Shown piece after piece: positions 1 to 64,000 of a DNA stretch of 64,000 nucleotides. The stretch covers positions 15,727 through 79,726 of the forward strand of contig JAGDMK010000001.1 in the NCBI GenBank assembly GCA_017860635.1. Reading direction: 5' to 3'. A model generated the notes under the pieces. The model searched no databases. It saw nothing but the letters and a program-made list of their open reading frames with translations, and was not told the DNA's origin. Numbering within the stretch: the first letter of the stretch is position 1; every line of letters starts with the position of its first letter. The position numbers were made by a program, and so were the translations under genes. This DNA comes from Bacteroidota bacterium (GTDB lineage: Bacteria > Bacteroidota > Ignavibacteria > UBA10030 > UBA6906).

Positions 1-1825
1 GACATGGCTTTGTGACACCTTGCACGCTGCTCCATCGAGTCACAATAATATGAGCATCTATGCATCTGACGCCAACAGAGCATGGGTCTTATTGTTCAAC
101 AAGGTCGCCCAGTCGGGGGGCGGTCTCTTTGCCACAACCGACGGCGGCGTAACATGGAAAGAGGACCCGACGGTATTCAAACTTGCAGGCGGCTCTCCTG
201 GCATAATCTATTTCTTTGATGTTGCGAATGGTGTGTGCATTGGCGACCCTCCCGCTGATGGGTTCTATGAAATCTATACCACCTCGGACAGTGGTAGAAG
301 CTGGTCGCGCGTTCCGCGGGAGAATATTCCCGCTCCATTCCCTGGCGAAATGACCATAAGCCATGAGTTCACTGCCGCTGGTAGCTCGCTTTGGTTCCCA
401 CTCTACCATGGGAATGGGAGAATCTTCAGAACAACCGACAAGGGTCTGACATGGTCGGTTCTTGTGTATCCAAATATGCAGTATGGTCCGTACCCGACGA
501 TAGAATTTCAGGATGAAAAGGTCGGACTCGGCAGTGGCGATTGGGGAGAAGTGGAGAAGACAACCGACGGGGGTGTCACGTGGACGACGATCCCCACATC
601 GATGAGACTCGCATTTCAAGACCTCGATTATGTCCCGCACACACCGGGAATGTACGTCGCAAGTGCAGCGTGGTGCGACAGCTCTCTATTGCAGAAATAC
701 CACTATGGTACCGTATACACCCTGGACGCTGGGGCCCACTGGACTATTGCCACTGCATCGACAGCGGCGACCCCTCCAGCCACCTTTAGCCTTCCAATCA
801 TGAGTTTCGCCACTCCAACGTCAGGTTGGCAAGGCGATAATTCCCAGAATATCTACAAATGGACAGTGCCACCAGGAAGGACCGTGGGAGTATACCCTGA
901 CTCATTAATCTTCTCGATGATTACAGCAGGGCGAAGAAGTGATACGCTCTCCGTGGATTTCGTGAACCATGGACGTGACGCAGTGACGGTGTCGAGCATT
1001 ACCCTGTCGGGGACAGAATTTGCTGTGATTAGGCCGCCGACACTGCCGACCACTGTTTCCTCGCTTGGTTCAGTGAGAGTCGAAGTCTGTTTTACCCCAC
1101 TCACAAAAGGCACCCACCATGATTCCCTCGTCTTTGTGAGCAATGCCGCCAATGTCCCGCGAGCAAGCGTACTGTTGGGGGTTTATGCCACACCGTACCT
1201 GATTCTCGCACCGACGGCTATTGACTTCGGGCAAAAAGACGTCAACATGGCATCTCTCGACACTGCGCTCATCGTGACCAACCTCGGCGGAGCGGATGAT
1301 TCTATCTCAATAAGTGTGGATGCTGTTAACATCGTGCCAGATACGGCCATCTCTGTCTCACCCATGGGATTCATCCTTCCTGCCGGCGGTTCGCAGGCTT
1401 GCACCGTGCACGTCAGGCCCCGGCTGTTGGCAAGTGGTTCGTATTACTATGCTTTCGTCCAGATGAACTCACAACTCTCGGTCGTCACGCCGCAGCTGGA
1501 GGGGAGCATCTCGTTCAACCTCATCGGCACACTTGGGGTACGCGAAGCGGAAGGGCTCCCAACGCAATTCGCATTGCGGCAGAACTACCCCAACCCGTTC
1601 AATCCGAGCACGACCATCAAGTACGAGTTGCCCAGATCATCGGAAGTCAGATTGAGCGTGTACGATATGCTCGGGCGCGAGGTGGCGATTCTCGTGAATG
1701 AAAGAATGAACGCGGGAGTTCACGAAGTGAAGTTTGACGGTTCTGGTCTTGCGAGTGGTGTGTATCTATACCGAATGTGGGCGGGAGAGTTCGTGGCGAC
1801 GAAGCGCCTCCTCTTGTTGAAGTAA
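1..1825 (+). CDS. BNR/Asp-box repeat secreted protein with Ig-like middle domain and T9SS C-terminal sorting domain (5' partial; the reading frame is open to the window edge)
   Basis: Frame 2 has no stop between nt 2 and the first listed codon. Four S-x-D-x-G-x-T-W motifs are present (TTDGGVTW, TSDSGRSW, TTDKGLTW, TTDGGVTW). The C-terminus 'NYPNPFNPSTTIKYELPRSSEVRLSVYDMLGREV..GVYLYRM..KRLLLLK' is a T9SS type-A CTD. Confidence 0.75.
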   Translation, partial: TWLCDTLHAAPSSHNNMSIYASDANRAWVLLFNKVAQSGGGLFATTDGGVTWKEDPTVFKLAGGSPGIIYFFDVANGVCIGDPPADGFYEIYTTSDSGRSWSRVPRENIPAPFPGEMTISHEFTAAGSSLWFPLYHGNGRIFRTTDKGLTWSVLVYPNMQYGPYPTIEFQDEKVGLGSGDWGEVEKTTDGGVTWTTIPTSMRLAFQDLDYVPHTPGMYVASAAWCDSSLLQKYHYGTVYTLDAGAHWTIATASTAATPPATFSLPIMSFATPTSGWQGDNSQNIYKWTVPPGRTVGVYPDSLIFSMITAGRRSDTLSVDFVNHGRDAVTVSSITLSGTEFAVIRPPTLPTTVSSLGSVRVEVCFTPLTKGTHHDSLVFVSNAANVPRASVLLGVYATPYLILAPTAIDFGQKDVNMASLDTALIVTNLGGADDSISISVDAVNIVPDTAISVSPMGFILPAGGSQACTVHVRPRLLASGSYYYAFVQMNSQLSVVTPQLEGSISFNLIGTLGVREAEGLPTQFALRQNYPNPFNPSTTIKYELPRSSEVRLSVYDMLGREVAILVNERMNAGVHEVKFDGSGLASGVYLYRMWAGEFVATKRLLLLK

Positions 1826-1835
1826 ACATGGCCGC

Positions 1836-2085
1836 GGACATACAAGGCCAGCGATTGTATCCAAGGTTGTCAGCGAAGCCGGAAGAGATTCCGGCTTTGT
1901 CATTTTCTCAGCCGATAGTGTTCCGGCGAATCGAAGGCCGATGGTCGACAAATTGTAGACCGGAAGTTGAGTTGGTCTACAAAAAGCGTTGTGCACAAAC
2001 ATTCGAAATCGAGAATCGCGTAGTATTCACAAGGCCTTCTGGGTAGTCAAATCTTGACGCTGAATCGCCAGTACCATTCGAATCG
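1836..2085. repeat. Downstream element (DE) copy 1: conserved hairpin-rich 3' element found after several T9SS cargo genes
   Basis: Near-identical sequence recurs at 7970-8155, 15613-15890, 22803-23010 and 32780-33075. It contains a perfect inverted repeat 'aagccggaagagattccggctt' and 'ggtctacaa..ttgtagacc'. Confidence 0.7.
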
Positions 2086-2224
2086 GTCTCAGTCCTTGAC
2101 TTCCCATCCTCAGGAGATCCTGGCTGCATGATAGGATTTTCCTGGCTCCATAGATTCTGCTCCTCGCACCTGGGACCGTGTCTTAAACTTGCCCCTCCTG
2201 TTGTGCCTCCTGTTGTGCCCATCC

Positions 2225-2372
2225 TGTTGTTGACATTGCCTGAAAGCCGGAGTATATTTGCTTACTTTTGGCATGATGGCTTCCCCAGCCATCGAGCCGC
2301 CGCTCTGGACCCTGTAACGGTTCCTCCGTAGTAGAGCCTTCCCCGACGACCCCCTGGCTGTAAGCCTCGATG
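2225..2372 (+). promoter_or_regulatory. Promoter element (PE) copy 1: TTGACA(2230-2235)-N17-TATATT(2253-2258) followed by a conserved hairpin RNA/leader (GATGGCT..AGCCATC)
   Basis: Consensus sigma70-like -35/-10 boxes with a 17-nt spacer. The block recurs at 15962-16112, 23120-23265 and 25770-25980, with a fragment at 20052-20100. Confidence 0.55.
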
Positions 2373-3962
2373 CATCTGTTCGTCCATTCCGCCATTGGCC
2401 GAGATGGAATCCCGTCACGAAGGCAATCGGCAAATTATGCAGTGATCCGCCACGGTAACAAGAATACGTCAATAGTCGTCTTTCTCCTCCTGCTCGTTTC
2501 GGGAGTATTGACGGGTGTGTCATACCTCTCCATGCAATCCTCTCTTGCCTGGTTCTGTCTCATACCCTTGTTCTATGTCCTTCAGAAACAAGACGCCAGA
2601 GGATCATGTCTTTGTTGTACGGCATACGGAATTGTCACATCTGCCGTTCTCTGCTACTGGGTCATTCCTGTCGCGACAAGATACTCGGGTGTCTTGACAT
2701 TCTACTCGATGCTCCTGTACGGTGGTGTTGTCCTGTACTTCTCGCTGTATTCCGCTCTCTTCGGAGTGGGATACTATGTCCTGCGCACTCGCTCGGCGAA
2801 CACGATCCTCTGTGGTACCTCTGTTGCAGCTTTCTATGTGCTCCTTGAAGTGTTTCGGATGAAACTCCTCCCTGGTTCACCATGGTGTCATTATCCTCTT
2901 GCATGCTCCCAGGCCCGAAACTCGATCATCATTCAATGGGCCGCCATTGGCGGACCTTCTCTCATTACGTTTGGCATAGTGTTCGCAAACTACGCCGCGT
3001 CGCAATTCCTGCTGAAAAGAGAAGTGAAGTCACTCACGATGGCTGCGGTCTGTGTTCTCGTATTTGCCGGGGGAGGTGTCGTTTTGAAAAGTGCTGGCCA
3101 TGAGATCATCGATGACAGGTTGGAGGCGGTTCTCCTCAACGACAACATTGCCGCCGAAGCACGGTGGAATGATCAAACCGGTGACTCCCTGGCTGCTTTG
3201 TTGTTCAGATTGAACGAAGAGGCAGCACGCTACGATCCGGATCTTTTTGTGTGGTCGGAGACAGCTATTCCCTGGAAATTCGAGCCGGACGATGAATTCG
3301 TTCCCAAGGCATTGAGCATTACGCGTCGCTCAAAGGCGAATCACCTGATGGGTATGTGGTCACCCTCAGTCCGGAACAGTCAACTCGTATACAACTCGGC
3401 ATACCTCATCAGGAGTGACGGGAGAATTGCGGACAGATATGACAAGACAATCCTCCTCGATTTCCTTGAGAGGCCATTCAAGGGGGGCGCACTATCGGTT
3501 CTCCCTTTCTTCAACACGAGCAGATACAACAACGTGATTCCCGGCAGATCGCAAAACCTGATCATTTCCGGGAAGGCACGTATTGGTATGCTGATATGCA
3601 ATGAAAGCCTGTCCGAGGAGATGTATGTGCACTACGACAAAGCGAATGCGAATCTCCTCGTCGTGATGAGCAATGATGCCTGGTTTGAGGATACTCCCCT
3701 GCAGATGCATCATTTCTACTTTACGCGGATTGGGGCTGTGATGATCGGAAAGGATGTCATCGTCAACAGCAACAGGGGAATCGTAGGCGTGATTCGAGGC
3801 AATGGTGACATGGAATCCGTTCCGCAATCCGATACGCCGAGAGTAGTGCATTGCGTGGCCCGCCTATCCTCGAAGACGACGCTCTACTCCACGGTCAGTG
3901 GTTTCACTATCCCCCTCTATGCATTGCTGGCAGGTCTGTCAATCGTCATAAGGAGGAAATGA
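2370..3962 (+). CDS. lnt: Apolipoprotein N-acyltransferase
   Basis: N-terminal polytopic membrane region plus C-terminal CN-hydrolase domain. Catalytic-triad contexts match Lnt: 'VWSETAIP' (Glu), 'YDKTILLDF' (Lys), 'LICNESL' (Cys). The exact start is uncertain. Confidence 0.6.
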   Translation: MHLFVHSAIGRDGIPSRRQSANYAVIRHGNKNTSIVVFLLLLVSGVLTGVSYLSMQSSLAWFCLIPLFYVLQKQDARGSCLCCTAYGIVTSAVLCYWVIPVATRYSGVLTFYSMLLYGGVVLYFSLYSALFGVGYYVLRTRSANTILCGTSVAAFYVLLEVFRMKLLPGSPWCHYPLACSQARNSIIIQWAAIGGPSLITFGIVFANYAASQFLLKREVKSLTMAAVCVLVFAGGGVVLKSAGHEIIDDRLEAVLLNDNIAAEARWNDQTGDSLAALLFRLNEEAARYDPDLFVWSETAIPWKFEPDDEFVPKALSITRRSKANHLMGMWSPSVRNSQLVYNSAYLIRSDGRIADRYDKTILLDFLERPFKGGALSVLPFFNTSRYNNVIPGRSQNLIISGKARIGMLICNESLSEEMYVHYDKANANLLVVMSNDAWFEDTPLQMHHFYFTRIGAVMIGKDVIVNSNRGIVGVIRGNGDMESVPQSDTPRVVHCVARLSSKTTLYSTVSGFTIPLYALLAGLSIVIRRK

Positions 3963-3963
3963 G

Positions 3964-5745
3964 ATGAAGCCCACATCGTATGCCATCCTGTCCCTTGTGG
4001 TCGTTCTCTGGCATGATGTTGCTTCCGCCAATGGAGGTCAGGTCGCGTGGAGATGGAGAAACGATGACGGCGATGTCTATAGCGCCACGTGGAAAGACTC
4101 TGCAAACACTCCGGTCGTCCTGACGCAGTATGAGAATATCCGACTCAGGATAGAATACCTGGTCGGCGAGGTGAATGTCTGGAGTGTTTCGCTTCGCTAT
4201 ACGGAGTATCCAGATATCAATAGTTCCTGGATTCCGATAACCAGTGTCGATACCGGGAGGTTCTTCATCTCACCATCTCCACATCTCATTGATGCGATGT
4301 CATATTTCGACAACCAACTTCTCCCCCCATACAATCCCGACAATGTGTATCGCAGGACCCTTGCATTCGATTCATCATGCGCCTACCGGATGGTTGATGA
4401 GGAATCCTCTGTTTACGAGCTGGAGTATTCACTGAAGCCGACAATGAACATCCAACCGGGCTCGGCGTATTTCTTCTCTTGTTTCCTGGACGACTCGCCG
4501 ATGAACTCCGGGGCAGATTGGGAGCGTGCTGTTCTTCTGACACCTCCCGTCAGCTGGAGATCACAATCAATAGGCAGACGGTATACGCTCAATGATATCT
4601 TTTTCGTTGATGGGAGTACCGCAACTGCCGTCGGCAGCGGTGGCTCGGGGGGAAGAATATTCAAGACAGTAGACGCTGGAAAGACGTGGATCGATCTGCC
4701 ACTTCCGGCGTGTAAGGGCCTGAGCGCAGTTCAATTCGTGAACGCTGAAGTGGGAGTCGCTGTTGGCTCGGACGGGACAATTCTCAGAACCACGGATGGC
4801 GGGCAGAACTGGTTGTTCGTGGCAAGCACGGACGGCTTCAGATACTTGTCGGGTGTTGCCTTTTCTGATGAACAGAATGGGACAATCGTTGGTGGCTATT
4901 CCGGAGGAGGAGGAGGAATAATGCTTCGTACGACCGACGGTGGTGAGAGCTGGTTTCAACAGCAATGCCCGACCAGCAACTCTCTCCTCTCAGTGTGTTT
5001 CTCAGGCGCAGATCAGGGGATTGCTGTTGGTGCCGCGGGAACTATCGTGAGAACGACAAACGGCGGCGAACACTGGTTCGTGCAATCGAGCGGGACTACA
5101 CGCCGTCTTCGTGATATTTGCTTTTCGGATGCGAACCATGGAACGATTGTTGGTGAAGATAGCGGCAGAGGAGTAGCACTCCGGACATCAGATGGGGGAA
5201 TCACGTGGACATCAGTGCATATCGAAGGGCCTGTACTGAATGCGGTGTGTTTCGCGGACAACAGTACGGGCTGGACGGTCGGAGTCGGTGGCTGGATGTG
5301 CAAGACAACGGACGGGGGACTGAGTTGGAAGAGACTGACGAGCGGTACTTGCCGGTCGTTGTGCTCCGTTCATTTTGTCAACAGCGAAATCGGCTGGGTT
5401 GTGGGCGAGGGCGGGACAATCCTCAGAACCACAAACGGCGGAACAACTTCTGTCGATAATGACAAGCTTCTCACAGTGCCAACAGAGACCGTGCTGCTGC
5501 AGAATTACCCCAATCCCTTCAATCCGAGCACGACCATTACGTACCATCTGCCGAAATCGTCGCACGTGAGGTTGAGCGTGTACGACATGCTCGGTCGTGA
5601 GGTATCAGTGCTGGTGAACGAGAGGCGGGACGCCGGGGCGCACCAAACACGCTTCCAGGCATCGGAGCTGTCAAGCGGTGTCTACTTGTACCGGCTGATG
5701 GCTGGAGAATGCATCCGTACAAAGAAGATGATGGTTCTGCGGTGA
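3964..5745 (+). CDS. Secreted Ycf48/BNR-like beta-propeller protein with T9SS CTD
   Basis: Signal peptide 'MKPTSYAILSLVVVLWHDVASA'. Seven T(T/V)DGG..W Asp-box-like repeats (TVDAGKTW, TTDGGQNW, TTDGGESW, TTNGGEHW, TSDGGITW, TTDGGLSW, TTNGG). C-terminal 'NYPNPFNPSTTITYHLP..VYDMLGREV' CTD. RBS 'aaggagga' precedes the ATG. Confidence 0.8.
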   Translation: MKPTSYAILSLVVVLWHDVASANGGQVAWRWRNDDGDVYSATWKDSANTPVVLTQYENIRLRIEYLVGEVNVWSVSLRYTEYPDINSSWIPITSVDTGRFFISPSPHLIDAMSYFDNQLLPPYNPDNVYRRTLAFDSSCAYRMVDEESSVYELEYSLKPTMNIQPGSAYFFSCFLDDSPMNSGADWERAVLLTPPVSWRSQSIGRRYTLNDIFFVDGSTATAVGSGGSGGRIFKTVDAGKTWIDLPLPACKGLSAVQFVNAEVGVAVGSDGTILRTTDGGQNWLFVASTDGFRYLSGVAFSDEQNGTIVGGYSGGGGGIMLRTTDGGESWFQQQCPTSNSLLSVCFSGADQGIAVGAAGTIVRTTNGGEHWFVQSSGTTRRLRDICFSDANHGTIVGEDSGRGVALRTSDGGITWTSVHIEGPVLNAVCFADNSTGWTVGVGGWMCKTTDGGLSWKRLTSGTCRSLCSVHFVNSEIGWVVGEGGTILRTTNGGTTSVDNDKLLTVPTETVLLQNYPNPFNPSTTITYHLPKSSHVRLSVYDMLGREVSVLVNERRDAGAHQTRFQASELSSGVYLYRLMAGECIRTKKMMVLR

Positions 5746-5794
5746 GCTGGCAGTCACCCTGGATTGTCAATATCTCTGTTGAAAGGAGGATGAG

Positions 5795-7939
5795 ATGAAA
5801 ACGCGTTTCCGCTGCCTCGCAATCGTCCCTGTTCTGCTGTGTCCCTCTGCTTCTGCCCAATGGATACAGACGAACGGACCCTACGGCGGAGATGTGCTGT
5901 GCTTTGCCGCAAGCGGCCCATATGTCTTTGCCGGCACTTCGCGGGGTGGTGTCTTCCTCTCCAGCAATGGCGGCACAAGCTGGACATCGGCGGGTGCAGG
6001 GTTGACGCACTACTCTGTCAATGCGCTTGCTGCGAGCGGTGAATATCTTTTTGCCGGGACCGGTGGTGGTGGCGTGTTTCGTTCGACCAATGGAGGCACA
6101 AGTTGGACTGCCGTGAGTTCCGGCTTGACGTGCCGTGATGTCCGATATCTTGCCGTCAGCGGCACCAATCTCTTTGCCGGGACATGGGGCGACGGTATCT
6201 TACGTTCAACTGACAACGGCACAAGCTGGACCGTCGCAGATTCGGCAGGGGAATGCATATCATCTTTGGCAATCAGCGGCACGAACATCTTTGCGGGTGA
6301 ACCCGGCGTCGGGGGTGGGTGAGGAAATGCCTGGACCCTGGGTGGGGTCCGCCTCTCTACTGATAACGGCACAACCTGGGTCAAAGTCGACAACACGCTG
6401 GGCTGCCGGGATGTGCGTGTTCTGGCTTTGAGTCCTCCTTCCGGCGGAGAGAATGTCCCGAACCTCTTTGCCGGGACTTCCAACGGCGTGTTTCGCTCGA
6501 CCGACTGCGGTGCATGGTGGTCGGGCTCGAGTGTTGGCTTGAGTAGCACTGACATCAGGTCTCTTGCCGTCAGCGGCACAAATCTCTTTGCCGGGACGTG
6601 GGGTGGCGGTGTCTATGTATCGTCCAACAGTGGCGCAAACTGGACACGCATCGATTCTGGCTTGACAAACCGTCGAGTCAGATCGGTTGCCGTCTTCGGC
6701 ACCACTCTCTTTGCGGGAACTGATAGCGGCATCTTCCTCTCTGTGAACAGCGGTACAAGTTGGACTGCCGCCAATTCCGGCTTGACGAGCACGTATGTGC
6801 GATCTCTGGTCGTCAATGGCACAAGTCTCTTTGCCGGGACCGAAGGTGAGGGTGTTTTTCGTTCGACCGACAGTGGCACAAACTGGATCACCGCGAGTTC
6901 CGGTCTGACAAACCCTGATGTCAGATCTCTTGCCTTCGACGACACAATCCTCTTCGCCGGGACTGGCGGCGCCGGCGTCTTTCTCTTGAGAGATGGCGGT
7001 ACAAGCTGGAAGGCGGCGAATGCCGACATGAAAGGCGCTAACGTCTATTCGCTTGCCGTCGGCGGCACAAGTCTCTTTGCGGGGACCGAAGGGGCCTTTT
7101 TCCGTTCCACCGACAATGGCACGACCTGGACCAGGGTAGACTTGCCGAGTGATTGTGTCTGTGCTCTCGCCGTCATCCCCTCCGGCAGCGGGACAGGCGT
7201 TACAGAGGTCTATGCCGGAACCTGGGGGGACGGCGTATTTCGTTCGACCGACAGTGGCAGGAGCTGGACGTCGGCGAGTACCGGTCTGACGAGCACCACT
7301 ATCTTGTCTCTTGCCGTCAATCCCGCCGGTGACGGGACTGGCGCCACAGACCTCTATGCTGGAACCTGGGGGGGCGGCGTATTTCGCTCGCCCCAGAGCG
7401 GCACAAACTGGATGGCAGCAAGTACCGGCCTGACGTGCCCCTCGGTCCACGCGTTTACCGCCTCCGGAAAGAATCTCTTTGCGGGAACGACCAACGGGGT
7501 TTTTCTCTCGACAGATCGCGGCACGTCCTGGACGAATACCAGCTTAACAGACGTATCTGTCCATGGTCTGGCGTGTTCCGGTACGAATCTTTTTGCTGGA
7601 ACTCTTGGGTCCGGTGTGTGGCGGCGTCCGCTCTCGGAGTTGGTTACCCACGTTGAGATGCCACCACTCCGCCCGACTTCATTTGCACTACACCAGAACT
7701 ACCCGAACCCGCTCAACCCGAGCACGACCATCAAGTATGAGTTACCCAAATCATCGGAGGTCAGATTGAGCGTGTTCGATATGCTCGGACAGGAGGTATC
7801 TGTCTTGGTGAATGAGAGGAGGGAGGCAGGAGTTCACGAGGTCAAGTTTGACGGTTCAAATCTTGCGAGCGGAGTGTATTTCTACCGACTACAGGCAGGT
7901 GATTTCGTTGAATCGAAGAAACTCGTGCTTTTGAAATAG
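5795..7939 (+). CDS. BNR/Asp-box ~45-aa-repeat beta-propeller cargo protein with T9SS CTD, interrupted by an in-frame TGA at 6320-6322 (candidate recoded or split gene)
   Basis: ORFs 5795-6322 and 6413-7939 are in the same frame and separated only by TGA, with no other stop in between. The upstream part has the signal peptide 'MKTRFRCLAIVPVLLCPSASAQW'. The downstream part has ~12 'NLFAGT.GGGVFRSTDNGTSWT' repeats and the CTD but no signal peptide of its own. Confidence 0.6.
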
Positions 7940-7969
7940 TATCAGGTGATACTAACTAAAAATAGACGT

Positions 7970-8155
7970 GGCCACAGACATACAAGGCCAGCGATTGTAT
8001 CCAAGGTTGTCAGCGAAGCCGCAAGAGATTCCGGCTTTGTCATTTTCTCAACCGATAGTGTTCCGGCGAATTGAAAGCCGATGGTCGCCAAATTGTAGAC
8101 CGGAAGTTGAGTTGGTCTACAAAAAGCGTCGTGCAGAAACATTAGAATTTGGGAA
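7970..8155. repeat. DE copy 2 (truncated)
   Basis: About 90% identical to 1836-2020, including the 'gccggaagagattccggc' and 'ggtcgccaaattgtagacc' hairpins. Confidence 0.7.
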
Positions 8156-8280
8156 GCCTGGTTCAGCGGGATGGATCGACTCAATGGGTCAGGACTTGGG
8201 TCAGTTCCGACGCTCCTTGTCCTGGGACTACGATGTGAAGCGCAACACCCAGCCACTTAGACAGTCGGAGAGCCATTCAC

Positions 8281-8512
8281 TGCTGTGAAAAAGGCACAAT
8301 TGATAGTTTCTTCCGCATAATTGGTGGCAAAACCGCCTCCGGAGGCATTATCTTTCCGGCATCGACTAATTGATGACCCACACACGCTCCGGACTCGATG
8401 AGGGAGTCGGTGCGCCGCCGAGTGTTTCTGCTTTATCGTCGTACCGACGACCCACCGACTACCATCTCAAATAAGTAATCTCCGACAGCGTTTGCGTTGA
8501 AAGGAGGCCAAG
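8281..8512 (+). promoter_or_regulatory. Conserved upstream leader (UL) of BNR/beta-helix cargo paralogs ('ggcacaattgatagttt..gcataattggtggc....gagtcggtgcgccgccgagtgtttc....gcgttgaaaggagg')
   Basis: Homologous blocks lie at 10753-10995 and 16262-16481. 3' halves lie at 13306-13430, 17748-17883, 20100-20186 and 5760-5794. Each ends in the RBS 'aaaggagg' immediately before the ATG. Confidence 0.5.
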
Positions 8513-10729
8513 ATGACGACTCAATTCATCTGTCTTGCACTCGTCATTGTTCTGCTTTGCCCCTGTGTGCCAGCCCAATGGGTCCAAACGACCGGTCCTG
8601 GTGGTGGTAATATCGGCGCCATTGCCGTCAGTGGCACGAATGTGTTTGTGGGGACAGGCTTCCCCTTTTTTGGTGTTCACAATGCCGGTGGTGTCTTTCG
8701 CACAACGGACGATGGAGCAAGCTGGACCGCGGCCAACTCTGGTCTAACGGACATGTGCATCGGTTCTCTTACGGTCAGTCCCGCCTCCGACGGGGCAGGT
8801 GGGGTGAATCTCTTCGCAGGGACTCTCTGCGGTGGAGTCTTACGCTCCACCGACAACGGGACAAGCTGGACTGCTACAAGTTTGACGAGTGCGTTTGTCA
8901 CCTCTTTTGCCGTCAGTGGCACAAATCTCTTTGCGGGGTCCCCCGGACCTACGTGATATGGTGGTGAGACCCCAGGTGGGGTCTATCGTTCAACGGACAA
9001 TGGTAGCACCTGGACTGCGGCTAGCTCAGGTCTATCGAACTCGGTTGTCCGTTCTCTTGCCATCAGCGGGACGAATCTCTTCGCGGGGACTGACGGCGGT
9101 GTGTTTCTTTCTACCAACAACGGGATGAGTTGGAGTTCGGCCAATAGCGGTCTGCCCCTCCCGGACCAGTTCGGCAATGTTGCTAGTGTCATGTGTTTTG
9201 CGGTCAGCGGCGCGAATCTCTTTGCGGGCACTGGTGGTGGCGGGGTCTTTCTTTCCACGAACAATGGGACAAGCTGGACAGAAGCCGGCTTGACAAATAG
9301 TCGAGTTGGTGCTCTTGCTGTCTCCGGCACGAATCTCTTCGCGGTGACAGGCAGGTTTCTTGACAGTGGAGTCGTCTTTCGTACCACGGACAATGGTACA
9401 AACTGGACTGCGGCTAGTTCAGGCCTGCCGAACATGTGGGTCCGGTGTCTTGCTGTCAAAGGGACGAATCTCTTTGCATGCGGTGACGGCGGTGTGTTTC
9501 TATCCAGTGACAGCGGCACAAGCTGGAGTTCGGTCAACGCTCGTCTACCGAACACGGAGGTCTCGTCTCTTGCTGCCGCTGGGACAAATCTCTATGCGGG
9601 GACACGCCATTTCGCCGGTTACACTCTAGCCGTCTTTCTTTCAACCGATTTCGGGACAGACTGGGTCGTGTACAACGAGGGTCTGACAGACACGAGGGTC
9701 AGGGTTCTTGTTGCCAGTGGGATGTATCTTCTTGCTCAGAATGATAGCGGCGGTGTCTTTCTTTCCAGGGATAGCGGCAAAAGCTGGACCACGGCTAGCT
9801 CAGGTCTGACGAACACGTATGTCAGCTGTCTTGCTGTCAGCACATCCTCCGACGGGACAGGTGGTACGAATCTCTTTGTGGGGACTGGGTACGACGGTGT
9901 ATTTGTTTCCACCAATAACGGTACAAACTGGAATGCGGTCAACTCTGGTCTAGCCAACACTCGTGTATTGTCTCTTGCAGTCAGCGGGACAAATCTCATT
10001 GCAGGCACGGAAGGCGGCGTGTTTCTTTCCACGAACAGGGGAACAAGCTGGAGTCCTGTCAAATCAGGTCCAATAGGTACGTATGTGAATTCCCTTGTTG
10101 TTGGCGGGGCGTATATCTTTGCGGGGACTTACAATGCTGGTGTCTTTCTTTCCACTAATAGTGGGGTAAACTGGACTGCGGTCAATAGTGGCCTCCCAAA
10201 AGACCAGAACGGCATTCTGCCCCATGTCATGTGCTTTGCTGTCAGCGGCGCTAATCTCTTTGCGGGAACTGACGGCGGTGTCTTTTGTACAACCAACGAC
10301 GGCGTAAGCTGGACTGCCGTCAATACCGGTCTGACAAACACTTCTGTCGAGGCACTCGCCGTATCGGGCGCGTATCTCTTTGCAGGCACTGATGGGGCAG
10401 GTGTGTGGTGCCGCCACTTGTCGGAAATGATTACCTCGGTTGAGCCCGTGGTGACCGAATTACCGCACGAGTTCTTTGTCCAACAGAACTACCCCAATCC
10501 CTTCAATCCGAGCACGACCATCACGTACGCGCTACCTAAGTCTTCAGAAGTCAAATTGAGTGTCTTTGACATGCTGGGTCGTGAGGTCTCTGTCTTGGTA
10601 GGCGAGAGCAAAGATGCGGGGGTCCACCAGGTCAAGTTTGACGGTTCGAATCTTGCGAGCGGAGTGTATTTCTACAGATTAAAGGCGGGAGTTTTCGTAG
10701 CGACGAAACGACTGCTTTTACTAAGATGA
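8513..10729 (+). CDS. BNR/Asp-box repeat beta-propeller cargo protein with T9SS CTD, interrupted by an in-frame TGA at 8954-8956
   Basis: ORFs 8513-8956 and 9101-10729 are in the same frame with no other stops between them. Signal peptide 'MTTQFICLALVIVLLCPCVPAQW'. Many 'NLFAGT..GVFLSTNNGTSW' repeats. CTD 'NYPNPFNPSTTITYALP'. Confidence 0.6.
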
Positions 10730-10752
10730 AATGGGCACCAGGCGCACACTGC

Positions 10753-10995
10753 CAGCAGTTTTCTGCTGTGAAAAAGGCACAATTGATAGTTTCTTACGCA
10801 TAATTGGTGGCAGAACCTCCCTCGGGGGCATTATCTTGTCACCATCGAACAATACATGCCCCACACACGCTCTGACTTGACACAAGAGTCGACGCGCCGC
10901 CAAGTGTTTCTACAATATCGTCTCACCCGACGGCCTACCGAGTCCTGCCTCAAGTCAGTACTCTCCTATAGCAGTCGCGTTAAAAGGAGGACAAG
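10753..10995 (+). promoter_or_regulatory. UL copy upstream of the beta-helix cargo gene
   Basis: About 80% identical to 8281-8512 and ends in 'gcgttaaaaggaggacaagATG'. Confidence 0.5.
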
Positions 10996-13305
10996 ATGAG
11001 AACCCCCACCACCTGTCTCGCACTCGCATTTGTCCTTCTACTCCCCTTTGCATGTCCACTGTGGGGTCAGCCCGACACACATGTTCTGAACGTGGAAACG
11101 GAAGTTCCTGCAGGTCCTGTAAGCGGTGTGTGGACGTTGGCAGGCTCTCCCTACCACGTCAACGGGACCGTAACAATTCCGAACGATTCAACACTCATAA
11201 TAGAGCCTGGGGTGGAAGTCGTTTTCATGGGGCACTACAAATTGAATGTTGAGGGAAGACTGCTCGCTATTGGATCATTCAGTGATTCAATCCGATTCAG
11301 GGCCGTGGATACACAAACTGGCTGGCACGGGATACGGTTTGTCAACACTCCGAATACCAATGACACTTCCAAGATTGTCTATTGTGTCCTGCGCAACGGC
11401 AAGGGGAACACAGGGACCGGTTTCGACAGATGCGGTGGTGCGATGCTCATTGCCCAGTTCGACAAGGTCTTAGTTTCCAATTGTCTCTTTGATTCCAACA
11501 TGCAAACCTTTGAGGGTTGGAACGATCTTCTTCCCCAAGCTGGTCCAGCGATCTACATATATCATGCCTCACCAACAATATCACAGAGTACCTTTACACA
11601 TCATGTAGGTTCCCTGGGTAGCGCAATTAGCTGTCTACGTTGTCCCCATCCCATCATATCCAGGAATGTCTTTACAGAGAATCTCGGCATGGGTGGCCCC
11701 GTCGTTGCTCGTGAGATTGGCAGCCCCATCATATCCGGAAATGCCATCTATGGCAACATCGCTACGTATGCTGCAGGCGGGATTGCTGTCGAAGCGGGAG
11801 CGACTCCTAGGATTGAAAACAATATCATCGTTCATAATCGGGCACCGTTTGCAGGCGGCATCTGGTGTGCAAGTGGGACAAACGTAGTGCTCCTGAACAA
11901 TACTATCGCCTATAACACTGCTACTGACCGAGGGGGCGGCATTGATTGTGATGAGAATACCGACGCAATTCTTATCAACAATATCCTCTACGGAAATACC
12001 GCCGCTTATGGGAGTCAAGTAAATGTTGTTGATGTCCAATCAGATCCTGTGTTCCTGTACTGTAATATCCAGGGAGGGAAGGCGGGATTTGCGGGTACCG
12101 GAGCCGGAGCCAACTATACCGGGCTCTACAAAGACAACATTGTCATTGACCCCTTGTTCGTGAATGCAGCCGCGGGCGATTTTCGCCTTTCGGACTCTTC
12201 TCAGTGTATCGGTTCTGGTATCGACAGTATCGAAATATCAGGGGTGTGGTACTACTCTCCTCTCTTTGCCTTTGGGGGAAATGTCCGTCCAAACCCCGCC
12301 GGTTCAAGGCCGGATATTGGCGCGTGGGAGAGCATTCTGGGTTATCCAGTGACCGGTCTGAGGTACCCACATGATGTGAGACTCTCACGATGTGGACGGG
12401 ATACCCTGAGGATCACCGCACGGCTTGAGAACCCGCTTGCGCACGCTGTAGTTGTTACGGGCACACTGACTGCGGGCACGGGTGCGCTCATCGACAGCGT
12501 GTTCCTAAAGGATGATGGCCTCCACGGCGACGGCACATCGGCCGATGGGTTCTGGGGATGCCACTATGTCCCCAAGAAGGACGACACGATCAATGTGACT
12601 ATTCGAAAGGATGACTTGACTGCAGGAGCGTCATTGACGTTACCAACTGCCGCTACCTGCGTATTCACGCGAGGTCCGATTCTTAGTGTTGACACGAGGA
12701 CTGTAAATTTCCGCCAGATCGCCAATACCCTTCAGAGCCGCGACACGACATTCATGGTGCGAAATGTCGGCTACGCTGAAGACTCCGTCTATGTGACTCT
12801 GGATTATGTGAATGTGACGCCGGATTCGGCCATTGCTGTCTCTCCCGTGCAGTTTGTGCTTGCTGCGGGGGATTCTGCGAAGTTGACATTCCTGATTCGG
12901 CCACAACTCCTGGTCCCGCAATACTATTATGCATTGGTCCTCGTGCAATCCCGATTCGGTTTTGCTGATGTACTCTTCTCAAAATCGATGCTGTTCCAGG
13001 TGGTTGTCGGCACCAATGCCCCGGCGTCCGAAGAGCTGCCCGGGCAGTTCGCGCTGGATCAGAACTACCCCAATCCCTTCAATCCGAGCACGACCATCAC
13101 GTACGCGGTGCCTACGGCATCGGAAGTCAAGTTGAGCGTCTACGACATGCTCGGTCGCGAGGTGTCAGTGTTGGTGAATGATAGGAAGGATGCGGGAGTT
13201 CATGAGGTGCAGTTCGAGGCTTCAGGACTATCCAGTGGAATGTATTTCTACCGACTGCAATCGGGAGACTTAGTCCAATCGAGGAAACTGACGCTTTTAA
13301 AGTGA
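10996..13305 (+). CDS. Right-handed parallel beta-helix (pectate-lyase-like, PbH1 repeats) secreted protein with Ig-like domain and T9SS CTD
   Basis: Signal peptide 'MRTPTTCLALAFVLLLPFACPLWGQ'. Repeated 'NN.I..N.A..GGGI' PbH1-type turns. Its N-terminal ~130 aa and a ~120-aa C-proximal block are paralogous to the 20187-22754 protein. It shares an Ig-like 'YVNVTPDSAIAVSPVQF..YYYA' module with gene 1-1825. CTD 'NYPNPFNPSTTITYAVP'. Confidence 0.75.
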   Translation: MRTPTTCLALAFVLLLPFACPLWGQPDTHVLNVETEVPAGPVSGVWTLAGSPYHVNGTVTIPNDSTLIIEPGVEVVFMGHYKLNVEGRLLAIGSFSDSIRFRAVDTQTGWHGIRFVNTPNTNDTSKIVYCVLRNGKGNTGTGFDRCGGAMLIAQFDKVLVSNCLFDSNMQTFEGWNDLLPQAGPAIYIYHASPTISQSTFTHHVGSLGSAISCLRCPHPIISRNVFTENLGMGGPVVAREIGSPIISGNAIYGNIATYAAGGIAVEAGATPRIENNIIVHNRAPFAGGIWCASGTNVVLLNNTIAYNTATDRGGGIDCDENTDAILINNILYGNTAAYGSQVNVVDVQSDPVFLYCNIQGGKAGFAGTGAGANYTGLYKDNIVIDPLFVNAAAGDFRLSDSSQCIGSGIDSIEISGVWYYSPLFAFGGNVRPNPAGSRPDIGAWESILGYPVTGLRYPHDVRLSRCGRDTLRITARLENPLAHAVVVTGTLTAGTGALIDSVFLKDDGLHGDGTSADGFWGCHYVPKKDDTINVTIRKDDLTAGASLTLPTAATCVFTRGPILSVDTRTVNFRQIANTLQSRDTTFMVRNVGYAEDSVYVTLDYVNVTPDSAIAVSPVQFVLAAGDSAKLTFLIRPQLLVPQYYYALVLVQSRFGFADVLFSKSMLFQVVVGTNAPASEELPGQFALDQNYPNPFNPSTTITYAVPTASEVKLSVYDMLGREVSVLVNDRKDAGVHEVQFEASGLSSGMYFYRLQSGDLVQSRKLTLLK

Positions 13306-13430
13306 ATTGTGACTCGAAGTGGGAGTCGGTGCGCCGTCAGGTGTTTCCGAGGTACCGGTCTACCTGATGATACGCTAATATCCTGCGGGCGCCAGGCTCT
13401 TGCGATTCTGTTGCGCTGAGAGGAGGCAAA

Positions 13431-13550
13431 AATGAGAAGCCACTCACTCTGTCTCGTACTCGCCGTCGTTCCGCCTTGTCCCCGTGCGTTCGCTCAATGG
13501 GAGGGAGCCGGGGAAATGCAGTGTAGTTGTGAAGCCGGTTACAGGAGATG
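13431..13550 (+). pseudogene. Remnant 5' end (signal peptide only) of a BNR-family cargo paralog, fused upstream of the M1 peptidase gene
   Basis: Preceded by a UL 3' half and RBS 'gagaggaggcaaaaATG'. Encodes 'MRSHSLCLVLAVVPPCPRAFAQWEGAGEMQCSCEAGYRR*'. This matches the family signal peptide and then terminates after 39 codons. Confidence 0.5.
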
Positions 13551-15566
13551 AGTATGAAACGAACCATCGTGCTGCTTCTGATGGGTTGCTGCGCTGCGGC
13601 ACCGGCGGTGTGCGAGCAACTCCAGCGTCCCTCATTCGAATTGAACAAAGAAACACTAGTGAAAAGTGAAGCGCGGCGCTACGCGCTGCTAAGGGGGGCG
13701 CTTCGCAAACCCGCCTCCGACCCGAATATTGACGTCACATACTACAAACTCGATCTTACCATCACGACAACCCCCAACTATCTGAGGGGGGTAGTCACGA
13801 TGAATGCACTCAGCGTGGTCGCCAGTCTTACGGCCGTCACGCTCGACCTCATGAAGAGCATGACCGTTGACTCAGTGAAATCTGGCGGCACGCAGCTCGC
13901 TTTTGTACAGCAATCAGCGACAATGACGGTCACACTTGACCGCAGCTATATCAACGGCGAACTCGTCACAATGGATATCTACTATCGTGGTGTGCCGGGA
14001 AGCAGCGGATTCGGCAGTTTCACGTTCAGCTCTTACGATTCCATGCCGTGGATCTTTACGCTCAGCGAGCCGTACGGTGCAAGGGATTGGTGGCCGTGCA
14101 AGGATCATCCTGCGGACAAAGCAGATTCGGTGGACCTCTGGGTCACGGTGGACAGCACCCTCAAAGTCGGGTCAAACGGAAGACTTGTTGAGGTGATCGA
14201 CAATACAAATGGTACGAAAACCCACCGCTGGAAAGAGCAGTATCCAATCAGTACATACCTCGTTTCCCTCGCGGTCGGAGACTATGCTGAATTCACCAAT
14301 TGGTTCAAATATTCCCCGACCGATTCCATGCCGGTGTTGAACTATGTCCTTCCCGAACATCTCACTGAGGCGCAGAGAGATTTGCCGAAGACCGTGGATA
14401 TGCTGAAGATTTATTCGAATGTCTTCGGCCTGTATCCTTTCATTAACGAAAAGTACGGACATTCCGAGTGCGACTTGCGCGGAGGAATGGAAAACCAAAC
14501 CATGACGTCCCTCGGCGGGTTCTGGTTCTTTGGCATCTTTATTGGGTTCAGTGATGAACTTGTTGCGCACGAGCTTGCCCATATGTGGTTTGGAGACATG
14601 ATCACATGTGCTGATTGGCCGAACATCTGGATGAATGAAGGTTTTGCGACGTACTGCACGGCACTTTACTATGAATGCATGTACGGCACGTCAAGGTACA
14701 CAGAATACATGAGTTCGCTAATGGGCCGAGCGAAAAGCGCTGTCGGTTCTCTCTACGTTCGCGATACCCTCAACACCCTGTTCGACTTCAATCGTGTGTA
14801 TGCCAAGGGCGCTTCAGTTCTTCATATGCTCAGGCATGTTATGGGAGATACACTGTTTTTCCGGTCGCTCAGGGCGTATGCACAAGACTCCCGTTTCAGA
14901 TTCGCCGTGGCGACGACAGAAGACTTCAGGCAGGTATGTGAGAATGTGTCCGGGAGCCAACTCGGCTACTTCTTCGATGAATGGGTATACGGTGAGAGTT
15001 ATCCTCGTTACACCTGCACGTGGAAACGTGAGCAAGGTGTGTCAGGTTATGATGTCACATTCCGTCTCAGCCAAACGTCAGGTGCAACAACAGGTCCCAC
15101 GTTCTTCTCTATGCCCATGGATTGCAGGCTTGCCTGCACCGGGTGGGATACAACTGTGGCGCTCTTCCATTTCTCGGATGGTCAGCAATTCACCGTGACG
15201 ACATCACATATGCCGGACACACTTCAACTTGACCCGGACAATTGGATCCTCCGCGAGATTCAAGTAGTCCTATCCACACCGAACGACGCATCGGAGTTAC
15301 CCAAAACGTTTGCTTTGCACCAGAACTACCCCAATCCCTTCAACCCGATCACGACCATCACGTACGAGTTGCCCAAGTCTTCACAAGTGAACTTGAGTGT
15401 CTACGACATGCTCGGACGGGAGGTGTCAGTGCTTGTGAACGAGAGAAGGAACGCGGGAGTTCACGAAGTGAAGTTTGACGGCTCTGGTCTTGCGAGCGGA
15501 TTGTATCTATACCGGTTTCAGGCTGGCGATTTCGTGGCGACGAAGCGACTCCTGTTCTTGAAGTGA
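13548..15566 (+). CDS. M1-family zinc aminopeptidase (gluzincin) with T9SS CTD
   Basis: 'GGMEN' exopeptidase motif and 'HELAHMWFGD..(18)..WMNEGFATY' HExxH-E zinc signature. Signal peptide 'MKRTIVLLLMGCCAAAPAVC'. CTD 'NYPNPFNPITTITYELP'. Confidence 0.8.
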   Translation: MSMKRTIVLLLMGCCAAAPAVCEQLQRPSFELNKETLVKSEARRYALLRGALRKPASDPNIDVTYYKLDLTITTTPNYLRGVVTMNALSVVASLTAVTLDLMKSMTVDSVKSGGTQLAFVQQSATMTVTLDRSYINGELVTMDIYYRGVPGSSGFGSFTFSSYDSMPWIFTLSEPYGARDWWPCKDHPADKADSVDLWVTVDSTLKVGSNGRLVEVIDNTNGTKTHRWKEQYPISTYLVSLAVGDYAEFTNWFKYSPTDSMPVLNYVLPEHLTEAQRDLPKTVDMLKIYSNVFGLYPFINEKYGHSECDLRGGMENQTMTSLGGFWFFGIFIGFSDELVAHELAHMWFGDMITCADWPNIWMNEGFATYCTALYYECMYGTSRYTEYMSSLMGRAKSAVGSLYVRDTLNTLFDFNRVYAKGASVLHMLRHVMGDTLFFRSLRAYAQDSRFRFAVATTEDFRQVCENVSGSQLGYFFDEWVYGESYPRYTCTWKREQGVSGYDVTFRLSQTSGATTGPTFFSMPMDCRLACTGWDTTVALFHFSDGQQFTVTTSHMPDTLQLDPDNWILREIQVVLSTPNDASELPKTFALHQNYPNPFNPITTITYELPKSSQVNLSVYDMLGREVSVLVNERRNAGVHEVKFDGSGLASGLYLYRFQAGDFVATKRLLFLK

Positions 15567-15612
15567 GCGCGATATCAGATATAGTCCAGCAGTAGTCTTA
15601 TCATACGCGCTC

Positions 15613-15890
15613 GTTGAAGCCGGAAGAGATTCCGGCTTCTTCATTACTCAGCCGACAGTGTTCAGAGCAATCGAAAATCGATGGTCTACAATCTGTAGAC
15701 CAAAGAGCGAGTTGGTCTACAAAAAGCAAGGTGCACAAACATTCGAAATCGGGAATCGGGTAGTGTTCACAAGAGTTTCCCGTCGTTCGACTCTTGACGC
15801 TGAATCGCCAGTACCATTCGAATCATTTAGAATCCTCCCTGCCTGCCGGCAAGCAGGGATTTTCAGTATTGCATCCTCAATCAGCCCCCC
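15613..15890. repeat. DE copy 3, including a terminator-like hairpin 'ccctgcctgccggcaagcaggg' followed by 'attttc'
   Basis: Homologous to the other DE copies. Lies directly downstream of the M1 peptidase stop codon. Confidence 0.7.
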
Positions 15891-15961
15891 CCAGCCAGGG
15901 TTTTCTCTTCCATGCAGAACCCACTTGCCGCCTGAACCTGGCCCTGATACGCTTTCCCCAT

Positions 15962-16112
15962 CCCGTCGTTGAAATTGCCTCTGAGCTGGGGTATATTTGG
16001 CAGTTGTGCTCACGATGGCTCCTTCAGCCATCGAGCCGCCGCTGTTTGACCCTGTAGTAGTTCTACCGCTCTAGAGCCTTCCCCGACGACCCCTGGCTGC
16101 GAGCTTCAAAAT
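15962..16112 (+). promoter_or_regulatory. PE copy 3: TTGAAA(15969-15974)-N17-TATATT(15992-15997) followed by the conserved hairpin RNA
   Basis: Same architecture as 2225-2372. The 'GATGGCTcc..AGCCATC' stem is conserved. Confidence 0.5.
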
Positions 16113-16171
16113 AGCCCAAAATCCTCATCCGGTAAGAAAACGAGACGGTTCGATTCAGCCGTCAGTTCTGG

Positions 16172-16190
16172 CCCCCCCCCGGGGGGGGGG
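16172..16190. repeat. Homopolymeric palindrome C9G10
   Basis: 'gccccccccc gggggggggg' is a perfect self-complementary homopolymer tract in intergenic DNA. Confidence 0.9.
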
Positions 16191-16261
16191 TAGGGGATCA
16201 CTATCTAAGATGTAAAGCCCAGTGTCACAACAAGATGCGGAGCAATTGTCGCCCTTGAGTA

Positions 16262-16481
16262 GGGCACAATTGATAGTTTATCACGCAGGAGTGGTGGAAA
16301 AGCATCCCCCAAAGGCGTTATCATAGAATCGTCGGCGAAGGCGCTCCCGAAGCGCGTTCTGACTTCATGGAGGAGTGAATGTGGCGTCTCATTTCTCGTG
16401 GCGCTGTCCTTTCCGACGATAGATCGAGTCCAACTTCTAGTCAATGATTTTCTCCTTCATCTGCGTTCAAAGGAGGAAGAA
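16262..16481 (+). promoter_or_regulatory. UL copy (divergent) upstream of BNR cargo gene 16482
   Basis: 'gggcacaattgatagttt' then 'gcgttcaaaggaggaagaaATG'. Confidence 0.45.
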
Positions 16482-17729
16482 ATGAGAGCCCAACCCATTT
16501 GGCTCGCTTTTGTGCTCCTGTTGTCCTGTTCCTGCGTGACAGCCCAATGGATTCAAACCTCCCTTGACAGTTGTAGCATCCATTGTTTTGCCGTAATCGG
16601 TACGAACCTCTTTGCCGGCACTTGGAACTGCGGCGTCCTACTTTCGACCAACAGTGGCGCAAGTTGGACACAGGTCAACAATGGCTTGCCGGACAGCCCT
16701 GTTGAGGCTCTCGCAGTCTCCGGCACAAGCCTGTTCGCGGGGACCAATGACAGCGGGGTCTTCCTTTCGACTAACAGTGGCGGCACCTGGAAAGAAGTCA
16801 GCTCAGGACTGTCGAAGAGATACAACAAAGCCCTGGTTGTGAGTGGCACAAGACTCTTTGCCGGGTCTTGGGACCAGGGTGTCTTTCTGTCAACAGACAG
16901 CGGTACCAGCTGGTCTGCAGGAAGCGAAGGACTACCCGAAGGTCCACCCAGATATCCCAGCATTGAAGCTTTTGCCCTAATTGGCACAAGTCTCTTTGCC
17001 GGAACATACGGGCATGGTGTCTTTCGCACGACATGCGATGGCGCTAGCTGGACAGAGGTCAATTCCGGTTTAATCGGAAATGACATTGGCTGTCTCGCTG
17101 TACTCGGTGCAAATCTCTTTGCTGGAACAGTGTTTTGGAGTCGTGGCAGTGTCTATCGTTCCACCAACAATGGTGAAAGCTGGACTGAGGCTGATTCCGG
17201 CTTACCGGGAGCCAGTGTCGCATCTCTTGCCGGCTCAGACGGGATTCTACTAGCTGGAACTGAAACAGGTGCGAGGGGCAGTGTCTTCTTGTCTACCAAC
17301 TTTGGTGCATGCTGGTCTGAGTTTAGCTCCGGCCTGCCGAATACTGCTGTCAATTCCTTGGTTATCTCGGCTCTGCATATTTTCGCCGGGACTCCCATTG
17401 GCGTCTGGAGACGACCTTTGTCAGAAGTTGTTGCGGCGGTCGACGCAGGGACAGACGACCTGGCAGATGCGCTCTTGCTTCAGCAGAACTATCCGAACCC
17501 GTTCAATCCCAACACGACCATCAGGTACGAATTGCCCGTATCCTCAAATGTCAGGTTGAGTGTGTACGACATGCTTGGACGCGAGGTGTCGATGTTGGTC
17601 AACGAGAAGAGAGATGCAGGAGTTCACGAGGTGCAGTTTGGTGGGTCGAATCTCGCGAGCGGAGTGTATCTCTATCGACTGCAAGCGGGTGATTTTGTCC
17701 AGTCGAAGAAGCTCGTGATTTCAAAATAA
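16482..17729 (+). CDS. BNR/Asp-box repeat beta-propeller cargo protein with T9SS CTD (intact paralog, no internal stop)
   Basis: Signal peptide 'MRAQPIWLAFVLLLSCSCVTAQW'. Repeats 'SLFAGTNDSGVFLSTNSGGTW' etc. CTD 'NYPNPFNPNTTIRYELP'. RBS 'aaaggagg'. Confidence 0.8.
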   Translation: MRAQPIWLAFVLLLSCSCVTAQWIQTSLDSCSIHCFAVIGTNLFAGTWNCGVLLSTNSGASWTQVNNGLPDSPVEALAVSGTSLFAGTNDSGVFLSTNSGGTWKEVSSGLSKRYNKALVVSGTRLFAGSWDQGVFLSTDSGTSWSAGSEGLPEGPPRYPSIEAFALIGTSLFAGTYGHGVFRTTCDGASWTEVNSGLIGNDIGCLAVLGANLFAGTVFWSRGSVYRSTNNGESWTEADSGLPGASVASLAGSDGILLAGTETGARGSVFLSTNFGACWSEFSSGLPNTAVNSLVISALHIFAGTPIGVWRRPLSEVVAAVDAGTDDLADALLLQQNYPNPFNPNTTIRYELPVSSNVRLSVYDMLGREVSMLVNEKRDAGVHEVQFGGSNLASGVYLYRLQAGDFVQSKKLVISK

Positions 17730-17883
17730 GTATTAGGTGATACTAACTACAAATAATGTGGGACTCGACGTGGGAGTCGCTCCGCCGCCGGATGTATCTG
17801 CAATATCGCCTTGCCCGGCGGCAGGCGGAGTTCTTTGTCTGGTCAATAGTGTGCTCCAACGATTGCGTTGAAAGGAGGATAGA

Positions 17884-20046
17884 ATGAGGAGCCAATTCAT
17901 GGGCATAGCGCTCGCCGTGGTTCTCGTTTGCGCCTGTGCGCCCGCTCAATGGATACGAACCAACGGACCTTATGGTGGCTACGTCCACGCATTTGCTGCC
18001 AATGACACCAATCTTTTTGCGGCCACTTATGGCAGCGGTGTCTTTCTCTCCACTAACCATGGCAACAGCTGGACGCCGGCCAGCACAGGTTTGACGAACA
18101 GGGGCGTGAATACGCTTGCATTCAGCGGCACGAATCTCTTCGCCGGGACTGAGGGCGATGATGTCTTTCTCTCAACGAACAACGGTGAAAGCTGGACTGC
18201 CGTCAGCACTGGCTTGACGAATCAGTATATCTATGCCCTTGCTGTCTCCGGCACGAATCTCTTTGCCGGAGGTGGCGGCGTATTTCTTTCAACAAACAAT
18301 GGCACAAGCTGGAGTGCGGTCACAACGGGGTTGCCGACGGGATATGATGTCAGAGCTCTCGCCGTTTCCGGGACGAACCTTTTTGCAGGGACTTCTGGCA
18401 ACGGCGTCTTTCTCTCCACCGACAATGGCACCAACTGGACGCCGGCAAATGCGGGCTTGGAGCGCGCTAGTGTCTATGCTCTCGCCATCTCGGGGACGAA
18501 TCTCTTTGCTGGGACTTGGGGTAGTGGGGTCTTTCTTTCGACTGACAACGGCACAAGCTGGTCTTCGGCGAGTACAGGTCTGGTGAGTACATGTATTGTT
18601 GCCCTGGCCATTAGCGGGACCAACCTGTATGCGGGGGCAAGCCCCTCGTGAGGTAGTGCCCCGGCCTCAGGTGGGGTCAATGTTTCGACAGATAACGGAG
18701 CAAGCTGGAGAGCAGTCAATACCGGCTTGACGAATATGTATGTCTTAGCTCTTGGTGTCTTTGGGACGGATCTCATTGCCGGGACTGATGGCGATGGAGT
18801 CTTTCTCTCCACGAACAACGGTGAAATCTGGACAGCTGTCAACACAGGAATAACCAACACAGGTATCAACGTCATCGCTAGGAGCGATACAAATCTCTTC
18901 GCAGGGGCTCATGAGATGGGTATCTTTCTCTCCACAAACAATGGTGATAGCTGGACATCGGTCAGTGCAGGATTGGCGAACATGACTGTTAATGCTCTTG
19001 CATTTAGCGGCACAAGCGTTTTTGCGGGGACAGCGGGTGGAGTCTTTCTCTCCACGAACAACGGTTCAAGCTGGACGGCCGTCAGCGCATGGAGCGGGGA
19101 TGTCTGTGCCTTGTCTGTCAGCAACATGAATCTCTTTGCGGGGACTCATGGTGGCGTCTTTCGCTTCACCAACAATGACAGTAGGTGGACCGCAGTCGAC
19201 ACGCGTTTGACGAACGGGCCTGTCTTCGCGCTTGCTTCCAGCGACGGGTATCTTTTTGCGGGCACTGATCTTGGCGTATTTCGCTCCACGAACGATGGCA
19301 GTAGCTGGACAGCGGTCAACGCGGGTCTACCCGATAGGATGAATGTCCGTGATTTAGCTTTCAGCGGCACCAACCTTTTTGCGGGAACAGCTGAGTACGG
19401 TGTCTTTCTGTCTACAGACAATGGTGATAGTTGGACAGCCGTGAACACAGGCTTAGTCAACACGTGCGTGCAAGCGCTTGCAGTCGCCGGCACAAACCTC
19501 TTCGCGGGGACTGCTTTCCACGGTGTCTTTCTGTCTACAAACAATGGTAACAGTTGGACAGCCGTGAACTCAGGCTTAGCCAACACGGACGTGAAAGCGC
19601 TTGCTGTCAGCGGCGCCAACCTCTTCGCGGGAACAGCTGGAATATATATGCTTTCAGGTCGTTTTGGTGGTGGCGTGTGCAGACGACCTCTCTCAGAGAT
19701 GATTACTTCCATCGGAACCATCACAAACGGTCTCCCCGAAGAGTTCTTGCTCCATCAGAACTACCCAAACCCCTTCAACCCGAGCACCACCATCAAATAC
19801 GAGTTGCCTGCATCGTCTGATGTCAAACTGAGTGTGTACGATGTGCTTGGTCGTGAGGTGTCAGTATTAGTGAATGAGAGAAGGGATGCGGGAGTTCACG
19901 AAGTGAAGTTTGACGGTTCTGGTCTTGCGAGCGGATTGTATTTCTACCGATTACAGGTCCGCCCTCTGGACTCCGCCATCGAGCGAGACTCCAAGAGCGG
20001 AGCTGGCGATTTCGTAGCGACGAAACGACTCCTGTTATTGAAGTAA
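17884..20046 (+). CDS. BNR/Asp-box repeat beta-propeller cargo protein with T9SS CTD (CTD variant with an 18-aa insertion), interrupted by an in-frame TGA at 18649-18651
   Basis: ORFs 17884-18651 and 18727-20046 are in the same frame with no other stops. Signal peptide 'MRSQFMGIALAVVLVCACAPAQW'. CTD 'YRLQVRPLDSAIERDSKSGAGDFVATKRLLLLK'. Confidence 0.6.
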
Positions 20047-20186
20047 GCGGGATGTCAGATGCAGTTTTGGCATGATGGCTTTCCCAGCCATCGAGCCGCC
20101 GAGTGTTCTCTTGCTACACGACGATCCATCGAGTCCTGTTTCAAGTCACTTATTTCCGACAGCGATCGCGTCCTAAGGAGGACAAG

Positions 20187-22754
20187 ATGAAAGACAGGTC
20201 TTTCTGTCTCGCAGATCCATCAACGGCAACGACCCTCAGAAGATATTGCATGGTTCTTCTTTCCTTGGTCCTGTTGTCCGCCGACCTCTGGGCACAACGT
20301 GGAGCCTGGACAAGGAAAGCAGACATGCCAACTGCAAGGGCCGTTGTCTCCGTTTGTGTCGTCAACAACAAGATCTATGTGATCGGAGGAGTGGACAGGA
20401 TCGGCGGTAGTCTCGTCAGCGTGGCTGTCAACGAAGTCTATGACCCTTCAACGAATACCTGGGAAGTGAAGAAGCCTCTGCCGTTACCCAGATCGTTTGT
20501 TTCCACAGCGGCTGTGGACAGCATCGTCTATGCCATAGGCGGCATTCACGAGGGGTTTCATCCCGATGTTGGTACGTCGACAGTTTACGCTTATGATACA
20601 GGGACTGATTCGTGGACCCAGCGAGCAAATATGCTTGGGCCGAGGTATGCTGCATCGCCGGGCGTTGTTGATGGAATCATCTATAATGTTGGGGGTAATC
20701 ATGTTGAGCACAATTGCGAAGCGTACAATCCGGCAACAGACACATGGACGAGGAAGGAGGATATCCCTGAGGCCTACGGAGGTGTAATGGTGGCCTCATA
20801 TGGTGGACTACTCTATGGATTCGGTGGAGGATTTGACAGATCATTCCAAACAGTCTACGCTTATGATCCGAAGACAGACAGATGGACAAAGAAAGCAAAC
20901 ATGCCTACGGCCAGAGCTACTTCCCAGGCCGTTGTAGTCGACGGCAAGATGTACGTCCTGGGAGGATACACTTCTTATCCCCTCGGTGATGTGCTGCCGG
21001 ATCTGGAAGTATATGATCCAGTTGCAGACCGCTGGAAAAAGTTGCCAGACATGCCATTCCCGCGCACAATGTTTGGAGCTGCCGCAGTAAACGGTAAGAT
21101 TTATGTAATAGGTGGAACATTTGACTATCAGATGGGTTTCAACGATGTGTGGGAGTATGATCCCGCATTCCATACGGATATTGCCGCAGGTACGGTCAGC
21201 GGCACCTGGACGCTGGACGGCTCTCCATATCACATCAATGGCGAAATCACAGTACCGAACGACTCAACACTCACCATAGAGCCGGGAGTGGAAGTTGTAT
21301 TCCTGGGGCATTACAAATTTAACGTCCAGGGCAGGCTGCTGGCAGTCGGCACACAACAGGATACGATACGATTCAGAGCTGCGGATACGCAGACCGGCTG
21401 GCACGGGATACGGTTCGAGGATACCCCCAGTACAAACGATACGTCAAAGATCTTCTACTGCTCACTGAAGTATGGAAACGCAAACACAGGCTCTGGTCTT
21501 GATCGAAGTGGCGGTGCAATGCTGATATCTCATTTCGACAAAGTCTTGGTGTCCCACTGCCTGTTTGATTCCAATCAGCAGAGTGGTGATGGGTGGCATC
21601 CGCCCGAAGCAGATGGCGGAATCTTTGTTTACTATGCTTCAACGACAATTACGAATAGTACGTTTTCCAACAATACAAGTTCAAAAAGTAGCGCGATCGG
21701 ATGTGTATATTGTCCTAATGTCATCATATCAAACAACGTGTTTCACAACAACACTGGGAAGTATGGTGCCCTCGCCTGTTGCTACTATAGCCGGGGAACG
21801 ATATCAGGCAACATGTTCTACAACAATGTCGCAACTGAAGCTGCAGGTGGACTGCTCATTGACAACGGTGGGGCGCCGACCATTGCAAATAATGTCATTG
21901 TTCACAACCAAGGCTTCGTTGGCGGCATCTTGTGCTATAAAGGTGGCAAGCCAGTCTTGATCGGAAATACTATTGCCTACAACACAGCCAGCTATGCAGG
22001 GGGCGGTGTTGGCTGTAGTGAGGATGGCAATCCAGTTCTCATCAACAACATCATCTATGGCAATGCTGCTCCTATTGGAAAAGAAGTAGCCCTTGACGAT
22101 GAGTCGTGTGATCCGACTATTCTGTACTGCGATATCGAGGGTGGTAAGGCAGGCCTCGGGGGGACAGGCGCTGGAGCAAGTTATGCCGGGCTTTATGAAC
22201 ACAACATCGACGCTGACCCTCTGTTTGTTGATCCCGCCTCGGATGATTACCGTCTTTCAAATCATTCTCCATGTATTGGTGCTGGCACTGACTCAGTGGA
22301 GATCGCCGCGGTCTGGTACCGTGCTCCTGCATACTGTATAGGAGGGCGTGCCCGACCAAGCCCAGCCGGAACGAGGCCCGATATCGGGGCTTATGAGAAT
22401 CTCTTTGGATCACCAGTTGGTGTCAGTCAAGGGCTAATGAGCCCAAAGGAATTTTCTCTCCATCAGAACTACCCAAACCCGTTCAACCCAAGCACGATCA
22501 TCACGTACGAGTTGCCAAAATCCTCGGTAGTGAGGTTGAGCGTATACGACATGCTTGGACGTGAGGTGGTAGTGCTGGTGAACGAAAGGAGAGAGGCGGG
22601 AGTTCACGAGGTCAAGCTCGACGCGTCGGGATTATCGAGCGGAGTGTATTTTTACCGATTACAGGTCCGCCCTCCGGACTCCGCCATCGGGCGAGACCTC
22701 AAGGACGGAGCGGGGGACTTTGTAGGCACGAAGCGGCTCCTCTTGTTGAGGTAA
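20187..22754 (+). CDS. Kelch-repeat propeller plus parallel beta-helix secreted protein with T9SS CTD (insertion variant)
   Basis: RBS 'aaggagg' then an ATG at 20187. Kelch motifs 'NNKIYVIGG..EVYDPSTNTWEV'. A beta-helix region paralogous to the 10996 gene. CTD 'NYPNPFNPSTIITYELP..YRLQVRPPDSAIGRDLKDGAGDFVGTKRLLLLR'. Confidence 0.75.
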   Translation: MKDRSFCLADPSTATTLRRYCMVLLSLVLLSADLWAQRGAWTRKADMPTARAVVSVCVVNNKIYVIGGVDRIGGSLVSVAVNEVYDPSTNTWEVKKPLPLPRSFVSTAAVDSIVYAIGGIHEGFHPDVGTSTVYAYDTGTDSWTQRANMLGPRYAASPGVVDGIIYNVGGNHVEHNCEAYNPATDTWTRKEDIPEAYGGVMVASYGGLLYGFGGGFDRSFQTVYAYDPKTDRWTKKANMPTARATSQAVVVDGKMYVLGGYTSYPLGDVLPDLEVYDPVADRWKKLPDMPFPRTMFGAAAVNGKIYVIGGTFDYQMGFNDVWEYDPAFHTDIAAGTVSGTWTLDGSPYHINGEITVPNDSTLTIEPGVEVVFLGHYKFNVQGRLLAVGTQQDTIRFRAADTQTGWHGIRFEDTPSTNDTSKIFYCSLKYGNANTGSGLDRSGGAMLISHFDKVLVSHCLFDSNQQSGDGWHPPEADGGIFVYYASTTITNSTFSNNTSSKSSAIGCVYCPNVIISNNVFHNNTGKYGALACCYYSRGTISGNMFYNNVATEAAGGLLIDNGGAPTIANNVIVHNQGFVGGILCYKGGKPVLIGNTIAYNTASYAGGGVGCSEDGNPVLINNIIYGNAAPIGKEVALDDESCDPTILYCDIEGGKAGLGGTGAGASYAGLYEHNIDADPLFVDPASDDYRLSNHSPCIGAGTDSVEIAAVWYRAPAYCIGGRARPSPAGTRPDIGAYENLFGSPVGVSQGLMSPKEFSLHQNYPNPFNPSTIITYELPKSSVVRLSVYDMLGREVVVLVNERREAGVHEVKLDASGLSSGVYFYRLQVRPPDSAIGRDLKDGAGDFVGTKRLLLLR

Positions 22755-22802
22755 TCATAATCGCTGCAATACGCCACATACGATTCTGTCAGAAGCCATT
22801 GC

Positions 22803-23010
22803 CGAAGCCGGGAGAAACTCCGGTTTCGCTGTCTTCTGTGGCGACTGTGTCCGAGTGACTCGACCCCGATGGTCTACAAAGTGTAGGCAAATTCGCGAGT
22901 TGGTCTACAAAAAGCAGTGTGCACAAAAATTCGAAATCGGGAATCGCATAGTATTCACAAGGCTTTCCTGGTAGTCGAATTAAGGAGGTGAATCGCCAGT
23001 ACTATTCGAA
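22803..23010. repeat. DE copy 4
   Basis: Contains 'gccgggagaaactccggtt' and 'ggtctacaaagtgtagg', then 'gttggtctacaaaaagcagtgtgcacaaaaattcgaaatcgggaatcgc..'. Confidence 0.65.
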
Positions 23011-23119
23011 TCATCGCTACTCCTCGATTTTCCATTTTCAGTCAACCCTGGTTACCAGCCAGGTTCCATCTCCGTTCCTGCACACCCCACTCGTCCCATG
23101 AAGCTAGTCAATGCTATCC

Positions 23120-23265
23120 TGTCGTTGACATTGGCCATGGGCCGGAGTATATTTGCATGTTGAACACACGATGGCCTCGTCAGCCATCGAGCCGCCGCTA
23201 TTTGACCCTGTAGTAGTTCCCGGCAAAGAGCCTTTCCCGACGAGCCCTGGCTTGTAGCCGATTGA
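23120..23265 (+). promoter_or_regulatory. PE copy 4: TTGACA(23125-23130)-N17-TATATT(23148-23153) plus conserved hairpin RNA
   Basis: Same architecture as the other PE copies. Confidence 0.5.
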
Positions 23266-23446
23266 TTCTCCAGCCGTTCATTGACGTTTGTGCGCTCTGA
23301 GTCGAAGTAGTAGTCAGTGAGCGACCTGGGGAAAGGTCACCTTTGTCTTCCGTGTCTCCGATCCGTCGATGCACCGGATCAAGGGTATGGGTGCATGGGT
23401 GAATGTGCTCATGTCTCCCAATTCCTTGTCCCAGGAGGGGATAACC

Positions 23447-25183
23447 ATGAAAATCTGTGGACCTACAATATTTCTTTGGTTCGTGATCCTTGCCCTTCTG
23501 CTCCCCACCTTTGCGCTTTCACAATTTACGCGAGAGTGGGTTGCCACCTATGACGGCAGTGTCCCTGATTCGACCGGGTACGTGTACACCAGTTGGGACA
23601 ATCTCCAAGAAATGCTTGTAGACCGGGACGGGAATATCATTCTCGTGGGCGAAACTAACCCGGCCCCTTTTGAATATTCGTTGACCACAGTGAAGTTCAG
23701 TCCGCAAGGGAAGCAGTTGTGGAAGATTGATGTCCCTTTTCCGAAAGGACCCGTGAGCAGTAACTGTCAAATGGCAGTTGATGCAAAAGGAAACGTCTTT
23801 ATTGCCTACGCCGGAGCCGTGGGGGATTCTGCGGGGTGGGTCGTCCGCCGCTTTTCTGCTGCGGGGAGCTTAACCAGAACTTTCATCTTCCCGATAGCGG
23901 AGGATATCGCGGATTGGCCAAACGCAATTGCGATAGACACATCGGATAATATCATCCTTACCGGCAAGAGTAATACGGGCGGGCTTCAGTGGGACTGCGC
24001 GACGATGAAGGCAGATTCGGCCGGTAACCTCCTTTGGACGAGGCTGTACGACAGCGGTGGATGGGATGACGGTCTTGAAATCTGCCTTGACGATTCGAAC
24101 AATATCATGGTGGCTGCCGTCGGAGCGGGGTTCGGTACCGATGACGATATGGTGACGCTCAAGTACGATGGCAACGGGAACCTCTGCTGGGCGAAGGACT
24201 ATAACGGCGGCGGACTTGGATGGACGGATGATTGGCCAGTGTCCATACAATCAGATGCTGCGGGAAACGTCTATGTAACAGGGTATAGCCAACCTTCTGA
24301 GTCTGCCTGGTATGGCATCGCTACCCTCAAGTATGCCCGCGACGGCAGAGAGATGTGGTGCAGGAGAATCGAGGATGCCCTTGTTGGGTGCTTCGATTTT
24401 TCTTCTCATCATACAATGCATGTGGATGACATCGGCAATGTCTATCTTACCGGCAGCACGGATCCTGATTCTGGTTCGGATGACCTCTTGACTTGCAAGT
24501 ATTCGACCGATGGATCTCTGCTCTGGAAGACAATTTACCCGGACAGCGCGCGCGGTGATGACCTAGGAAAGGGGATAACTGTTACACCCTCGGGCCACGT
24601 GGTCGTTGCAGGCGAAGTCTACGAGACGCTCTCGGCAGGCAGGTATCCCACGATCCTTTGCTATGACACTGCGGGCAGAATCGTCGGACGTGATATTTAT
24701 CATGGCAACGTTAGCCCGCTGGAAAAGTGGGCCTTCTCCGTTGCCATGGGTCCGGACAACAGTATTTATCTTTCTGGAATGGATGAAGATTGGGCCACGG
24801 GCCGTGATTTTCTTCTGATCAAGTATTCTCTCACGGTCACAGGAGTTGAATCACCACACAGATTGTCTCTCCCCGACGAGTTCGCCCTGGCACAAAACTT
24901 CCCCAATCCCTTTAATCCGAGCACGACCATCGAATTCGAATTGCCCCTGTCATCGGAAGTCAGATTGAGTGTGTACGATATGCTCGGGCGGGAGGTGGAG
25001 GTTCTCGTGAATGAAAGAAGGAACGCGGGAGTTCACGAGGTCAAGCTCGACGCGTCGGGACTATCGAGCGGAGTGTATTTTTACCGATTGCAGGTCCGCC
25101 CTCTGGACTCCGCCATCGGGCGAGACTCCAAGAGCGGAGCAGGAGATTTCGTGGCGACGAAACGGCTGCTTCTGTTAAGATAG
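23447..25183 (+). CDS. SBBP-type beta-propeller repeat secreted protein with T9SS CTD (insertion variant)
   Basis: RBS 'aggagggg'. Signal peptide 'MKICGPTIFLWFVILALLLPTFALSQ'. Repeated 'G.vyvtGys' units (NVYVTGYS, NVYLTGST, HVVVAGEV). CTD 'NFPNPFNPSTTIEFELP..YRLQVRPLDSAIGRDSKSGAGDFVATKRLLLLR'. Confidence 0.7.
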   Translation: MKICGPTIFLWFVILALLLPTFALSQFTREWVATYDGSVPDSTGYVYTSWDNLQEMLVDRDGNIILVGETNPAPFEYSLTTVKFSPQGKQLWKIDVPFPKGPVSSNCQMAVDAKGNVFIAYAGAVGDSAGWVVRRFSAAGSLTRTFIFPIAEDIADWPNAIAIDTSDNIILTGKSNTGGLQWDCATMKADSAGNLLWTRLYDSGGWDDGLEICLDDSNNIMVAAVGAGFGTDDDMVTLKYDGNGNLCWAKDYNGGGLGWTDDWPVSIQSDAAGNVYVTGYSQPSESAWYGIATLKYARDGREMWCRRIEDALVGCFDFSSHHTMHVDDIGNVYLTGSTDPDSGSDDLLTCKYSTDGSLLWKTIYPDSARGDDLGKGITVTPSGHVVVAGEVYETLSAGRYPTILCYDTAGRIVGRDIYHGNVSPLEKWAFSVAMGPDNSIYLSGMDEDWATGRDFLLIKYSLTVTGVESPHRLSLPDEFALAQNFPNPFNPSTTIEFELPLSSEVRLSVYDMLGREVEVLVNERRNAGVHEVKLDASGLSSGVYFYRLQVRPLDSAIGRDSKSGAGDFVATKRLLLLR

Positions 25184-25345
25184 TCTGTGACTCGAAGCAA
25201 GAGTCAATGAGCCGCCGAGTGTAAATGCACTGCCTTCCCGCCCGATTACGTCGGGCGGAATGGCACTACGGATAGGGGTGAGAATTCTCTAGCGCTGTGA
25301 CAACTCGCCAGCCGCCTGAACCACGACAAGAGGATAGCTCAAAAC

Positions 25346-25642
25346 CTACCACGAACGCCGGCCACCCTGTTGCTTCCCTCCGTGACCCGGTTTGCGCTCT
25401 ACCCGTGGACGAGCTTCTGTCACGTCCATAGACTGACCCTTAAGAGGCTTCCGGTGTAGTCCGGCGATTGCCGCTTCTGCCTGGGCTTTGTCAGGCATTT
25501 CAACGAACGCGAATCCCTTGGAGCCCCCACCGAACTTATCCTTGACCACCTCCACCGATGACAGTGTGCCAAAAGGTTCGAAGGCGGCCCGCAATTCTGC
25601 ATCCGTAACATCGCGCGAGAGGTTTCCGACGAAAAGTTTCAT
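25346..25642 (-). CDS. RRM-domain RNA-binding protein (Rbp-like)
   Basis: RNP-2 'KLFVGNL' and RNP-1 'KGFAFVEM', with a Gly/Arg-rich tail. Confidence 0.85.
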   Translation of the reverse strand: MKLFVGNLSRDVTDAELRAAFEPFGTLSSVEVVKDKFGGGSKGFAFVEMPDKAQAEAAIAGLHRKPLKGQSMDVTEARPRVERKPGHGGKQQGGRRSW

Positions 25643-25769
25643 AATGTTCTTCCGTTTGTTCACATGCTTAAGAGACAATACCAATATACGGCTTTCGGAG
25701 ATAGCGTCCTAATGTCCCGCCGCGGCTTCAAGTCCGTCTCCTGCTACAGGAGAAGCGAAAGAGTCGCCA

Positions 25770-25980
25770 TCCCGTCGTTGACATTGCTCGCTAGCCGGAG
25801 TATATTTGCTCAGTTATGTGCACGATGGCTCCACCAGCCATCGAGTCCGTCATCCTGACATCCTGGGATGACGAGACCTCGTCCCGCCTCCGACGGGACG
25901 GGCCGCCGCTGTTTGACCCTGCAATGGTTCTTTCGCTTTAGAGCCTACCCCGACGACCCCCTGGCTGCAAGCCTCAGAGT
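25770..25980 (+). promoter_or_regulatory. PE copy 5: TTGACA(25778-25783)-N17-TATATT(25801-25806) plus conserved hairpin RNA carrying a ~57-nt insertion
   Basis: Same architecture as the other PE copies. Lies immediately upstream of the sensor kinase gene. Confidence 0.5.
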
Positions 25981-26088
25981 ATAGTGATTCTGACTTGGCA
26001 CCAACTCAGGAGCCAGATCACTCTTTCATGGATTGAATCCCTTGCTCTCCTCATTTGCAGCACTCCGGTTAGTACAAGAAGGCACATC

Positions 26089-29000
26089 ATGTTGTTTCCT
26101 TCGTTGAGAAGCTGCTGGAAACTCAAGGTCCTCCAACCTGTGTGTGTCCTTTTGTTCAGTCTGCAGTGCATTGTATTCTCAGCCCCACGAGAGACAATTC
26201 GATTTCAGCATTTCGGTGTCGAGCAGGGACTCCCGAACAGCGCCGTGAACTGGATTCTGCTGGACGGTCACGGGTATCTCTGGGTTGCCACAGTCGACGG
26301 TCTTGGCCGCTATGACGGATACCGGTTCCAGGTTTATCGAAATAACTCCGAAGACGAAGCGAGCTTGAGCTCCAACGACGTGAGAACTCTTTTTGAGGAT
26401 CGATCCGGGAATTTGTGGGTCGGGACAAATGGGGGGTTAAACAGATTCGACTGGAAAACGGAGAAGTTCAGGCGATACCTTTACAGTGCTCATGACGACA
26501 ACAGCATCAGTTCCGATTCCATCACGACAATAGGTGAGGATGGCAAGGGTGAGTTGTGGATTGGAACGAAGGCTGCTGGCCTGAACACGTTCAACGCACA
26601 TAAGAACAATTTCACGCGGGTGGTGCTTGATACGAGTGCGCGGACGGTGGGAAAAAAGACCTTGTGCGACAACAGAGTACGCGCCATCATTCGGGATCAC
26701 AAAGGGGTTCTCTGGATTGGAACACGAGGTGGGTGGTTGCACAGGCTTGATCCCGTCACGAACGAATTCGATTGCTATCGAAGTGCTCGTACTCATACGG
26801 ACGTTCTCGATCCCGATGGAGTGAGGGCTCTCTGTGAAGACCATTCCGGGAATATTTGGCTTGGGACGTTCGAAGCTGGTATTAAGAAGTTCGATCCGAT
26901 GACGAGGAAGTTCGAGACATTCATCCACAGGTCAGGGGATCCTACAAGCCTGAGCAACAACGCCGTTAATCAGCTGCTTGTTGATCGAACGGGCGATCTG
27001 TGGATCGCGACATTTAACGGAGGCCTCGATAGACGACGCTGGCCGGAAAGGAAGTTCAAGCATTATGTGAACAACCCTAAGGACCCCGTAACCCTGAGCA
27101 GTGATAACGTCACTTCTCTTTGTGAAGATCAATCCGGGACGGTGTGGGTCGGGACTGCAGTTGGCCTTGACAAATATGTTGCAGGAATGAATATCTTTCG
27201 ACACTTCTCTCACGACCCTGACGATCCGAAGAGCCTGAGCAACAATTTCGTTGCATCGATCAAGGAGGATCGCTCGGGGAATCTGTGGGTCGCTACGTTT
27301 GGTGGGGGACTCAACCAATTCGATCCAGCAACCGGAGTGTTCGAACATTTCTTGCATAGTCCCAGAGACGCGGGTAGCATCTGCAGCAATTACGTCACCG
27401 GTCTCTGTGTGAGTCGCTCGGGCTCGTTGTGGATCGGCACGATGGGAGGAGGTCTTGACAAGCTTGCTCCTGGAAGCCGGAAATTTCAACACTATCCGAA
27501 AACCAGAAGTGACACACGCATCCGCACAATCTATGAGGATGGATCAGGCCTGTTGTGGTACGGCACATACAGTGCGGGACTGAAGAAATTCAATCCCCGA
27601 ACGAATCAGCTTACACATTTCTTTCAGGACCCGAATAATCCTCATAGCGTGACCAGTAATGTGGTTTGGGAGTTCGAAGTGGATACTGCCCGTAAGAACG
27701 AAGGGCTCCTATGGATTGCAGCCAATCATGGATTCACGAGATGTGACATGAAGCGTGAGAAATTCCAACAGTTCTTTCCGGACACTCAATACACGAGTCG
27801 AAGCAATAACATCATGCAGACTCACCAGGATCACTCTGGCACGCTCTGGCTTGCAACTCTGGGCGGTCTCTGGGGCTTTGAACCGAAAACCGGGGCCTTC
27901 GAGCACTTTACCAGCAAGGACGGTCTGGCGAATGACCTTGTTTGGAATTTGGAAGAGGATGACCATGGACGGTTGTGGATCGCGACCGGCAGCGGTCTTT
28001 CCCGATTTGATCCTCGCACGAAACAGTTTAGGAATTACGATGCCGGGGACGGGTTGCAGGGAATCCGCTTCAATTATGGCTGCCACAGCAAACTCAGAAG
28101 TGGCGAACTGTGCTTCGGAAGCACCGATGGTTTCACCATGTTCCACCCTGATAGCGTAAAGGAGAACACGCACGTTCCCCCAATTGTCATTGCAGGTTTC
28201 AGGAAGTTCAACAAACCGGTCGACATTCGGGAGGCCGTTGGTCAGTCCGGCGCGGTCGAGCTTTCATACAAAGAAAACATGTTCTCCTTTGAGTTTGCTG
28301 CATTGGACTTTGTTCGCCCCGAAGAGAATCAGTACGCCTACAAGCTCGAGGGGTTTGACAAGGATTGGGTGTACTGCGGCACGCGCCGATCGGCAACGTA
28401 TACAAACCTCGATGGCGGAGAATATGTCTTTCGAGTTAAGGGAGCGAACAATGATGGTGTTTGGAACGAAGAAGGGGCTTCCATGGCTGTCATTATCACG
28501 CCCCCGTTCTGGGCAACATGGTGGTTCCGGATACCGGCAATGATCGCTCTGCTTGGCATTGTCGGCAAAACAGTCCGGTACGTTGAAAAGAGAAAGCTGA
28601 TGAGAAGAATCGAACAGTTGGAACTGGAGCAAGCCCTGGTGAACGAACGTGCCCGCATTTCACAAGACATGCACGATGAGATTGGGTCCAGTTTGTCAGA
28701 GATTGCCATACTGGGTGAGTTGGCGAGAAAGAAGCCAGAGGAAGCGGAAAGGTACATTCAGCAGATCTCCGAACGCGCAGCGGAGGTGATTGACAGTGTC
28801 AGCGAGATCGTCTGGGCGATGAATCCGAGCTACGACACACTTGACAGTCTCGTCGCTCGCATGCGAAGGGATGCGGTCAAATATTTGGGCTTTGCGAACA
28901 TTTCCTGCAGGTTCGCTGCTCCTGACGTTGTTCCTAGCCTCCCCCTCCGCGCTGAACTGCGCAGGAATCTTTTCCTTGTCGTCAAGGAAGCTCTTCACAA

Positions 29001-29277
29001 TATCGTCAAACACTCTGCGGCCACGGAAGTCTCGATCTCTGTCAGGTGCATGAAAGGCGACCTGGAAATTCTTGTCTCAGACAATGGAAAAGGGTTTGTC
29101 CTCACTGACCGACTCGGGACAGGAAATGGCTTGAGCAGCATGCACAAGCGGATCGCTGATATGGGCGGGACTCTCAGGATAGATTCCACACCCGGTCGTG
29201 GGACACTGGTTGCAGTTCAAGCGACATTGGCAACCCATAGACCAACCGATTTACCTAATTCTAAGTATTGGATCTGA
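26089..29277 (+). CDS. Sensor histidine kinase with periplasmic two-component-regulator-propeller (Reg_prop) repeats, Y_Y_Y domain, TM, HisKA_3 and HATPase_c
   Basis: Reg_prop-like 'G.LW.GT..GL..fd' repeats (more than 10). 'YAYKLEGFDKDW' Y_Y_Y motif. TM 'FWATWWFRIPAMIALLGIV'. H-box 'HDEIGSSLSEI'. 'SDNGKGF' G-box. Confidence 0.8.
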   Translation: MLFPSLRSCWKLKVLQPVCVLLFSLQCIVFSAPRETIRFQHFGVEQGLPNSAVNWILLDGHGYLWVATVDGLGRYDGYRFQVYRNNSEDEASLSSNDVRTLFEDRSGNLWVGTNGGLNRFDWKTEKFRRYLYSAHDDNSISSDSITTIGEDGKGELWIGTKAAGLNTFNAHKNNFTRVVLDTSARTVGKKTLCDNRVRAIIRDHKGVLWIGTRGGWLHRLDPVTNEFDCYRSARTHTDVLDPDGVRALCEDHSGNIWLGTFEAGIKKFDPMTRKFETFIHRSGDPTSLSNNAVNQLLVDRTGDLWIATFNGGLDRRRWPERKFKHYVNNPKDPVTLSSDNVTSLCEDQSGTVWVGTAVGLDKYVAGMNIFRHFSHDPDDPKSLSNNFVASIKEDRSGNLWVATFGGGLNQFDPATGVFEHFLHSPRDAGSICSNYVTGLCVSRSGSLWIGTMGGGLDKLAPGSRKFQHYPKTRSDTRIRTIYEDGSGLLWYGTYSAGLKKFNPRTNQLTHFFQDPNNPHSVTSNVVWEFEVDTARKNEGLLWIAANHGFTRCDMKREKFQQFFPDTQYTSRSNNIMQTHQDHSGTLWLATLGGLWGFEPKTGAFEHFTSKDGLANDLVWNLEEDDHGRLWIATGSGLSRFDPRTKQFRNYDAGDGLQGIRFNYGCHSKLRSGELCFGSTDGFTMFHPDSVKENTHVPPIVIAGFRKFNKPVDIREAVGQSGAVELSYKENMFSFEFAALDFVRPEENQYAYKLEGFDKDWVYCGTRRSATYTNLDGGEYVFRVKGANNDGVWNEEGASMAVIITPPFWATWWFRIPAMIALLGIVGKTVRYVEKRKLMRRIEQLELEQALVNERARISQDMHDEIGSSLSEIAILGELARKKPEEAERYIQQISERAAEVIDSVSEIVWAMNPSYDTLDSLVARMRRDAVKYLGFANISCRFAAPDVVPSLPLRAELRRNLFLVVKEALHNIVKHSAATEVSISVRCMKGDLEILVSDNGKGFVLTDRLGTGNGLSSMHKRIADMGGTLRIDSTPGRGTLVAVQATLATHRPTDLPNSKYWI

Positions 29278-29302
29278 AAGCGTGTGTACGTATTCTCAAT
29301 CC

Positions 29303-29929
29303 ATGACTATCAAAGTCGCAATCGTTGAAGACAACAAGAAGATTCGGGAGGGTCTGGCAATACTCATTGACGGCTCGGAAGGATTTCAATGCTCTGCGGT
29401 GTACGACAGCGCGGAAGAAGCCTTGCGCCATCTCCCGTCATACAAGCCCGATGTAGTGTTGATGGACATCCAACTCCCAGGGATGTCTGGCATCGAGTGT
29501 GTCGCGAAACTCAAGGAGAAGAACCCGAATCTTCAGGTCATTATGCTAACGGTCTTTGAGGACGATGAGAAGGTGTTCAAGTCCATTGTTGCCGGGGCTA
29601 CGGGGTATATCCTCAAGAGGACGCCGGCGGCAGAATTGCTCGGAGCGATAAAGGAAGTCCATGAAGGCGGTTCCCCAATGTCTGACCAGATCGCCCGCAA
29701 AGTGGTGCAGGCTTTTCAGCAGATGGGAAAGTCTTCCAAGGAAACGGAGAATCTCACCGAGCGGGAGATGGAGATTCTCTCGTTCCTTGCCAAGGGATAC
29801 CAGGACCAGGAAATTGCTGACCAGTTCTTTATCAGTGTCAAGACAGTTCGAACCCACCTCAGAAACACCTACCAGAAGCTTCATGTCCGTTCCCGCACCC
29901 AGGCTGTGCTGAAGTATTTGCGGAAATAG
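29303..29929 (+). CDS. NarL/FixJ-family response regulator (REC plus LuxR-type HTH)
   Basis: 'KVAIVEDN..DVVLMDIQLPGMSGIE' receiver. 'LTEREMEILSFLAKGYQDQEIADQFFISVKTVRTH' LuxR HTH. Confidence 0.85.
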   Translation: MTIKVAIVEDNKKIREGLAILIDGSEGFQCSAVYDSAEEALRHLPSYKPDVVLMDIQLPGMSGIECVAKLKEKNPNLQVIMLTVFEDDEKVFKSIVAGATGYILKRTPAAELLGAIKEVHEGGSPMSDQIARKVVQAFQQMGKSSKETENLTEREMEILSFLAKGYQDQEIADQFFISVKTVRTHLRNTYQKLHVRSRTQAVLKYLRK

Positions 29930-30562
29930 CCCGCTCTCTCTGGTCCATAGCTCCGGCACGTGAGCGATTCATTCAGCTTCTACTGTACGCACTTCTGCTG
30001 ATTTTTCTCCCCCTACGCACGCGTTTCATGAAGAGATTACTGAAAAAGGCCGATTTCCCTCGACGATGTGTAGCATTATATTGGGCTCCAGCAATTGTAC
30101 GGCTGGAGCCACCGTAAAGTCTCACGTTCACCTAATGCTTGTACTTCTCCAAATGCATTGCACTGCTGGGGCTTCTGCGGCAGGGAAACATACGTCAGAT
30201 CACGCCGGTGAAATCTGGTGCATGGTCAGCGGCATTCTGGTACCTACCCGGTGATGTGGGGGAAGGAGCGGCGGCGGTCGAGACACGGCGCGCGCGGGGC
30301 ATGCCCGTATTGGTTTGAGGTGGAAGGACTGTACCTGCAGATCAGACGGATGGCATTGCTCCCGTAGTCAGGCAGCAAACGGCACAGTGTCGTGACGGTG
30401 AAGAGAACGCTTCGGTACATTCAACCAGCGAAAGGTGATCAAGGAGGGGCTTTCTGAGGGCTGATGCTCAATGTGCCGCCTAGAGCATCTCAGACCGAGG
30501 GAACTTGTCACGAATTCCTTGGAGCAGTTGTTCAAAACCACATAAGCAATGAGGAGGTCATC

Positions 30563-32728
30563 ATGAGATTCAAACAGAAGTCAGCGTATGTGGCGTTTGG
30601 CGGTGTGTTCGTCATTGTCGGGTTCATGGGCATGGCTTCCATCAGTCTGGCGCAAGTTGACACTTGGACAGACAAAACCCCAATGCCCACCACAAGAACA
30701 TTGCCTGGTGGATGTGTCATTGATGGAAAAATCTACGTTGTCGGTGGCGCTCTGAATGAAACAGACCTGACAGCGGCTGTAGAAGTGTATGATCCAATCG
30801 GTAACACATGGACCAAGAAGGATACTCTGCCATCAAGGCTCTGTATTCATGCGACCTGCACATTCGAAGGCAAGATCTACGTATTTGGAGGTATCAGCCC
30901 CACTGTTCAGTCAACGGCTAAGAAGAGCGTCTATGTCTATGATCCAAGGATGGGCACTTGGACTCAGAAAGCTGATATGCCAAATGTCAATGCGTGGTGT
31001 GGTATAGCAGTTGTCGATAGCGCAATCTATCTCATTGGTGGATGTACCGTAGCGCCAGGTCCACCGAGTCAAACTGTAATGGCATATTATCCTCATATGC
31101 AATCGTGGACGTCGAAGGCAGATATGCCGACAGCTCGATTTGGCTTGTCCGCCTCCGTCGTGAATGGAAAGATCTATGCCATTGGAGGATGTGACGCCAG
31201 CTATCAGCCCTATAAAAACGTTGAGATGTACAATCCGGCAACGAATTCTTGGAGAGCCGTATCCGACATGCCGACGCAGCGCTTCGGTCTAGGTACTTGT
31301 GTGGTGGAAGGACAAATCTATGCTATTGGCGGTTGTTCAACGACGGGTGCATGTACAATCAATGAACTCTATGATCCTGCCACAAATACATGGACCACAA
31401 AATCTCCAATGCGGAAGGAACGGCTTGGACTCTTTGTGGGTTCGATCGGGAATAAGATCTATGCAATAGGTGGGTCGAATCCATACCCTCAGCCTACGAT
31501 GTTTTCTACGGTGGAGGAATATTTGGTCAAAGAAGACTTCTGGACAACGAAGACCAACATGCCTACCGCACGATACGGTCTATCCACCAGCGAGGTGAAT
31601 GGGAAGATCTATGCCATCGGCGGTGCAGCTGGTACGAGTATGACGACTCTTTCGACGGTGGAAGAGTACGACCCGGCCAGGGATATATGGACCACCAAAG
31701 CTCCGATGCCAACTCCCAGGTTCTTTCATTCCATGAGCGTGGTCAATGGGAAGATCTATGCCATCGGGGGCGCACCGCAGGCGAACCAACAAGTTCCGAC
31801 TGTGGAAGCGTACGACCCGGAGACGAATACGTGGACGACGAAAGCCGACATGCCAACCGCACGACACAGTCTATCCAGCAGTGTGGTGAATGGGAAGATC
31901 TATGCTATCGGGGGTGGCCGAGTTGGTACTTGGGATGTGTCAATCGTGGAAGAATTCGACCCGGCCACGGATAAATGGACAACGAAAGCCCCGATGCCAA
32001 CGCTAAGAGGCTCGCTTTCCACCAACGTGTTGGACGGAAAGATCTATGCAATCGGGGGTGGCTCTGGTACCATGGATGGGGCAGGTATTGGGATCGTGGA
32101 AGTGTACGACCCGGCCACGGATAAATGGACTGCGAAAGCCCCCATGCCAACGGCAAGAAAAGGCTTATCCACCAGCGTGGTAAACGGGAAGATCTATGCC
32201 TTTGGTGGCTATTCAGGGAGTGGAGTGAGCGCCCCAGTTATTTCGACCGTTGAAGTGTATAGCCCGACGACGGACTTCTGGACTAGGTTAGCCGAGATGC
32301 CGACGGCACGGGGCTTGCTTTCGACCAGCGTGGTGAACGGCAAGGTCTATCTCATTGGGGGGTCCGTGGCGCGGGGCTACCCTTGGGTAGCTTGTTCAAC
32401 AGTGGAGGAATATACCCTCCAGACAACAAGCGTAAAGGTAGAATCCAGGGCAACGATTGTACCGTTACAATACGCACTTTTGCAGAACTACCCCAACCCC
32501 TTCAATCCGAGCACAACAATCACGTACCAGTTGCCGGTGTCAACGGGAGTCAGATTGAGTGTGTTCGATGTACTGGGTCGGGAAGTATCCGTGCTGGTGA
32601 ATGAGAGAAGGGAGGCAGGTGTTCATGAAGTCAAGTGTGAGGGTTCGAATCTTGCAAGTGGCGTATATTTCTACCGACTGCAAGCTGGAGGTTTTGTGCA
32701 GACGAAGAAACTGGTTCTGAGCAAGTGA
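30563..32728 (+). CDS. Kelch-repeat beta-propeller secreted protein (about 12 Kelch units) with T9SS CTD
   Basis: RBS 'gaggagg'. Signal/anchor 'VAFGGVFVIVGFMGMASISLAQ'. Repeated 'NGKIYAIGG..VEEYDPATDKWTTKAPMPT'. CTD 'NYPNPFNPSTTITYQLP'. Confidence 0.8.
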   Translation: MRFKQKSAYVAFGGVFVIVGFMGMASISLAQVDTWTDKTPMPTTRTLPGGCVIDGKIYVVGGALNETDLTAAVEVYDPIGNTWTKKDTLPSRLCIHATCTFEGKIYVFGGISPTVQSTAKKSVYVYDPRMGTWTQKADMPNVNAWCGIAVVDSAIYLIGGCTVAPGPPSQTVMAYYPHMQSWTSKADMPTARFGLSASVVNGKIYAIGGCDASYQPYKNVEMYNPATNSWRAVSDMPTQRFGLGTCVVEGQIYAIGGCSTTGACTINELYDPATNTWTTKSPMRKERLGLFVGSIGNKIYAIGGSNPYPQPTMFSTVEEYLVKEDFWTTKTNMPTARYGLSTSEVNGKIYAIGGAAGTSMTTLSTVEEYDPARDIWTTKAPMPTPRFFHSMSVVNGKIYAIGGAPQANQQVPTVEAYDPETNTWTTKADMPTARHSLSSSVVNGKIYAIGGGRVGTWDVSIVEEFDPATDKWTTKAPMPTLRGSLSTNVLDGKIYAIGGGSGTMDGAGIGIVEVYDPATDKWTAKAPMPTARKGLSTSVVNGKIYAFGGYSGSGVSAPVISTVEVYSPTTDFWTRLAEMPTARGLLSTSVVNGKVYLIGGSVARGYPWVACSTVEEYTLQTTSVKVESRATIVPLQYALLQNYPNPFNPSTTITYQLPVSTGVRLSVFDVLGREVSVLVNERREAGVHEVKCEGSNLASGVYFYRLQAGGFVQTKKLVLSK

Positions 32729-32779
32729 AAGTCGCCGCGATACATGCGACTCCTGCAATTCGATCACAGGTGTTTCCGG

Positions 32780-33075
32780 AGCCGGAAGTAGTTCCGGCTT
32801 CGCTATTTATGTGACCAGTGCTGTTCGAGAACCTCGAAAACCGATGGTCTGCAATTCGTAGACCAATACTCGGCTTGGTCCAAGAAAAGTCTCGTGCTCA
32901 AACATTCGAGTTCGGGAATCGCTCAATGTCCACAAGGGCTTCCTCACTTTCGAATCTTGAGGCTGAATCGCCACTACTGTTCAATTCAGCAGGAATCCTC
33001 CCTACCTGACGGCAGGCAGGGATTTTCCGTATTCCATCTTCATTCAGCCCTGACCCCAGACGGGGTTCTTTCTTC
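32780..33075. repeat. DE copy 5 with terminal terminator-like hairpins ('ccctacctgacggcaggcaggg' followed by 'attttcc', and 'accccagacggggtt' followed by 'ctttcttcttc')
   Basis: Homologous to DE copies 1-4. Confidence 0.65.
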
Positions 33076-33122
33076 TTCAGGATCTGTTCATGGTTTGAGC
33101 CTGGCTGCAGCAAATCGACCGC

Positions 33123-33151
33123 TTGACATTGTAACAGAATGGCATTACTAT
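33123..33151 (+). promoter_or_regulatory. Sigma70-like promoter TTGACA-N17-TACTAT upstream of the DoxX gene
   Basis: 'cgcTTGACAttgtaacagaatggcatTACTATtgc', about 70 nt upstream of the ATG at 33224. Confidence 0.45.
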
Positions 33152-33223
33152 TGCGACAGTCAATGCTGAGTGTGCCTTGCCAGCAGGCGTCCCAATCCAG
33201 GCAACACACCTGAAAGGAGTGCA

Positions 33224-33697
33224 ATGACTGCCCCCCACGGTGAACGAACACTTGCTTCCGACGCTACAGTTCTCATCCGTCTGCTTGTTGGATGCGTATT
33301 CCTTTCTGAGGGCATCCAGAAGTTTCTTTATCCGGCTGCGCTGGGCGCCGGCCGGTTTCTGCGGATCGGCTTTCCCTGGCCGGATGTCCTGGGGCCTGGT
33401 ATCGGAATAATTGAAATCATCGGAGGGGAACTCATCCTCCTGGGCCTGCTGACCCGGCCGACGGCGCTTGTGCTTCTGGTCAATATTTCCCTCGCAATCA
33501 TTTCAACAAAAATCCCGATTTTGCTTGGTCATGGTTTTTGGGGGTTCAAACTTCCGGAGCTCATGAGCTATGGATTCTGGAGCATGGCTCAGGAAGCGCG
33601 CACGGACCTGGCGATGTTCCTCTGCACCCTTTTTCTCGTTATTGCCGGGGCAGGTTCCTGGTCTCTTGACTCGTATCGACAGCGGCGACAAGAGTAG
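33224..33697 (+). CDS. DoxX-family membrane protein
   Basis: Four TM helices with a 'LLVGCVFLSEGIQKF' start typical of DoxX. RBS 'aaaggag'. Confidence 0.6.
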   Translation: MTAPHGERTLASDATVLIRLLVGCVFLSEGIQKFLYPAALGAGRFLRIGFPWPDVLGPGIGIIEIIGGELILLGLLTRPTALVLLVNISLAIISTKIPILLGHGFWGFKLPELMSYGFWSMAQEARTDLAMFLCTLFLVIAGAGSWSLDSYRQRRQE

Positions 33698-33733
33698 TGA
33701 AATGTGAATGCCACAACTTCCATCTCCAGCTAG

Positions 33734-33757
33734 CCCCGCCCCCAGGCGGGGTTCTTT
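33734..33757 (+). terminator. Rho-independent terminator after the DoxX gene
   Basis: 'ccccgcc-ccca-ggcgggg' hairpin followed by 'ttcttt'. Confidence 0.5.
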
Positions 33758-33884
33758 GTATCCCAACACGCGCTTGCTCGCCGTTTGGAGCTTAATTGCG
33801 AGGTGACGCCAACGAGATGCTAAGATCCGGAGGAGTCGCACTATGCTTACGTCTCAGTTTCTTTCCATCGTGCTCCGAGAGAAG

Positions 33885-36104
33885 ATGGCTATCCACTTCA
33901 TCACTATCCTGGTTGCGGCTCTTATGATGGCAGGATGCCAGCATCCAGAGCCTGATGCGTACACGCTCCAGACACCTGCGCTGACGGTGACGATCGATCG
34001 GGACGGAGGAATCCGGCACATAGCCTACGCCGGTCCGGAGCAGGTGCGGCACGTCAGGTCGTTTACACGGTTATCCGACTGCGAACCGGCAGGCGATGTG
34101 GAAATCGCCCACAGCGACTCCCAATTCAGTTTTCGAAGGAAATGGATTTCAAGATCCACGGGGAATTCAGCCCTTGTGACTGATTGCTTCAGCAAGGGGA
34201 ACGGCAGCATACGGTGGGAGGTGGAGGTTGCCGGCCTCGAAGGTCCATGGAGCACTCCGGTGGAAACGCATCTGGTCTATCCCGACAGCGTTTCGGCGAG
34301 GTTCTGGACGGCATGGGGGGACCCGAGGCTGGGCGGTATCCGAAGCCGGTCACCGGAACAACAGGCTTCTCTCGGCATTCTTGCCTCGGACGTAACCGGG
34401 AACTGGAGCGATCCGCTTCTTCCTATCCCGTTCGTAGACGACACCGTATGGTACGGCGCTCCTCCTTTTAGCTATGACAATCCACGGATCGGCTTCATCC
34501 CATTTCAGGGAAACCTGATGGGGATACCGTTGGTCACAGTCTCTGAAGAGCAAGGAGACAGGGGACTGAGCCTAATCCTTTCGCCGGCGGATACACTGCT
34601 CGAACTGAATCTCAGGGTAAGCTCCTCAGGTGAAATGGTCTTCAGCAGGGAGCATCATCGCATCTCATCTGCCGCGCCGGTTCGCCTCCGCATGGACCTC
34701 GTGGCTCATGAATCAGGATGGCGGGGCGGCCTGCGTTGGATGGCAGAGAACTACCCCGGCTTTTTCGATCCGAACATCCCTGAGGCGCACGAGATTGCCG
34801 GGACCGGCGCGTATTCGTCTCTCGAGAAGCCGTTCGACATTCAGAAGATGCGGAGAATGGCATTTGGCGTGAATTGGAAGGCGAGCTTCGACTTTCCGTA
34901 CATGGGGATGTTCATCCCGCCGGTGAAAGACGAGAATCAGCAGTGGGTACGTTACGGCGGCGGCACCACATCGATTGCGGCCATGCGGGACTACGCCGCA
35001 GGAATGCGATCACACGGCTTCCACGTTCTGAGCTACTTCAATATTACAGAATTCGGTGCTGAGGTGACCGATCCGGCACCGCGCCGCAAGGCAGACAGAG
35101 ATGAAGATCTCTGGAAGAATGCCGATGACTTCCTGTACTACAGACTTGCTGATGCAATCCTCCGCGTGTCCACTGCAGTCGCAAAAGACAAGCTCACGTT
35201 TGATCCGCGGGCGAGAGCCGGAGGTCCCTACTACACATGGGGGAACGGGATCGTCATGGATCCCGGCGAACCGGTCTACCAGGAGTTCCTGCTCGAACAG
35301 GCCCGGATACATATCACGTTCATCCCTGATGCAGAGGGTATTTGTATTGACAGGATGGATTGGCTCCGGTTGTACAACGAGGAGCGTGACGACAACCTGA
35401 GCTGGTTCAACAACCGGCCTACCCGCTCGCTGCTTGTATCATGGAAGAACCTTCTGGACCAGCTCGGTCCGATGATGCATGGATCGGGCAAAGCGATCTT
35501 TGTCAACAATCATGACAAACGGATTGACCTGCTCCGGCAGGTTGATGGTTTCTTTGATGAGTTCACGTACGGCGGATCTCCGTTGAACCTGACGGCGTTG
35601 ATGGGCGTCAGGAGACCCGTGCTCGGCTGGACCTCTGAGGAGAAGAACCTCCGGCCGGATCCGGATGCATTCTTCCAGCGCTACCTCCATCTTGGCGTTT
35701 TCCCGACAGCGCCATTTCCGGGCAACGACCATTCGCTTCAACCGTCCGCATGGGTCGACAGGCAGTATCTGGATTACGGTCCGCTCCTCAGCCTGATGAA
35801 AGGGAAGAAATGGGTCCTCGAGCCTCACTGTATTACGGTTGAGGGCCTGAAAGCAAAGGTGAACCTGTTCGAGGTGCCGGGAGGGTGGGTCGTCCCGGTG
35901 ACTTTCGGTCCTAAAGAAGGGACCGTCCCGGTGACTGTCCGCAATGTCCCTGGCATGACAGGTGATCTGAAGGCGTCTGCCATGTACCCCGGGAGCGACA
36001 CAATGGTTCCGGTAGCGATCACTGGTGCCGGCGACGCACTGCAGATGGTGGTCAGCACCAGAAGAGGATGCGCCATGGTGAAGCTCATGAAGGAAACACG
36101 ATGA
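33885..36104 (+). CDS. Hypothetical lipoprotein (about 740 aa), function unknown
   Basis: Lipobox 'VAALMMAGC'. No recognisable catalytic motif was found by eye. Confidence 0.5.
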   Translation: MAIHFITILVAALMMAGCQHPEPDAYTLQTPALTVTIDRDGGIRHIAYAGPEQVRHVRSFTRLSDCEPAGDVEIAHSDSQFSFRRKWISRSTGNSALVTDCFSKGNGSIRWEVEVAGLEGPWSTPVETHLVYPDSVSARFWTAWGDPRLGGIRSRSPEQQASLGILASDVTGNWSDPLLPIPFVDDTVWYGAPPFSYDNPRIGFIPFQGNLMGIPLVTVSEEQGDRGLSLILSPADTLLELNLRVSSSGEMVFSREHHRISSAAPVRLRMDLVAHESGWRGGLRWMAENYPGFFDPNIPEAHEIAGTGAYSSLEKPFDIQKMRRMAFGVNWKASFDFPYMGMFIPPVKDENQQWVRYGGGTTSIAAMRDYAAGMRSHGFHVLSYFNITEFGAEVTDPAPRRKADRDEDLWKNADDFLYYRLADAILRVSTAVAKDKLTFDPRARAGGPYYTWGNGIVMDPGEPVYQEFLLEQARIHITFIPDAEGICIDRMDWLRLYNEERDDNLSWFNNRPTRSLLVSWKNLLDQLGPMMHGSGKAIFVNNHDKRIDLLRQVDGFFDEFTYGGSPLNLTALMGVRRPVLGWTSEEKNLRPDPDAFFQRYLHLGVFPTAPFPGNDHSLQPSAWVDRQYLDYGPLLSLMKGKKWVLEPHCITVEGLKAKVNLFEVPGGWVVPVTFGPKEGTVPVTVRNVPGMTGDLKASAMYPGSDTMVPVAITGAGDALQMVVSTRRGCAMVKLMKETR

Positions 36105-36115
36105 ACGTCAGGAAA

Positions 36116-36163
36116 CCGGGAATTCCGTCTTGTGACAAAATCGTGACAAAAACGAATTCCGGG
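36116..36163 (+). terminator. Hairpin (imperfect inverted repeat ccggGaattc..gaattccgg) enclosing the direct repeat gtgacaaaa x2
   Basis: Seen directly in the sequence, 12 nt after the stop codon of the lipoprotein gene. Confidence 0.3.
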
Positions 36164-36218
36164 CTACGTAGATTCTGACAGTCCAGCGGATTTAACAGAC
36201 TTCACGAAAGGGCGTCTC

Positions 36219-36656
36219 ATGTCGCGCAGCAAGAAGCTCATCGTTGTTCTCCTTCTCACTGGCCCGCTTATTGCGGTATCCTCTATAGCTGGCCAGCCGG
36301 CTCAGGAAGAACATGAGGAGTTCTACAAGATCATCCGGACGGTCAAGGATATCCTCCTTGGGCAGAATACAGAGCAGGCGAAAGCCAGCATCGCGCCGGG
36401 AGCACAGCTCATCTGGGGAGCGAAGTTTGTAGACCTCGGAGATGTAGTAGCGGGGAAGAACACAACATGCGCTCTCGCAGATACTTCATTTCACGGGGTC
36501 ATGATTCAGGGCCGGACAAATGAGACAGAGGATATGGGGTGGGTTGTACTCAAGACGCGACAGTCCGACACGACCAGAGTGAGGTTCCACTCCGTTGTAT
36601 TCCTGAAAGACTCTACCGGGCGATACAGGATCCATCACTGGCACAGCGGGATCTAG
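36219..36656 (+). CDS. Hypothetical secreted protein
   Basis: Signal peptide 'KKLIVVLLLTGPLIAVSSIAG'. No recognisable motifs. Confidence 0.45.
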   Translation: MSRSKKLIVVLLLTGPLIAVSSIAGQPAQEEHEEFYKIIRTVKDILLGQNTEQAKASIAPGAQLIWGAKFVDLGDVVAGKNTTCALADTSFHGVMIQGRTNETEDMGWVVLKTRQSDTTRVRFHSVVFLKDSTGRYRIHHWHSGI

Positions 36657-36972
36657 AAGCAATTGTGTGATCTCTAAGTTTCACTAGAGGCATGAAGCTG
36701 GCTGCCAAGCCGTCGATGAGCCCGGACCTCCTGGATGCCAATTCCATTCGCTCCCTCTGTGTTGATAGCCCTCCTGTGATTTAATTAGCGTTCGCGAGAT
36801 GATCCCCAGCGTCGAATCAAAGCCCAACCGGCAAGCAATGGCGGGCGAACACCATTAAAAGAAATTAATCAACTAAACGAAGATATCGGAACTTTCGTAC
36901 ATATCGTCGCGTTAAGGGGGTATGATTCAACAGTCCATTCAAAATCCCCCACAAACTCTAACGGAGGTTCCG

Positions 36973-39381
36973 ATGCGGACACGTCGGATTGCTTTTTTCG
37001 CACTGTTTTACGCGTTTGCGGTTGTTGTTGCGAACGCCCAGACTGCCAGGCTTCAGGTCATTCATAATGCGGCAGATCCCGCAGCGGATTCTGTCGATAT
37101 CTACCTGAACGGGACGCTCCTGCTTGACAATTTCAAATTCCGTGCTGCCACACCGTACATTGATGCTCCAGCAGGCGTTCAACTGAACATCGGTGTCGCT
37201 CCTGCATCCAGCCACTCTGCTTCCGACACAATCAAGAATTTCCAGGCGACGCTTGCCAGCGGCGAGAAGTACGTTGCCATCGCCAATGGGGTTCTGGATC
37301 CGGCTGGCTTCGCGGCCAATCCTGACGGCCGTTCAACCGGTTTCACGCTCTTCATCAAGACTCCGGCCAAGGAGTCATCGACAGGCGGGAACGTTGAGTT
37401 CGTCGGCGTGCACGGGGCCACTGATGCACCCACGGTGGATATCGTTGCCCGCGGCGTTGCCACACTGGTTAATAATGCTCCGTACGGCGCCATGACCGGA
37501 TACATTGCGGTTCCTCCAGCCAAGTACCTCCTGGATGTGAAGGATAGCTCCGGGACGGTCCGAGTTGCGACGTTCAGTGCAGAACTCTCCGGTCTTGCCA
37601 ACGGTGCGGCGATCGTGTTCGCATCCGGGTTCCTGAATCCTTCGGCAAACAAGAACGGGAAGGCATTTGGGCTGTTTGCGGCTCTGCCGAATGGCACCGT
37701 TGTGACATTGCCCCTGGTGACAACAGCACGCCTTCAGGCAATCCACAATGCTGCCGATCCCGCTGCAGATTCTGTCGACATTTATCTTGGATCGATTAAG
37801 CTTCTCGACAACTTCAAGTTCCGTCAGGCAACGCCGTTCATCGATGCGCCGGCAGGCCAGCAGATCGTGCTCGGCGTCGCTCCGGCAACGAGTATGAGTG
37901 TCAGTGACACGCTCGTGGGATTCAGGGCGACCCTCACCCCTGGTGAAAGCTATGTGGTAATCGCGAACGGGGTGTTGAGCCCTGCGACCTTCGCATCGAA
38001 CCCCGACGGTCGTCCCATCGGCTTCACGCTCTTCATCAAGACTCCGGCAAAAGAGTCGGCCACCGGTGGTAATGTTGAATTCGTCGGGGTCCACGGCGCG
38101 ACGGATGCACCTACAGTTGACATCGTCGCACGCGGTGTGGCCACGCTTGTCAACAATGCCTCATATGGTGATGTGACCGGCTACATTCCGGTTCCCCCGG
38201 CCAAGTACCTTCTGGATGTCAAAGATAGCTCCGGTACGGTCCGTGTTGCGACGTTCAGCGCAGATCTTTCCGGTCTTGCCAACGGTGCGGCGATCGTGTT
38301 CGCGTCCGGGTTCCTGAATCCTTCGGCAAACAAGAATGGGAAGGCATTCGGACTGTTTGCTGCTCTGCCGAATGGCGCGGTCGTGGAATTCCCGGCGGTG
38401 ACGACTGCACGCGTCCAGGTGATCCACAATGCCGCAGATCCTGCTGCCGCTTCAGTTGACGTGTACCTCAACGGGACGAAGCTGATTGACAACTTCGGTT
38501 TCCGCAAGGCGACCCCCTTCATTGACGCGCCCGCGGGCTCTCCGATCAACATCGGTGTGGCCGGTGGCAACAGCAGCACGGCAGCAGACACACTCAAGAA
38601 CTTCGCGCTGACACTGACCCCGGGCGACACCTATGTTGCGATAGCCAACGGCGTACTGAATCTGGCCAACTTCGCGGTCAACCCGAACGGCAAGAACCGG
38701 GCATTCACCCTGTTCATTCAGCCCGTCGCCCGCGAGAAGGCTCTCGACACCACCAAAGTGGAGTTTTTTGCCCTGCACGGCTCCACAGATGCGCCGATCG
38801 TTGATGTGGTTGCCCGCGGTGTTGCGACGCTCGTCAACAATGCTGCGTACGGAGATATCACGGGATACATCGCAGTGCCTCCGGCCAGCTACACCCTCGA
38901 CGTGAAGGACAGCAGCGGCTCGGTGACGGTTGCCAGCTTTGCCGCAGATCTCAGCGGCCTGCGCAAGGGGTCTGCTGTGGTGTTCGCCTCTGGATTCCTG
39001 ACTCCTTCGGCGAACCAGAATGGTCCGGCATTTGGTCTATACGCAGCGCTGGCAAACGGGACCGTCGTGCCGTTCGGAGCAGTCACAAGTGTGAGCCAGC
39101 AGTCTGATGTGGCACCGTTCTCGTACGAGTTGTCGCAGAATTATCCCAATCCGTTCAACCCGTCGACGCAGATCACGTTCTCCGTTCCGAAAGACGCCAT
39201 TGCGAAGCTAGTGGTCTACAATTCGCTCGGACAGGAAATCGCGACCCTGGCCGATGGGGCTTACACCGCCGGAACATACCGGGTGGACTTCAATGCTGCC
39301 GGGCTGCCCTCCGGTGCATACTTCTACAGAGTCCAGGCGGGAGAGTTCACTGCCACTCGCAAGATGGTTCTCATGAAGTAA
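36973..39381 (+). CDS. Secreted protein with three tandem ~228-aa DUF4397-like domains and a T9SS CTD
   Basis: RBS 'acggagg'. Signal peptide 'MRTRRIAFFALFYAFAVVVANAQ'. Three repeats starting 'RLQVIHNAADPAADSVDIYLNG', 'RLQAIHNAADPAADSVDIYLGS', 'RVQVIHNAADPAAASVDVYLNG' (nt period about 682; repeats 1 and 2 are about 85-90% nt-identical). CTD 'NYPNPFNPSTQITFSVP..FYRVQAGEFTATRKMVLMK'. Confidence 0.7.
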   Translation: MRTRRIAFFALFYAFAVVVANAQTARLQVIHNAADPAADSVDIYLNGTLLLDNFKFRAATPYIDAPAGVQLNIGVAPASSHSASDTIKNFQATLASGEKYVAIANGVLDPAGFAANPDGRSTGFTLFIKTPAKESSTGGNVEFVGVHGATDAPTVDIVARGVATLVNNAPYGAMTGYIAVPPAKYLLDVKDSSGTVRVATFSAELSGLANGAAIVFASGFLNPSANKNGKAFGLFAALPNGTVVTLPLVTTARLQAIHNAADPAADSVDIYLGSIKLLDNFKFRQATPFIDAPAGQQIVLGVAPATSMSVSDTLVGFRATLTPGESYVVIANGVLSPATFASNPDGRPIGFTLFIKTPAKESATGGNVEFVGVHGATDAPTVDIVARGVATLVNNASYGDVTGYIPVPPAKYLLDVKDSSGTVRVATFSADLSGLANGAAIVFASGFLNPSANKNGKAFGLFAALPNGAVVEFPAVTTARVQVIHNAADPAAASVDVYLNGTKLIDNFGFRKATPFIDAPAGSPINIGVAGGNSSTAADTLKNFALTLTPGDTYVAIANGVLNLANFAVNPNGKNRAFTLFIQPVAREKALDTTKVEFFALHGSTDAPIVDVVARGVATLVNNAAYGDITGYIAVPPASYTLDVKDSSGSVTVASFAADLSGLRKGSAVVFASGFLTPSANQNGPAFGLYAALANGTVVPFGAVTSVSQQSDVAPFSYELSQNYPNPFNPSTQITFSVPKDAIAKLVVYNSLGQEIATLADGAYTAGTYRVDFNAAGLPSGAYFYRVQAGEFTATRKMVLMK

Positions 39382-39446
39382 GCATTCTCTTCTGTCAGGT
39401 GTACCGGTTCTAGAAAACAAAACCTGGCTCTCTAAGAGCCAAGGAC

Positions 39447-39490
39447 GAATCAAGCGGTGTCGCGGCGCGATGCCGCTTGATTTCTTTTCT
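39447..39490 (+). terminator. Rho-independent terminator after the DUF4397 cargo gene
   Basis: 10-bp perfect stem 'aatcaagcgg..ccgcttgatt' followed by 'tcttttct'. Confidence 0.6.
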
Positions 39491-39690
39491 GGATGGTGCC
39501 TGCCCCTCAATGGGAGTCGGGGAGGGACGCACACCCGCCGGGAGCATATGGATTAGCAATCATTGGCCGATTTGTTCGCGTTTCGAGGGGCAGGCGTGTT
39601 GATGCTGAGCCGGCCAATGCCGAGGCGCGTTGGTGTTGAGGCGACCTGCAGCGTTGTATCTCTAGAGGCGACTCCGTATATTAAAACATT

Positions 39691-41154
39691 ATGGCTGAAG
39701 AAAGGATCGTTGAACCACGGCTCCTGCGCGGTTTCAGAGACTATCTCCCCGCGCAGATGAATGCCCGGAACAAACTCGTCGCCACAATCCGGCAGGTGTA
39801 TGAACGCTATGGTTTCCTCCCGCTTGAAACCCCTGCGCAGGAATACCGCGTGACCCTGATGGGGTATGGCGAAGAAAACACCAAGCAGATCTTCACGTTC
39901 CAGAATCCCGAAGAAGAAGACGTTGCATTGAGGTTCGACCTCACCGTCCCCCTCGCCCGTGTTGTTGCCCAGTACCCGGATCTCCCGTTGCCGTTCCGCC
40001 GCTACCAGGTAGCGCCCGTCTGGCGTGCTGACAAGCCGGATCCGGGTCGTTTCCGCGAGTTCCTGCAGTTCGATCTGGACTCGGTCGGCACCTCATCGCT
40101 TGCGGCAGATGTCGAGATCCTGACCGGGATGTATGACACACTCAAGGCTCTGGGGCTGCAGAACTTCCTAGTCCGGTTCAGCAGCCGCAAAGTCCTGAAC
40201 AGCCTTCTCGACTATGCCGGGATCTCTCACGACATGGCCCACGGAGTGTTCCGTGTGCTGGACAAGTTAGAGAAAATCGGTGTCGAGAATGTTGCTGCCG
40301 AGCTGACAGTGGGACGCGTGGATGTGTCGGGTGACAAGATTCAGGGACTCGGGCTGAATACAAAAGCAGTCTCACGGATCACTGAATTCCTGGCGCTTCC
40401 CAAGGGCGCGCGCGATCAGGTTCTGACCGGACTCAAGCAATTGTTTTCGGGTGTCGATTCCGCGGCCGAGGCAGTGCAGGAGCTCGAGTTCCTCTGTACC
40501 TCTCTGGAGGTGCTGGACATCCCGGAGGACTGCGTCGCACTGGATCTGAGTATCGCCCGAGGTCTCGATTACTACACGGGTCCGGTGTTTGAAGCCGTGC
40601 TCAACGATGCTCCGGAGTTCGGCTCTGTGTTTGGTGGAGGACGCTATGACGGGCTGGTGGAGCGCTTCCTCGGGCGCAAGATTCCTGCCGTCGGTGCCTC
40701 GATCGGTGTGGACCGACTGTTTGCCGCCATGCAGAAGCTGGGCCTCTTCACCATGGGAAACGCAACGGCACAGGTGTTGGTGACAATCATGGAACATGGC
40801 AGGCTGGCTGAGTATCAGCAACTAACACGCCGCCTCCGCGAGGCAGGCATCAACACAGAAATGTACCTCGGGGAGGAACGGAGCCCGGGCAAGCAGCTGC
40901 AGTATGCCAACCGGCAACACATTCCCGTCGCAATCCTTCTGGGCAGCAACGAATTCGAACGCGGCGAAGTGACTATCAAAGACCTGGTGCTGGGTGCGTC
41001 GCTTCAGGAAAAGAAGAAGGGCGTCACAGGGAAAGACCGCGAAAAATACCTTCAGGAAACCCGCACGGTACAGATGACAGTGCCTCAAGCAGCATGCGTC
41101 GACAAGGTCAGGGAAGTCCTCGCGCGTCACAACGGATCATCGCTCTCCAGCTAA
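39691..41154 (+). CDS. hisS: Histidine--tRNA ligase
   Basis: N-terminal 'PRLLRGFRDYLP' HisRS signature, class II aaRS motifs and 'GGRYDGL'. Confidence 0.9.
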   Translation: MAEERIVEPRLLRGFRDYLPAQMNARNKLVATIRQVYERYGFLPLETPAQEYRVTLMGYGEENTKQIFTFQNPEEEDVALRFDLTVPLARVVAQYPDLPLPFRRYQVAPVWRADKPDPGRFREFLQFDLDSVGTSSLAADVEILTGMYDTLKALGLQNFLVRFSSRKVLNSLLDYAGISHDMAHGVFRVLDKLEKIGVENVAAELTVGRVDVSGDKIQGLGLNTKAVSRITEFLALPKGARDQVLTGLKQLFSGVDSAAEAVQELEFLCTSLEVLDIPEDCVALDLSIARGLDYYTGPVFEAVLNDAPEFGSVFGGGRYDGLVERFLGRKIPAVGASIGVDRLFAAMQKLGLFTMGNATAQVLVTIMEHGRLAEYQQLTRRLREAGINTEMYLGEERSPGKQLQYANRQHIPVAILLGSNEFERGEVTIKDLVLGASLQEKKKGVTGKDREKYLQETRTVQMTVPQAACVDKVREVLARHNGSSLSS

Positions 41155-41168
41155 TCATCGGACCCTTT

Positions 41169-42686
41169 ATGTCCAGGACTCTTCGTGTAGATGGCAAATC
41201 ACTGACCATCGATCGTGTCGTCGCGGTGGCGCGCAACAACATGCCCGTCCGGCTTGATCCTTCCGCGCGGAAGGACATGCGACGGTCACGCGAGTGGGTC
41301 GAACAGGCCGTGAGGGATCATGCCATCGTGTACGGCGTGACCACAGGGTTCGGGGCATTTCAGAATGTGTCGGTCCCGCAGGACCGGCTGCGCGAGCTCC
41401 AGCGCAATCTGATCCTCAGTCATTGTGCTGGCGTGGGTGCGCCATTTCCAGAAGAGGTTGTTCGTGCGATGCTGCTGCTCCGGGCGAATGCGCTTGCGCG
41501 CGGCCATTCCGGCATCCGGATATTCGTCGTCGAGCGGCTGCTGGAAATGCTCAACCGGGGCGTGCATCCGGTGGTGCCCGAGCAGGGTTCTGTTGGCTCC
41601 AGCGGAGATCTGGCACCTCTATCGCATGCTGCAGCCGTGCTCATCGGCGAGGGGGAAGCATTCTACAAGGGTAAGCGCATGAGCGGCGCCAGGGCAATGC
41701 GTTTGGCGGGACTTGAGCCGGTTGTGCTCGAAGCCAAAGAGGGCCTTGCCCTGAACAACGGTACACAGGCCATGACCGCGGTGGGGGCGCTGGCCGTTTG
41801 TGATGCCCGCCGCATTGCAGACCTCGCCGATATCGCGGCAGCGATGAGCCTCGAGGCGGTGAAAGGGAAGAGCACCCCATTTGCGGAAAAAGTGCTTGCC
41901 ACCCGTCCTCATCCGGGGCAGGCGCGCTCTGCGCAGAACATCCGGACGATGATTGCGGGAAGCCGTCTGGTGGACCGTGTCGATCATGACACACGGCACA
42001 AGGTCCAGGACTCGTACTCCATCCGCTGCGCGCCGCAGGTGCACGGTGCCTCGCGGGATGCCATTGACTACGTCGCCCGTGTTGTAGAAACCGAAATCAA
42101 CGCCACCACCGACAATCCGTTGATCTTCCCGGATTCCAACGAGGTGTTCAGCGTCGGCAATTTCCACGGACAACCGGTCGCGCTGGCCATGGACTTCCTG
42201 GCGCTGGCCGTTGCGGAGCTCGGAAACATCTCTGAACGGCGGACTGCAAAGCTGATGGACCGTGAACACAACTGCGGCCTTCCGGCATTTCTTGCGGTCG
42301 ACGGCGGGATTGAATCGGGCCTGATGATCGAACAATATACGGCTGCAGCGTTGGTCTCTGAAAACAAGGTCCTAATTCATCCGGCCAGCGGCGACTCCAT
42401 CCCGACATCGGCCAATCAGGAAGACCATGTCAGCATGGGCACCATCGCCGCCCGGCAAGCGCGTCAGGTGCTGGAGAATGTAGAACGGGTGATAGCGATC
42501 GAGCTCCACGGTGCAGTTGAGGCCCTCGGTTACCGTTCGGAGCGTCAGGGGGAGGGAACCCGGAAGGCGTTCAAGATGCTCTCCGAGGTGGTACCTCCTC
42601 TCCGCGGGGACCGTCCTCTGTCGAAGGATATTGAAAACCTGGTAGGATTTCTCCGCGAAGACACTCTGCGCACTGTCCTGCATTGA
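41169..42686 (+). CDS. hutH: Histidine ammonia-lyase family (MIO-dependent) enzyme
   Basis: 'GSVGSSGDLAPLSH', 'KEGLALNNGTQAMTA' and 'QDSYSIRCAPQVHG' are HAL/PAL family hallmarks. The MIO tripeptide is Ser-Ser-Gly rather than the usual Ala-Ser-Gly. Confidence 0.8.
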   Translation: MSRTLRVDGKSLTIDRVVAVARNNMPVRLDPSARKDMRRSREWVEQAVRDHAIVYGVTTGFGAFQNVSVPQDRLRELQRNLILSHCAGVGAPFPEEVVRAMLLLRANALARGHSGIRIFVVERLLEMLNRGVHPVVPEQGSVGSSGDLAPLSHAAAVLIGEGEAFYKGKRMSGARAMRLAGLEPVVLEAKEGLALNNGTQAMTAVGALAVCDARRIADLADIAAAMSLEAVKGKSTPFAEKVLATRPHPGQARSAQNIRTMIAGSRLVDRVDHDTRHKVQDSYSIRCAPQVHGASRDAIDYVARVVETEINATTDNPLIFPDSNEVFSVGNFHGQPVALAMDFLALAVAELGNISERRTAKLMDREHNCGLPAFLAVDGGIESGLMIEQYTAAALVSENKVLIHPASGDSIPTSANQEDHVSMGTIAARQARQVLENVERVIAIELHGAVEALGYRSERQGEGTRKAFKMLSEVVPPLRGDRPLSKDIENLVGFLREDTLRTVLH

Positions 42687-42760
42687 GTACGGGCGGAGGG
42701 TCTTGATGCTGCACCCTTCTGGATCCGACACAATCTGCCTCATGTAACCCGGAGTCCACG

Positions 42761-43753
42761 ATGAGCACATGGATGCCTCACGACGATCGCTACGCCACAC
42801 TTCCATACCGCAGATGCGGGCGAAGCGGACTGCGCCTTCCGCCGATCTCACTCGGGCTCTGGCACAACTTCGGCGGAGTGGACGCCGAAGAGAACGGCCG
42901 CGCAATGCTGTGCAAAGCCTTCGATCTCGGCATCACGCATTTCGATCTGGCCAACAACTATGGTCCGCCCCCGGGATCCGCGGAGGAAACATTCGGCAGG
43001 ATCTTCAGGAAGGACTTCGTACCATACCGCGATGAACTCGTGATCTCCACAAAGGCAGGGTACTGGATGTGGCCCGGGCCGTATGGGGAGTGGGGATCAC
43101 GCAAGTATCTCATCGCCAGTCTGGACCAGAGTCTGAAGCGTATGGGTCTGGACTACGTCGACATATTCTATTCCCATCGTCCCGATCCCGACACGCCGCT
43201 TGAAGAGACCATGGGCGCACTGGATTTCGCCGTTCGTTCGGGACGTGCGCTCTATGCCGGCATCTCTTCGTACAAGCCTGACCAGACCCGGCGCGCAGCA
43301 GCACTTCTCCGTCAGATGGGCACGCCGTGCCTCATCCATCAGCCAGTCTATCACATGTTTAACCGCTGGATAGAGGGTGAACTTCTCCAGGTGTTGCAGG
43401 AGGAAGGAATGGGGTGCATTGTGTTCTCTCCGCTCGCACAAGGTCTGTTATCAGGCCGGTATCTCGAAGGGATTCCCCAGGACTCACGGGCCGGGAAGCC
43501 CCACGGTTTCCTGAGACCCCAGCACGTCACAGAGGAAAAGCTCAACAAGGTACGTTCTCTTCAGTCTGTGGCCCGGCGCCGCAACCAGACGCTTGCGCAG
43601 CTCGCGCTGAGCTGGGTGCTGCGGCGTCCCGGCGTGACTTCCGCACTTATCGGTGCAAGCTCCGTCGCGCAGATCGAGGAGAACGTGGCGGCCAGCTACG
43701 CCCCACCTCTGTCGGATGACGATCTCCGGGAGATTGACACCATACTGCACTAG
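42761..43753 (+). CDS. Aldo/keto reductase, YghZ/Gpr-like (AKR14 / Kv-beta-like)
   Basis: N-terminus 'YRRCGRSGLRLPPISLGLWHNFG' closely resembles E. coli YghZ. Carries the AKR motifs. Confidence 0.75.
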   Translation: MSTWMPHDDRYATLPYRRCGRSGLRLPPISLGLWHNFGGVDAEENGRAMLCKAFDLGITHFDLANNYGPPPGSAEETFGRIFRKDFVPYRDELVISTKAGYWMWPGPYGEWGSRKYLIASLDQSLKRMGLDYVDIFYSHRPDPDTPLEETMGALDFAVRSGRALYAGISSYKPDQTRRAAALLRQMGTPCLIHQPVYHMFNRWIEGELLQVLQEEGMGCIVFSPLAQGLLSGRYLEGIPQDSRAGKPHGFLRPQHVTEEKLNKVRSLQSVARRRNQTLAQLALSWVLRRPGVTSALIGASSVAQIEENVAASYAPPLSDDDLREIDTILH

Positions 43754-43910
43754 GCACGCCACGTTCATTTCGGGACGCTGCTGAAGGTTCTGCCTGAGCT
43801 GGTGGCTGGTTCTCGTGCGTTCGCCGATACGCACGCCCCTTTCCCGACGACTGCCAGCTCGCCTTGACCACTTCAATCCATCCATACACATCATCCCACT
43901 GATTTTTGCC

Positions 43911-43985
43911 TTACCGGTTCCTCTCTTACCGGCTTCTCTCTTACCGGCTTCTTTCTCACCGGCTTCTCTCTCACCGGCTTCTGTC
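43911..43985. repeat. Tandem direct repeat, 15-bp unit 'ttaccggcttctctc' x5
   Basis: Read directly. Lies about 80 bp upstream of msrB. Confidence 0.85.
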
Positions 43986-44062
43986 TCATTGACTCTCTTG
44001 TCATCGGCCCGGCGGAACCAGCCAACGAGACTCCGTGTTGTATCAGGAAAGGAGCGCTGGAT

Positions 44063-44560
44063 ATGTGGATGACAGGTATTCTGCTCGCGTTGTTTCTTCT
44101 TCACTCAGGCGACGAATCAGGTCGACACATCAGGGTGTATTCGGTCGAAAAGAAAGGATACGTGACGGTGGAAAAGGTCGTGAAGTCGGAGAAGGAATGG
44201 CGCGCGCTACTGACACCGGAGCAATACGAGGTGACCAGAAAGCATGGTACCGAGCGGGCCTGTTCAGGGGCATACTGGGCTCATCACGAAGCCGGTGTCT
44301 ATTCCTGCGTCTGCTGCGGACTGGATCTCTTTGCGTCGAACACGAAATTCGAGTCAGGGACCGGCTGGCCCAGCTTCTTCGGTCCGGTCGCAAAGGAAAA
44401 CATCTTGAATGTCGTCGACCGGAGCTTCGGGATGGTCCGTACAGAAATCCGCTGTGCGCGCTGTGACGCCCACCTCGGGCACGTGTTTGAGGATGGACCT
44501 CCGCCGACAGGGCTCCGCTACTGCCTGAACTCGCTGGCCTTGAAATTCACGCCCCGGTGA
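44063..44560 (+). CDS. msrB: Peptide-methionine (R)-S-oxide reductase MsrB with an N-terminal hydrophobic extension
   Basis: Two CxxC pairs ('CVCCGLDLF', '[12 protein letters not shown]') and 'GTGWPSF'. The N-terminus '[16 protein letters not shown]' looks like a signal peptide or membrane anchor. Confidence 0.85.
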
Positions 44561-44621
44561 TTCTGCTGAGTTGATGGCTTCAGGGAAACCATGAGCTCCG
44601 GCGAAGTAATGAGAAGGCGCT

Positions 44622-44720
44622 GCGCCAGGTACAACCTTTTCCGCCGCAAGCCAGTCCACCACAACCTTGTCCGCCGTAAGCCAGTCCATCACAACTTTCT
44701 CCGCCGTAACCCAGTCAATC
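44622..44720. repeat. Tandem direct repeat, ~30-bp unit 'tccgccg(c/t)aagccagtcca(c/t)cacaac(c/t)ttg' x3.3
   Basis: Read directly. Lies between msrB and the polysaccharide operon. Confidence 0.8.
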
Positions 44721-44798
44721 CCAACCTTGCAACTCCTGACCTTTTAATGTATCTTCTGTAAAATCTGCGGCCTTCGTATCTCTCTGCCGGATTGACAC

Positions 44799-45785
44799 TT
44801 GCGACGCAAGAAGATACTCTTCACCTCCTCTCTCAATTCGACATTCATCCAGGAAGACATCAGGCTGCTGCAGAAGCACTATGATGTAACTCCTCTGAAC
44901 ACCCTCGGGCCTGGTGCTTTCTTCAAGATTCTTGTCCGCATCCGGTCGCACGATGTCACATTCACCTGGTTTGCCTCCGTCTATGCGTTCCTTACGGTTC
45001 TTCTGAGCCGGATCTTCGGCAAAAATGCTCTCATTGTTGCCGGAGGGGCAGATGCAGCAAAGCTCCCGGAGATTCCCTACGGGATCTGGGTGAGTCCGTG
45101 GAGGACTCCCCTGGTCAGGTACGCCGTCCGGCATGCCTGGCATGTTCTCGCGGTGGATCCCTCCCTGCAGAGCGGGCTGGCCAGGCTCGCCGGCTATGAC
45201 GGCCAGAACATTGTCTACGTCCCGACAGGCTACGATCCGGAAAAATGGAAACCCGGGGGTGCGAAAGAACGGTTCGTATTGACCGTCGCAGGTTGTGAGT
45301 ATCGATGGAGAATGAAGGTCAAGGGAATCGATGTGCTCCTCGACGTTGCGCGCAGCCTTGCTGATGTGCATTTCGTGGTGGTGGGGATGCATGAACTGCT
45401 GATTCAGGAAACAAGGGCGACGATTCCGCCGAATGTCGAGCTCATTCCTTTCATCCCACAAAGTACACTGCTCGGCTATTACCAGCGGGCTGCGGTATAC
45501 TGCCAGCCCTCGTACACGGAGGGTTTGCCGAACAGTCTCTGTGAGGCGATGCTCTGTGAATGCGTTCCGGTGGGTTCGAATGTCGGAGGGATTCCCACGG
45601 CGATCGCCGGGATCGGCCATATGGTTCCTTATGGCGATGTCCCGGCATTCGCCAGTGCCATCCGCTTGGCCCTGGACGCTCCCGGCAATACCGGCAGTCG
45701 GGCACGGGAGCACATTGCGCAGACATTCACGCTGGAGCGCCGGGAAACAGCGCTTCGGCAGATTGTAGAAGAGGCGACACGATGA
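44799..45785 (+). CDS. Glycosyltransferase family 4 (GT-B, group 1)
   Basis: 'EGLPNSLCEAMLCECVPVGSNVGGIP' is the GT1/GT4 C-terminal nucleotide-sugar binding motif. Confidence 0.7.
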   Translation: MRRKKILFTSSLNSTFIQEDIRLLQKHYDVTPLNTLGPGAFFKILVRIRSHDVTFTWFASVYAFLTVLLSRIFGKNALIVAGGADAAKLPEIPYGIWVSPWRTPLVRYAVRHAWHVLAVDPSLQSGLARLAGYDGQNIVYVPTGYDPEKWKPGGAKERFVLTVAGCEYRWRMKVKGIDVLLDVARSLADVHFVVVGMHELLIQETRATIPPNVELIPFIPQSTLLGYYQRAAVYCQPSYTEGLPNSLCEAMLCECVPVGSNVGGIPTAIAGIGHMVPYGDVPAFASAIRLALDAPGNTGSRAREHIAQTFTLERRETALRQIVEEATR

Positions 45786-45798
45786 GCCGGGGGAGAGT

Positions 45799-47202
45799 GT
45801 GAAACGGCCCCTTCGGAATATGAGCGCGCTCTTCGCCGGCGACGTGGCCAGCCGGGGGATCGGCTTCCTTGTCACCGTGTACCTTGCACGAATCCTGGAA
45901 CCCGCAGGGTTCGGACTCGTCAGTGTCGGCATGGCCCTCCTCGGGCATTTGCAGTTACTCTCCAGCCCGGGCATTCAACTTGTAGAGACCCGGAACACCG
46001 CCCGGGCGGACGGGATGGACGACCGGAGATTTGGTGGTGTTCTCACTCTGCGGTTCGTCCTGTCAATTGTGCTCTTCGCACTAGCACTCCTCGTTCTCTT
46101 CGTCAATCCGTATGATCCGGCAGTCCGCAGGGTGATGCTCTGGAGTCTGGCCTCGCTGTTTCCGTTGGCCCTTGCAACGGACTGGTACCTTCAGGGAATG
46201 GAGCGGATGCCGCCAATCGGTGCAGCCCGGTTTGCCGGCTACTGCGTGTACGGGCTGGCGGCCTGGTTTCTGGTGCGATCACTCGATGATGTTGCCATGG
46301 CGCCGGCGGCGTTCTTCCTCGGTGCGATTGTGACGACCGGCATGCTCTGGGGGACAACAGCTTCGCTGCGGCCCGTGCCCCGGTTGAAGTGGGACGTCGG
46401 TCTCTGGACGCAGCTCCTGCGGGAGAATCTCCCCGTGGGTATGGCGATGTTCGTCGGCCAGATGGTGATGAACCTCCCTCCGATTGTGATTGCAGCGACG
46501 ACCGGCACCGCCGACGCAGGGGTGTATAACGCGGCATTGAAACTTGTGTTTCTGCTTCTGATTGCTGACCGTGTTCTCAATGCGATCTTTCTGCCGGCGT
46601 TCACGAGAATACGGGAAACGAAGCCTGCGGACCTGGAGAAGATAGTATCCGTCACGGCCAAAATGGTGATCACCGGAGTGATTGTCATTGTGCTGCTGGG
46701 CAACCTGCTGTCATCGTGGGGAATCGCCCTTGTGTACGGTCCGGCCTATGGAAGCGCCGATCCTGTGTTCCGCATTCTGCTGCTCTACGTCGGACTCACG
46801 CTCATCAATTCTATCGCGACCAACGTGCTCCTTGCTTCGGGATACGAGCGTCTGTACAGCAGCATCCTCATCCGCGGGTCCCTCGTCCTGATTGTTGCGA
46901 TGCTTATCCTCACGCCGCTGTTTGGCAGCATCGGGACAGCCATAGGGGCGGGTGTGGGTGAGCTGGTGACTGTGCTGCTCATGTCATGGCACGCGAGGAG
47001 AAATGGATCATTTCCTCCGGCGGGTGTGTTTGTTCCCCCCCTGATTGCCGGCTGCTGTTCTGGAATTGCGGGGTGGCTGCTCTGGCCGATCCATCCGGTC
47101 GTGGCAACGGGTGCAGCAACCGTGGTTCTGGTCGGATTGATGTTCATATTCAGAGTCTTCAAGAGTGAAGACATTGCCTACATGAGGGAGCGACTGGTGT
47201 GA
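45799..47202 (+). CDS. Polysaccharide biosynthesis protein / oligosaccharide flippase (Wzx-like, MOP superfamily)
   Basis: About 12-14 TM helices. N-terminal 'ALFAGDVASRGIGFLVTVYLARIL' is typical of Wzx/PST-family proteins. Confidence 0.7.
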   Translation: MKRPLRNMSALFAGDVASRGIGFLVTVYLARILEPAGFGLVSVGMALLGHLQLLSSPGIQLVETRNTARADGMDDRRFGGVLTLRFVLSIVLFALALLVLFVNPYDPAVRRVMLWSLASLFPLALATDWYLQGMERMPPIGAARFAGYCVYGLAAWFLVRSLDDVAMAPAAFFLGAIVTTGMLWGTTASLRPVPRLKWDVGLWTQLLRENLPVGMAMFVGQMVMNLPPIVIAATTGTADAGVYNAALKLVFLLLIADRVLNAIFLPAFTRIRETKPADLEKIVSVTAKMVITGVIVIVLLGNLLSSWGIALVYGPAYGSADPVFRILLLYVGLTLINSIATNVLLASGYERLYSSILIRGSLVLIVAMLILTPLFGSIGTAIGAGVGELVTVLLMSWHARRNGSFPPAGVFVPPLIAGCCSGIAGWLLWPIHPVVATGAATVVLVGLMFIFRVFKSEDIAYMRERLV

Positions 47203-48755
47203 AGATCCAGGCCGGCATCACACGGCGTTCCCGGACGTGGGAACAACTGCTGAGAAGGGAGGGGCTGCCCTGGCGCACAGTGCATCTGGCAACGGGAGAG
47301 GGGCTTGCGGACTGCAGCGTTCTGATTGTCACGCATCAGCTCGACGCATCCGAATGTGACATCGTGGAAGACTACCTCCGGTCCGGAGGCGCACTCCTCG
47401 CCAGCGCCCGGCATGTTGTCGGCGTCGGAGGAACAGGCGTCCGTAGAGAGCCGCTGCACTATCTGGCATCGGACGGTGATGGGGTCTTCACAACCGTGCG
47501 GATCGTCGATCTCGGTACTCAGGGCGACATTCCCCGCGAGGCGAATCATCTCCGCACACATCAGCACCACCATGCGGTCTTCGCAGGATCCCTCCTCGGC
47601 GGCCCGGCGGTGCTTCTTCCATTTGATGTGCAGCGTGTGCTGGCCGATACGCGCTCGGTGTACAAGGCGTTCTACGTGCACAGGGATCGTCTGCCAACGG
47701 AGCGCGTATCGATGGTGTCGCGCGGGGAGGTCTTCCAGCTCTGCCATCACGCGCTGGAGTATCTCCATCACCGCCGGTCGTTGCCCTATGTCCATCTCTG
47801 GTACTACCCGGGAACATCGCCCAACGTTCTTGCATTCAGAATTGACACGGATGGTGCTCCCCGTTATGACATAGACGAGCTGTACGATGTATTGAACAAT
47901 GCCGGCGTCCCAGGGACCTGGTTTCTGGACGTCGCCTCCCACGAGCCATGGCTTCCACATTTTGCCACAATGATGGGCCAGGAGTTTGCGCTCCACTGCT
48001 ATGAGCACCGGATCGAGCCGGATCCTGACCGGCAGGAAGCTCAGTGGGCACGGGCGCTTGCGATGATGCGACTCGCCGGGCTGGCCCCGCTGGGGATGGC
48101 GGTGCCATTCGGGACTTGGACCACTGGACTTGGAGGAGTCATCGACCGGCTCGGGCTGGTGTATTCCTCGGAGTTCTCCTACGCCTACGACACGGTTCCG
48201 CTTGTCCCCGAAGATCTCGAGCATGCGTACCGTACGCTCCAGGTCCCTATCCATCCGGTCAGTATTGGTTCTCTCCGCCGCACGGGAGCGACTTCCCAAC
48301 AGATGATCGAGTACTACCGGTCGACGATTGATGCGCACATGGCCCGGAATATTCCGCTGCTCTTCTACCATCATCCTTCGCACCGCCACTGGGATGTTGT
48401 GGATGCACTGCTGGAACACGCTCTTTTGCAGGACGTCCCCGGGGTGCTCATGGGGGACTTTGCGTTCTGGTGGCTCGCCCGTGCAAGACTTAATGTACAG
48501 TTCGACATCAGGGAGAGTGTGCTGCAGGTCGTGAATGCTGCTGCGGCGGCCAATGCGCGTGTCGGCATACGCGTATCGCTGTCAGCAACGCAGACACTGC
48601 TGCTTCCGTCCAGTGAGACGGTCCTTCTGGATTCGCGGGAGAGCACCGTCCGGAAGATCCCGTATGTTCCGGATGACCTGCGCCGGATCCGTGAGCCTGA
48701 CCCGCGGCGGATGCTGGGGGATCTCTACACACGAATGCTCAGGAGGCTGAAGTGA
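47199..48755 (+). CDS. Hypothetical protein in the polysaccharide operon (possible NodB-like deacetylase fold; unassigned)
   Basis: Translationally coupled to its neighbours (GTGA and GTGA start/stop overlaps). 'AFRIDTDGAP' weakly resembles the NodB 'TFDDG' motif. Assignment is low-confidence. Confidence 0.45.
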   Translation: MKIQAGITRRSRTWEQLLRREGLPWRTVHLATGEGLADCSVLIVTHQLDASECDIVEDYLRSGGALLASARHVVGVGGTGVRREPLHYLASDGDGVFTTVRIVDLGTQGDIPREANHLRTHQHHHAVFAGSLLGGPAVLLPFDVQRVLADTRSVYKAFYVHRDRLPTERVSMVSRGEVFQLCHHALEYLHHRRSLPYVHLWYYPGTSPNVLAFRIDTDGAPRYDIDELYDVLNNAGVPGTWFLDVASHEPWLPHFATMMGQEFALHCYEHRIEPDPDRQEAQWARALAMMRLAGLAPLGMAVPFGTWTTGLGGVIDRLGLVYSSEFSYAYDTVPLVPEDLEHAYRTLQVPIHPVSIGSLRRTGATSQQMIEYYRSTIDAHMARNIPLLFYHHPSHRHWDVVDALLEHALLQDVPGVLMGDFAFWWLARARLNVQFDIRESVLQVVNAAAAANARVGIRVSLSATQTLLLPSSETVLLDSRESTVRKIPYVPDDLRRIREPDPRRMLGDLYTRMLRRLK

Positions 48756-49678
48756 CCGTTCATGTCGCAGGATTCCACCCCGCGAAAGGGGATCTGTTTC
48801 ATCTGTATGCGGCAAATATCGGAACGTACCATCTGGCCCGCGAGATACGGGCGCTGGGACTCCCCCTCGTCGTATCACCTATCACCTATAGCTCCCACAC
48901 ACCCGGCTTCATACGGAATGCGCTTAGCGTGACACGGGCAGTGCAGAAGAGAGCCAGAGGGATATGGTCGGACTACGGGCTTTGCGCGGAAATCTGTTCC
49001 TGGGCACGGATGGTGCTTCCCAACACGCAGGCGGAAGCCGATCTCCTCATTCAGGGGTATGGCGTCTCCGCAGGGAATGTGCGGGTCATTCCGAATGGCG
49101 TCGATGAAGTGTTCACGCGTGCAGATCCGGACCTTTTCGTGAAGACGTACGGACTGCGGAATTTCATTTTGAACGTGGGGCATACGGGACATGAACGGAA
49201 GAATGTCCTGCGCATGATCCGGGCACTCGGACCGCTCAACTGCCCGGTCGTGATCATCGGTCGGATCATCAAGAGCTCGTACGGAGATGCGTGTGTCCGG
49301 GAGGCGGCCCGCTACAAACACATCCTCCTGCTCGACGGAATTGACCACAGCTCGCCCATGCTTGCCTCCGCATACGCTGCGTGCGATGTGTTTGTGTTGC
49401 CGTCACTCTTTGAGACGCCGGGTATCGCCGCACTCGAGGCGGGACTTGCAGGGGCAAAGGTGGTGATCACGCCTCACGGTGGAACACGCGAGTATTTCCG
49501 GGACATGGCGGACTATGTCGAGCCGCTGAGCGAGGCGTCGATCAGAAGAGGAGTGGAGAGCGCTCTTGGCAGAAAGAAGGATGAGCGGCTGAAACAGCAC
49601 ATTGCCGCCCACTATCTCTGGCGGCATGTGGCGGAGCAAACGGCGGAAGCGTACAATGAAGTCGCGACGGACGCCTGA
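48752..49678 (+). CDS. Glycosyltransferase family 4 (C-terminal GT-B domain)
   Basis: 'VFVLPSLFETPGIAALEAGLAGAKVVITPHGG' E-x7-E-like motif. Confidence 0.65.
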   Translation: MTVHVAGFHPAKGDLFHLYAANIGTYHLAREIRALGLPLVVSPITYSSHTPGFIRNALSVTRAVQKRARGIWSDYGLCAEICSWARMVLPNTQAEADLLIQGYGVSAGNVRVIPNGVDEVFTRADPDLFVKTYGLRNFILNVGHTGHERKNVLRMIRALGPLNCPVVIIGRIIKSSYGDACVREAARYKHILLLDGIDHSSPMLASAYAACDVFVLPSLFETPGIAALEAGLAGAKVVITPHGGTREYFRDMADYVEPLSEASIRRGVESALGRKKDERLKQHIAAHYLWRHVAEQTAEAYNEVATDA

Positions 49679-50134
49679 TTACTGCGGCGAGGATGGCTTC
49701 TTGAGCGGCTCCCAGAGAAGCTGAATGGCGCTGCCACTGAGCACGCCGACCTGGACATCATAGCGTTCTTCCCCGATATTCACCGTTCCCCACCCCGGCA
49801 TCACATAGACTCCCTCCGGTTCGCTCCGCCGGAAATCCAGGACTATACCCCTCCCGAAGTCCACGCTAATCCAGTCTTCCCCCTGGGCGATTGCCTTCCC
49901 CGGATCCACTCTGGTGAGGAGCATGTAGCGTCGGCCGTCATTCCTGAATAAACCTGTTGTATCCAGCTGTTCGATCACACGCAACGACCGGAACTGAACG
50001 TCCATGCCGATGTGGAAGACACATTCTTCCAGTGGCTGTGTGGTACGAGTTTGCTGCGTGAAAGGAGAGAAGGATACTCCGCATCCCGTGAGCAGCGCGG
50101 TTGTCATAAGAAGTGTAAGAAGTGAGAGTCTCAT
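49679..50134 (-). CDS. Hypothetical lipoprotein
   Basis: Lipobox 'LLMTTALLTGC'. Convergent with the GT4 gene. Confidence 0.5.
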   Translation of the reverse strand: MRLSLLTLLMTTALLTGCGVSFSPFTQQTRTTQPLEECVFHIGMDVQFRSLRVIEQLDTTGLFRNDGRRYMLLTRVDPGKAIAQGEDWISVDFGRGIVLDFRRSEPEGVYVMPGWGTVNIGEERYDVQVGVLSGSAIQLLWEPLKKPSSPQ

Positions 50135-50459
50135 AGGCCCGGCGATTTAGGGGTGATGGATATGGGATCGACCAGCTCAAGATACAAAAAGTCCCCCTTA
50201 ACCGTTAGTCGGCAGCAAGGAATGTGGTGACCATGTCTGATCACAAAAATGGCGAATATTGACCAGAGGGACCTCCATCGCCCCGACAGATGGCATTTTC
50301 CGGCCTGCGGAAGGGGTTTGCCTTTGGCGTGCATTTTGTATTGATTTCTGGGGATTAGCGCGGGGGTTCCATTCGTGCGGAGCGATGGAGATGCACTGGA
50401 ATGCGTTCTCAAATCATGCCATGGCACACGAGGTGACTGACAGCTCCTCGCGGCGAGGG

Positions 50460-51044
50460 ATGGAGCATTGCATGCGGTGTATGGCACCACTGCTGGTTTT
50501 TCCGGTGCTGGTCTGCGGCATTGCCCCGCGTGCGCTACCACAGGAAGTGTCTCTGCCTCCGGACGCCCAGGCACAGCTCCTCATGAACGTGCTCACCTTT
50601 GACCGGTCGCAGAGGGAGAAACTCAGCAAGGGCATCAAGGTGGCCGTGCTGTATGAGTCGAGTATCCGTTCTTCCGCGGTCATCGCGAAGGACGTTGCGA
50701 AAGCGCTGCCTGGAGCAGCGGAATTAGTTCACAGCCGCGTGCGGGTAGTGAACATGGACATGAATGGGAAAGCGGATCTGGTGACCCGCCTGCGTGATCA
50801 GGGAATCCAGATTGCCTATATTGCCCCGCTCCGTGCGTCCGGGATTTCCGCGGTTGCCCAGACCTGTCGAGCGCAACGGATCCTGACATTCACAGGTGTG
50901 GCAAAGTATTTGAGTCAGGGTGTGGCAGTCGGCCTCGTACGCCAGGGGGAGAACCCCAGGGTCCTCATTAACCTGCCAGCTTCCCGTGCGGCTGGATCGG
51001 TCTTCAGCGCACAGTTGCTACGCGTCGCGCGGGTGGTGGAATGA
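50460..51044 (+). CDS. YfiR/DUF4154-like periplasmic protein
   Basis: Signal peptide 'MAPLLVFPVLVCGIA'. The C-terminal pattern 'ILTFTGV..GVAVGLV....RVLINLPASRAAGSVFSAQLLRVARVV' matches the YfiR family. The 4-bp overlap with the downstream kinase gene suggests an operon. The exact start is uncertain. Confidence 0.45.
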   Translation: MEHCMRCMAPLLVFPVLVCGIAPRALPQEVSLPPDAQAQLLMNVLTFDRSQREKLSKGIKVAVLYESSIRSSAVIAKDVAKALPGAAELVHSRVRVVNMDMNGKADLVTRLRDQGIQIAYIAPLRASGISAVAQTCRAQRILTFTGVAKYLSQGVAVGLVRQGENPRVLINLPASRAAGSVFSAQLLRVARVVE

Positions 51045-52864
51045 GCGTGTCCCCTCTTCATAGACTCATGCATCTCCGCATCCGCTGGAAGCTTGCATTG
51101 CTCATTGGATTCGTTTTCCTGGTCATTGCCTGCTTCTTCCTGATCTTTATCCCCAATCGAGTCGAGCGGATGGGTGACAGCGCCCTTGCGGCGAAGGCAC
51201 GTGTCGTTTCCGCCATGACTTCTGCAAATATCACGTCCGCGCTCGTGTTCCAGGATACCGCGCAGATCGCCGAAGAACTCCGCTCGGCGATGTTCAGCCG
51301 GGATATCCGGTACGCTGTCGTGGTCGATCTGCAGGGACGCGTCCTCGCTTCAGTGAACTACCCCGAAGCGATGCGCTGTGAGTATGAAGGAACCCCTGAA
51401 GCGGGCCGGATTGTCCGCCACGCTGATCTCTGGCAGACTCGCGAACGGATCATTCACCGGAACACAGAATTGGGGGACCTGTTCCTTGGCTTCTCGCGGA
51501 TTGAGGTCGGATCCGGCAGGGAACAGATCATGAAGGAGACAGCGATTGTCACGCTGATCGTCTTCCTGGTGGGCTTGCTTTCGGTAATCGGCATCAGCGG
51601 TGCCGTGACGGCGCACCTGAAATCGGTTGTCGCCTCGGCAAGGGCTGTGACGGCAGGCGACATGAAGAGCAGGGCACCCGAAGGCCACGGTGATGAAGTC
51701 GGGGAGCTGGCACGGGCATTTAACAGCATGCTCGACAGGCTGAGCGTGGCCCAGCGGAATCTCGAGGAGGTGAACAAAGACCTCGAATACAGGGTGTCCG
51801 TCCGGACCGAGGCATTGCTGAAAGAAATCGGCGAACACCGGAACACGGAAGAGTCGTTGCGGCTGACAGAACAACGCCAGCGCCAGATCATCGACCTCGT
51901 GCCGCACTTCATATTTGCCAAGGATGTGGAGGGACGGTTCGTCGTCGCAAATGAGGCGGTGGCGAAGGCCTACGGCACAGCGGTCGAGAAGCTGCTCGGG
52001 AAGACCGATGCCGATTTTGCCTCGTCGGAAGAAGAAGTGCGGAAATTCCGTGAGGCTGATATGGAAGTCATTGCCTCCGGAAAAGAGAAACTCATTCCTG
52101 AAGAGCAAATCACCACGGCATCAGGAGAAGTGAGGATTCTGCAGACCATCAAAATCCCGTTCACCCTTTCCGGGTCGACCATCGCGTCGGTGCTGGGAGT
52201 TTCCACGGACATCACGGCGCTCAAGACTGCCGAGAATGAACTCAAGCTCTCACTCAGGGAGAAGGATGTCCTGCTGAAAGAGATACACCATCGTGTCAAG
52301 AACAACCTGCAGATCATCAACAGCCTTCTGAATCTGCAGGTGTCCGATCTGCACGATCCTGTCATCGTGGATGCGCTGAAGGTGAGTCAGAACCGGATCC
52401 GGTCCATGGCGCTCGTCCACGAGCGTCTGTACCGGTCGGGGAACCTGGCGGGCATAGATTTTTGCGAGTATCTGGAGCTCGTGGCGGGTCAATTGCTCCG
52501 GGCGTACGACCGGCGGGGCGTAACCTGCAAGGTGCTCAGCGACCGGATCATGATCAGTGTGGATGCTGCGATTCCCTGCGGTCTCATTGTGAATGAGCTC
52601 CTCACGAATGCCCTCAAACACGCGTTTGTGGGGAGGAGCGAAGGATACATTGAAGTCATCTTCCGGAAGGCAGGTGAGGACCTCGTCGAGTTGACGGTGA
52701 GTGACGACGGTGTGGGGTTGCCCCCGTCGATCGATATTCACACCGCAGAATCAATGGGTCTCACACTCGTGGCCAGTCTGGCCCAGCAACTGCAGGCGAC
52801 GATAGCCATCGACAGGTCAGCCGGCACACGCTTCTGCCTCACCTTCCGCCTCCGGAACGACTGA
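51041..52864 (+). CDS. Sensor histidine kinase (TM - HAMP - PAS - HisKA_2 - HATPase_c)
   Basis: N-terminal TM 'LALLIGFVFLVIACFFLIF'. HAMP region 'VTAGDMKSRAPEGHGDEVGELARAFNSMLDRL'. H-box 'HHRVKNNLQIINSLLNLQ'. ATP-lid 'LIVNELLTNALKHAF' and 'VSDDGVGLPP'. Confidence 0.8.
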   Translation: MSVSPLHRLMHLRIRWKLALLIGFVFLVIACFFLIFIPNRVERMGDSALAAKARVVSAMTSANITSALVFQDTAQIAEELRSAMFSRDIRYAVVVDLQGRVLASVNYPEAMRCEYEGTPEAGRIVRHADLWQTRERIIHRNTELGDLFLGFSRIEVGSGREQIMKETAIVTLIVFLVGLLSVIGISGAVTAHLKSVVASARAVTAGDMKSRAPEGHGDEVGELARAFNSMLDRLSVAQRNLEEVNKDLEYRVSVRTEALLKEIGEHRNTEESLRLTEQRQRQIIDLVPHFIFAKDVEGRFVVANEAVAKAYGTAVEKLLGKTDADFASSEEEVRKFREADMEVIASGKEKLIPEEQITTASGEVRILQTIKIPFTLSGSTIASVLGVSTDITALKTAENELKLSLREKDVLLKEIHHRVKNNLQIINSLLNLQVSDLHDPVIVDALKVSQNRIRSMALVHERLYRSGNLAGIDFCEYLELVAGQLLRAYDRRGVTCKVLSDRIMISVDAAIPCGLIVNELLTNALKHAFVGRSEGYIEVIFRKAGEDLVELTVSDDGVGLPPSIDIHTAESMGLTLVASLAQQLQATIAIDRSAGTRFCLTFRLRND

Positions 52865-52875
52865 TCCGCCGCCCC

Positions 52876-53310
52876 TTAACGGAGCACGATCGCCAGCACG
52901 GACTTCTGAAGGCGGTCGGAAATCGCCGTAAAGACCTGCTCATCGTTCACGTACTCCGCCTTGCCTTCTTCGACAAACATCTGCGGGTTCTCGTAGACTA
53001 TCCTGACGAGAGAGGCCTTGTATTTAACAGCCGGAGTCTTTCCATTCCTTGCCAGTTCGCAGACCTGCTCATAGATAGCATCGTTCTGCATTTCCGGCTG
53101 CGCGAGCTTCAGGAGTGCCACATCCCGCAGGGTGCATTCCACCACCGCAGGGACGGGGAACCGCAGTGATTCCACGTATGCCCGCTCAAAGCGCGGGATG
53201 TTGAACTGGCGGTATGATTCCATCCTGGCACACGTCCTCACCACCTCATCAGCCCTTGCAGGAACGGCTGTGAGGGATACCGCTATCAGCACTGCTGTCA
53301 TGGCATGCAT
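52876..53310 (-). CDS. Hypothetical secreted protein
   Basis: Signal peptide 'MHAMTAVLIAVSLTAVPARA'. Confidence 0.4.
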   Translation of the reverse strand: MHAMTAVLIAVSLTAVPARADEVVRTCARMESYRQFNIPRFERAYVESLRFPVPAVVECTLRDVALLKLAQPEMQNDAIYEQVCELARNGKTPAVKYKASLVRIVYENPQMFVEEGKAEYVNDEQVFTAISDRLQKSVLAIVLR

Positions 53311-53532
53311 TGTACCCTCACTGATCTGTTTGTGAAAGACCTCTACATTCTCTAAGACTCTCCCGCGCGACAAATGTTACGCGTCGCCGGCGCTTCTACC
53401 TGTCGTTCGTCGTGTCCCCGTGTGGCTTCGTCGCATCAGAATTGTGTGTGTTGTCCTGCCGGCTCTTCAGAAGATCGGGTCGAATGGCTGTTTGACTGCC
53501 GCGTTCTGATTTCGTAGATTTTATTTGGATGA

Positions 53533-54105
53533 TTGGCCAGACGTTTCATAGACACACGTCAAAAGGAGTGTGCTACGGTGAAAACAGAACCGAACCATGC
53601 CGGGCGGACCACGCTCGGAGCAGTCATTATCCTTTGTGCCCTTGGAGTCATCGCGGGATCATGTGCACGGTGCGACCTTGACTCCGCCGGAAAGACAGAG
53701 GAGGGGAAAAACACCATGTTGCGCATCGTTTTGGGTGAAGGAGGCGGTTTTGCCGGAACCTGGGATGGGTATACAATCACGGGAACCGGTGCCGTCTACA
53801 AATGGAGCGGGAAAGGAGCGAGAGAAAATGAGGTCGAGATCGGCACCCTGGATGCCGACACGATGTGCACGCTCTGGGATGAGGCAAAGGCCCTGAGGAC
53901 AGTTCCCCCGACGGACTCTGCCGGATCTCTAGTGCGGTTCCTCAGCCTGACGGTCCAGGACACCACACGTGAATACACCTGGAGACCGCAGCTCGGTCAA
54001 AGCCCCTTCAGGCCTCTCTATCAGCACTTCTACGATCACTGTCTCATCGTGGTACAGAAATCATTACTACCGACCACAAAAAACACAGTTCCCTCTGGAA
54101 AGTGA
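53533..54105 (+). CDS. Hypothetical protein (possible lipoprotein)
   Basis: 'LGAVIILCALGVIAGSC'. The exact start is uncertain. Confidence 0.35.
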   Translation: MARRFIDTRQKECATVKTEPNHAGRTTLGAVIILCALGVIAGSCARCDLDSAGKTEEGKNTMLRIVLGEGGGFAGTWDGYTITGTGAVYKWSGKGARENEVEIGTLDADTMCTLWDEAKALRTVPPTDSAGSLVRFLSLTVQDTTREYTWRPQLGQSPFRPLYQHFYDHCLIVVQKSLLPTTKNTVPSGK

Positions 54106-57100
54106 CAGACCCCATGAGACACTCTCTGATATTGTTATTCGCCCTTGCGGTGCTGCTGGGCGATTCGCTTCAAGCGGGGAACACGAAGATACCGTCTTCA
54201 TCTTCCACCCCGAATGGCTTCGATCTCAAGAAGGCACGGCATTATGCTCCTTCGGCTGCTCAACACTCCCTGTTTGCGTCCGACGTTGCGAACCTGACCG
54301 ATCGTATTGCGGCAGCCACGCAGGTGCAGGCAGATGCGCTTCAGAAGCTGACTCCCGCCCAGCGAGTAGCTCTCGAATCGCTGCGGAGCTCGAACCCGGG
54401 ACGTCTTGCGATTTCCTGGGACGATGTCCATGCCGTTCCGATCTTCGTCCAGGGATTGGCCGGCGCAGCGATGGAAACTGATGGTTCCAGCCTCCCATCC
54501 AGAGAACAGGCGCAGCGCGTCGCCTCGGAGTTCCTCCAGGCCAATGCCGGACTGCTTCGGATCCAGGATCCAGCCTCCGAATTCAAGCAAATCGATCTGC
54601 AACAGGATGCGCTGGGATTCACGCATATCCGCTATCAGCAGATGTACCGTGGATCGGAAGTCTGGGGACGTGATGTCCGAGTCCATGTAAATAGTCAAGG
54701 AAAGGTCGAGAGCTTCAACGGACGGTACATTCCCACGCCGGCCGGGCTGGTGTCTGACATTACGACTGCGGATGCCGCCAGTGCACAGGCGATCGCAGTT
54801 GAGCGGTGCGGCCGCGACTGCCGTGTGACCGGAGTACGAAACGTATATCTCCCGGATGATGCCGGACGCCTGACGCTCTGCTGGGTCGTGAGTGTGGCGG
54901 GTGGACTCGATCTCCGGAACGATGTCTTTGTCGATGCCGGTACCGGCCAGGTTGCGAAAGTGTACAACAGAGTGGCGATGGATGGTCCCGTGACTGGAAG
55001 CGGCATAGACCTTCAGGGTGTTACCCGTTCGCTCGGTGTCTATCAGATCGGAACGCAGTACCTGATGATCGACGCGAGCAAGACCATGTACAATGCTTCT
55101 CAGTCGCAGATGCCTGCCGATGGAAAAGGCGTGATCTATGCATTCGATGCCAGGAATGCGGAGCAGAGCATCTACTATATCACATCAACGACTGCTTCAT
55201 CCTGGAGCAGCCGGCCCGGCGTCTCGGCACTCTACACGGGAGGCAAAATCTATGACTATTACAGGACCGTGCACAACCGGAACGCCATCGACAATCAGGG
55301 CGGGACGATGAATTTCATCGTCAACTTCAAATCCAACTACAGCAATGCTTTCTGGAACGGGCAGTACATGGTGTTCGGGAACGGAGATGGCACCACGTTC
55401 AGCGATCTGGCCGGTGCCGCCGATGTGGCGGCGCATGAGCTGACGCATGGAGTGACAGAGAACACGGCGAATCTGCTCTATGAAAACCAGTCGGGAGCAC
55501 TGAACGAGTCGTTCTCCGATGTGTTCGGAACGCTCTTCGAGTTCTGGCTCAAAAGCTCAGGCGGCAACTGGCTCTTGGGTGAAGATGTTTTCACGCCAGG
55601 GACACCCGGAGACGCCCTCCGGAGCATGTCCGATCCGGCAGGCCCCGAAGTCCCGCCAGGTTCGCGTCAGCCAACAAAAATGAGTGAGTACAAGAATCTC
55701 CCCAACGACAAATCCGGCGATTATGGCGGTGTGCACATCAATAGTGGCATTCCGAACAAGGCTTTCTACCTTTTTGCCACCGCATCGGGGATGACAAAAG
55801 AAGAGGCCGGACAGGTGTACTACCGTGTGCTGACCACGTACCTGACAAAGAACTCCCAGTTTGTGGATTGCCGGTTGTCCGTCATTAAAGCGGCAGAGGA
55901 TCTTTTCGGCGGGGCGGGGAATGCAAAAGCCCTCGCTGCGGCGGCTGCCTTCGATGCGGTCGGAATTACATCGGGTACGGCCACTACGCCGCCGACATCC
56001 GATCCCCCTGTCCAGGGCACTCAGTATGTTGCTCTCGTCAATGTCTCCGACGGATATCTGTACCGGTGGACTATGGGAACCACTACCTTCGCCAAGCTTT
56101 CAACGATGGCTCTTGCCAGCCGGCCCGCGGTGATGGACAACGGAACCTATCTGTTCTACGTCGATCAGACCAACAATCTCCATGTGGTCGGGTCGGACGG
56201 GACGAACGATCAGACCCTTTCAAGCGGCGGCGGTTTCAACAACATTGCCGTGTCACGAAGCGGCCGGTATCTGGCAGCGACAACCACTTTCTCAGAGGCG
56301 AAGATCTACGTCTTTGACCTGCAGAACAGCGCCGGCAACAAAGTGCTCCAGCTGTACACGCCGGTGTACCACACCGGAGAATCTTCCGGAAGCATATGGT
56401 ATCCGGACCGGATTGACTGGACCGCCGATGAGACGCGGATCATGTATGATGCATACAACACCACAGTGCTGACCGGCGGCGACACACTTGGATTCTGGGA
56501 TATCAATACTGTCCGTTTGGCTGAAGGGACCTGCTCACGGCTCTTTGCCGCCCAGCCCCGTGGCATCAACATCGGGAATGCCGTGTATGCATCCAATACA
56601 GACAACCTGATCGCGTTCGACTACATGGACGAGAACAGTCAGGTGAAGGTGCTGGCGGTGAATCTGAATACCGGTGATGCGGGAGTCGTGACGAATAACT
56701 ATTCCTCGTTGGGCAACCCGTCGTTCTCTGTTGATGACAAGAAGATATACTATCACTACATCAATCAATCCTCGAGCCAGTACCAGGTGTGGGCTGTCGA
56801 TTTGTTGACCGATGGGATCACCGGTTCAGGCTCCGATGTGAAGCAGCTTGACGGCGGTGTGTATCCCCTGGCATTCGCGGTAGGCACGCGTCCGACGGAT
56901 GTCCCTGTCTCCGCGGAACTTCCGCAGGGATGTCTGCTCGAGCAGAATTATCCGAATCCCTTCAACCCCGGGACCCGGATTTCCTTCCAGATCCCTGTGG
57001 CGGGAAAGGTGACGCTCAAGGTCTACGACATCCTGGGCAGAGAAGTGGCGACGCTGGTGGATGCACAGGTGCCGGCCGGAGTGCACGCGGTTCCGTTCGA

Positions 57101-57188
57101 TGGATCCGGGTTGTCGAGTGGAGTCTATTTGTACCGGCTCGATGCGGGAGGTGTGACTCAGTCACGGCGGATGATTATGGCAAAGTAG
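54102..57188 (+). CDS. M4 (thermolysin-like) zinc metalloprotease with a C-terminal beta-propeller-like region and T9SS CTD
   Basis: Signal peptide 'MRHSLILLFALAVLLGDSLQA'. 'HELTHGVTE..(19)..GALNESFSDVFG' is the M4 HExxH plus NExxSD signature. CTD 'NYPNPFNPGTRISFQIP..VYDILGREV..GVYLYRL'. Confidence 0.8.
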   Translation: MTDPMRHSLILLFALAVLLGDSLQAGNTKIPSSSSTPNGFDLKKARHYAPSAAQHSLFASDVANLTDRIAAATQVQADALQKLTPAQRVALESLRSSNPGRLAISWDDVHAVPIFVQGLAGAAMETDGSSLPSREQAQRVASEFLQANAGLLRIQDPASEFKQIDLQQDALGFTHIRYQQMYRGSEVWGRDVRVHVNSQGKVESFNGRYIPTPAGLVSDITTADAASAQAIAVERCGRDCRVTGVRNVYLPDDAGRLTLCWVVSVAGGLDLRNDVFVDAGTGQVAKVYNRVAMDGPVTGSGIDLQGVTRSLGVYQIGTQYLMIDASKTMYNASQSQMPADGKGVIYAFDARNAEQSIYYITSTTASSWSSRPGVSALYTGGKIYDYYRTVHNRNAIDNQGGTMNFIVNFKSNYSNAFWNGQYMVFGNGDGTTFSDLAGAADVAAHELTHGVTENTANLLYENQSGALNESFSDVFGTLFEFWLKSSGGNWLLGEDVFTPGTPGDALRSMSDPAGPEVPPGSRQPTKMSEYKNLPNDKSGDYGGVHINSGIPNKAFYLFATASGMTKEEAGQVYYRVLTTYLTKNSQFVDCRLSVIKAAEDLFGGAGNAKALAAAAAFDAVGITSGTATTPPTSDPPVQGTQYVALVNVSDGYLYRWTMGTTTFAKLSTMALASRPAVMDNGTYLFYVDQTNNLHVVGSDGTNDQTLSSGGGFNNIAVSRSGRYLAATTTFSEAKIYVFDLQNSAGNKVLQLYTPVYHTGESSGSIWYPDRIDWTADETRIMYDAYNTTVLTGGDTLGFWDINTVRLAEGTCSRLFAAQPRGINIGNAVYASNTDNLIAFDYMDENSQVKVLAVNLNTGDAGVVTNNYSSLGNPSFSVDDKKIYYHYINQSSSQYQVWAVDLLTDGITGSGSDVKQLDGGVYPLAFAVGTRPTDVPVSAELPQGCLLEQNYPNPFNPGTRISFQIPVAGKVTLKVYDILGREVATLVDAQVPAGVHAVPFDGSGLSSGVYLYRLDAGGVTQSRRMIMAK

Positions 57189-57256
57189 GGAGAACAATGT
57201 TCCAGTCGACGGGTCCACATCCTCGTGATAAAGTCGCCCTGCGGAGACGGTCAGAG

Positions 57257-59059
57257 ATGATGAGAGGCCGCTGTACAATTGTCGTTGCGTTGATCGTTGC
57301 CGGCATGCACCTGCCGCTTTCGGCGCAGACGTTGCGTTCGCAATACCTGGTGAATCCGGATCTTGCGATCGGATACGTGGATAGCTGTGCTCGCTTCTGG
57401 TTCAAGGCCTACGACTCTGTCCGGGGCGGCTTCTCCATGAACATTGACCGCACTGGTAACCTGATTACCTCCTGGGGCACAGGCAAAAACACACTCAACC
57501 AGTCCCGCGACGCGTACGGCTTTCTCCGTGCGTATATGCTCACCGGGAACGCCCAGTATCTCACGTACGCCCGCCGCGCGTTGGACTTCCTGTACCGGTC
57601 AGGATGGGACAGCACGAACGGCGGCTGGTACAACGAGGTGAACAGGGACGGCGTTCCTTCGAATCCGACAGCCAACAAGACCGCCTATTACCAGCACTAT
57701 GCGCTGCTCGGCATAGCGGCATCCGTTGAGGTGACCGATGACAGCCTCGATCGGGTGATGCTCGCACGAAGCCTTGCTCACAACGAGGCACGTTTCTGGG
57801 ACGCGCGGCTGCAGGCATTCGGGTACTATGATCAGACTCTCGCCAACGGTACTCAACCGTCGGGCAAAAGCTTCAATGCCACTGTGGATGCGGTAACAAC
57901 GCACTTGCTCTCGTTGTATCTGATGACGGGGGACTCGGTGTACGCCAGGAGGCTGAGGCAGATTGGGGACAACATGGTGAATCGACTTGCAGCTTCTTCC
58001 GCATCGCAGGCGATCGGGTTTGTGGAAGGATTCGATTCCGACTGGAATCCGGATCCTTCCAACACCATGACCATCATGGGACACGTGCTCAAGACCGGCT
58101 GGTGTCTTGCACGGCTGTATGTGTTGTTTCAGGATACCTCGTACCTGGGTGCTGCGGACCGGCTGGTCGAGTCGGTTGTCCAGAAGGGGTACGATCGCCA
58201 GAACGGCGGTCCGTACAAGGACTACAACCGCGTAACCGGCGAGATGCTGATGTGGGGACAGAAAGACACTGCCAAGGCATGGTGGCAGATGGAGCAGGCT
58301 ATCACCGCCGGCTTGCTTCTCGACTATTGTGGGCACTACTCCTATGCTTCGATCCCAGTGCTGCAGATGGCCGACGAGACGTTGGAGTTCTTTATGAAAT
58401 ACTTTGTCGACCATGTGTACGGGGAGGTGTATGAGAACCGCACCAAGTACGGGGCGCAGATCTGGGACACAAACAAAGGCAGCAGCGGGAAAGCTGCTTA
58501 CCATTCCATCGAACTTGGCTACTATGTGTACTTGTACGGCAAGTTGCTTCTGAGGAAGGAGCCGGCGACGCTGCACTATGCCTTCAGTCCAAAGCCGTAC
58601 GAGCGACAGATTCGCTTGATGCCCATCGTTGGAAAGTACATGATCGCTGGTGTGCTGCTCAACGGAGAGCGTCATTTCTCTTTCGACAAATGGCCCCCCA
58701 TGCTGAGGATCCCGGCAAATGTGGGTGGGGATTTTGCAGTAACCTTCGAGCCCATTGTCACCTCTGTTGATAGCAGGGCAGTCGCCGGCATGCCGGAGCA
58801 ACTGCAATTGGAACAGAACTTTCCTAATCCCTTCAATCCATCCACCACCATTCGCTTCTCACTGCCTGTTGCGGGGAGAGCGATTATGACGGTCCACGAT
58901 ATTCTCGGCAGGGAAGTCGCGAGGCTAGTCGATGAAGAAAAGGCAACGGGGACCTACACGGTCAGGTTCAGCGCGGATGGCTTGGCGTCAGGGGTTTACC
59001 TGTACCGCCTCCAGGCCGGAGGCGTTCAGATGACGAAGCGGATGCTCTATGTGAGATAA
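57257..59059 (+). CDS. (alpha/alpha)6-barrel N-acylglucosamine 2-epimerase (AGE)-like protein with T9SS CTD
   Basis: Signal peptide 'MMRGRCTIVVALIVAGMHLPLSAQ'. Repeated W/GGF/GGW motifs ('VRGGFSMNIDRTG', 'TNGGWYNEVNRDG', 'QNGGPYKDYN') spaced as in AGE-family six-hairpin enzymes. The family assignment is by eye only. CTD 'NFPNPFNPSTTIRFSLP'. Confidence 0.5.
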   Translation: MMRGRCTIVVALIVAGMHLPLSAQTLRSQYLVNPDLAIGYVDSCARFWFKAYDSVRGGFSMNIDRTGNLITSWGTGKNTLNQSRDAYGFLRAYMLTGNAQYLTYARRALDFLYRSGWDSTNGGWYNEVNRDGVPSNPTANKTAYYQHYALLGIAASVEVTDDSLDRVMLARSLAHNEARFWDARLQAFGYYDQTLANGTQPSGKSFNATVDAVTTHLLSLYLMTGDSVYARRLRQIGDNMVNRLAASSASQAIGFVEGFDSDWNPDPSNTMTIMGHVLKTGWCLARLYVLFQDTSYLGAADRLVESVVQKGYDRQNGGPYKDYNRVTGEMLMWGQKDTAKAWWQMEQAITAGLLLDYCGHYSYASIPVLQMADETLEFFMKYFVDHVYGEVYENRTKYGAQIWDTNKGSSGKAAYHSIELGYYVYLYGKLLLRKEPATLHYAFSPKPYERQIRLMPIVGKYMIAGVLLNGERHFSFDKWPPMLRIPANVGGDFAVTFEPIVTSVDSRAVAGMPEQLQLEQNFPNPFNPSTTIRFSLPVAGRAIMTVHDILGREVARLVDEEKATGTYTVRFSADGLASGVYLYRLQAGGVQMTKRMLYVR

Positions 59060-59129
59060 GGTTTGGCGATACGATGTGGCTTGGCGTCGAACGTACGATA
59101 GGGCAGTGCCTCAAGCAGCGAAGTTCAGA

Positions 59130-60164
59130 TCATTCGATCCGCACCCCCAGCGAAAAGTGATGCCGGGCTCCGAAGATTCCGAAGGCTTCATATCCGTAAT
59201 CCACCCTGAGCGGGACTCCTCCCAGTTCTTCGGAAAGCCCGATGCCTCCCGTGAATCCCCTCTCGTCATAATTCATCATGTAGCCCAGCCGCGCCACGAT
59301 CATGTTCAGATACGCATATTCAGCGCCGAACTTGATCTTCTCCTCAAAATCGCGCGGATGCCGGCTCTCGATCAGCAGGGTAAGGTTCTTTGCTTCGTCG
59401 TCATCGAGGAAGAACTGCAGCGGCTGGACAGAGATCCCGAAGTTGACCGCAAACGGCATCGGGAACGCCTCATTTTCGTATTTGATCTCGCGTGAGATAT
59501 TCTGCAGCGATGCCCCGAACCGGATGCCGTTGTAGAGAAAATCGTAGCATGCCCCCACATCGAGCGCAAAATCCCCGTGGTCGTACGTACGTTCGCTGAT
59601 GACAAGGTTCGGAGTGGTAATGGACCCGCCGAACGGTCCTACCCATGCTGAGGCCAGGTCCTGCACCGCGTACTTCACCTGGACTCCGTAGCTGAACCGG
59701 TTGCTGACCTGTTGTGCGAACGCCACCCCGAGGGCGTAGGCCTTCGGGGAAAACGTTCCGGTCTCCTCGTACCCTGCGGCATTGGTGGACCGCCGCGTAC
59801 CGTAGAACTCGCCGTAGTCCATCGAGACAAAGCTGACACCCAGAACGCCGAAGCCCCAGAGATCGGCCGTGGCGGCAATGGCGTTGTAGTTGATGTCGGC
59901 GATTCCCTGTGTCCGGTGGAGCGCGATGTCGAACTGCGACTGGTTCCAGGCGGTCAGCGCCGGATTCCAGAATAGCCCGCTCGCGTTGGTCGTCGTGGTG
60001 ATGCCTGTCCCCCCGCGGCCGATGACTTCTGCAGAGACCGGGTTCTCAAGGAACCGGAAGCCCACCTGTGCCTTCTTCGTGATTTGTGAAGCTGCTACAG
60101 CCGGAAGCAGTGCTGCCAGCAGCAGTATGGCGACGCATCTGTGCGTTCTCATGGTCGGCCTCAA
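59130..60164 (-). CDS. Outer-membrane beta-barrel protein, possibly PorP/SprF family (T9SS-associated)
   Basis: Signal peptide 'MRTHRCVAILLLAALLPAVAAS'. N-terminal 'LFWNPALTAW' resembles the PorP/SprF 'NPAYAG' region. Alternating hydrophobic pattern. The 4-bp overlap with the upstream CTD cargo gene indicates translational coupling. Confidence 0.35.
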   Translation of the reverse strand: MRPTMRTHRCVAILLLAALLPAVAASQITKKAQVGFRFLENPVSAEVIGRGGTGITTTTNASGLFWNPALTAWNQSQFDIALHRTQGIADINYNAIAATADLWGFGVLGVSFVSMDYGEFYGTRRSTNAAGYEETGTFSPKAYALGVAFAQQVSNRFSYGVQVKYAVQDLASAWVGPFGGSITTPNLVISERTYDHGDFALDVGACYDFLYNGIRFGASLQNISREIKYENEAFPMPFAVNFGISVQPLQFFLDDDEAKNLTLLIESRHPRDFEEKIKFGAEYAYLNMIVARLGYMMNYDERGFTGGIGLSEELGGVPLRVDYGYEAFGIFGARHHFSLGVRIE

Positions 60165-62296
60165 CGTACGATCACGAATTTGACGAACTGGTCTTCCAGC
60201 GGATTGCCGTCAAGATCGGCAGATTCCGTCACCGCAAGGATGTAGATGCCGCTTGCCACGTACTGGTTGGTGTCCGTGCGCTGGCCCCACGCATGATCCG
60301 CGGTGCCGTAGTGGGGAATAGTCGTCACGAGATCGCCGGTCTCCGTGAAGATCCTCAGCGTGCACTTCACCGGGAGGTTGACGAAGAGGATCTTGTCGGG
60401 GGTACCGGTGAATCCCAGCGCACCGGAGGCAACCGTCGCGGGATTGGGCACAACCCTGACTTTCCCGCCTTCGCTCAGGCCCGGCTTGAACGAGGCGGCA
60501 GGAAGCTGAGATCGGGTCGCATAGCGAGAGCTCTCCAATGGGGTGCCGGGATTCGGACCGGCCGTGTTTTGCGCGCCATCGTCCACCGCCGTAACGGCGT
60601 AGTAATAGTTGACACCACGCTGGATGTCCCGGTCGATATACGACGTGGCATTCCGATCGGTGGTTTCGTGAATCATGACCCACTCCTCGCCCGCGGATTG
60701 ATCCAGAGGATCGTTCACATAGTATGCGCCCCGCTTGCGGTACACCCGCCAGGCACGCCAGTCATCCACACCGGCCACGGGATCTTTGAAGTAGCCAGCG
60801 TCGGGGTACGACCAGGCGACCTCGATTCTGTCCGGCCCCGACGTGACGGCGATATCCGGTGGCGGTGGAGGAGCGGGTACGGGCTGGCTGCGGCTCATCC
60901 GGTCCCACGCCCAGTATGCCCGGTCGATGGCCTTCCACAATGAATCCCTGCCCCGCAGGATGTACGCACTCTTCATGGAGTCGGTGACGGGCTGCCCATC
61001 CAGCGAGCCGCCGTTGAGCCAGAGTCTCCCGACGGTGTCTGCTTCGCTCTTGCTAATGCTTCCAACCCCCACAGCGTAGACGAATGTGATGGAATCGACG
61101 CGGCCCGTGCTCCTGTCTTTGGTCAGACTGTAAGGGCCCGTGGTGACGAACCGCATCGGTCCTTTTTCCGGCGATGTGCTGAAGCCGGCCGTGATCGCGT
61201 CGGGTGGAAATTTCCCCCGCGAATCATCGCCGCGGTAGGTCTTCTTCAGATCGATGTCGCGGCGGCCCCAGAGATCCTTGATGATCGTCGCATGGGGCAT
61301 GGCGTATGGCTGGCTCACGTCGTCGGTCCGGTCCGACGCCGAACGGTCGGCCTGCAGGAGCGCGAAACCCGGTATCTGCGTCGAGTGCAGGTAGCCCGTG
61401 ACGCGGTCAGGGTCGCCCGTGTCATCGGTTGAGCCGTTGGGGTATGCGCGGCCATTCGGCACCCACGAATCCCAGTAATACGCAACTGCGAGAGAATCGC
61501 GCGGCCGGCCTGTCACCAGTTCTGATTTGCGCTTGAACCAGGAATCCAGATCATCTTCGCCTTCATAGGCGAACGTTCCAATGGACGCGCGCTCGCCGGC
61601 TTTCGTGGGCCCGAAGCTGAAGGCGAGGGGCCACCAGAAACGGATCGTCTGGTCGGGAAGCGTGTCCTTTGCGACGGAGCTTTCCCTCGGGAGTTTGAGC
61701 TCGCCTGTGAACTTGTGCGTGGCCTTCCAGATGAAGTAGTCTCCATGAACGGGATTGCTGAAGGCGAAGATCTCCACGTGCGAGCGGATGCCGAACTGCC
61801 CGAGAACATCTTCAAACTCAAGCTTGATGTCGCACGGCAATGAGGGGTCGACGGCCCACCGGTACGGCGGATCCAGCGCAATGCCGTCAACGGTGATGTG
61901 GGGAGGGCGGTACCGGCGTGTCTCGAGTGCCCAGTCGGTTTTGCCGTAGTTTGTCAGAGCGTCCCCGCGTGTGAACATGGGGCGCGCCACGCCGTTCTCA
62001 TCCAGAATCCCGCTGTCGTCAAGTGAGAGCGGGTTGAAGATCTGATAGAGCATGTTCGACTGCCATCTGTCGGCGGGCCAGAAGAACGTCTCGGTGGAAG
62101 CCCGGTTGTCTCCCGTCAGGTTCCAGCTGAATTGGGACTGCAGTCCGCCGTCGCCCATCAGGCGGTTCATGGCCAGGGAGATACGGTTGATATCCAGGGA
62201 CATCGTCCCTGGGTTGTAGTTGCGTTGCTGTGCGGAGCAGAGCGTGCACCCGATGATTCCGGCTGCAACCACGCGAATCACATTCGAGGTGTTCAT
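60161..62296 (-). CDS. Large secreted protein with a divergent T9SS C-terminal sorting domain
   Basis: Signal peptide 'MNTSNVIRVVAAGIIGCTLCSA'. C-terminus 'VVPNPATVASG..CTLRIFTETGDLVTTI..ASGIYILAV....VKFVIVR' follows the CTD pattern (NP..., IxD/E.G..V, sGiY). No catalytic domain was recognised. Confidence 0.55.
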   Translation of the reverse strand: MNTSNVIRVVAAGIIGCTLCSAQQRNYNPGTMSLDINRISLAMNRLMGDGGLQSQFSWNLTGDNRASTETFFWPADRWQSNMLYQIFNPLSLDDSGILDENGVARPMFTRGDALTNYGKTDWALETRRYRPPHITVDGIALDPPYRWAVDPSLPCDIKLEFEDVLGQFGIRSHVEIFAFSNPVHGDYFIWKATHKFTGELKLPRESSVAKDTLPDQTIRFWWPLAFSFGPTKAGERASIGTFAYEGEDDLDSWFKRKSELVTGRPRDSLAVAYYWDSWVPNGRAYPNGSTDDTGDPDRVTGYLHSTQIPGFALLQADRSASDRTDDVSQPYAMPHATIIKDLWGRRDIDLKKTYRGDDSRGKFPPDAITAGFSTSPEKGPMRFVTTGPYSLTKDRSTGRVDSITFVYAVGVGSISKSEADTVGRLWLNGGSLDGQPVTDSMKSAYILRGRDSLWKAIDRAYWAWDRMSRSQPVPAPPPPPDIAVTSGPDRIEVAWSYPDAGYFKDPVAGVDDWRAWRVYRKRGAYYVNDPLDQSAGEEWVMIHETTDRNATSYIDRDIQRGVNYYYAVTAVDDGAQNTAGPNPGTPLESSRYATRSQLPAASFKPGLSEGGKVRVVPNPATVASGALGFTGTPDKILFVNLPVKCTLRIFTETGDLVTTIPHYGTADHAWGQRTDTNQYVASGIYILAVTESADLDGNPLEDQFVKFVIVR

Positions 62297-62344
62297 TCGT
62301 CGGTCCTGGTGAAGGATGAGCTGAACGGAGAATGCACAGAGTTC

Positions 62345-64000
62345 TCAAAGATTCAGGCGGAGGCCGAGGACATATCTCCGCGGATTAAGGAATATCGGCG
62401 CCTGCCACCAGCCGATCTTGATATGCCCGTCATCAGACTTCCAGTCGCCCCATTTGTCCGATCCCCCCTTGTCCGGTGTCTTCAACGACTGTTTGTAATC
62501 GCTGTACTGGGCCTCCGTCATGTTCCCGGGAACGAGCCACTTGTTGTTTGTGAGATTCTTGATTGTCAGCACGAGTTCCAGTGTGCCCACCCCTATGTCG
62601 ATCATCTTCGATCCGCGGAAGTCGATGTTCCAGTAGTCCACGATGTCGACGTACTGCCAGAGCTTCACGTCCGGCTCGGACGGGTTCATCAGGATGCGTC
62701 CGCCATCGCGCCACTCGAAGAGGAAATTCGCGAAGAACCCACCCAGCCAGTTCCCTCCCAGCCAATCCGATCCGAAATCCATCGGTGTGTGAAGGCTGAG
62801 GTTGGCATTGGCACGGGGACGGGGCTCAGTGACGCTGATGTTGGGCGAGCGCAGCTCGCTGTCTTTCGCCTTCAGGCGGTTTTCATACACGCGCGCCAGT
62901 CCGGACTGACCCGAGCTCTGAACCATGTAATCGTACATCAGGTTGAATGTCACAAAGCGTCCCATTGGCCGCTCGAGACGCAACTCCACGCCGCGGATGT
63001 CGCGGTACGCGTCAGCATAGTACCGGCTGACGATATTGTCCTCGTAGTAGTTGATGTAACTCCTGGTGAGCGGTTCTCCCTGCACATCCTTGTAGTAGGC
63101 AACGACATTGACGATGAAGTCGTTGAGGATCATCTGCTCGTAGCCGAACTCGTACGACACTGTGCGCGCCATATCCAGATCCGGCGTCGGGACGGCGACA
63201 GATCCCAGGTTGAGCTGGGTGTTGTACAGGAATGATACTGCGGGGCGCTGGTAGAAGTGTCCGTAGTTGAAATACATCTTGCTCGCTTCGGTGATCGGGA
63301 AGGCGACACCGAGACGGGGCGAGAAGTACACCTGTACCCGGTTCTCCGTGGTGGGCCACCCGGGAGGATCTGCCATAAGATCGCGGAAGGCGAGCCAGCG
63401 CTCATAGGTGCCGGCGCCCCCGGGGAGGTTGCTGTAGATGTCCGCATACAGTTTTCTGTACTCTTCGGAAAGCGGAAACTCAGTCTGGTACCCCTTCTTC
63501 ATCGGGTTCAGGTAGTCCACTCGGAGCCCTGCGTTCAGTGTCATACCCTCAAACTCGAGCTTGTCCTGCGCATACAATCCAATTTCCAGCGGCGTTGCGT
63601 CGTAGTACTCCCACGTGTCGGGGGTATACGAAAGCTGGGATTGGAACCAGGTGCCCGTGTAGACGAAGAGGTCCTGAAGCCGGACGGAGATGCCCGCCTC
63701 AAGCTGGTGGTGGCGTCCGAGCTGGGCAGTGATGTCTCCCTTCAACTGGTAGACCCATGAATACGAGGAATCGATCCGCTGCGGTCCGCCGAAGAGTGCA
63801 AATGTCCCCAGGCCATCGAACCCGTAATTCGTAGATGCGTTCGGGCTGCCGTAGGTCGGGACGTAGAATCTGTAGGTTTTTCCGGTGTAGGTGGGGATTG
63901 TGCTTGCGCTCGTGTAATATACATACTGGTCGGCGCGGCTGGTATCCATTGCGAACGGCGAGAGCATCTGGTCAGTGTAGCCGATCTGCAGGTCGACAGT
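62345..64000 (-). CDS. Outer-membrane beta-barrel protein (TonB-dependent-receptor-like), 5' partial at the window edge
   Basis: Long Tyr/Gly/Asn-rich amphipathic beta-strand pattern throughout. The ORF is open to the end of the window. The C-terminal residue is not aromatic, so the TBDR assignment is tentative. Confidence 0.4.
   Translation of the reverse strand, partial: TVDLQIGYTDQMLSPFAMDTSRADQYVYYTSASTIPTYTGKTYRFYVPTYGSPNASTNYGFDGLGTFALFGGPQRIDSSYSWVYQLKGDITAQLGRHHQLEAGISVRLQDLFVYTGTWFQSQLSYTPDTWEYYDATPLEIGLYAQDKLEFEGMTLNAGLRVDYLNPMKKGYQTEFPLSEEYRKLYADIYSNLPGGAGTYERWLAFRDLMADPPGWPTTENRVQVYFSPRLGVAFPITEASKMYFNYGHFYQRPAVSFLYNTQLNLGSVAVPTPDLDMARTVSYEFGYEQMILNDFIVNVVAYYKDVQGEPLTRSYINYYEDNIVSRYYADAYRDIRGVELRLERPMGRFVTFNLMYDYMVQSSGQSGLARVYENRLKAKDSELRSPNISVTEPRPRANANLSLHTPMDFGSDWLGGNWLGGFFANFLFEWRDGGRILMNPSEPDVKLWQYVDIVDYWNIDFRGSKMIDIGVGTLELVLTIKNLTNNKWLVPGNMTEAQYSDYKQSLKTPDKGGSDKWGDWKSDDGHIKIGWWQAPIFLNPRRYVLGLRLNL

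What the first reader, a model, noticed from the sequence alone, without database searches (positions are those of the whole stretch)
8940..8990. Second paralog (8513-10729) has an in-frame TGA at the equivalent position with the same +18-nt GGTGGGGTC hairpin
ORFs 8513-8956 and 9101-10729 share a frame. The read-through sequence is '..FAGSPGPT*YGGETPGGVYRSTDNGSTW'. Exactly 11 nt after the TGA lies 'GACCCC-AGGU-GGGGUC', a 6-bp perfect stem with an AGGU loop. This is the spacing of the E. coli fdhF minimal SECIS. The six codons between the TGA and GGV are entirely different from locus 1, yet the TGA, the 18-nt spacing and the 9-mer are conserved.
Basis: seen in the sequence. Interest (0 to 1): 0.8.

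Follow-up and report, generated by a model that had tools for sequence, protein, structure and literature searches.

The report
Probable selenocysteine codon in secreted propeller
A stop codon inside a secreted beta-propeller gene of an uncultured Ignavibacteriota bacterium is followed by a conserved RNA hairpin that matches the bacterial signal for inserting selenocysteine, which points to an undescribed family of secreted selenoproteins, although the organism's selenocysteine machinery could not be checked.

Summary
ORF 8513-10729 is a single tandem beta-propeller protein with a signal peptide and a T9SS sorting domain, broken by one in-frame TGA (8954-8956). A 7-bp hairpin with an AGGU loop starts 11 nt after the TGA. 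Two paralogs in the window (TGA at 6320 and 18649) have the same layout. The 9-mer GGTGGGGTC occurs only three times in 64 kb, each time 18 nt after one of these TGAs.

Orthologs from at least six other assemblies keep both the TGA and the hairpin. Sequence downstream of the TGA is under purifying selection (dN/dS 0.18-0.36). Synonymous change is suppressed in the 16 codons after the TGA. Twenty-four other blades in the same genes, and 116 Cys-codon look-alikes elsewhere, lack the hairpin.

The element meets all four criteria of the published bacterial SECIS consensus. It places G-G-U at positions 22-24, as in E. coli fdhF. TGA is otherwise the commonest stop codon in the window.

Best reading: SelB/SECIS-directed selenocysteine insertion, defining a new secreted selenoprotein family (confidence about 0.7).

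Three things are unproven. No selA/B/C/D could be examined. Cultured Ignavibacteria lack these genes. No orthologous Cys form was found.

The parts
8513..10729 (+). Full recoded gene (paralog 2): 738-codon tandem beta-propeller (BNR/Asp-box, Sortilin-Vps10-like repeats) with an N-terminal signal peptide and a C-terminal T9SS sorting domain, interrupted by one TGA
   Evidence: Translation. Pfam hits Sortilin-Vps10, BNR and Por_Secre_tail. NCBIfam hit Por_Secre_tail. dN/dS 0.33 upstream and 0.35 downstream of the TGA against the ortholog in L007.
8513..8578 (+). Predicted signal peptide (MTTQFICLALVIVLLCPCVPAQ); limits are approximate
   Evidence: Read from the sequence; hydrophobic core followed by AQ-W, conserved in all paralogs. 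Inference only; no predictor was run.
8954..8956 (+). In-frame TGA, the proposed Sec (U) codon, at the tip of an extended loop between the 'NLFAG' and 'GGVY' strands of blade 3
   Evidence: Conserved in orthologs L007, L142 and L143, and inferred for P0117.
8967..8984 (+). SECIS-like hairpin: 7-bp stem (8967-8973 pairs with 8978-8984) and AGGU loop (8974-8977); -13.1 kcal/mol
   Evidence: It lies within a 55-nt block (ACG TGA plus 49 nt) that is perfectly identical between orthologs that are 72% identical overall.
8975..8983 (+). GGT GGG GTC: the Gly-Gly-Val codons of the blade motif, which also form the loop GGU and the 3' arm of the hairpin
   Evidence: None of the 19 other GGV motifs in the BNR genes uses this codon triplet.
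10490..10711 (+). T9SS type A C-terminal sorting domain (residues 660-733)
   Evidence: Pfam PF18962; TIGR04183.
5795..7939 (+). Paralog 1: same architecture. TGA at 6320-6322; hairpin 6332-6351 (8 bp, loop GGGU at 6340-6343); 9-mer at 6341-6349
17884..20046 (+). Paralog 3: same architecture. TGA at 18649-18651; in-register hairpin 18663-18678 (6 bp with 2 G-U pairs, loop AGGU at 18669-18672); 9-mer at 18670-18678
   Evidence: Orthologs L122, L129 and L130 keep the TGA and a 6-7 bp stem.

Best explanation
The TGA at 8954-8956 is a recoded sense codon, most probably selenocysteine. As the ribosome approaches, the mRNA hairpin 11 nt downstream acts as a bacterial SECIS. The hairpin has a 6-8 bp G+C-rich stem and an apical loop N-G-G-U, with G22, G23 and U24 counted from the U of UGA. 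SelB carrying Sec-tRNA(Sec) would bind the loop and deliver Sec to the UGA in competition with release factor 2.

The product is a full-length protein of about 740 residues: signal peptide, two seven-bladed beta-propellers and a T9SS sorting domain. It would be exported through Sec and then the type IX secretion system. The selenocysteine would sit at the tip of an enlarged strand B-C loop on one face of the N-terminal propeller.

The 3' arm and the loop are built from the Gly-Gly-Val codons of the blade motif. The variable six codons before them are constrained to pair with that arm. Two tandem paralogs (TGA at 6320 and 18649) work the same way.

Shown here: the conserved UGA, a hairpin selected at the nucleotide level, and a translated downstream frame. 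Inferred: SelB binding, Sec as the inserted residue, and any redox or metal-binding role of the residue.
For: 1. All three TGA-split BNR genes carry GGTGGGGTC exactly 18 nt after the TGA, and the 9-mer occurs nowhere else in 64 kb.
2. In-register hairpins of 6-8 bp, -8.3 to -13.1 kcal/mol, occur in 7 loci. Two further orthologs, L142 and L143, show 7- and 6-bp stems by direct reading.
3. All four bSECIS consensus criteria quoted in PMC13188914 are met: loop of 3-9 nt, stem of 4-16 bp, G then G/U at the start of the loop, 16-37 nt from UGA to loop, and MFE <= -7.5.
4. E. coli fdhF, read directly, has loop G22 G23 U24 C25 and an upper stem starting at G15. The GGU is in the same register.
5. Orthologs in Ignavibacteriota MAG MFD05942.bin.1.74 (L007/L018), MAG MFD09964.bin.3.183 (L122) and metagenome contigs L129, L130, L142 and L143 all keep the TGA and the hairpin. 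Five N-terminal fragment clusters at 71-100% identity end at the same residue.
6. L2 and L007 are 72% identical in nt, yet the longest identical run (55 nt) is ACG-TGA plus 49 nt. The next longest run is 24 nt.
7. dN/dS is 0.15-0.36 on both sides of the TGA. pS in codons +1 to +16 is 0-0.145, against 0.43-0.67 for the downstream part of the gene, while amino acids there do change.
8. Specificity controls: 24 other blades in the same genes pair 0-1 bp in register. Of 116 Cys-codon matches to the same protein pattern, 5 have >=5 bp and none has the 9-mer. None of the 19 other GGV motifs uses these codons.
9. No in-frame start codon exists for 48, 30 and 25 codons after the TGAs of loci 2, 1 and 3, yet the Asp-box STDNGxxW at codons +12 to +19 is intact. 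Gene callers chose 512, 534, 565 and 574 aa for the downstream piece.
10. TGA is the normal stop here, used by 19 of 32 genes including conserved CTD ends. Recoding is therefore site-specific.
11. Homologs carry Cys exactly 6 residues before GGV in similarly enlarged loops: L055 AGT-C-NDMFGI-GGV, P0228 AGT-C-GDDNSL-GGV, and L060 and L072.
Against: - No selA, selB, selC or selD was found in the window, in about 17.6 kb of added flank, or in any fetched locus of this lineage. The whole genome could not be searched.
- Peng et al. 2016 Table S1 lists Ignavibacterium album and Melioribacter roseus as lacking SelD, SelA and SelB. The Sec trait is only sporadic in Bacteroidetes.
- No orthologous Cys-for-Sec pair was found. 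The Cys loops are in paralogous blades of proteins 31-46% identical, and most homologs lack the loop altogether (81 of 115).
- There is no CxxU/UxxC or thioredoxin-like context.
- Folding z-scores against shuffles are not significant, and locus 3's in-register hairpin is not its MFE structure.
- The hairpins lack the unpaired U seen in the fdhF upper stem.
- Only 7 distinct hairpin sequences are known. One pair shows two-sided covariation, and that pair (14/31) is unpaired in 3 of them.
- There is no Rfam or NCBIfam match to a selenoprotein or SECIS family.
Confidence: 0.7

Rival explanations
1. The UGA is recoded with the help of the hairpin, but not as canonical selenocysteine. Options include stimulated read-through by a near-cognate or suppressor tRNA (Trp, Cys, Gly or Arg), or SelB-like delivery of Cys by a tRNA(Sec)-like tRNA, in a lineage that lacks the standard Sec pathway.
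For: The evidence for recoding does not identify the amino acid. Cultured Ignavibacteria lack SelD, SelA and SelB. No Sec genes were seen in any DNA fetched for this lineage. The glycine-rich loop context (GGG*G in paralog 1) would accept Gly.
Against: The element matches SelB-type SECIS features in detail, including GGU at positions 22-24. From my own knowledge, no hairpin-stimulated stop-codon read-through of this kind is established in bacteria. The base after the UGA is not conserved (G, U or A), which argues against a simple leaky-context mechanism. TGA is the main stop codon, so a general suppressor tRNA would be costly.
Confidence: 0.13
2. Termination at the TGA is the main functional outcome. 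The gene yields a short secreted N-terminal fragment of 3-6 blades, and the downstream part is expressed separately or only rarely. The hairpin would modulate termination or mRNA stability.
For: Annotation pipelines call a 147-aa protein (MBP1655419.1, 'BNR/Asp-box repeat protein'). Sec insertion competes with release factors, so some truncated product is expected in any case (my own knowledge).
Against: A partial propeller of 3-6 blades is unlikely to fold. The downstream part lacks a signal peptide and any in-frame start for 25-48 codons, yet it is under purifying selection in the same frame, including the Asp-box directly after the TGA. The T9SS sorting domain is useless without the N-terminal signal peptide on the same chain. 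Called downstream starts are inconsistent.
Confidence: 0.07
3. The conserved block is a DNA-level feature, such as a recombination or gene-conversion patch or a mobile insertion carrying a stop. Alternatively, the genes are pseudogenes.
For: The three paralogs are tandem and could exchange sequence. The 55-nt perfect identity between orthologs could reflect recent transfer. A related contig (that of P0117) carries transposase and integrase fragments near such genes.
Against: The paralogs share only the TGA, the 9-mer and the pairing, not a block of sequence. L3-type orthologs differ at amino-acid level inside the element while keeping the pairs. dS between orthologs is 0.5-1.7 with intact frames of 1.4-1.8 kb downstream and dN/dS of about 0.15-0.36. 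This is incompatible with pseudogenes that old. There are no flanking repeats or indel signature. The loop is an in-frame extension of a normal blade.
Confidence: 0.04
4. Genome-wide reassignment of UGA (genetic code 4 or 25: UGA = Trp or Gly).
For: The loop context is glycine-rich.
Against: 19 of 32 genes in the window terminate with TGA, several exactly at the conserved end of the T9SS domain, including this gene itself. Only these three in-frame TGAs interrupt recognisable genes in 64 kb. The other candidates were judged to be adjacent genes or opposite-strand ORFs from the coordinates alone and were not examined one by one.
Confidence: 0.01

Closest known systems
E. coli fdhF SECIS and the bacterial SECIS consensus (bSECISearch model of Zhang & Gladyshev, as summarised in PMC13188914)
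   Same: The hairpin lies inside the coding region directly after the UGA. The upper stem starts 11-12 nt after the codon. The apical loop is small, and G-G-U occupies positions 22-24 exactly as in fdhF. All four consensus criteria are met. The UGA can pair into a lower helix in some copies.
   Different: The stems are perfect, with no unpaired U in the upper stem. The loop is NGGU closed by C-G or U-G, whereas fdhF has GGUC. The 3' arm is fixed by a repeat-motif tripeptide (GGV). SelB binding is untested.
Catalogued bacterial selenoprotein families (111 families and subfamilies in BSepDB, PMC13326102; inventory in PMC13188914; NCBIfam selenoprotein models)
   Same: An in-frame UGA conserved among orthologs with a downstream SECIS-like hairpin. 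Homologs with Cys in comparable loops exist.
   Different: No listed family is a BNR/beta-propeller or a T9SS cargo. There were no text hits for BNR, sortilin, propeller, T9SS or secret and no NCBIfam selenoprotein hit. Most known families have a thioredoxin-like fold and a redox motif. Here the residue sits alone in a Gly/Pro/Ser-rich surface loop.
GH74 xyloglucanases and PorZ (tandem seven-bladed beta-propellers)
   Same: The AF2 model of the Cys-loop homolog P0228 (pLDDT 86.7) superposes on GH74 enzymes at TM about 0.62 and on the T9SS component PorZ at 0.54. Size and Asp-box repeats are similar.
   Different: Only 15-19% identity. There is no Pfam or NCBIfam GH74 assignment, and the best NCBIfam hit (F510_1955 glycosylhydrolase) is below its cut-off. 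Catalytic residues were not examined. None of these proteins is known to contain Sec.
Omp28-related selenoprotein (NCBIfam NF045500) and the Sec-type SelD in a WOR-3-like, T9SS-bearing MAG (L097)
   Same: They show that selenocysteine decoding, and possibly cell-envelope selenoproteins, occur in T9SS-bearing relatives of Bacteroidota.
   Different: Unrelated fold and a different lineage. The L097 Omp28-family gene scores below that model's cut-off. This says nothing direct about the window's organism.

Membership tests
Bacterial SECIS (consensus model) | Apical loop of 3-9 nt on an upper stem of 4-16 bp | tested here: met
   4-nt loop and 6-8 bp stem in all 9 loci. Criterion quoted.
Bacterial SECIS (consensus model) | G in one of the first two loop positions, usually followed by G or U | tested here: met
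   Loops are AGGU or GGGU. G22, G23 and U24 are invariant.
Bacterial SECIS (consensus model) | 16-37 nt between the UGA and the apical loop | tested here: met
   17 nt (positions 4-20) in every copy.
Bacterial SECIS (consensus model) | Hairpin free energy <= -7.5 kcal/mol | tested here: met
   -8.3 to -13.1 kcal/mol for the in-register hairpins of the 7 loci computed.
Bacterial SECIS (consensus model) | Bound by SelB-GTP-Sec-tRNA(Sec) | not testable with these tools
   Needs biochemistry, or at least a selB gene in the genome.
E. coli fdhF-type minimal SECIS | Upper stem-loop about 11 nt after the UGA, with GGU at positions 22-24 | tested here: met
   fdhF read from NC_000913.3: stem from G15, loop G22 G23 U24 C25. 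Here the stem starts at 14/15 and the loop is N21 G22 G23 U24.
E. coli fdhF-type minimal SECIS | Unpaired (bulged) U in the 5' arm of the upper stem | tested here: not met
   fdhF folds with U18 unpaired. All hairpins here are uninterrupted. That the bulge matters for E. coli SelB is from my own knowledge.
Selenoprotein gene (bioinformatic criteria) | In-frame UGA conserved in orthologs from other organisms | tested here: met
   L007/L018, L122, L129, L130, L142, L143; fragment clusters P0016, P0039, P0082, P0117.
Selenoprotein gene (bioinformatic criteria) | Coding signal continues in frame past the UGA | tested here: met
   Downstream dN/dS is 0.18-0.36, and the Asp-box is intact before any possible restart codon.
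Selenoprotein gene (bioinformatic criteria) | Homologs with Cys aligned to the UGA (Cys/Sec pair) | tested here: inconclusive
   Cys sits 6 residues before GGV in enlarged loops of L055, L060, L072 and P0228, but in other blades of distant paralogs. No ortholog with a sense codon appears among the best 120 hits. Most homologs have no loop.
Selenoprotein gene (bioinformatic criteria) | selA, selB, selC (tRNA-Sec) and selD in the same genome | not testable with these tools
   None in the window, the flanks or the fetched loci. A SelD search returned only WOR-3-like and unrelated genomes. The whole genomes cannot be read here. Cultured relatives lack these genes.
T9SS type A cargo | N-terminal signal peptide plus C-terminal Por_Secre_tail domain on one polypeptide | tested here: met
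   PF18962 at 1.3e-10 and TIGR04183 at 2e-12. The signal peptide was read from the sequence. This holds only if the TGA is read through.
GH74 glycoside hydrolase | Tandem seven-bladed propellers with a catalytic Asp pair in the inter-domain cleft | tested here: inconclusive
   The fold matches for homolog P0228 (TM 0.62). There is no family-level sequence match. Catalytic residues were not examined.
Genome-wide UGA reassignment (codes 4 and 25) | UGA not used as a terminator | tested here: not met
   19 of 32 genes end in TGA.

The most novel reading that the evidence does not exclude
The hairpin-dependent recoding of UGA operates in a lineage that, like its cultured relatives, has no selA/selB/selC. 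That would mean either a SECIS-like element driving Sec-independent insertion of another residue, or a non-canonical delivery system, in three tandem secreted propeller genes.
Probability: 0.1. Interest if true: 0.9.

Novelty: new member of a known kind. Interest (0 to 1): 0.6.

Why it matters
If the reading is correct, these genes define a selenoprotein family unlike the catalogued ones in four ways.

- The proteins are cargo of the type IX secretion system and so act outside the cell.
- They have a tandem beta-propeller fold instead of a thioredoxin-like fold.
- The selenocysteine sits alone on a surface loop.
- They occur in Ignavibacteriota, whose cultured members have no selenium-utilisation genes.

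This would extend both the taxonomic range and the structural contexts in which Sec is used. It would also raise the question of what an exposed selenol does on a secreted propeller. Possibilities include a selenylsulfide staple, metal or substrate capture, or covalent attachment.

On the practical side, current annotation splits each gene into a 147-255 aa 'BNR/Asp-box repeat protein' and an N-terminally mis-started fragment. The pattern UGA-N18-GGUGGGGUC gives a simple way to find and repair such genes.

The element also shows how a repeat-motif tripeptide (Gly-Gly-Val) can be co-opted as half of a SECIS.

Tried and rejected
**Rejected explanations**
- Sequencing or assembly error. Rejected because 8 independent contigs are identical at the site.
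- Genome-wide code change. Rejected because TGA is the main stop codon.
- Pseudogene. Rejected because of the dN/dS values and the intact long frames across dS of 0.5-1.7.

**Searches that found nothing**
- Rfam scan of 5700-20100 at E<=10 gave no SECIS or other relevant family.
- A covariance model of the element, searched over 385 kb of related loci, found no copies beyond the input sequences.
- The literature search found no BNR or T9SS selenoprotein. PMC12013261 (Haft & Tolstoy 2025) is not held.

**Hunt for the Sec machinery (no result)**
- Pfam scans of 30 window ORFs.
- tRNA scans.
- tblastn of E. coli SelA, SelB and SelD against all fetched DNA. The only hits were a SelD in the unrelated L097 and a GTPase fragment.
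- Extending the contig by 10 kb on one side and about 7.6 kb on the other.
- A protein search with the L097 SelD, hoping to hit the 3,025,578-bp Ignavibacteriota contig. It returned only WOR-3-like and unidentified genomes.

**Searches with limited yield**
TGA-bearing genomes are therefore under-sampled.
- The metagenome scan gave only 8 hits, of which 2 were real.

**Structure prediction**
A Cys-loop homolog was modelled instead.

Full report
**What is there.** Window 8513-10729 (+) translates as one 738-codon protein with a single internal stop...NLFAGSPGPT*YGGETPGGVYRSTDNGSTW.... Pfam and NCBIfam find Sortilin-Vps10/BNR (Asp-box) repeats and a C-terminal type IX secretion sorting domain. 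The N-terminus reads as a signal peptide.

The TGA is at 8954-8956. After 11 nt comes A-GACCCC / AGGU / GGGGUC-U, a 7-bp hairpin of -13.1 kcal/mol.

Two further genes in the window have the same architecture and the same interruption:
- 5795-7939, with its TGA at 6320.
- 17884-20046, with its TGA at 18649.

The 9-mer GGTGGGGTC occurs three times in 64 kb, each time starting 18 nt after one of these TGAs. A degenerate protein-level pattern finds exactly these three sites, against zero expected. The minor corrections are listed under the observation check.

**It is not an artefact, a code change or a dead gene.**
- Eight independently assembled contigs from several metagenomes carry the identical TGA and hairpin.
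- TGA is the commonest terminator in the window (19 of 32 genes). Several of those TGAs sit exactly at the conserved end of T9SS domains, including this gene's own stop.
- Orthologs exist in other organisms: a 3.03-Mb contig of Ignavibacteriota MAG MFD05942.bin.1.74 (L007/L018), MAG MFD09964.bin.3.183 (L122), and metagenome contigs L129, L130, L142 and L143. All have the TGA at the same residue.
- Between orthologs, dS is 0.5-1.7 and dN/dS is 0.15-0.36 on both sides of the TGA. The downstream 1.4-1.8 kb has therefore been kept as protein in the same frame since those lineages split.
- No in-frame ATG, GTG or TTG occurs for 48, 30 and 25 codons after the TGAs of paralogs 2, 1 and 3. Yet the Asp-box STDNGxxW at codons +12 to +19 is intact everywhere. 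Gene callers pick inconsistent starts for the downstream piece.
- A signal peptide at one end and a T9SS sorting domain at the other only make sense on a single chain.

**The hairpin is selected as RNA.**
- L2 and its L007 ortholog are 72% identical in nucleotides. The longest perfectly identical run in the gene is 55 nt, made of ACG-TGA plus the next 49 nt. The next longest run is 24 nt.
- Across ortholog pairs, the synonymous difference in codons +1 to +16 is 0-0.145, against 0.43-0.67 for the downstream part of the gene. Amino acids in that stretch do change.
- Counting from the U of UGA, every copy pairs positions 15-20 with 25-30 around a loop N21-G22-G23-U24. Pair 14/31 is U-A, A-U or G-C in four of seven distinct sequences and unpaired in three. 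Pairs 16/29, 19/26 and 20/25 switch between Watson-Crick and G-U.
- The wobble bases U24, G27 and C30 of the Gly-Gly-Val codons are invariant. The 19 other GGV motifs in the window's BNR genes use eleven other codon combinations and never this one.
- Controls show the hairpin is specific to the TGA blades. Twenty-four other blades of the same genes pair 0-1 bp in the same register. Of 116 Cys-codon matches to the same protein pattern in public genomes, five reach 5 bp and none has the 9-mer.
- Plain folding energy against shuffles is not significant in this G+C-rich context. The argument rests on register, conservation and specificity.

**Comparison with SECIS.** The review PMC13188914 gives four criteria for the bacterial consensus:
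- a loop of 3-9 nt on a stem of 4-16 bp;
- a G in the first two loop positions, usually followed by G or U;
- 16-37 nt between the UGA and the loop;
- MFE <= -7.5 kcal/mol.

The elements here have a 4-nt loop, (A/G)GGU, a 6-8 bp stem, 17 nt of spacing, and -8.3 to -13.1 kcal/mol. All four criteria are met.

I read E. coli fdhF from NC_000913.3. Its UGA is at codon 140, its upper stem starts at G15, and its loop is G22 G23 U24 C25, with U18 unpaired. The GGU is thus at the same three positions. The bulged U is absent here.

Rfam has no matching model.

**What could not be shown.**
- The Sec machinery was not found in the window, in about 17.6 kb of extra flank, or in any fetched locus. The tools cannot read a whole MAG.
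- A SelD search seeded from a Sec-type SelD that turned up by chance in a WOR-3-like T9SS-bearing MAG (L097...AAG*ASK...) returned no protein from the Ignavibacteriota contigs.
- Peng et al. 2016, Table S1, lists Ignavibacterium album and Melioribacter roseus as negative for SelD, SelA and SelB. In that group the Sec trait appears only sporadically, for example in Dyadobacter, Cyclobacterium qasimii and Chryseobacterium taeanense.
- No ortholog with a sense codon at the site was among the best hits.
- Most homologs lack the enlarged loop (81 of 115). A few distant paralogs carry Cys exactly six residues before GGV in a similar loop: L055, L060, L072 and P0228. This is suggestive but is not a true Cys/Sec pair.

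**Protein context.** An AlphaFold model of the Cys-loop homolog P0228 (pLDDT 86.7) shows two seven-bladed propellers plus the sorting domain. It is closest to GH74 xyloglucanases (TM about 0.62) and also resembles PorZ. The enlarged loop joins the 'SLLAGT' and 'GGVFL' strands of a blade.

By analogy, the U of paralog 2 sits at the tip of the strand B-C loop of blade 3. In paralog 1 it is in blade 4, and in paralog 3 in blade 6. Candidate selenylsulfide partners are a conserved Cys in the preceding blade loop of paralog 2 (GTLCGG) and a conserved Cys in the preceding strand of paralogs 1 and 3 (STC(V/I)VALA, ECISSLA). This is inference only.

The window is dense in T9SS cargo genes and has a weak, sub-threshold match to PorV.

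**Novelty.** No selenoprotein inventory, database description or NCBIfam model that I could search mentions a BNR/propeller or T9SS-secreted selenoprotein. NCBI annotates the N-terminal piece as an ordinary 147-aa protein. The mechanism would be the known SelB/SECIS one, and the family and its setting would be new.

**Verdict.**
- Site-specific recoding of the UGA with a nucleotide-selected, SECIS-like hairpin is strongly supported.
- Selenocysteine as the inserted residue is the best explanation (about 0.7), but it awaits detection of selA/B/C/D in these genomes or direct protein evidence.

Noticed in passing
L097:6860-7936 (+), genome contig CAYPNB010000007.1: A SelD gene with an in-frame TGA at the active-site position (MEKRLIDYARAAG*ASKVCQ...), i.e. 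a Sec-type SelD. It lies in a T9SS-bearing MAG whose SelD relatives are labelled candidate division WOR-3. Its neighbours are an Omp28-family lipoprotein gene, which weakly matches NCBIfam 'Omp28-related selenoprotein', and an ArsM-like methyltransferase gene.
   Followed up: partly
window 44063-44560 (+): An uninterrupted MsrB (SelR domain, E 3e-51) gene. MsrB is a selenoprotein in some organisms. Here it has no in-frame TGA, so presumably it is the Cys form.
   Followed up: no
window 20-59059 (+) and 59130-60164 (-): An unusually dense run of at least 15 T9SS cargo genes with Por_Secre_tail domains. They include BNR and Kelch propellers, a beta-helix protein, M1 and M4 peptidases, DUF4397 and a GlcNAc-2-epimerase-like protein. 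A weak, sub-threshold PorV match (24.7 bits against a cut-off of 27) is also present. All share a near-identical C-terminal ...NYPNPFNPSTTI...LLLLK ending.
   Followed up: partly
JGI 3300075153 contig of P0117 (7,649 bp; DNA not retrievable): The contig has three separate 140-147 aa N-terminal-fragment genes, one followed by a 597-aa piece, interspersed with rve_3 transposase and phage-integrase fragments and a HepT/MNT toxin-antitoxin pair. This may be several TGA-split paralogs in a rearranged region.
   Followed up: no
window 6260-6322, 18590-18651, 8820-8850: A Cys is conserved 17-20 residues upstream of the TGA in paralogs 1 and 3 and in all L3-type orthologs (ECISSLAISG, STC(V/I)VALA(V/I)SG). 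Paralog 2 and its orthologs instead keep a Cys in the previous blade's loop (GTLCGGV). These are candidate partners for a selenylsulfide bond.
   Followed up: partly
window 41094-41154: The histidine ammonia-lyase ORF (41094-42686) overlaps the end of the histidyl-tRNA synthetase ORF (39691-41154) by 61 nt. The longest-ORF start is probably too far upstream, since no gene with exactly this product is on record.
   Followed up: no
window 8954-8992 and 6321-6355: In paralogs 2 and 1 the MFE fold adds a lower helix below the hairpin. In paralog 2 this helix pairs the UGA itself (U1-A39, G2-C38, A3-U37), reminiscent of the long form of the fdhF SECIS. The register of this lower helix differs between copies.
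   Followed up: partly

What the first reader, a model, noticed from the sequence alone, without database searches (positions are those of the whole stretch)
18635..18690. Third paralog (17884-20046) has an in-frame TGA at the same position and the same +18-nt 9-mer; three independent occurrences argue for selection
ORFs 17884-18651 and 18727-20046 share a frame. The read-through sequence is '..YAGASPS*GSAPASGGVNVSTDNGASW'. The TGA lies at 18649-18651 and the GGTGGGGTC 9-mer at 18670-18678 (a 'gcccc' left arm pairs with it via a G-U wobble). The three paralogs are only about 60-70% identical elsewhere. All three retain long intact downstream frames (440-540 codons) and perfect CTDs. Elsewhere in these genes GGV is encoded with varied codons (ggt ggt ggc gtg, ggc ggg gtc). 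Conservation of the nucleotide 9-mer therefore points to an RNA-level constraint. Intact paralogs such as 16482-17729 have short insertions at the homologous loop but no stop and no Cys, which makes plain Sec-for-Cys substitution less obvious and readthrough or another recoding mechanism equally possible.
Basis: partly seen in the sequence, partly recalled or inferred. Interest (0 to 1): 0.8.

Follow-up and report, generated by a model that had tools for sequence, protein, structure and literature searches.

The report
Selenocysteine codons in secreted propeller proteins
Three neighbouring genes for secreted beta-propeller proteins each carry an in-frame TGA followed by an RNA hairpin shaped like the bacterial selenocysteine-insertion signal, so they are most likely an undescribed family of selenium-containing proteins that current annotation splits into fragments.

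Summary
TGA at 18649-18651 interrupts one reading frame (17884-20046). The pattern TGA-N18-GGTGGGGTC occurs exactly three times in the window (6320, 8954, 18649; 0.02 expected). Each copy lies in frame in a paralogous Sortilin/BNR beta-propeller gene with a type IX secretion (T9SS) C-terminal domain.

The 9-mer forms the last three loop bases and the 3' arm of a 6-8 bp hairpin with tetraloop N-G-G-U. Numbered from the U of UGA, the loop is nt 21-24 and the stem nt 15-20/25-30. This is the register of the E. coli fdhF selenocysteine insertion element (A21 G22 G23 U24, minimal element nt 15-31). All published bacterial SECIS criteria are met.

Four further contigs, including an Ignavibacteriota MAG and a Bacteroidetes MAG, keep the TGA and the hairpin. 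There the 5' arm changes the encoded amino acids but never the pairing. Downstream dN/dS is 0.18-0.42, like upstream. TGA is the commonest true stop in the window.

The best explanation is SelB-dependent selenocysteine insertion in a family absent from the 119-family catalogue (confidence 0.8).

Not shown: selenocysteine machinery in the genome, Cys-containing homologues, or the role of the residue. The site lies in a different blade (3, 4, 6 of 14) in each paralogue.

The parts
17884..20046 (+). Gene g3. One reading frame of 720 codons with an in-frame UGA at codon 256. It encodes a signal peptide, 14 BNR/Sortilin-type propeller repeat units and a T9SS type A C-terminal domain.
   Evidence: Translation. 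Pfam Sortilin-Vps10 E=1.4e-21, BNR, Por_Secre_tail. TIGR04183. Repeat-unit count from the translation.
18649..18651 (+). In-frame UGA, proposed selenocysteine codon. It lies in a loop insertion between the 'LYAG' and 'GGV' strands of repeat unit 6.
18663..18678 (+). Apical hairpin of the proposed bacterial SECIS. 5' arm GGCCUC (18663-18668), loop AGGU (18669-18672), 3' arm GGGGUC (18673-18678). These are nt 15-30 counted from the U of UGA.
   Evidence: Core hairpin -8.3 kcal/mol. RNAalifold predicts the same helix on its own. All six core pairs are kept in 6 distinct sequences.
18649..18688 (+). Whole 40-nt element: UGA, a possible lower stem and the apical hairpin.
   Evidence: MFE -13.0 kcal/mol. 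RNAalifold gives a weaker lower helix.
5795..7939 (+). Paralogue g1, same architecture, with in-frame UGA at 6320-6322 in repeat unit 4.
6332..6351 (+). g1 hairpin. 8-bp stem (6332-6339 with 6344-6351), loop GGGU (6340-6343).
8513..10729 (+). Paralogue g2, same architecture, with in-frame UGA at 8954-8956 in repeat unit 3.
   Evidence: GenBank annotates only its N-terminal 147 aa, as MBP1655419.1.
8967..8984 (+). g2 hairpin. 7-bp stem (8967-8973 with 8978-8984), loop AGGU (8974-8977).
   Evidence: Identical in the Ignavibacteriota MAG locus L004.

Best explanation
The three TGA codons most likely encode selenocysteine.

Proposed mechanism (inferred):
- The mRNA directly after each UGA folds into a short G+C-rich hairpin. 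Its stem is nt 15-20/25-30 and its tetraloop is N21-G22-G23-U24.
- This hairpin is a bacterial SECIS element. It would bind the specialised elongation factor SelB carrying Sec-tRNA(Sec) and deliver it to the UGA in the ribosomal A site.
- Translation then continues and yields a full-length protein of about 700 residues: signal peptide, 14-unit (presumably double 7-bladed) BNR/Sortilin-type propeller, and a T9SS C-terminal domain. The protein is exported across both membranes.
- Without insertion, only an N-terminal fragment of 147-255 residues is made. It ends in mid-blade and lacks the secretion domain.

How the element is built:
- The 3' arm is made from the repeat's own conserved Gly-Gly-Val codons, frozen as GGU GGG GUC.
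- The 5' arm lies in the six inserted codons after Sec.

Shown: anatomy, conservation, purifying selection, RNA-level constraint.
Inferred: SelB binding, selenium incorporation, export.

The chemical role of the selenol is unknown. It sits in an exposed loop with no CxxU/UxxC motif. My guess is a metal- or metalloid-binding site, or a redox-reactive surface site.
For: 1. Statistics. There are three exact matches to TGA-N18-GGTGGGGTC against 0.02 expected. They are the only three hairpin-qualified TGAs in the window.

2. Same register as E. coli fdhF. Read from NC_000913.3, the fdhF Sec codon 140 is followed by A21 G22 G23 U24. A review (PMC8659212) states that the minimal E. coli element is nt 15-31, 11 nt from the UGA, with G23 and U24 conserved in the apical loop and G23 a SelB-binding base.

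3. All consensus bacterial SECIS criteria quoted in PMC13188914 are met:
- loop 3-9 nt: 4 here;
- stem 4-16 bp: 6-8 here;
- G in the first two loop positions followed by G or U: NGGU here;
- 16-37 nt from UGA to loop: 17 here;
- MFE at or below -7.5 kcal/mol: core hairpins -8.3 to -11.4 here.

4. Conservation elsewhere. A degenerate pattern scan of 185,579 genomes and 241 million metagenome records gave 17 hits.
- Four are homologous genes with long open frames on both sides (L004 Ignavibacteriota MAG, L007 Bacteroidetes MAG, L010, L012). All four have a 6-7 bp stem.
- The 13 other hits have 0-2 bp stems.

5. The 5' arm varies while pairing is kept. The arms are GGACCCU, AGACCCC, GGCCUC, GGCCCC, UGGCCUC and UGACCUC. 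The encoded residues change (WTL, ETP, PAS, SAP, LAS, VTS), yet all six core pairs stay paired. Overall 95% of cells are paired, against 33-62% when the partners are slid. One flanking pair shows compensatory changes (UA, AU, GC).

6. Synonymous sites are frozen over the element, and the 55-nt longest exact run sits on it.

7. Downstream dN/dS is 0.18-0.42 at dS 0.5-1.9.

8. TGA ends 27 of the 40 stop-to-stop frames of at least 250 codons listed on both strands, so there is no code reassignment.

9. The TGAs recur in independent assemblies.
Against: - No selA, selB, selD or tRNA-Sec gene lies in the window or in about 20 kb of extra flank. The rest of the genome could not be read.
- No homologue with Cys at the aligned position was found in three protein searches. 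Only two stray Cys-containing loops turned up, in other blades (P0302, P0005). Predicted selenoprotein families usually come with Cys homologues (for example Table 3 of PMC12013277).
- There is no redox motif around the residue.
- The bulged U17 that E. coli SelB needs is absent.
- The site is in a different blade in each paralogue, which is odd for a precise active site.
- Covariation rests on six distinct sequences and is mostly one-sided. The shuffle control was only 26 of 500.
- The external pattern scan required TGA, so it could not detect sense-codon variants.
Confidence: 0.8

Rival explanations
1. The hairpin stimulates SelB-independent stop-codon read-through, or tunes termination. The cell would then make a truncated periplasmic form and a full-length secreted form, with a standard amino acid inserted at UGA.
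For: No selenocysteine machinery was seen. No Cys homologues and no redox motif were found. The blade position varies.
Against: The loop bases and their distance from the UGA coincide with the SelB-binding determinants of fdhF. Every bacterial SECIS criterion is met. The truncated product would end in mid-blade. To my knowledge, no hairpin of this type has been shown to drive read-through in bacteria.
Confidence: 0.08
2. The three genes are pseudogenes, or the TGAs are assembly or sequencing errors.
For: GenBank and the gene callers annotate separate fragments.
Against: The same TGAs occur in at least three independent assemblies and in four diverged orthologues. Downstream frames of 464-590 codons are open, with dN/dS 0.18-0.42 at dS up to 1.9. 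The hairpin is conserved with frozen synonymous sites.
Confidence: 0.02
3. Each locus is two real genes: a short N-terminal propeller fragment and a separately initiated C-terminal protein.
For: Start codons exist 76-145 nt downstream of the TGAs (GTG 6413, GTG 9101, TTG 18727).
Against: The frame is continuous and the repeat unit is cut in mid-blade. The downstream part has no signal peptide yet carries a T9SS domain that needs prior Sec-translocon export. The 26-49 codons between the TGA and the next start are conserved as protein (STDNG..W) in all orthologues.
Confidence: 0.03
4. The organism reads TGA as a sense codon genome-wide (code 4 or code 25).
For: None beyond the in-frame TGAs.
Against: TGA ends 27 of the 40 stop-to-stop frames of at least 250 codons listed on both strands, including neighbours with complete Pfam domains.
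Confidence: 0.01

Closest known systems
E. coli fdhF SECIS (SelB-dependent selenocysteine insertion element)
   Same: It lies directly 3' of an in-frame UGA inside the coding sequence. The apical stem-loop occupies nt 15-31. A21, G22, G23 and U24 are at identical positions (PMC8659212).
   Different: There is no bulged U17. The loop is a closed tetraloop rather than the GGUC/AGGUCU loop. The stem is G+C-rich with G.U wobbles. The host gene is not a formate dehydrogenase.
Consensus bacterial SECIS model (bSECISearch; Zhang and Gladyshev, as summarised in PMC13188914)
   Same: All four structural criteria are met.
   Different: The model is permissive. Meeting it is necessary but not sufficient.
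Catalogued extracytoplasmic bacterial selenoproteins: FCYXU-type TonB-dependent receptor, GSU2204 outer-membrane barrel, ExtKL cytochrome, DsbA/DsbG-like proteins (Table 1 of PMC13188914)
   Same: They are selenoproteins that leave the cytoplasm.
   Different: None is a BNR/Sortilin propeller or a T9SS cargo protein. Most have a Cys partner motif.
Non-selenoprotein T9SS BNR/Sortilin-Vps10 propeller proteins of Ignavibacteria and Bacteroidota (for example P0001, P0293)
   Same: They share the 14-unit architecture, the signal peptide and the C-terminal domain, at 45-57% identity.
   Different: They lack the TGA and the P-x-U-x-G-G loop insertion.

Membership tests
Bacterial SECIS / SelB-dependent Sec recoding | In-frame UGA inside one conserved reading frame | tested here: met
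Bacterial SECIS / SelB-dependent Sec recoding | Hairpin just 3' of the UGA with a 4-16 bp upper stem and a 3-9 nt loop | tested here: met
   6-8 bp stem and 4-nt loop.
Bacterial SECIS / SelB-dependent Sec recoding | G in the first two loop positions, followed by G or U | tested here: met
   Loops AGGU or GGGU in all 7 sites.
Bacterial SECIS / SelB-dependent Sec recoding | 16-37 nt between the UGA and the apical loop | tested here: met
   17 nt in all sites.
Bacterial SECIS / SelB-dependent Sec recoding | Folding energy at or below -7.5 kcal/mol | tested here: met
   Core hairpins -8.3 to -11.4 kcal/mol; 40-nt MFE -11.7 to -19.0 kcal/mol.
Bacterial SECIS / SelB-dependent Sec recoding | E. coli-type bulged U17 | tested here: not met
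   Position 17 is C, paired with G28, in all sites. This feature belongs to E. coli SelB binding and is not part of the general model.
Bacterial SECIS / SelB-dependent Sec recoding | selA, selB, selC (tRNA-Sec) and selD present in the same genome | not testable with these tools
   None in the window or flanks.
Bacterial SECIS / SelB-dependent Sec recoding | Selenium actually incorporated at the site | not testable with these tools
   Needs 75Se labelling or mass spectrometry.
Selenoprotein family (comparative criterion) | Homologues with Cys aligned to the Sec position | tested here: inconclusive
   None among about 180 full-length relatives inspected. Only the isolated Cys loops of P0302 and P0005 were seen. 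The searches list only the best 120 of more than 6,600 hits.
Selenoprotein family (comparative criterion) | TGA-containing orthologues in other organisms | tested here: met
   L004, L007, L010 and L012.
Any of the 119 catalogued prokaryotic selenoprotein families / NCBIfam selenoprotein models | Match to a listed family or model | tested here: not met
   The NCBIfam scan returns only F510_1955-like, BamI, T9SS-domain and other non-selenoprotein models. Table 1 of PMC13188914 has no BNR, propeller or T9SS entry. No paper combines these terms.
T9SS type A cargo | N-terminal signal peptide plus C-terminal Por_Secre_tail (TIGR04183) domain | tested here: met
   Domain: PF18962 E=4e-11 and 8e-9, TIGR04183 E=1e-12 and 4e-9. 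Signal peptide: read by eye from the N-terminal hydrophobic segment ending ..AQW; no signal-peptide predictor was run.
Sortilin-Vps10 / BNR beta-propeller | Pfam PF15902 or PF02012 above the gathering score | tested here: met
   PF15902 at 77 bits against a cutoff of 33. The closest PDB sequence is 3b7f, a BNR glycosyl hydrolase, at E=2.8e-5.

The most novel reading that the evidence does not exclude
This would be the first selenoprotein family exported by the type IX secretion system. It would be a cell-surface or extracellular beta-propeller whose selenocysteine sits in an exposed blade loop with no thiol partner motif.

The SECIS is assembled from the repeat's own Gly-Gly-Val codons plus a six-codon insertion. 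In principle any blade could therefore be converted. The same loop-plus-SECIS module is indeed found in blades 3, 4 and 6 of three paralogues, either by repeated invention or by movement of the module between repeats.

The selenol may act in metal or metalloid capture, or in covalent surface chemistry, rather than in classical thiol-disulfide redox.
Probability: 0.35. Interest if true: 0.75.

Novelty: new member of a known kind. Interest (0 to 1): 0.62.

Why it matters
If confirmed, this adds a selenoprotein family of an unusual type: secreted by T9SS, non-thioredoxin fold, no Cys partner, three paralogues in one locus. It comes from an Ignavibacteria-like Bacteroidota lineage for which I found no paper describing selenoproteins.

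The genes are currently annotated as pairs of fragments (for example MBP1655419.1, 147 aa). That suggests annotation pipelines miss such cases.

The way the SECIS re-uses conserved repeat codons gives a concrete and testable example of how a coding repeat can acquire a recoding signal. It also gives a compact 30-nt element for testing SelB specificity outside Proteobacteria and Firmicutes.

Tried and rejected
- Rfam found nothing, at gathering thresholds over the whole window or at E up to 10 on 18600-18740.
- tRNA scans of the window and 11 loci found no tRNA-Sec.
- Pfam scans of 20 other window proteins and gene lists for about 20 kb of extra flank showed no sel genes.
- A 105-aa profile of the Sec blade was searched to find Cys forms. 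It returned only short fragments, because hits appear capped at about 1.75 times the query length. It yielded just two N-terminal fragments ending at the TGA (P0212, P0233).
- Full-length searches with U replaced by C found no close uninterrupted orthologue.
The position of the loop on the propeller face, and its distance to nearby Cys residues, were therefore not modelled.
- Exact look-up of the fragment ORFs in the protein collection mostly failed.
- Blade-by-blade similarity did not settle whether the module has one origin or several.
- Genetic-code reassignment was rejected.
It appears only in the single-sequence MFE fold of g3, and the comparative fold supports GGCCUC/GGGGUC.
- A Cys about 20 residues upstream (STC, GEC) was considered as a selenylsulfide partner. 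It is absent in the g2 type, and Cys is common at that strand position in ordinary blades, so nothing is claimed.

Full report
**1. The observation**

- TGA lies at 18649-18651 and GGTGGGGTC at 18670-18678.
- ORFs 17884-18651 and 18727-20046 are in one frame, and the read-through peptide is ..YAGASPS*GSAPASGGVNVSTDNGASW.
- TGA-N18-GGTGGGGTC occurs three times in the window, at 6320, 8954 and 18649, against 0.02 expected from shuffles.
- These are the only exact copies of the 9-mer on either strand.
- A structure-aware scan gives the same three sites and nothing else. It required TGA, GGT at nt 22-24 and at least 5 bp flanking a 4-nt loop. Shuffles gave a mean of 0.25. A looser scan added only off-frame noise.
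- In these genes the other 17 Gly-Gly-Val triplets use 10 other codon combinations. The chance of GGTGGGGTC at a given GGV is 0.034.

**2. The genes**

All three interrupted frames encode the same architecture (5795-7939, 8513-10729, 17884-20046).
- Each has a signal peptide ending ..AQW, then 14 repeat units of the form LFAGT..GVFLSTxNGxSW, then a type IX secretion C-terminal domain.
- Pfam gives Sortilin-Vps10 at E about 1e-21, BNR, and Por_Secre_tail. NCBIfam gives TIGR04183.
- The window holds 14 such C-terminal domains in total.
- The paralogues are 49-58% identical in protein.
- The TGA sits in a loop insertion of 10-13 residues between the LFAG strand and the GGV strand. The loop sequences are AGEPGVGGG-U-GNAWTL-GGV, AGSPGPT-U-YGGETP-GGV and AGASPS-U-GSAPAS-GGV.
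- Exactly six codons always separate the TGA from GGV.
- The insertion is in repeat unit 4, 3 and 6 respectively. All three proteins align from unit 1 to the closing GVWRRPLSE of unit 14. 'Same position' is therefore true within the repeat but not within the propeller.

**3. The RNA element**

Numbering starts at the U of UGA.
- Every site has a stem at nt 15-20 with 25-30, extended to 7-8 bp in some, and a tetraloop N21-G22-G23-U24.
- RNAalifold predicts this helix on its own, plus a weaker lower helix.
- Core hairpins fold at -8.3 to -11.4 kcal/mol.
- I fetched E. coli K-12 fdhF. Its selenocysteine codon 140 is followed by CACGGCCCAUCGGUUGCAGGUCUGCACC, which places A21 G22 G23 U24 in the same register.
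- A review states that the minimal E. coli element is nt 15-31, 11 nt from the UGA, with G23 and U24 conserved in the apical loop and U17 and G23 named as the SelB-binding bases (PMC8659212).
- The consensus bacterial SECIS criteria are all met. They are a loop of 3-9 nt, a stem of 4-16 bp, G in the first two loop positions followed by G or U, 16-37 nt from UGA to loop, and MFE at or below -7.5 kcal/mol (PMC13188914).
- The E. coli-specific bulged U17 is absent.
- Rfam has no matching model.

**4. Conservation outside the window**

I scanned with a degenerate pattern, TGA-N18-GGTGGNGTN-N6-TCNACN-N6-GGN-N6-TGG. It was run against one genome per species (185,579 species) and 241 million metagenome records, and gave 17 hits.
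- Four hits are homologous genes with long open frames on both sides. All four have a 6-7 bp stem.
  - L004 is from an Ignavibacteriota MAG (3.03-Mb contig) and is an orthologue of 8513-10729.
  - L007 is from a Bacteroidetes MAG.
  - L010 and L012 are metagenome contigs. L007, L010 and L012 are of the 17884-20046 type.
- The other 13 hits have stems of 0-2 bp and mostly short frames.
- The 5' arm varies: GGACCCU, AGACCCC, GGCCUC, GGCCCC, UGGCCUC, UGACCUC. The encoded residues change with it: WTL, ETP, PAS, SAP, LAS, VTS.
- Despite this, all six core pairs stay paired in all six distinct sequences. Three pairs switch between A-U and G.U or between C-G and U.G. The flanking pair 14-31 shows U-A, A-U and G-C.
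- Paired cells are 95%, against 33-62% when the partners are slid.
- The sample is small and the shuffle control is modest (26 of 500). The covariation is consistent with the structure but does not prove it.

**5. Selection**

- Nei-Gojobori dN/dS downstream of the TGA is 0.18-0.42 and upstream 0.12-0.34, at dS 0.5-1.9 between orthologues and paralogues (one upstream paralogue comparison gave a saturated dS of 3.0).
- Gene 8513-10729 and its L004 orthologue are 72% identical in DNA overall and 60% at third positions. The longest exact run in the whole gene, 55 nt, starts 3 nt before the TGA.
- In the 17884-20046-type comparisons, 9-11 of 11 third positions across the element are identical, against about 50-64% gene-wide.
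- The two upstream TGAs (6320 and 8954) are present in independent assemblies.
- TGA ends 27 of the 40 stop-to-stop frames of at least 250 codons listed on both strands, so the code is standard.

**6. What could not be shown**

- No selA, selB, selD or tRNA-Sec gene lies in the window or in about 20 kb of extra flank. The collection scans that could have reached the rest of the genome were already spent.
- Three protein searches found more than 6,600 relatives at E below 1e-30, mainly from Ignavibacteria, Bacteroidota and Kryptoniota MAGs. None was an uninterrupted close orthologue, and there was no consistent Cys at the site.
- P0302 has AGSTYS-C-PDGGFM-GGV, with the same six-residue spacing, but in unit 13. 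It may be chance.
- The function of the selenol is therefore a guess.

**7. Identity and novelty**

- The window is part of an 85,218-bp contig of a GenBank 'Bacteroidetes bacterium' MAG. The N-terminal 147 aa of 8513-10729 are annotated there as a separate 'BNR/Asp-box repeat protein', MBP1655419.1.
- The 2026 catalogue of 119 prokaryotic selenoprotein families has no propeller, BNR or T9SS entry.
- NCBIfam release 20 gives no selenoprotein model for these proteins.
- Full-text searches combining selenoprotein or selenocysteine with T9SS, BNR or Ignavibacteria found nothing relevant. The deep-Sep paper does not mention such proteins.

**8. Verdict**

The mechanism is of a known kind: a bacterial SECIS directing selenocysteine insertion. 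I judge it the best explanation at 0.8.

The host family appears to be new and has unusual traits:
- it is secreted by T9SS;
- it has no Cys partner motif;
- three paralogues sit in one locus;
- the module lies in a different blade in each paralogue;
- the SECIS 3' arm is built from the repeat's own GGV codons.

Rival explanations and their probabilities:
- hairpin-stimulated read-through without Sec: 0.08;
- split genes: 0.03;
- pseudogenes or errors: 0.02;
- altered genetic code: 0.01.

Noticed in passing
window 19957-20007, 22665-22715, 25094-25144 (+): Three T9SS C-terminal domains carry an in-frame insertion encoding VRP(L/P)DSAI(E/G)RD(S/L)K(S/D)GAG between 'YFYRLQ' and 'DFVATKRLLLL'. 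The DNA is nearly identical between 19957-20015 and 25094-25152 (2 mismatches in 59 nt). It folds into a strong hairpin (-20 to -23 kcal/mol over 51 nt). The same insertion is present in the orthologues on L004 and L012. It may be a small palindromic element tolerated in frame, or a functional extension of the domain.
   Followed up: partly
window 1-39400 and 54100-59060 (+): The window holds 14 genes with the QNYPNPFNP-type T9SS sorting domain, all on the + strand. They include BNR propellers, beta-helix proteins, M1 and M4 peptidases, a Kelch protein, a DUF4397 protein and a GlcNAc 2-epimerase-like protein. A faint PorV-like gene lies near 59130-60164 (-).
   Followed up: partly
window 8513-8956; GenBank MBP1655419.1: Public annotation and the gene callers split each of the three genes into two ORFs. 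The N-terminal 147-aa fragment is named 'BNR/Asp-box repeat protein'. The same fragment sequence is recorded on 8 contigs from several sources.
   Followed up: yes
protein P0302, residues 540-556: A full-length non-TGA relative has the loop AGSTYS-C-PDGGFM-GGV. It has exactly six residues between Cys and GGV, as in the Sec loops, but it lies in repeat unit 13. It may be a Cys counterpart or a coincidence.
   Followed up: no
window 16482-17729 (+): A shorter paralogue (about 7 repeat units plus the C-terminal domain) has extended loops at the same place in two units (FAGTVFWSRGSVYRST, LAGTETGARGSVFLST) with no stop and no Cys. Other relatives carry long proline-rich loops (AG..LPVPVPVGQ...) at this place in the repeat unit. 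The loop therefore seems to be a general site of variation in the family.
   Followed up: partly
L003 994-1053 (-), beta-proteobacterial MAG: The pattern also hit a BNR-type protein whose gene starts just after the TGA (M-SSGGVFESTSAGADW). There is no hairpin (0 bp). It is a chance match in a high-GC genome with long spurious frames.
   Followed up: yes
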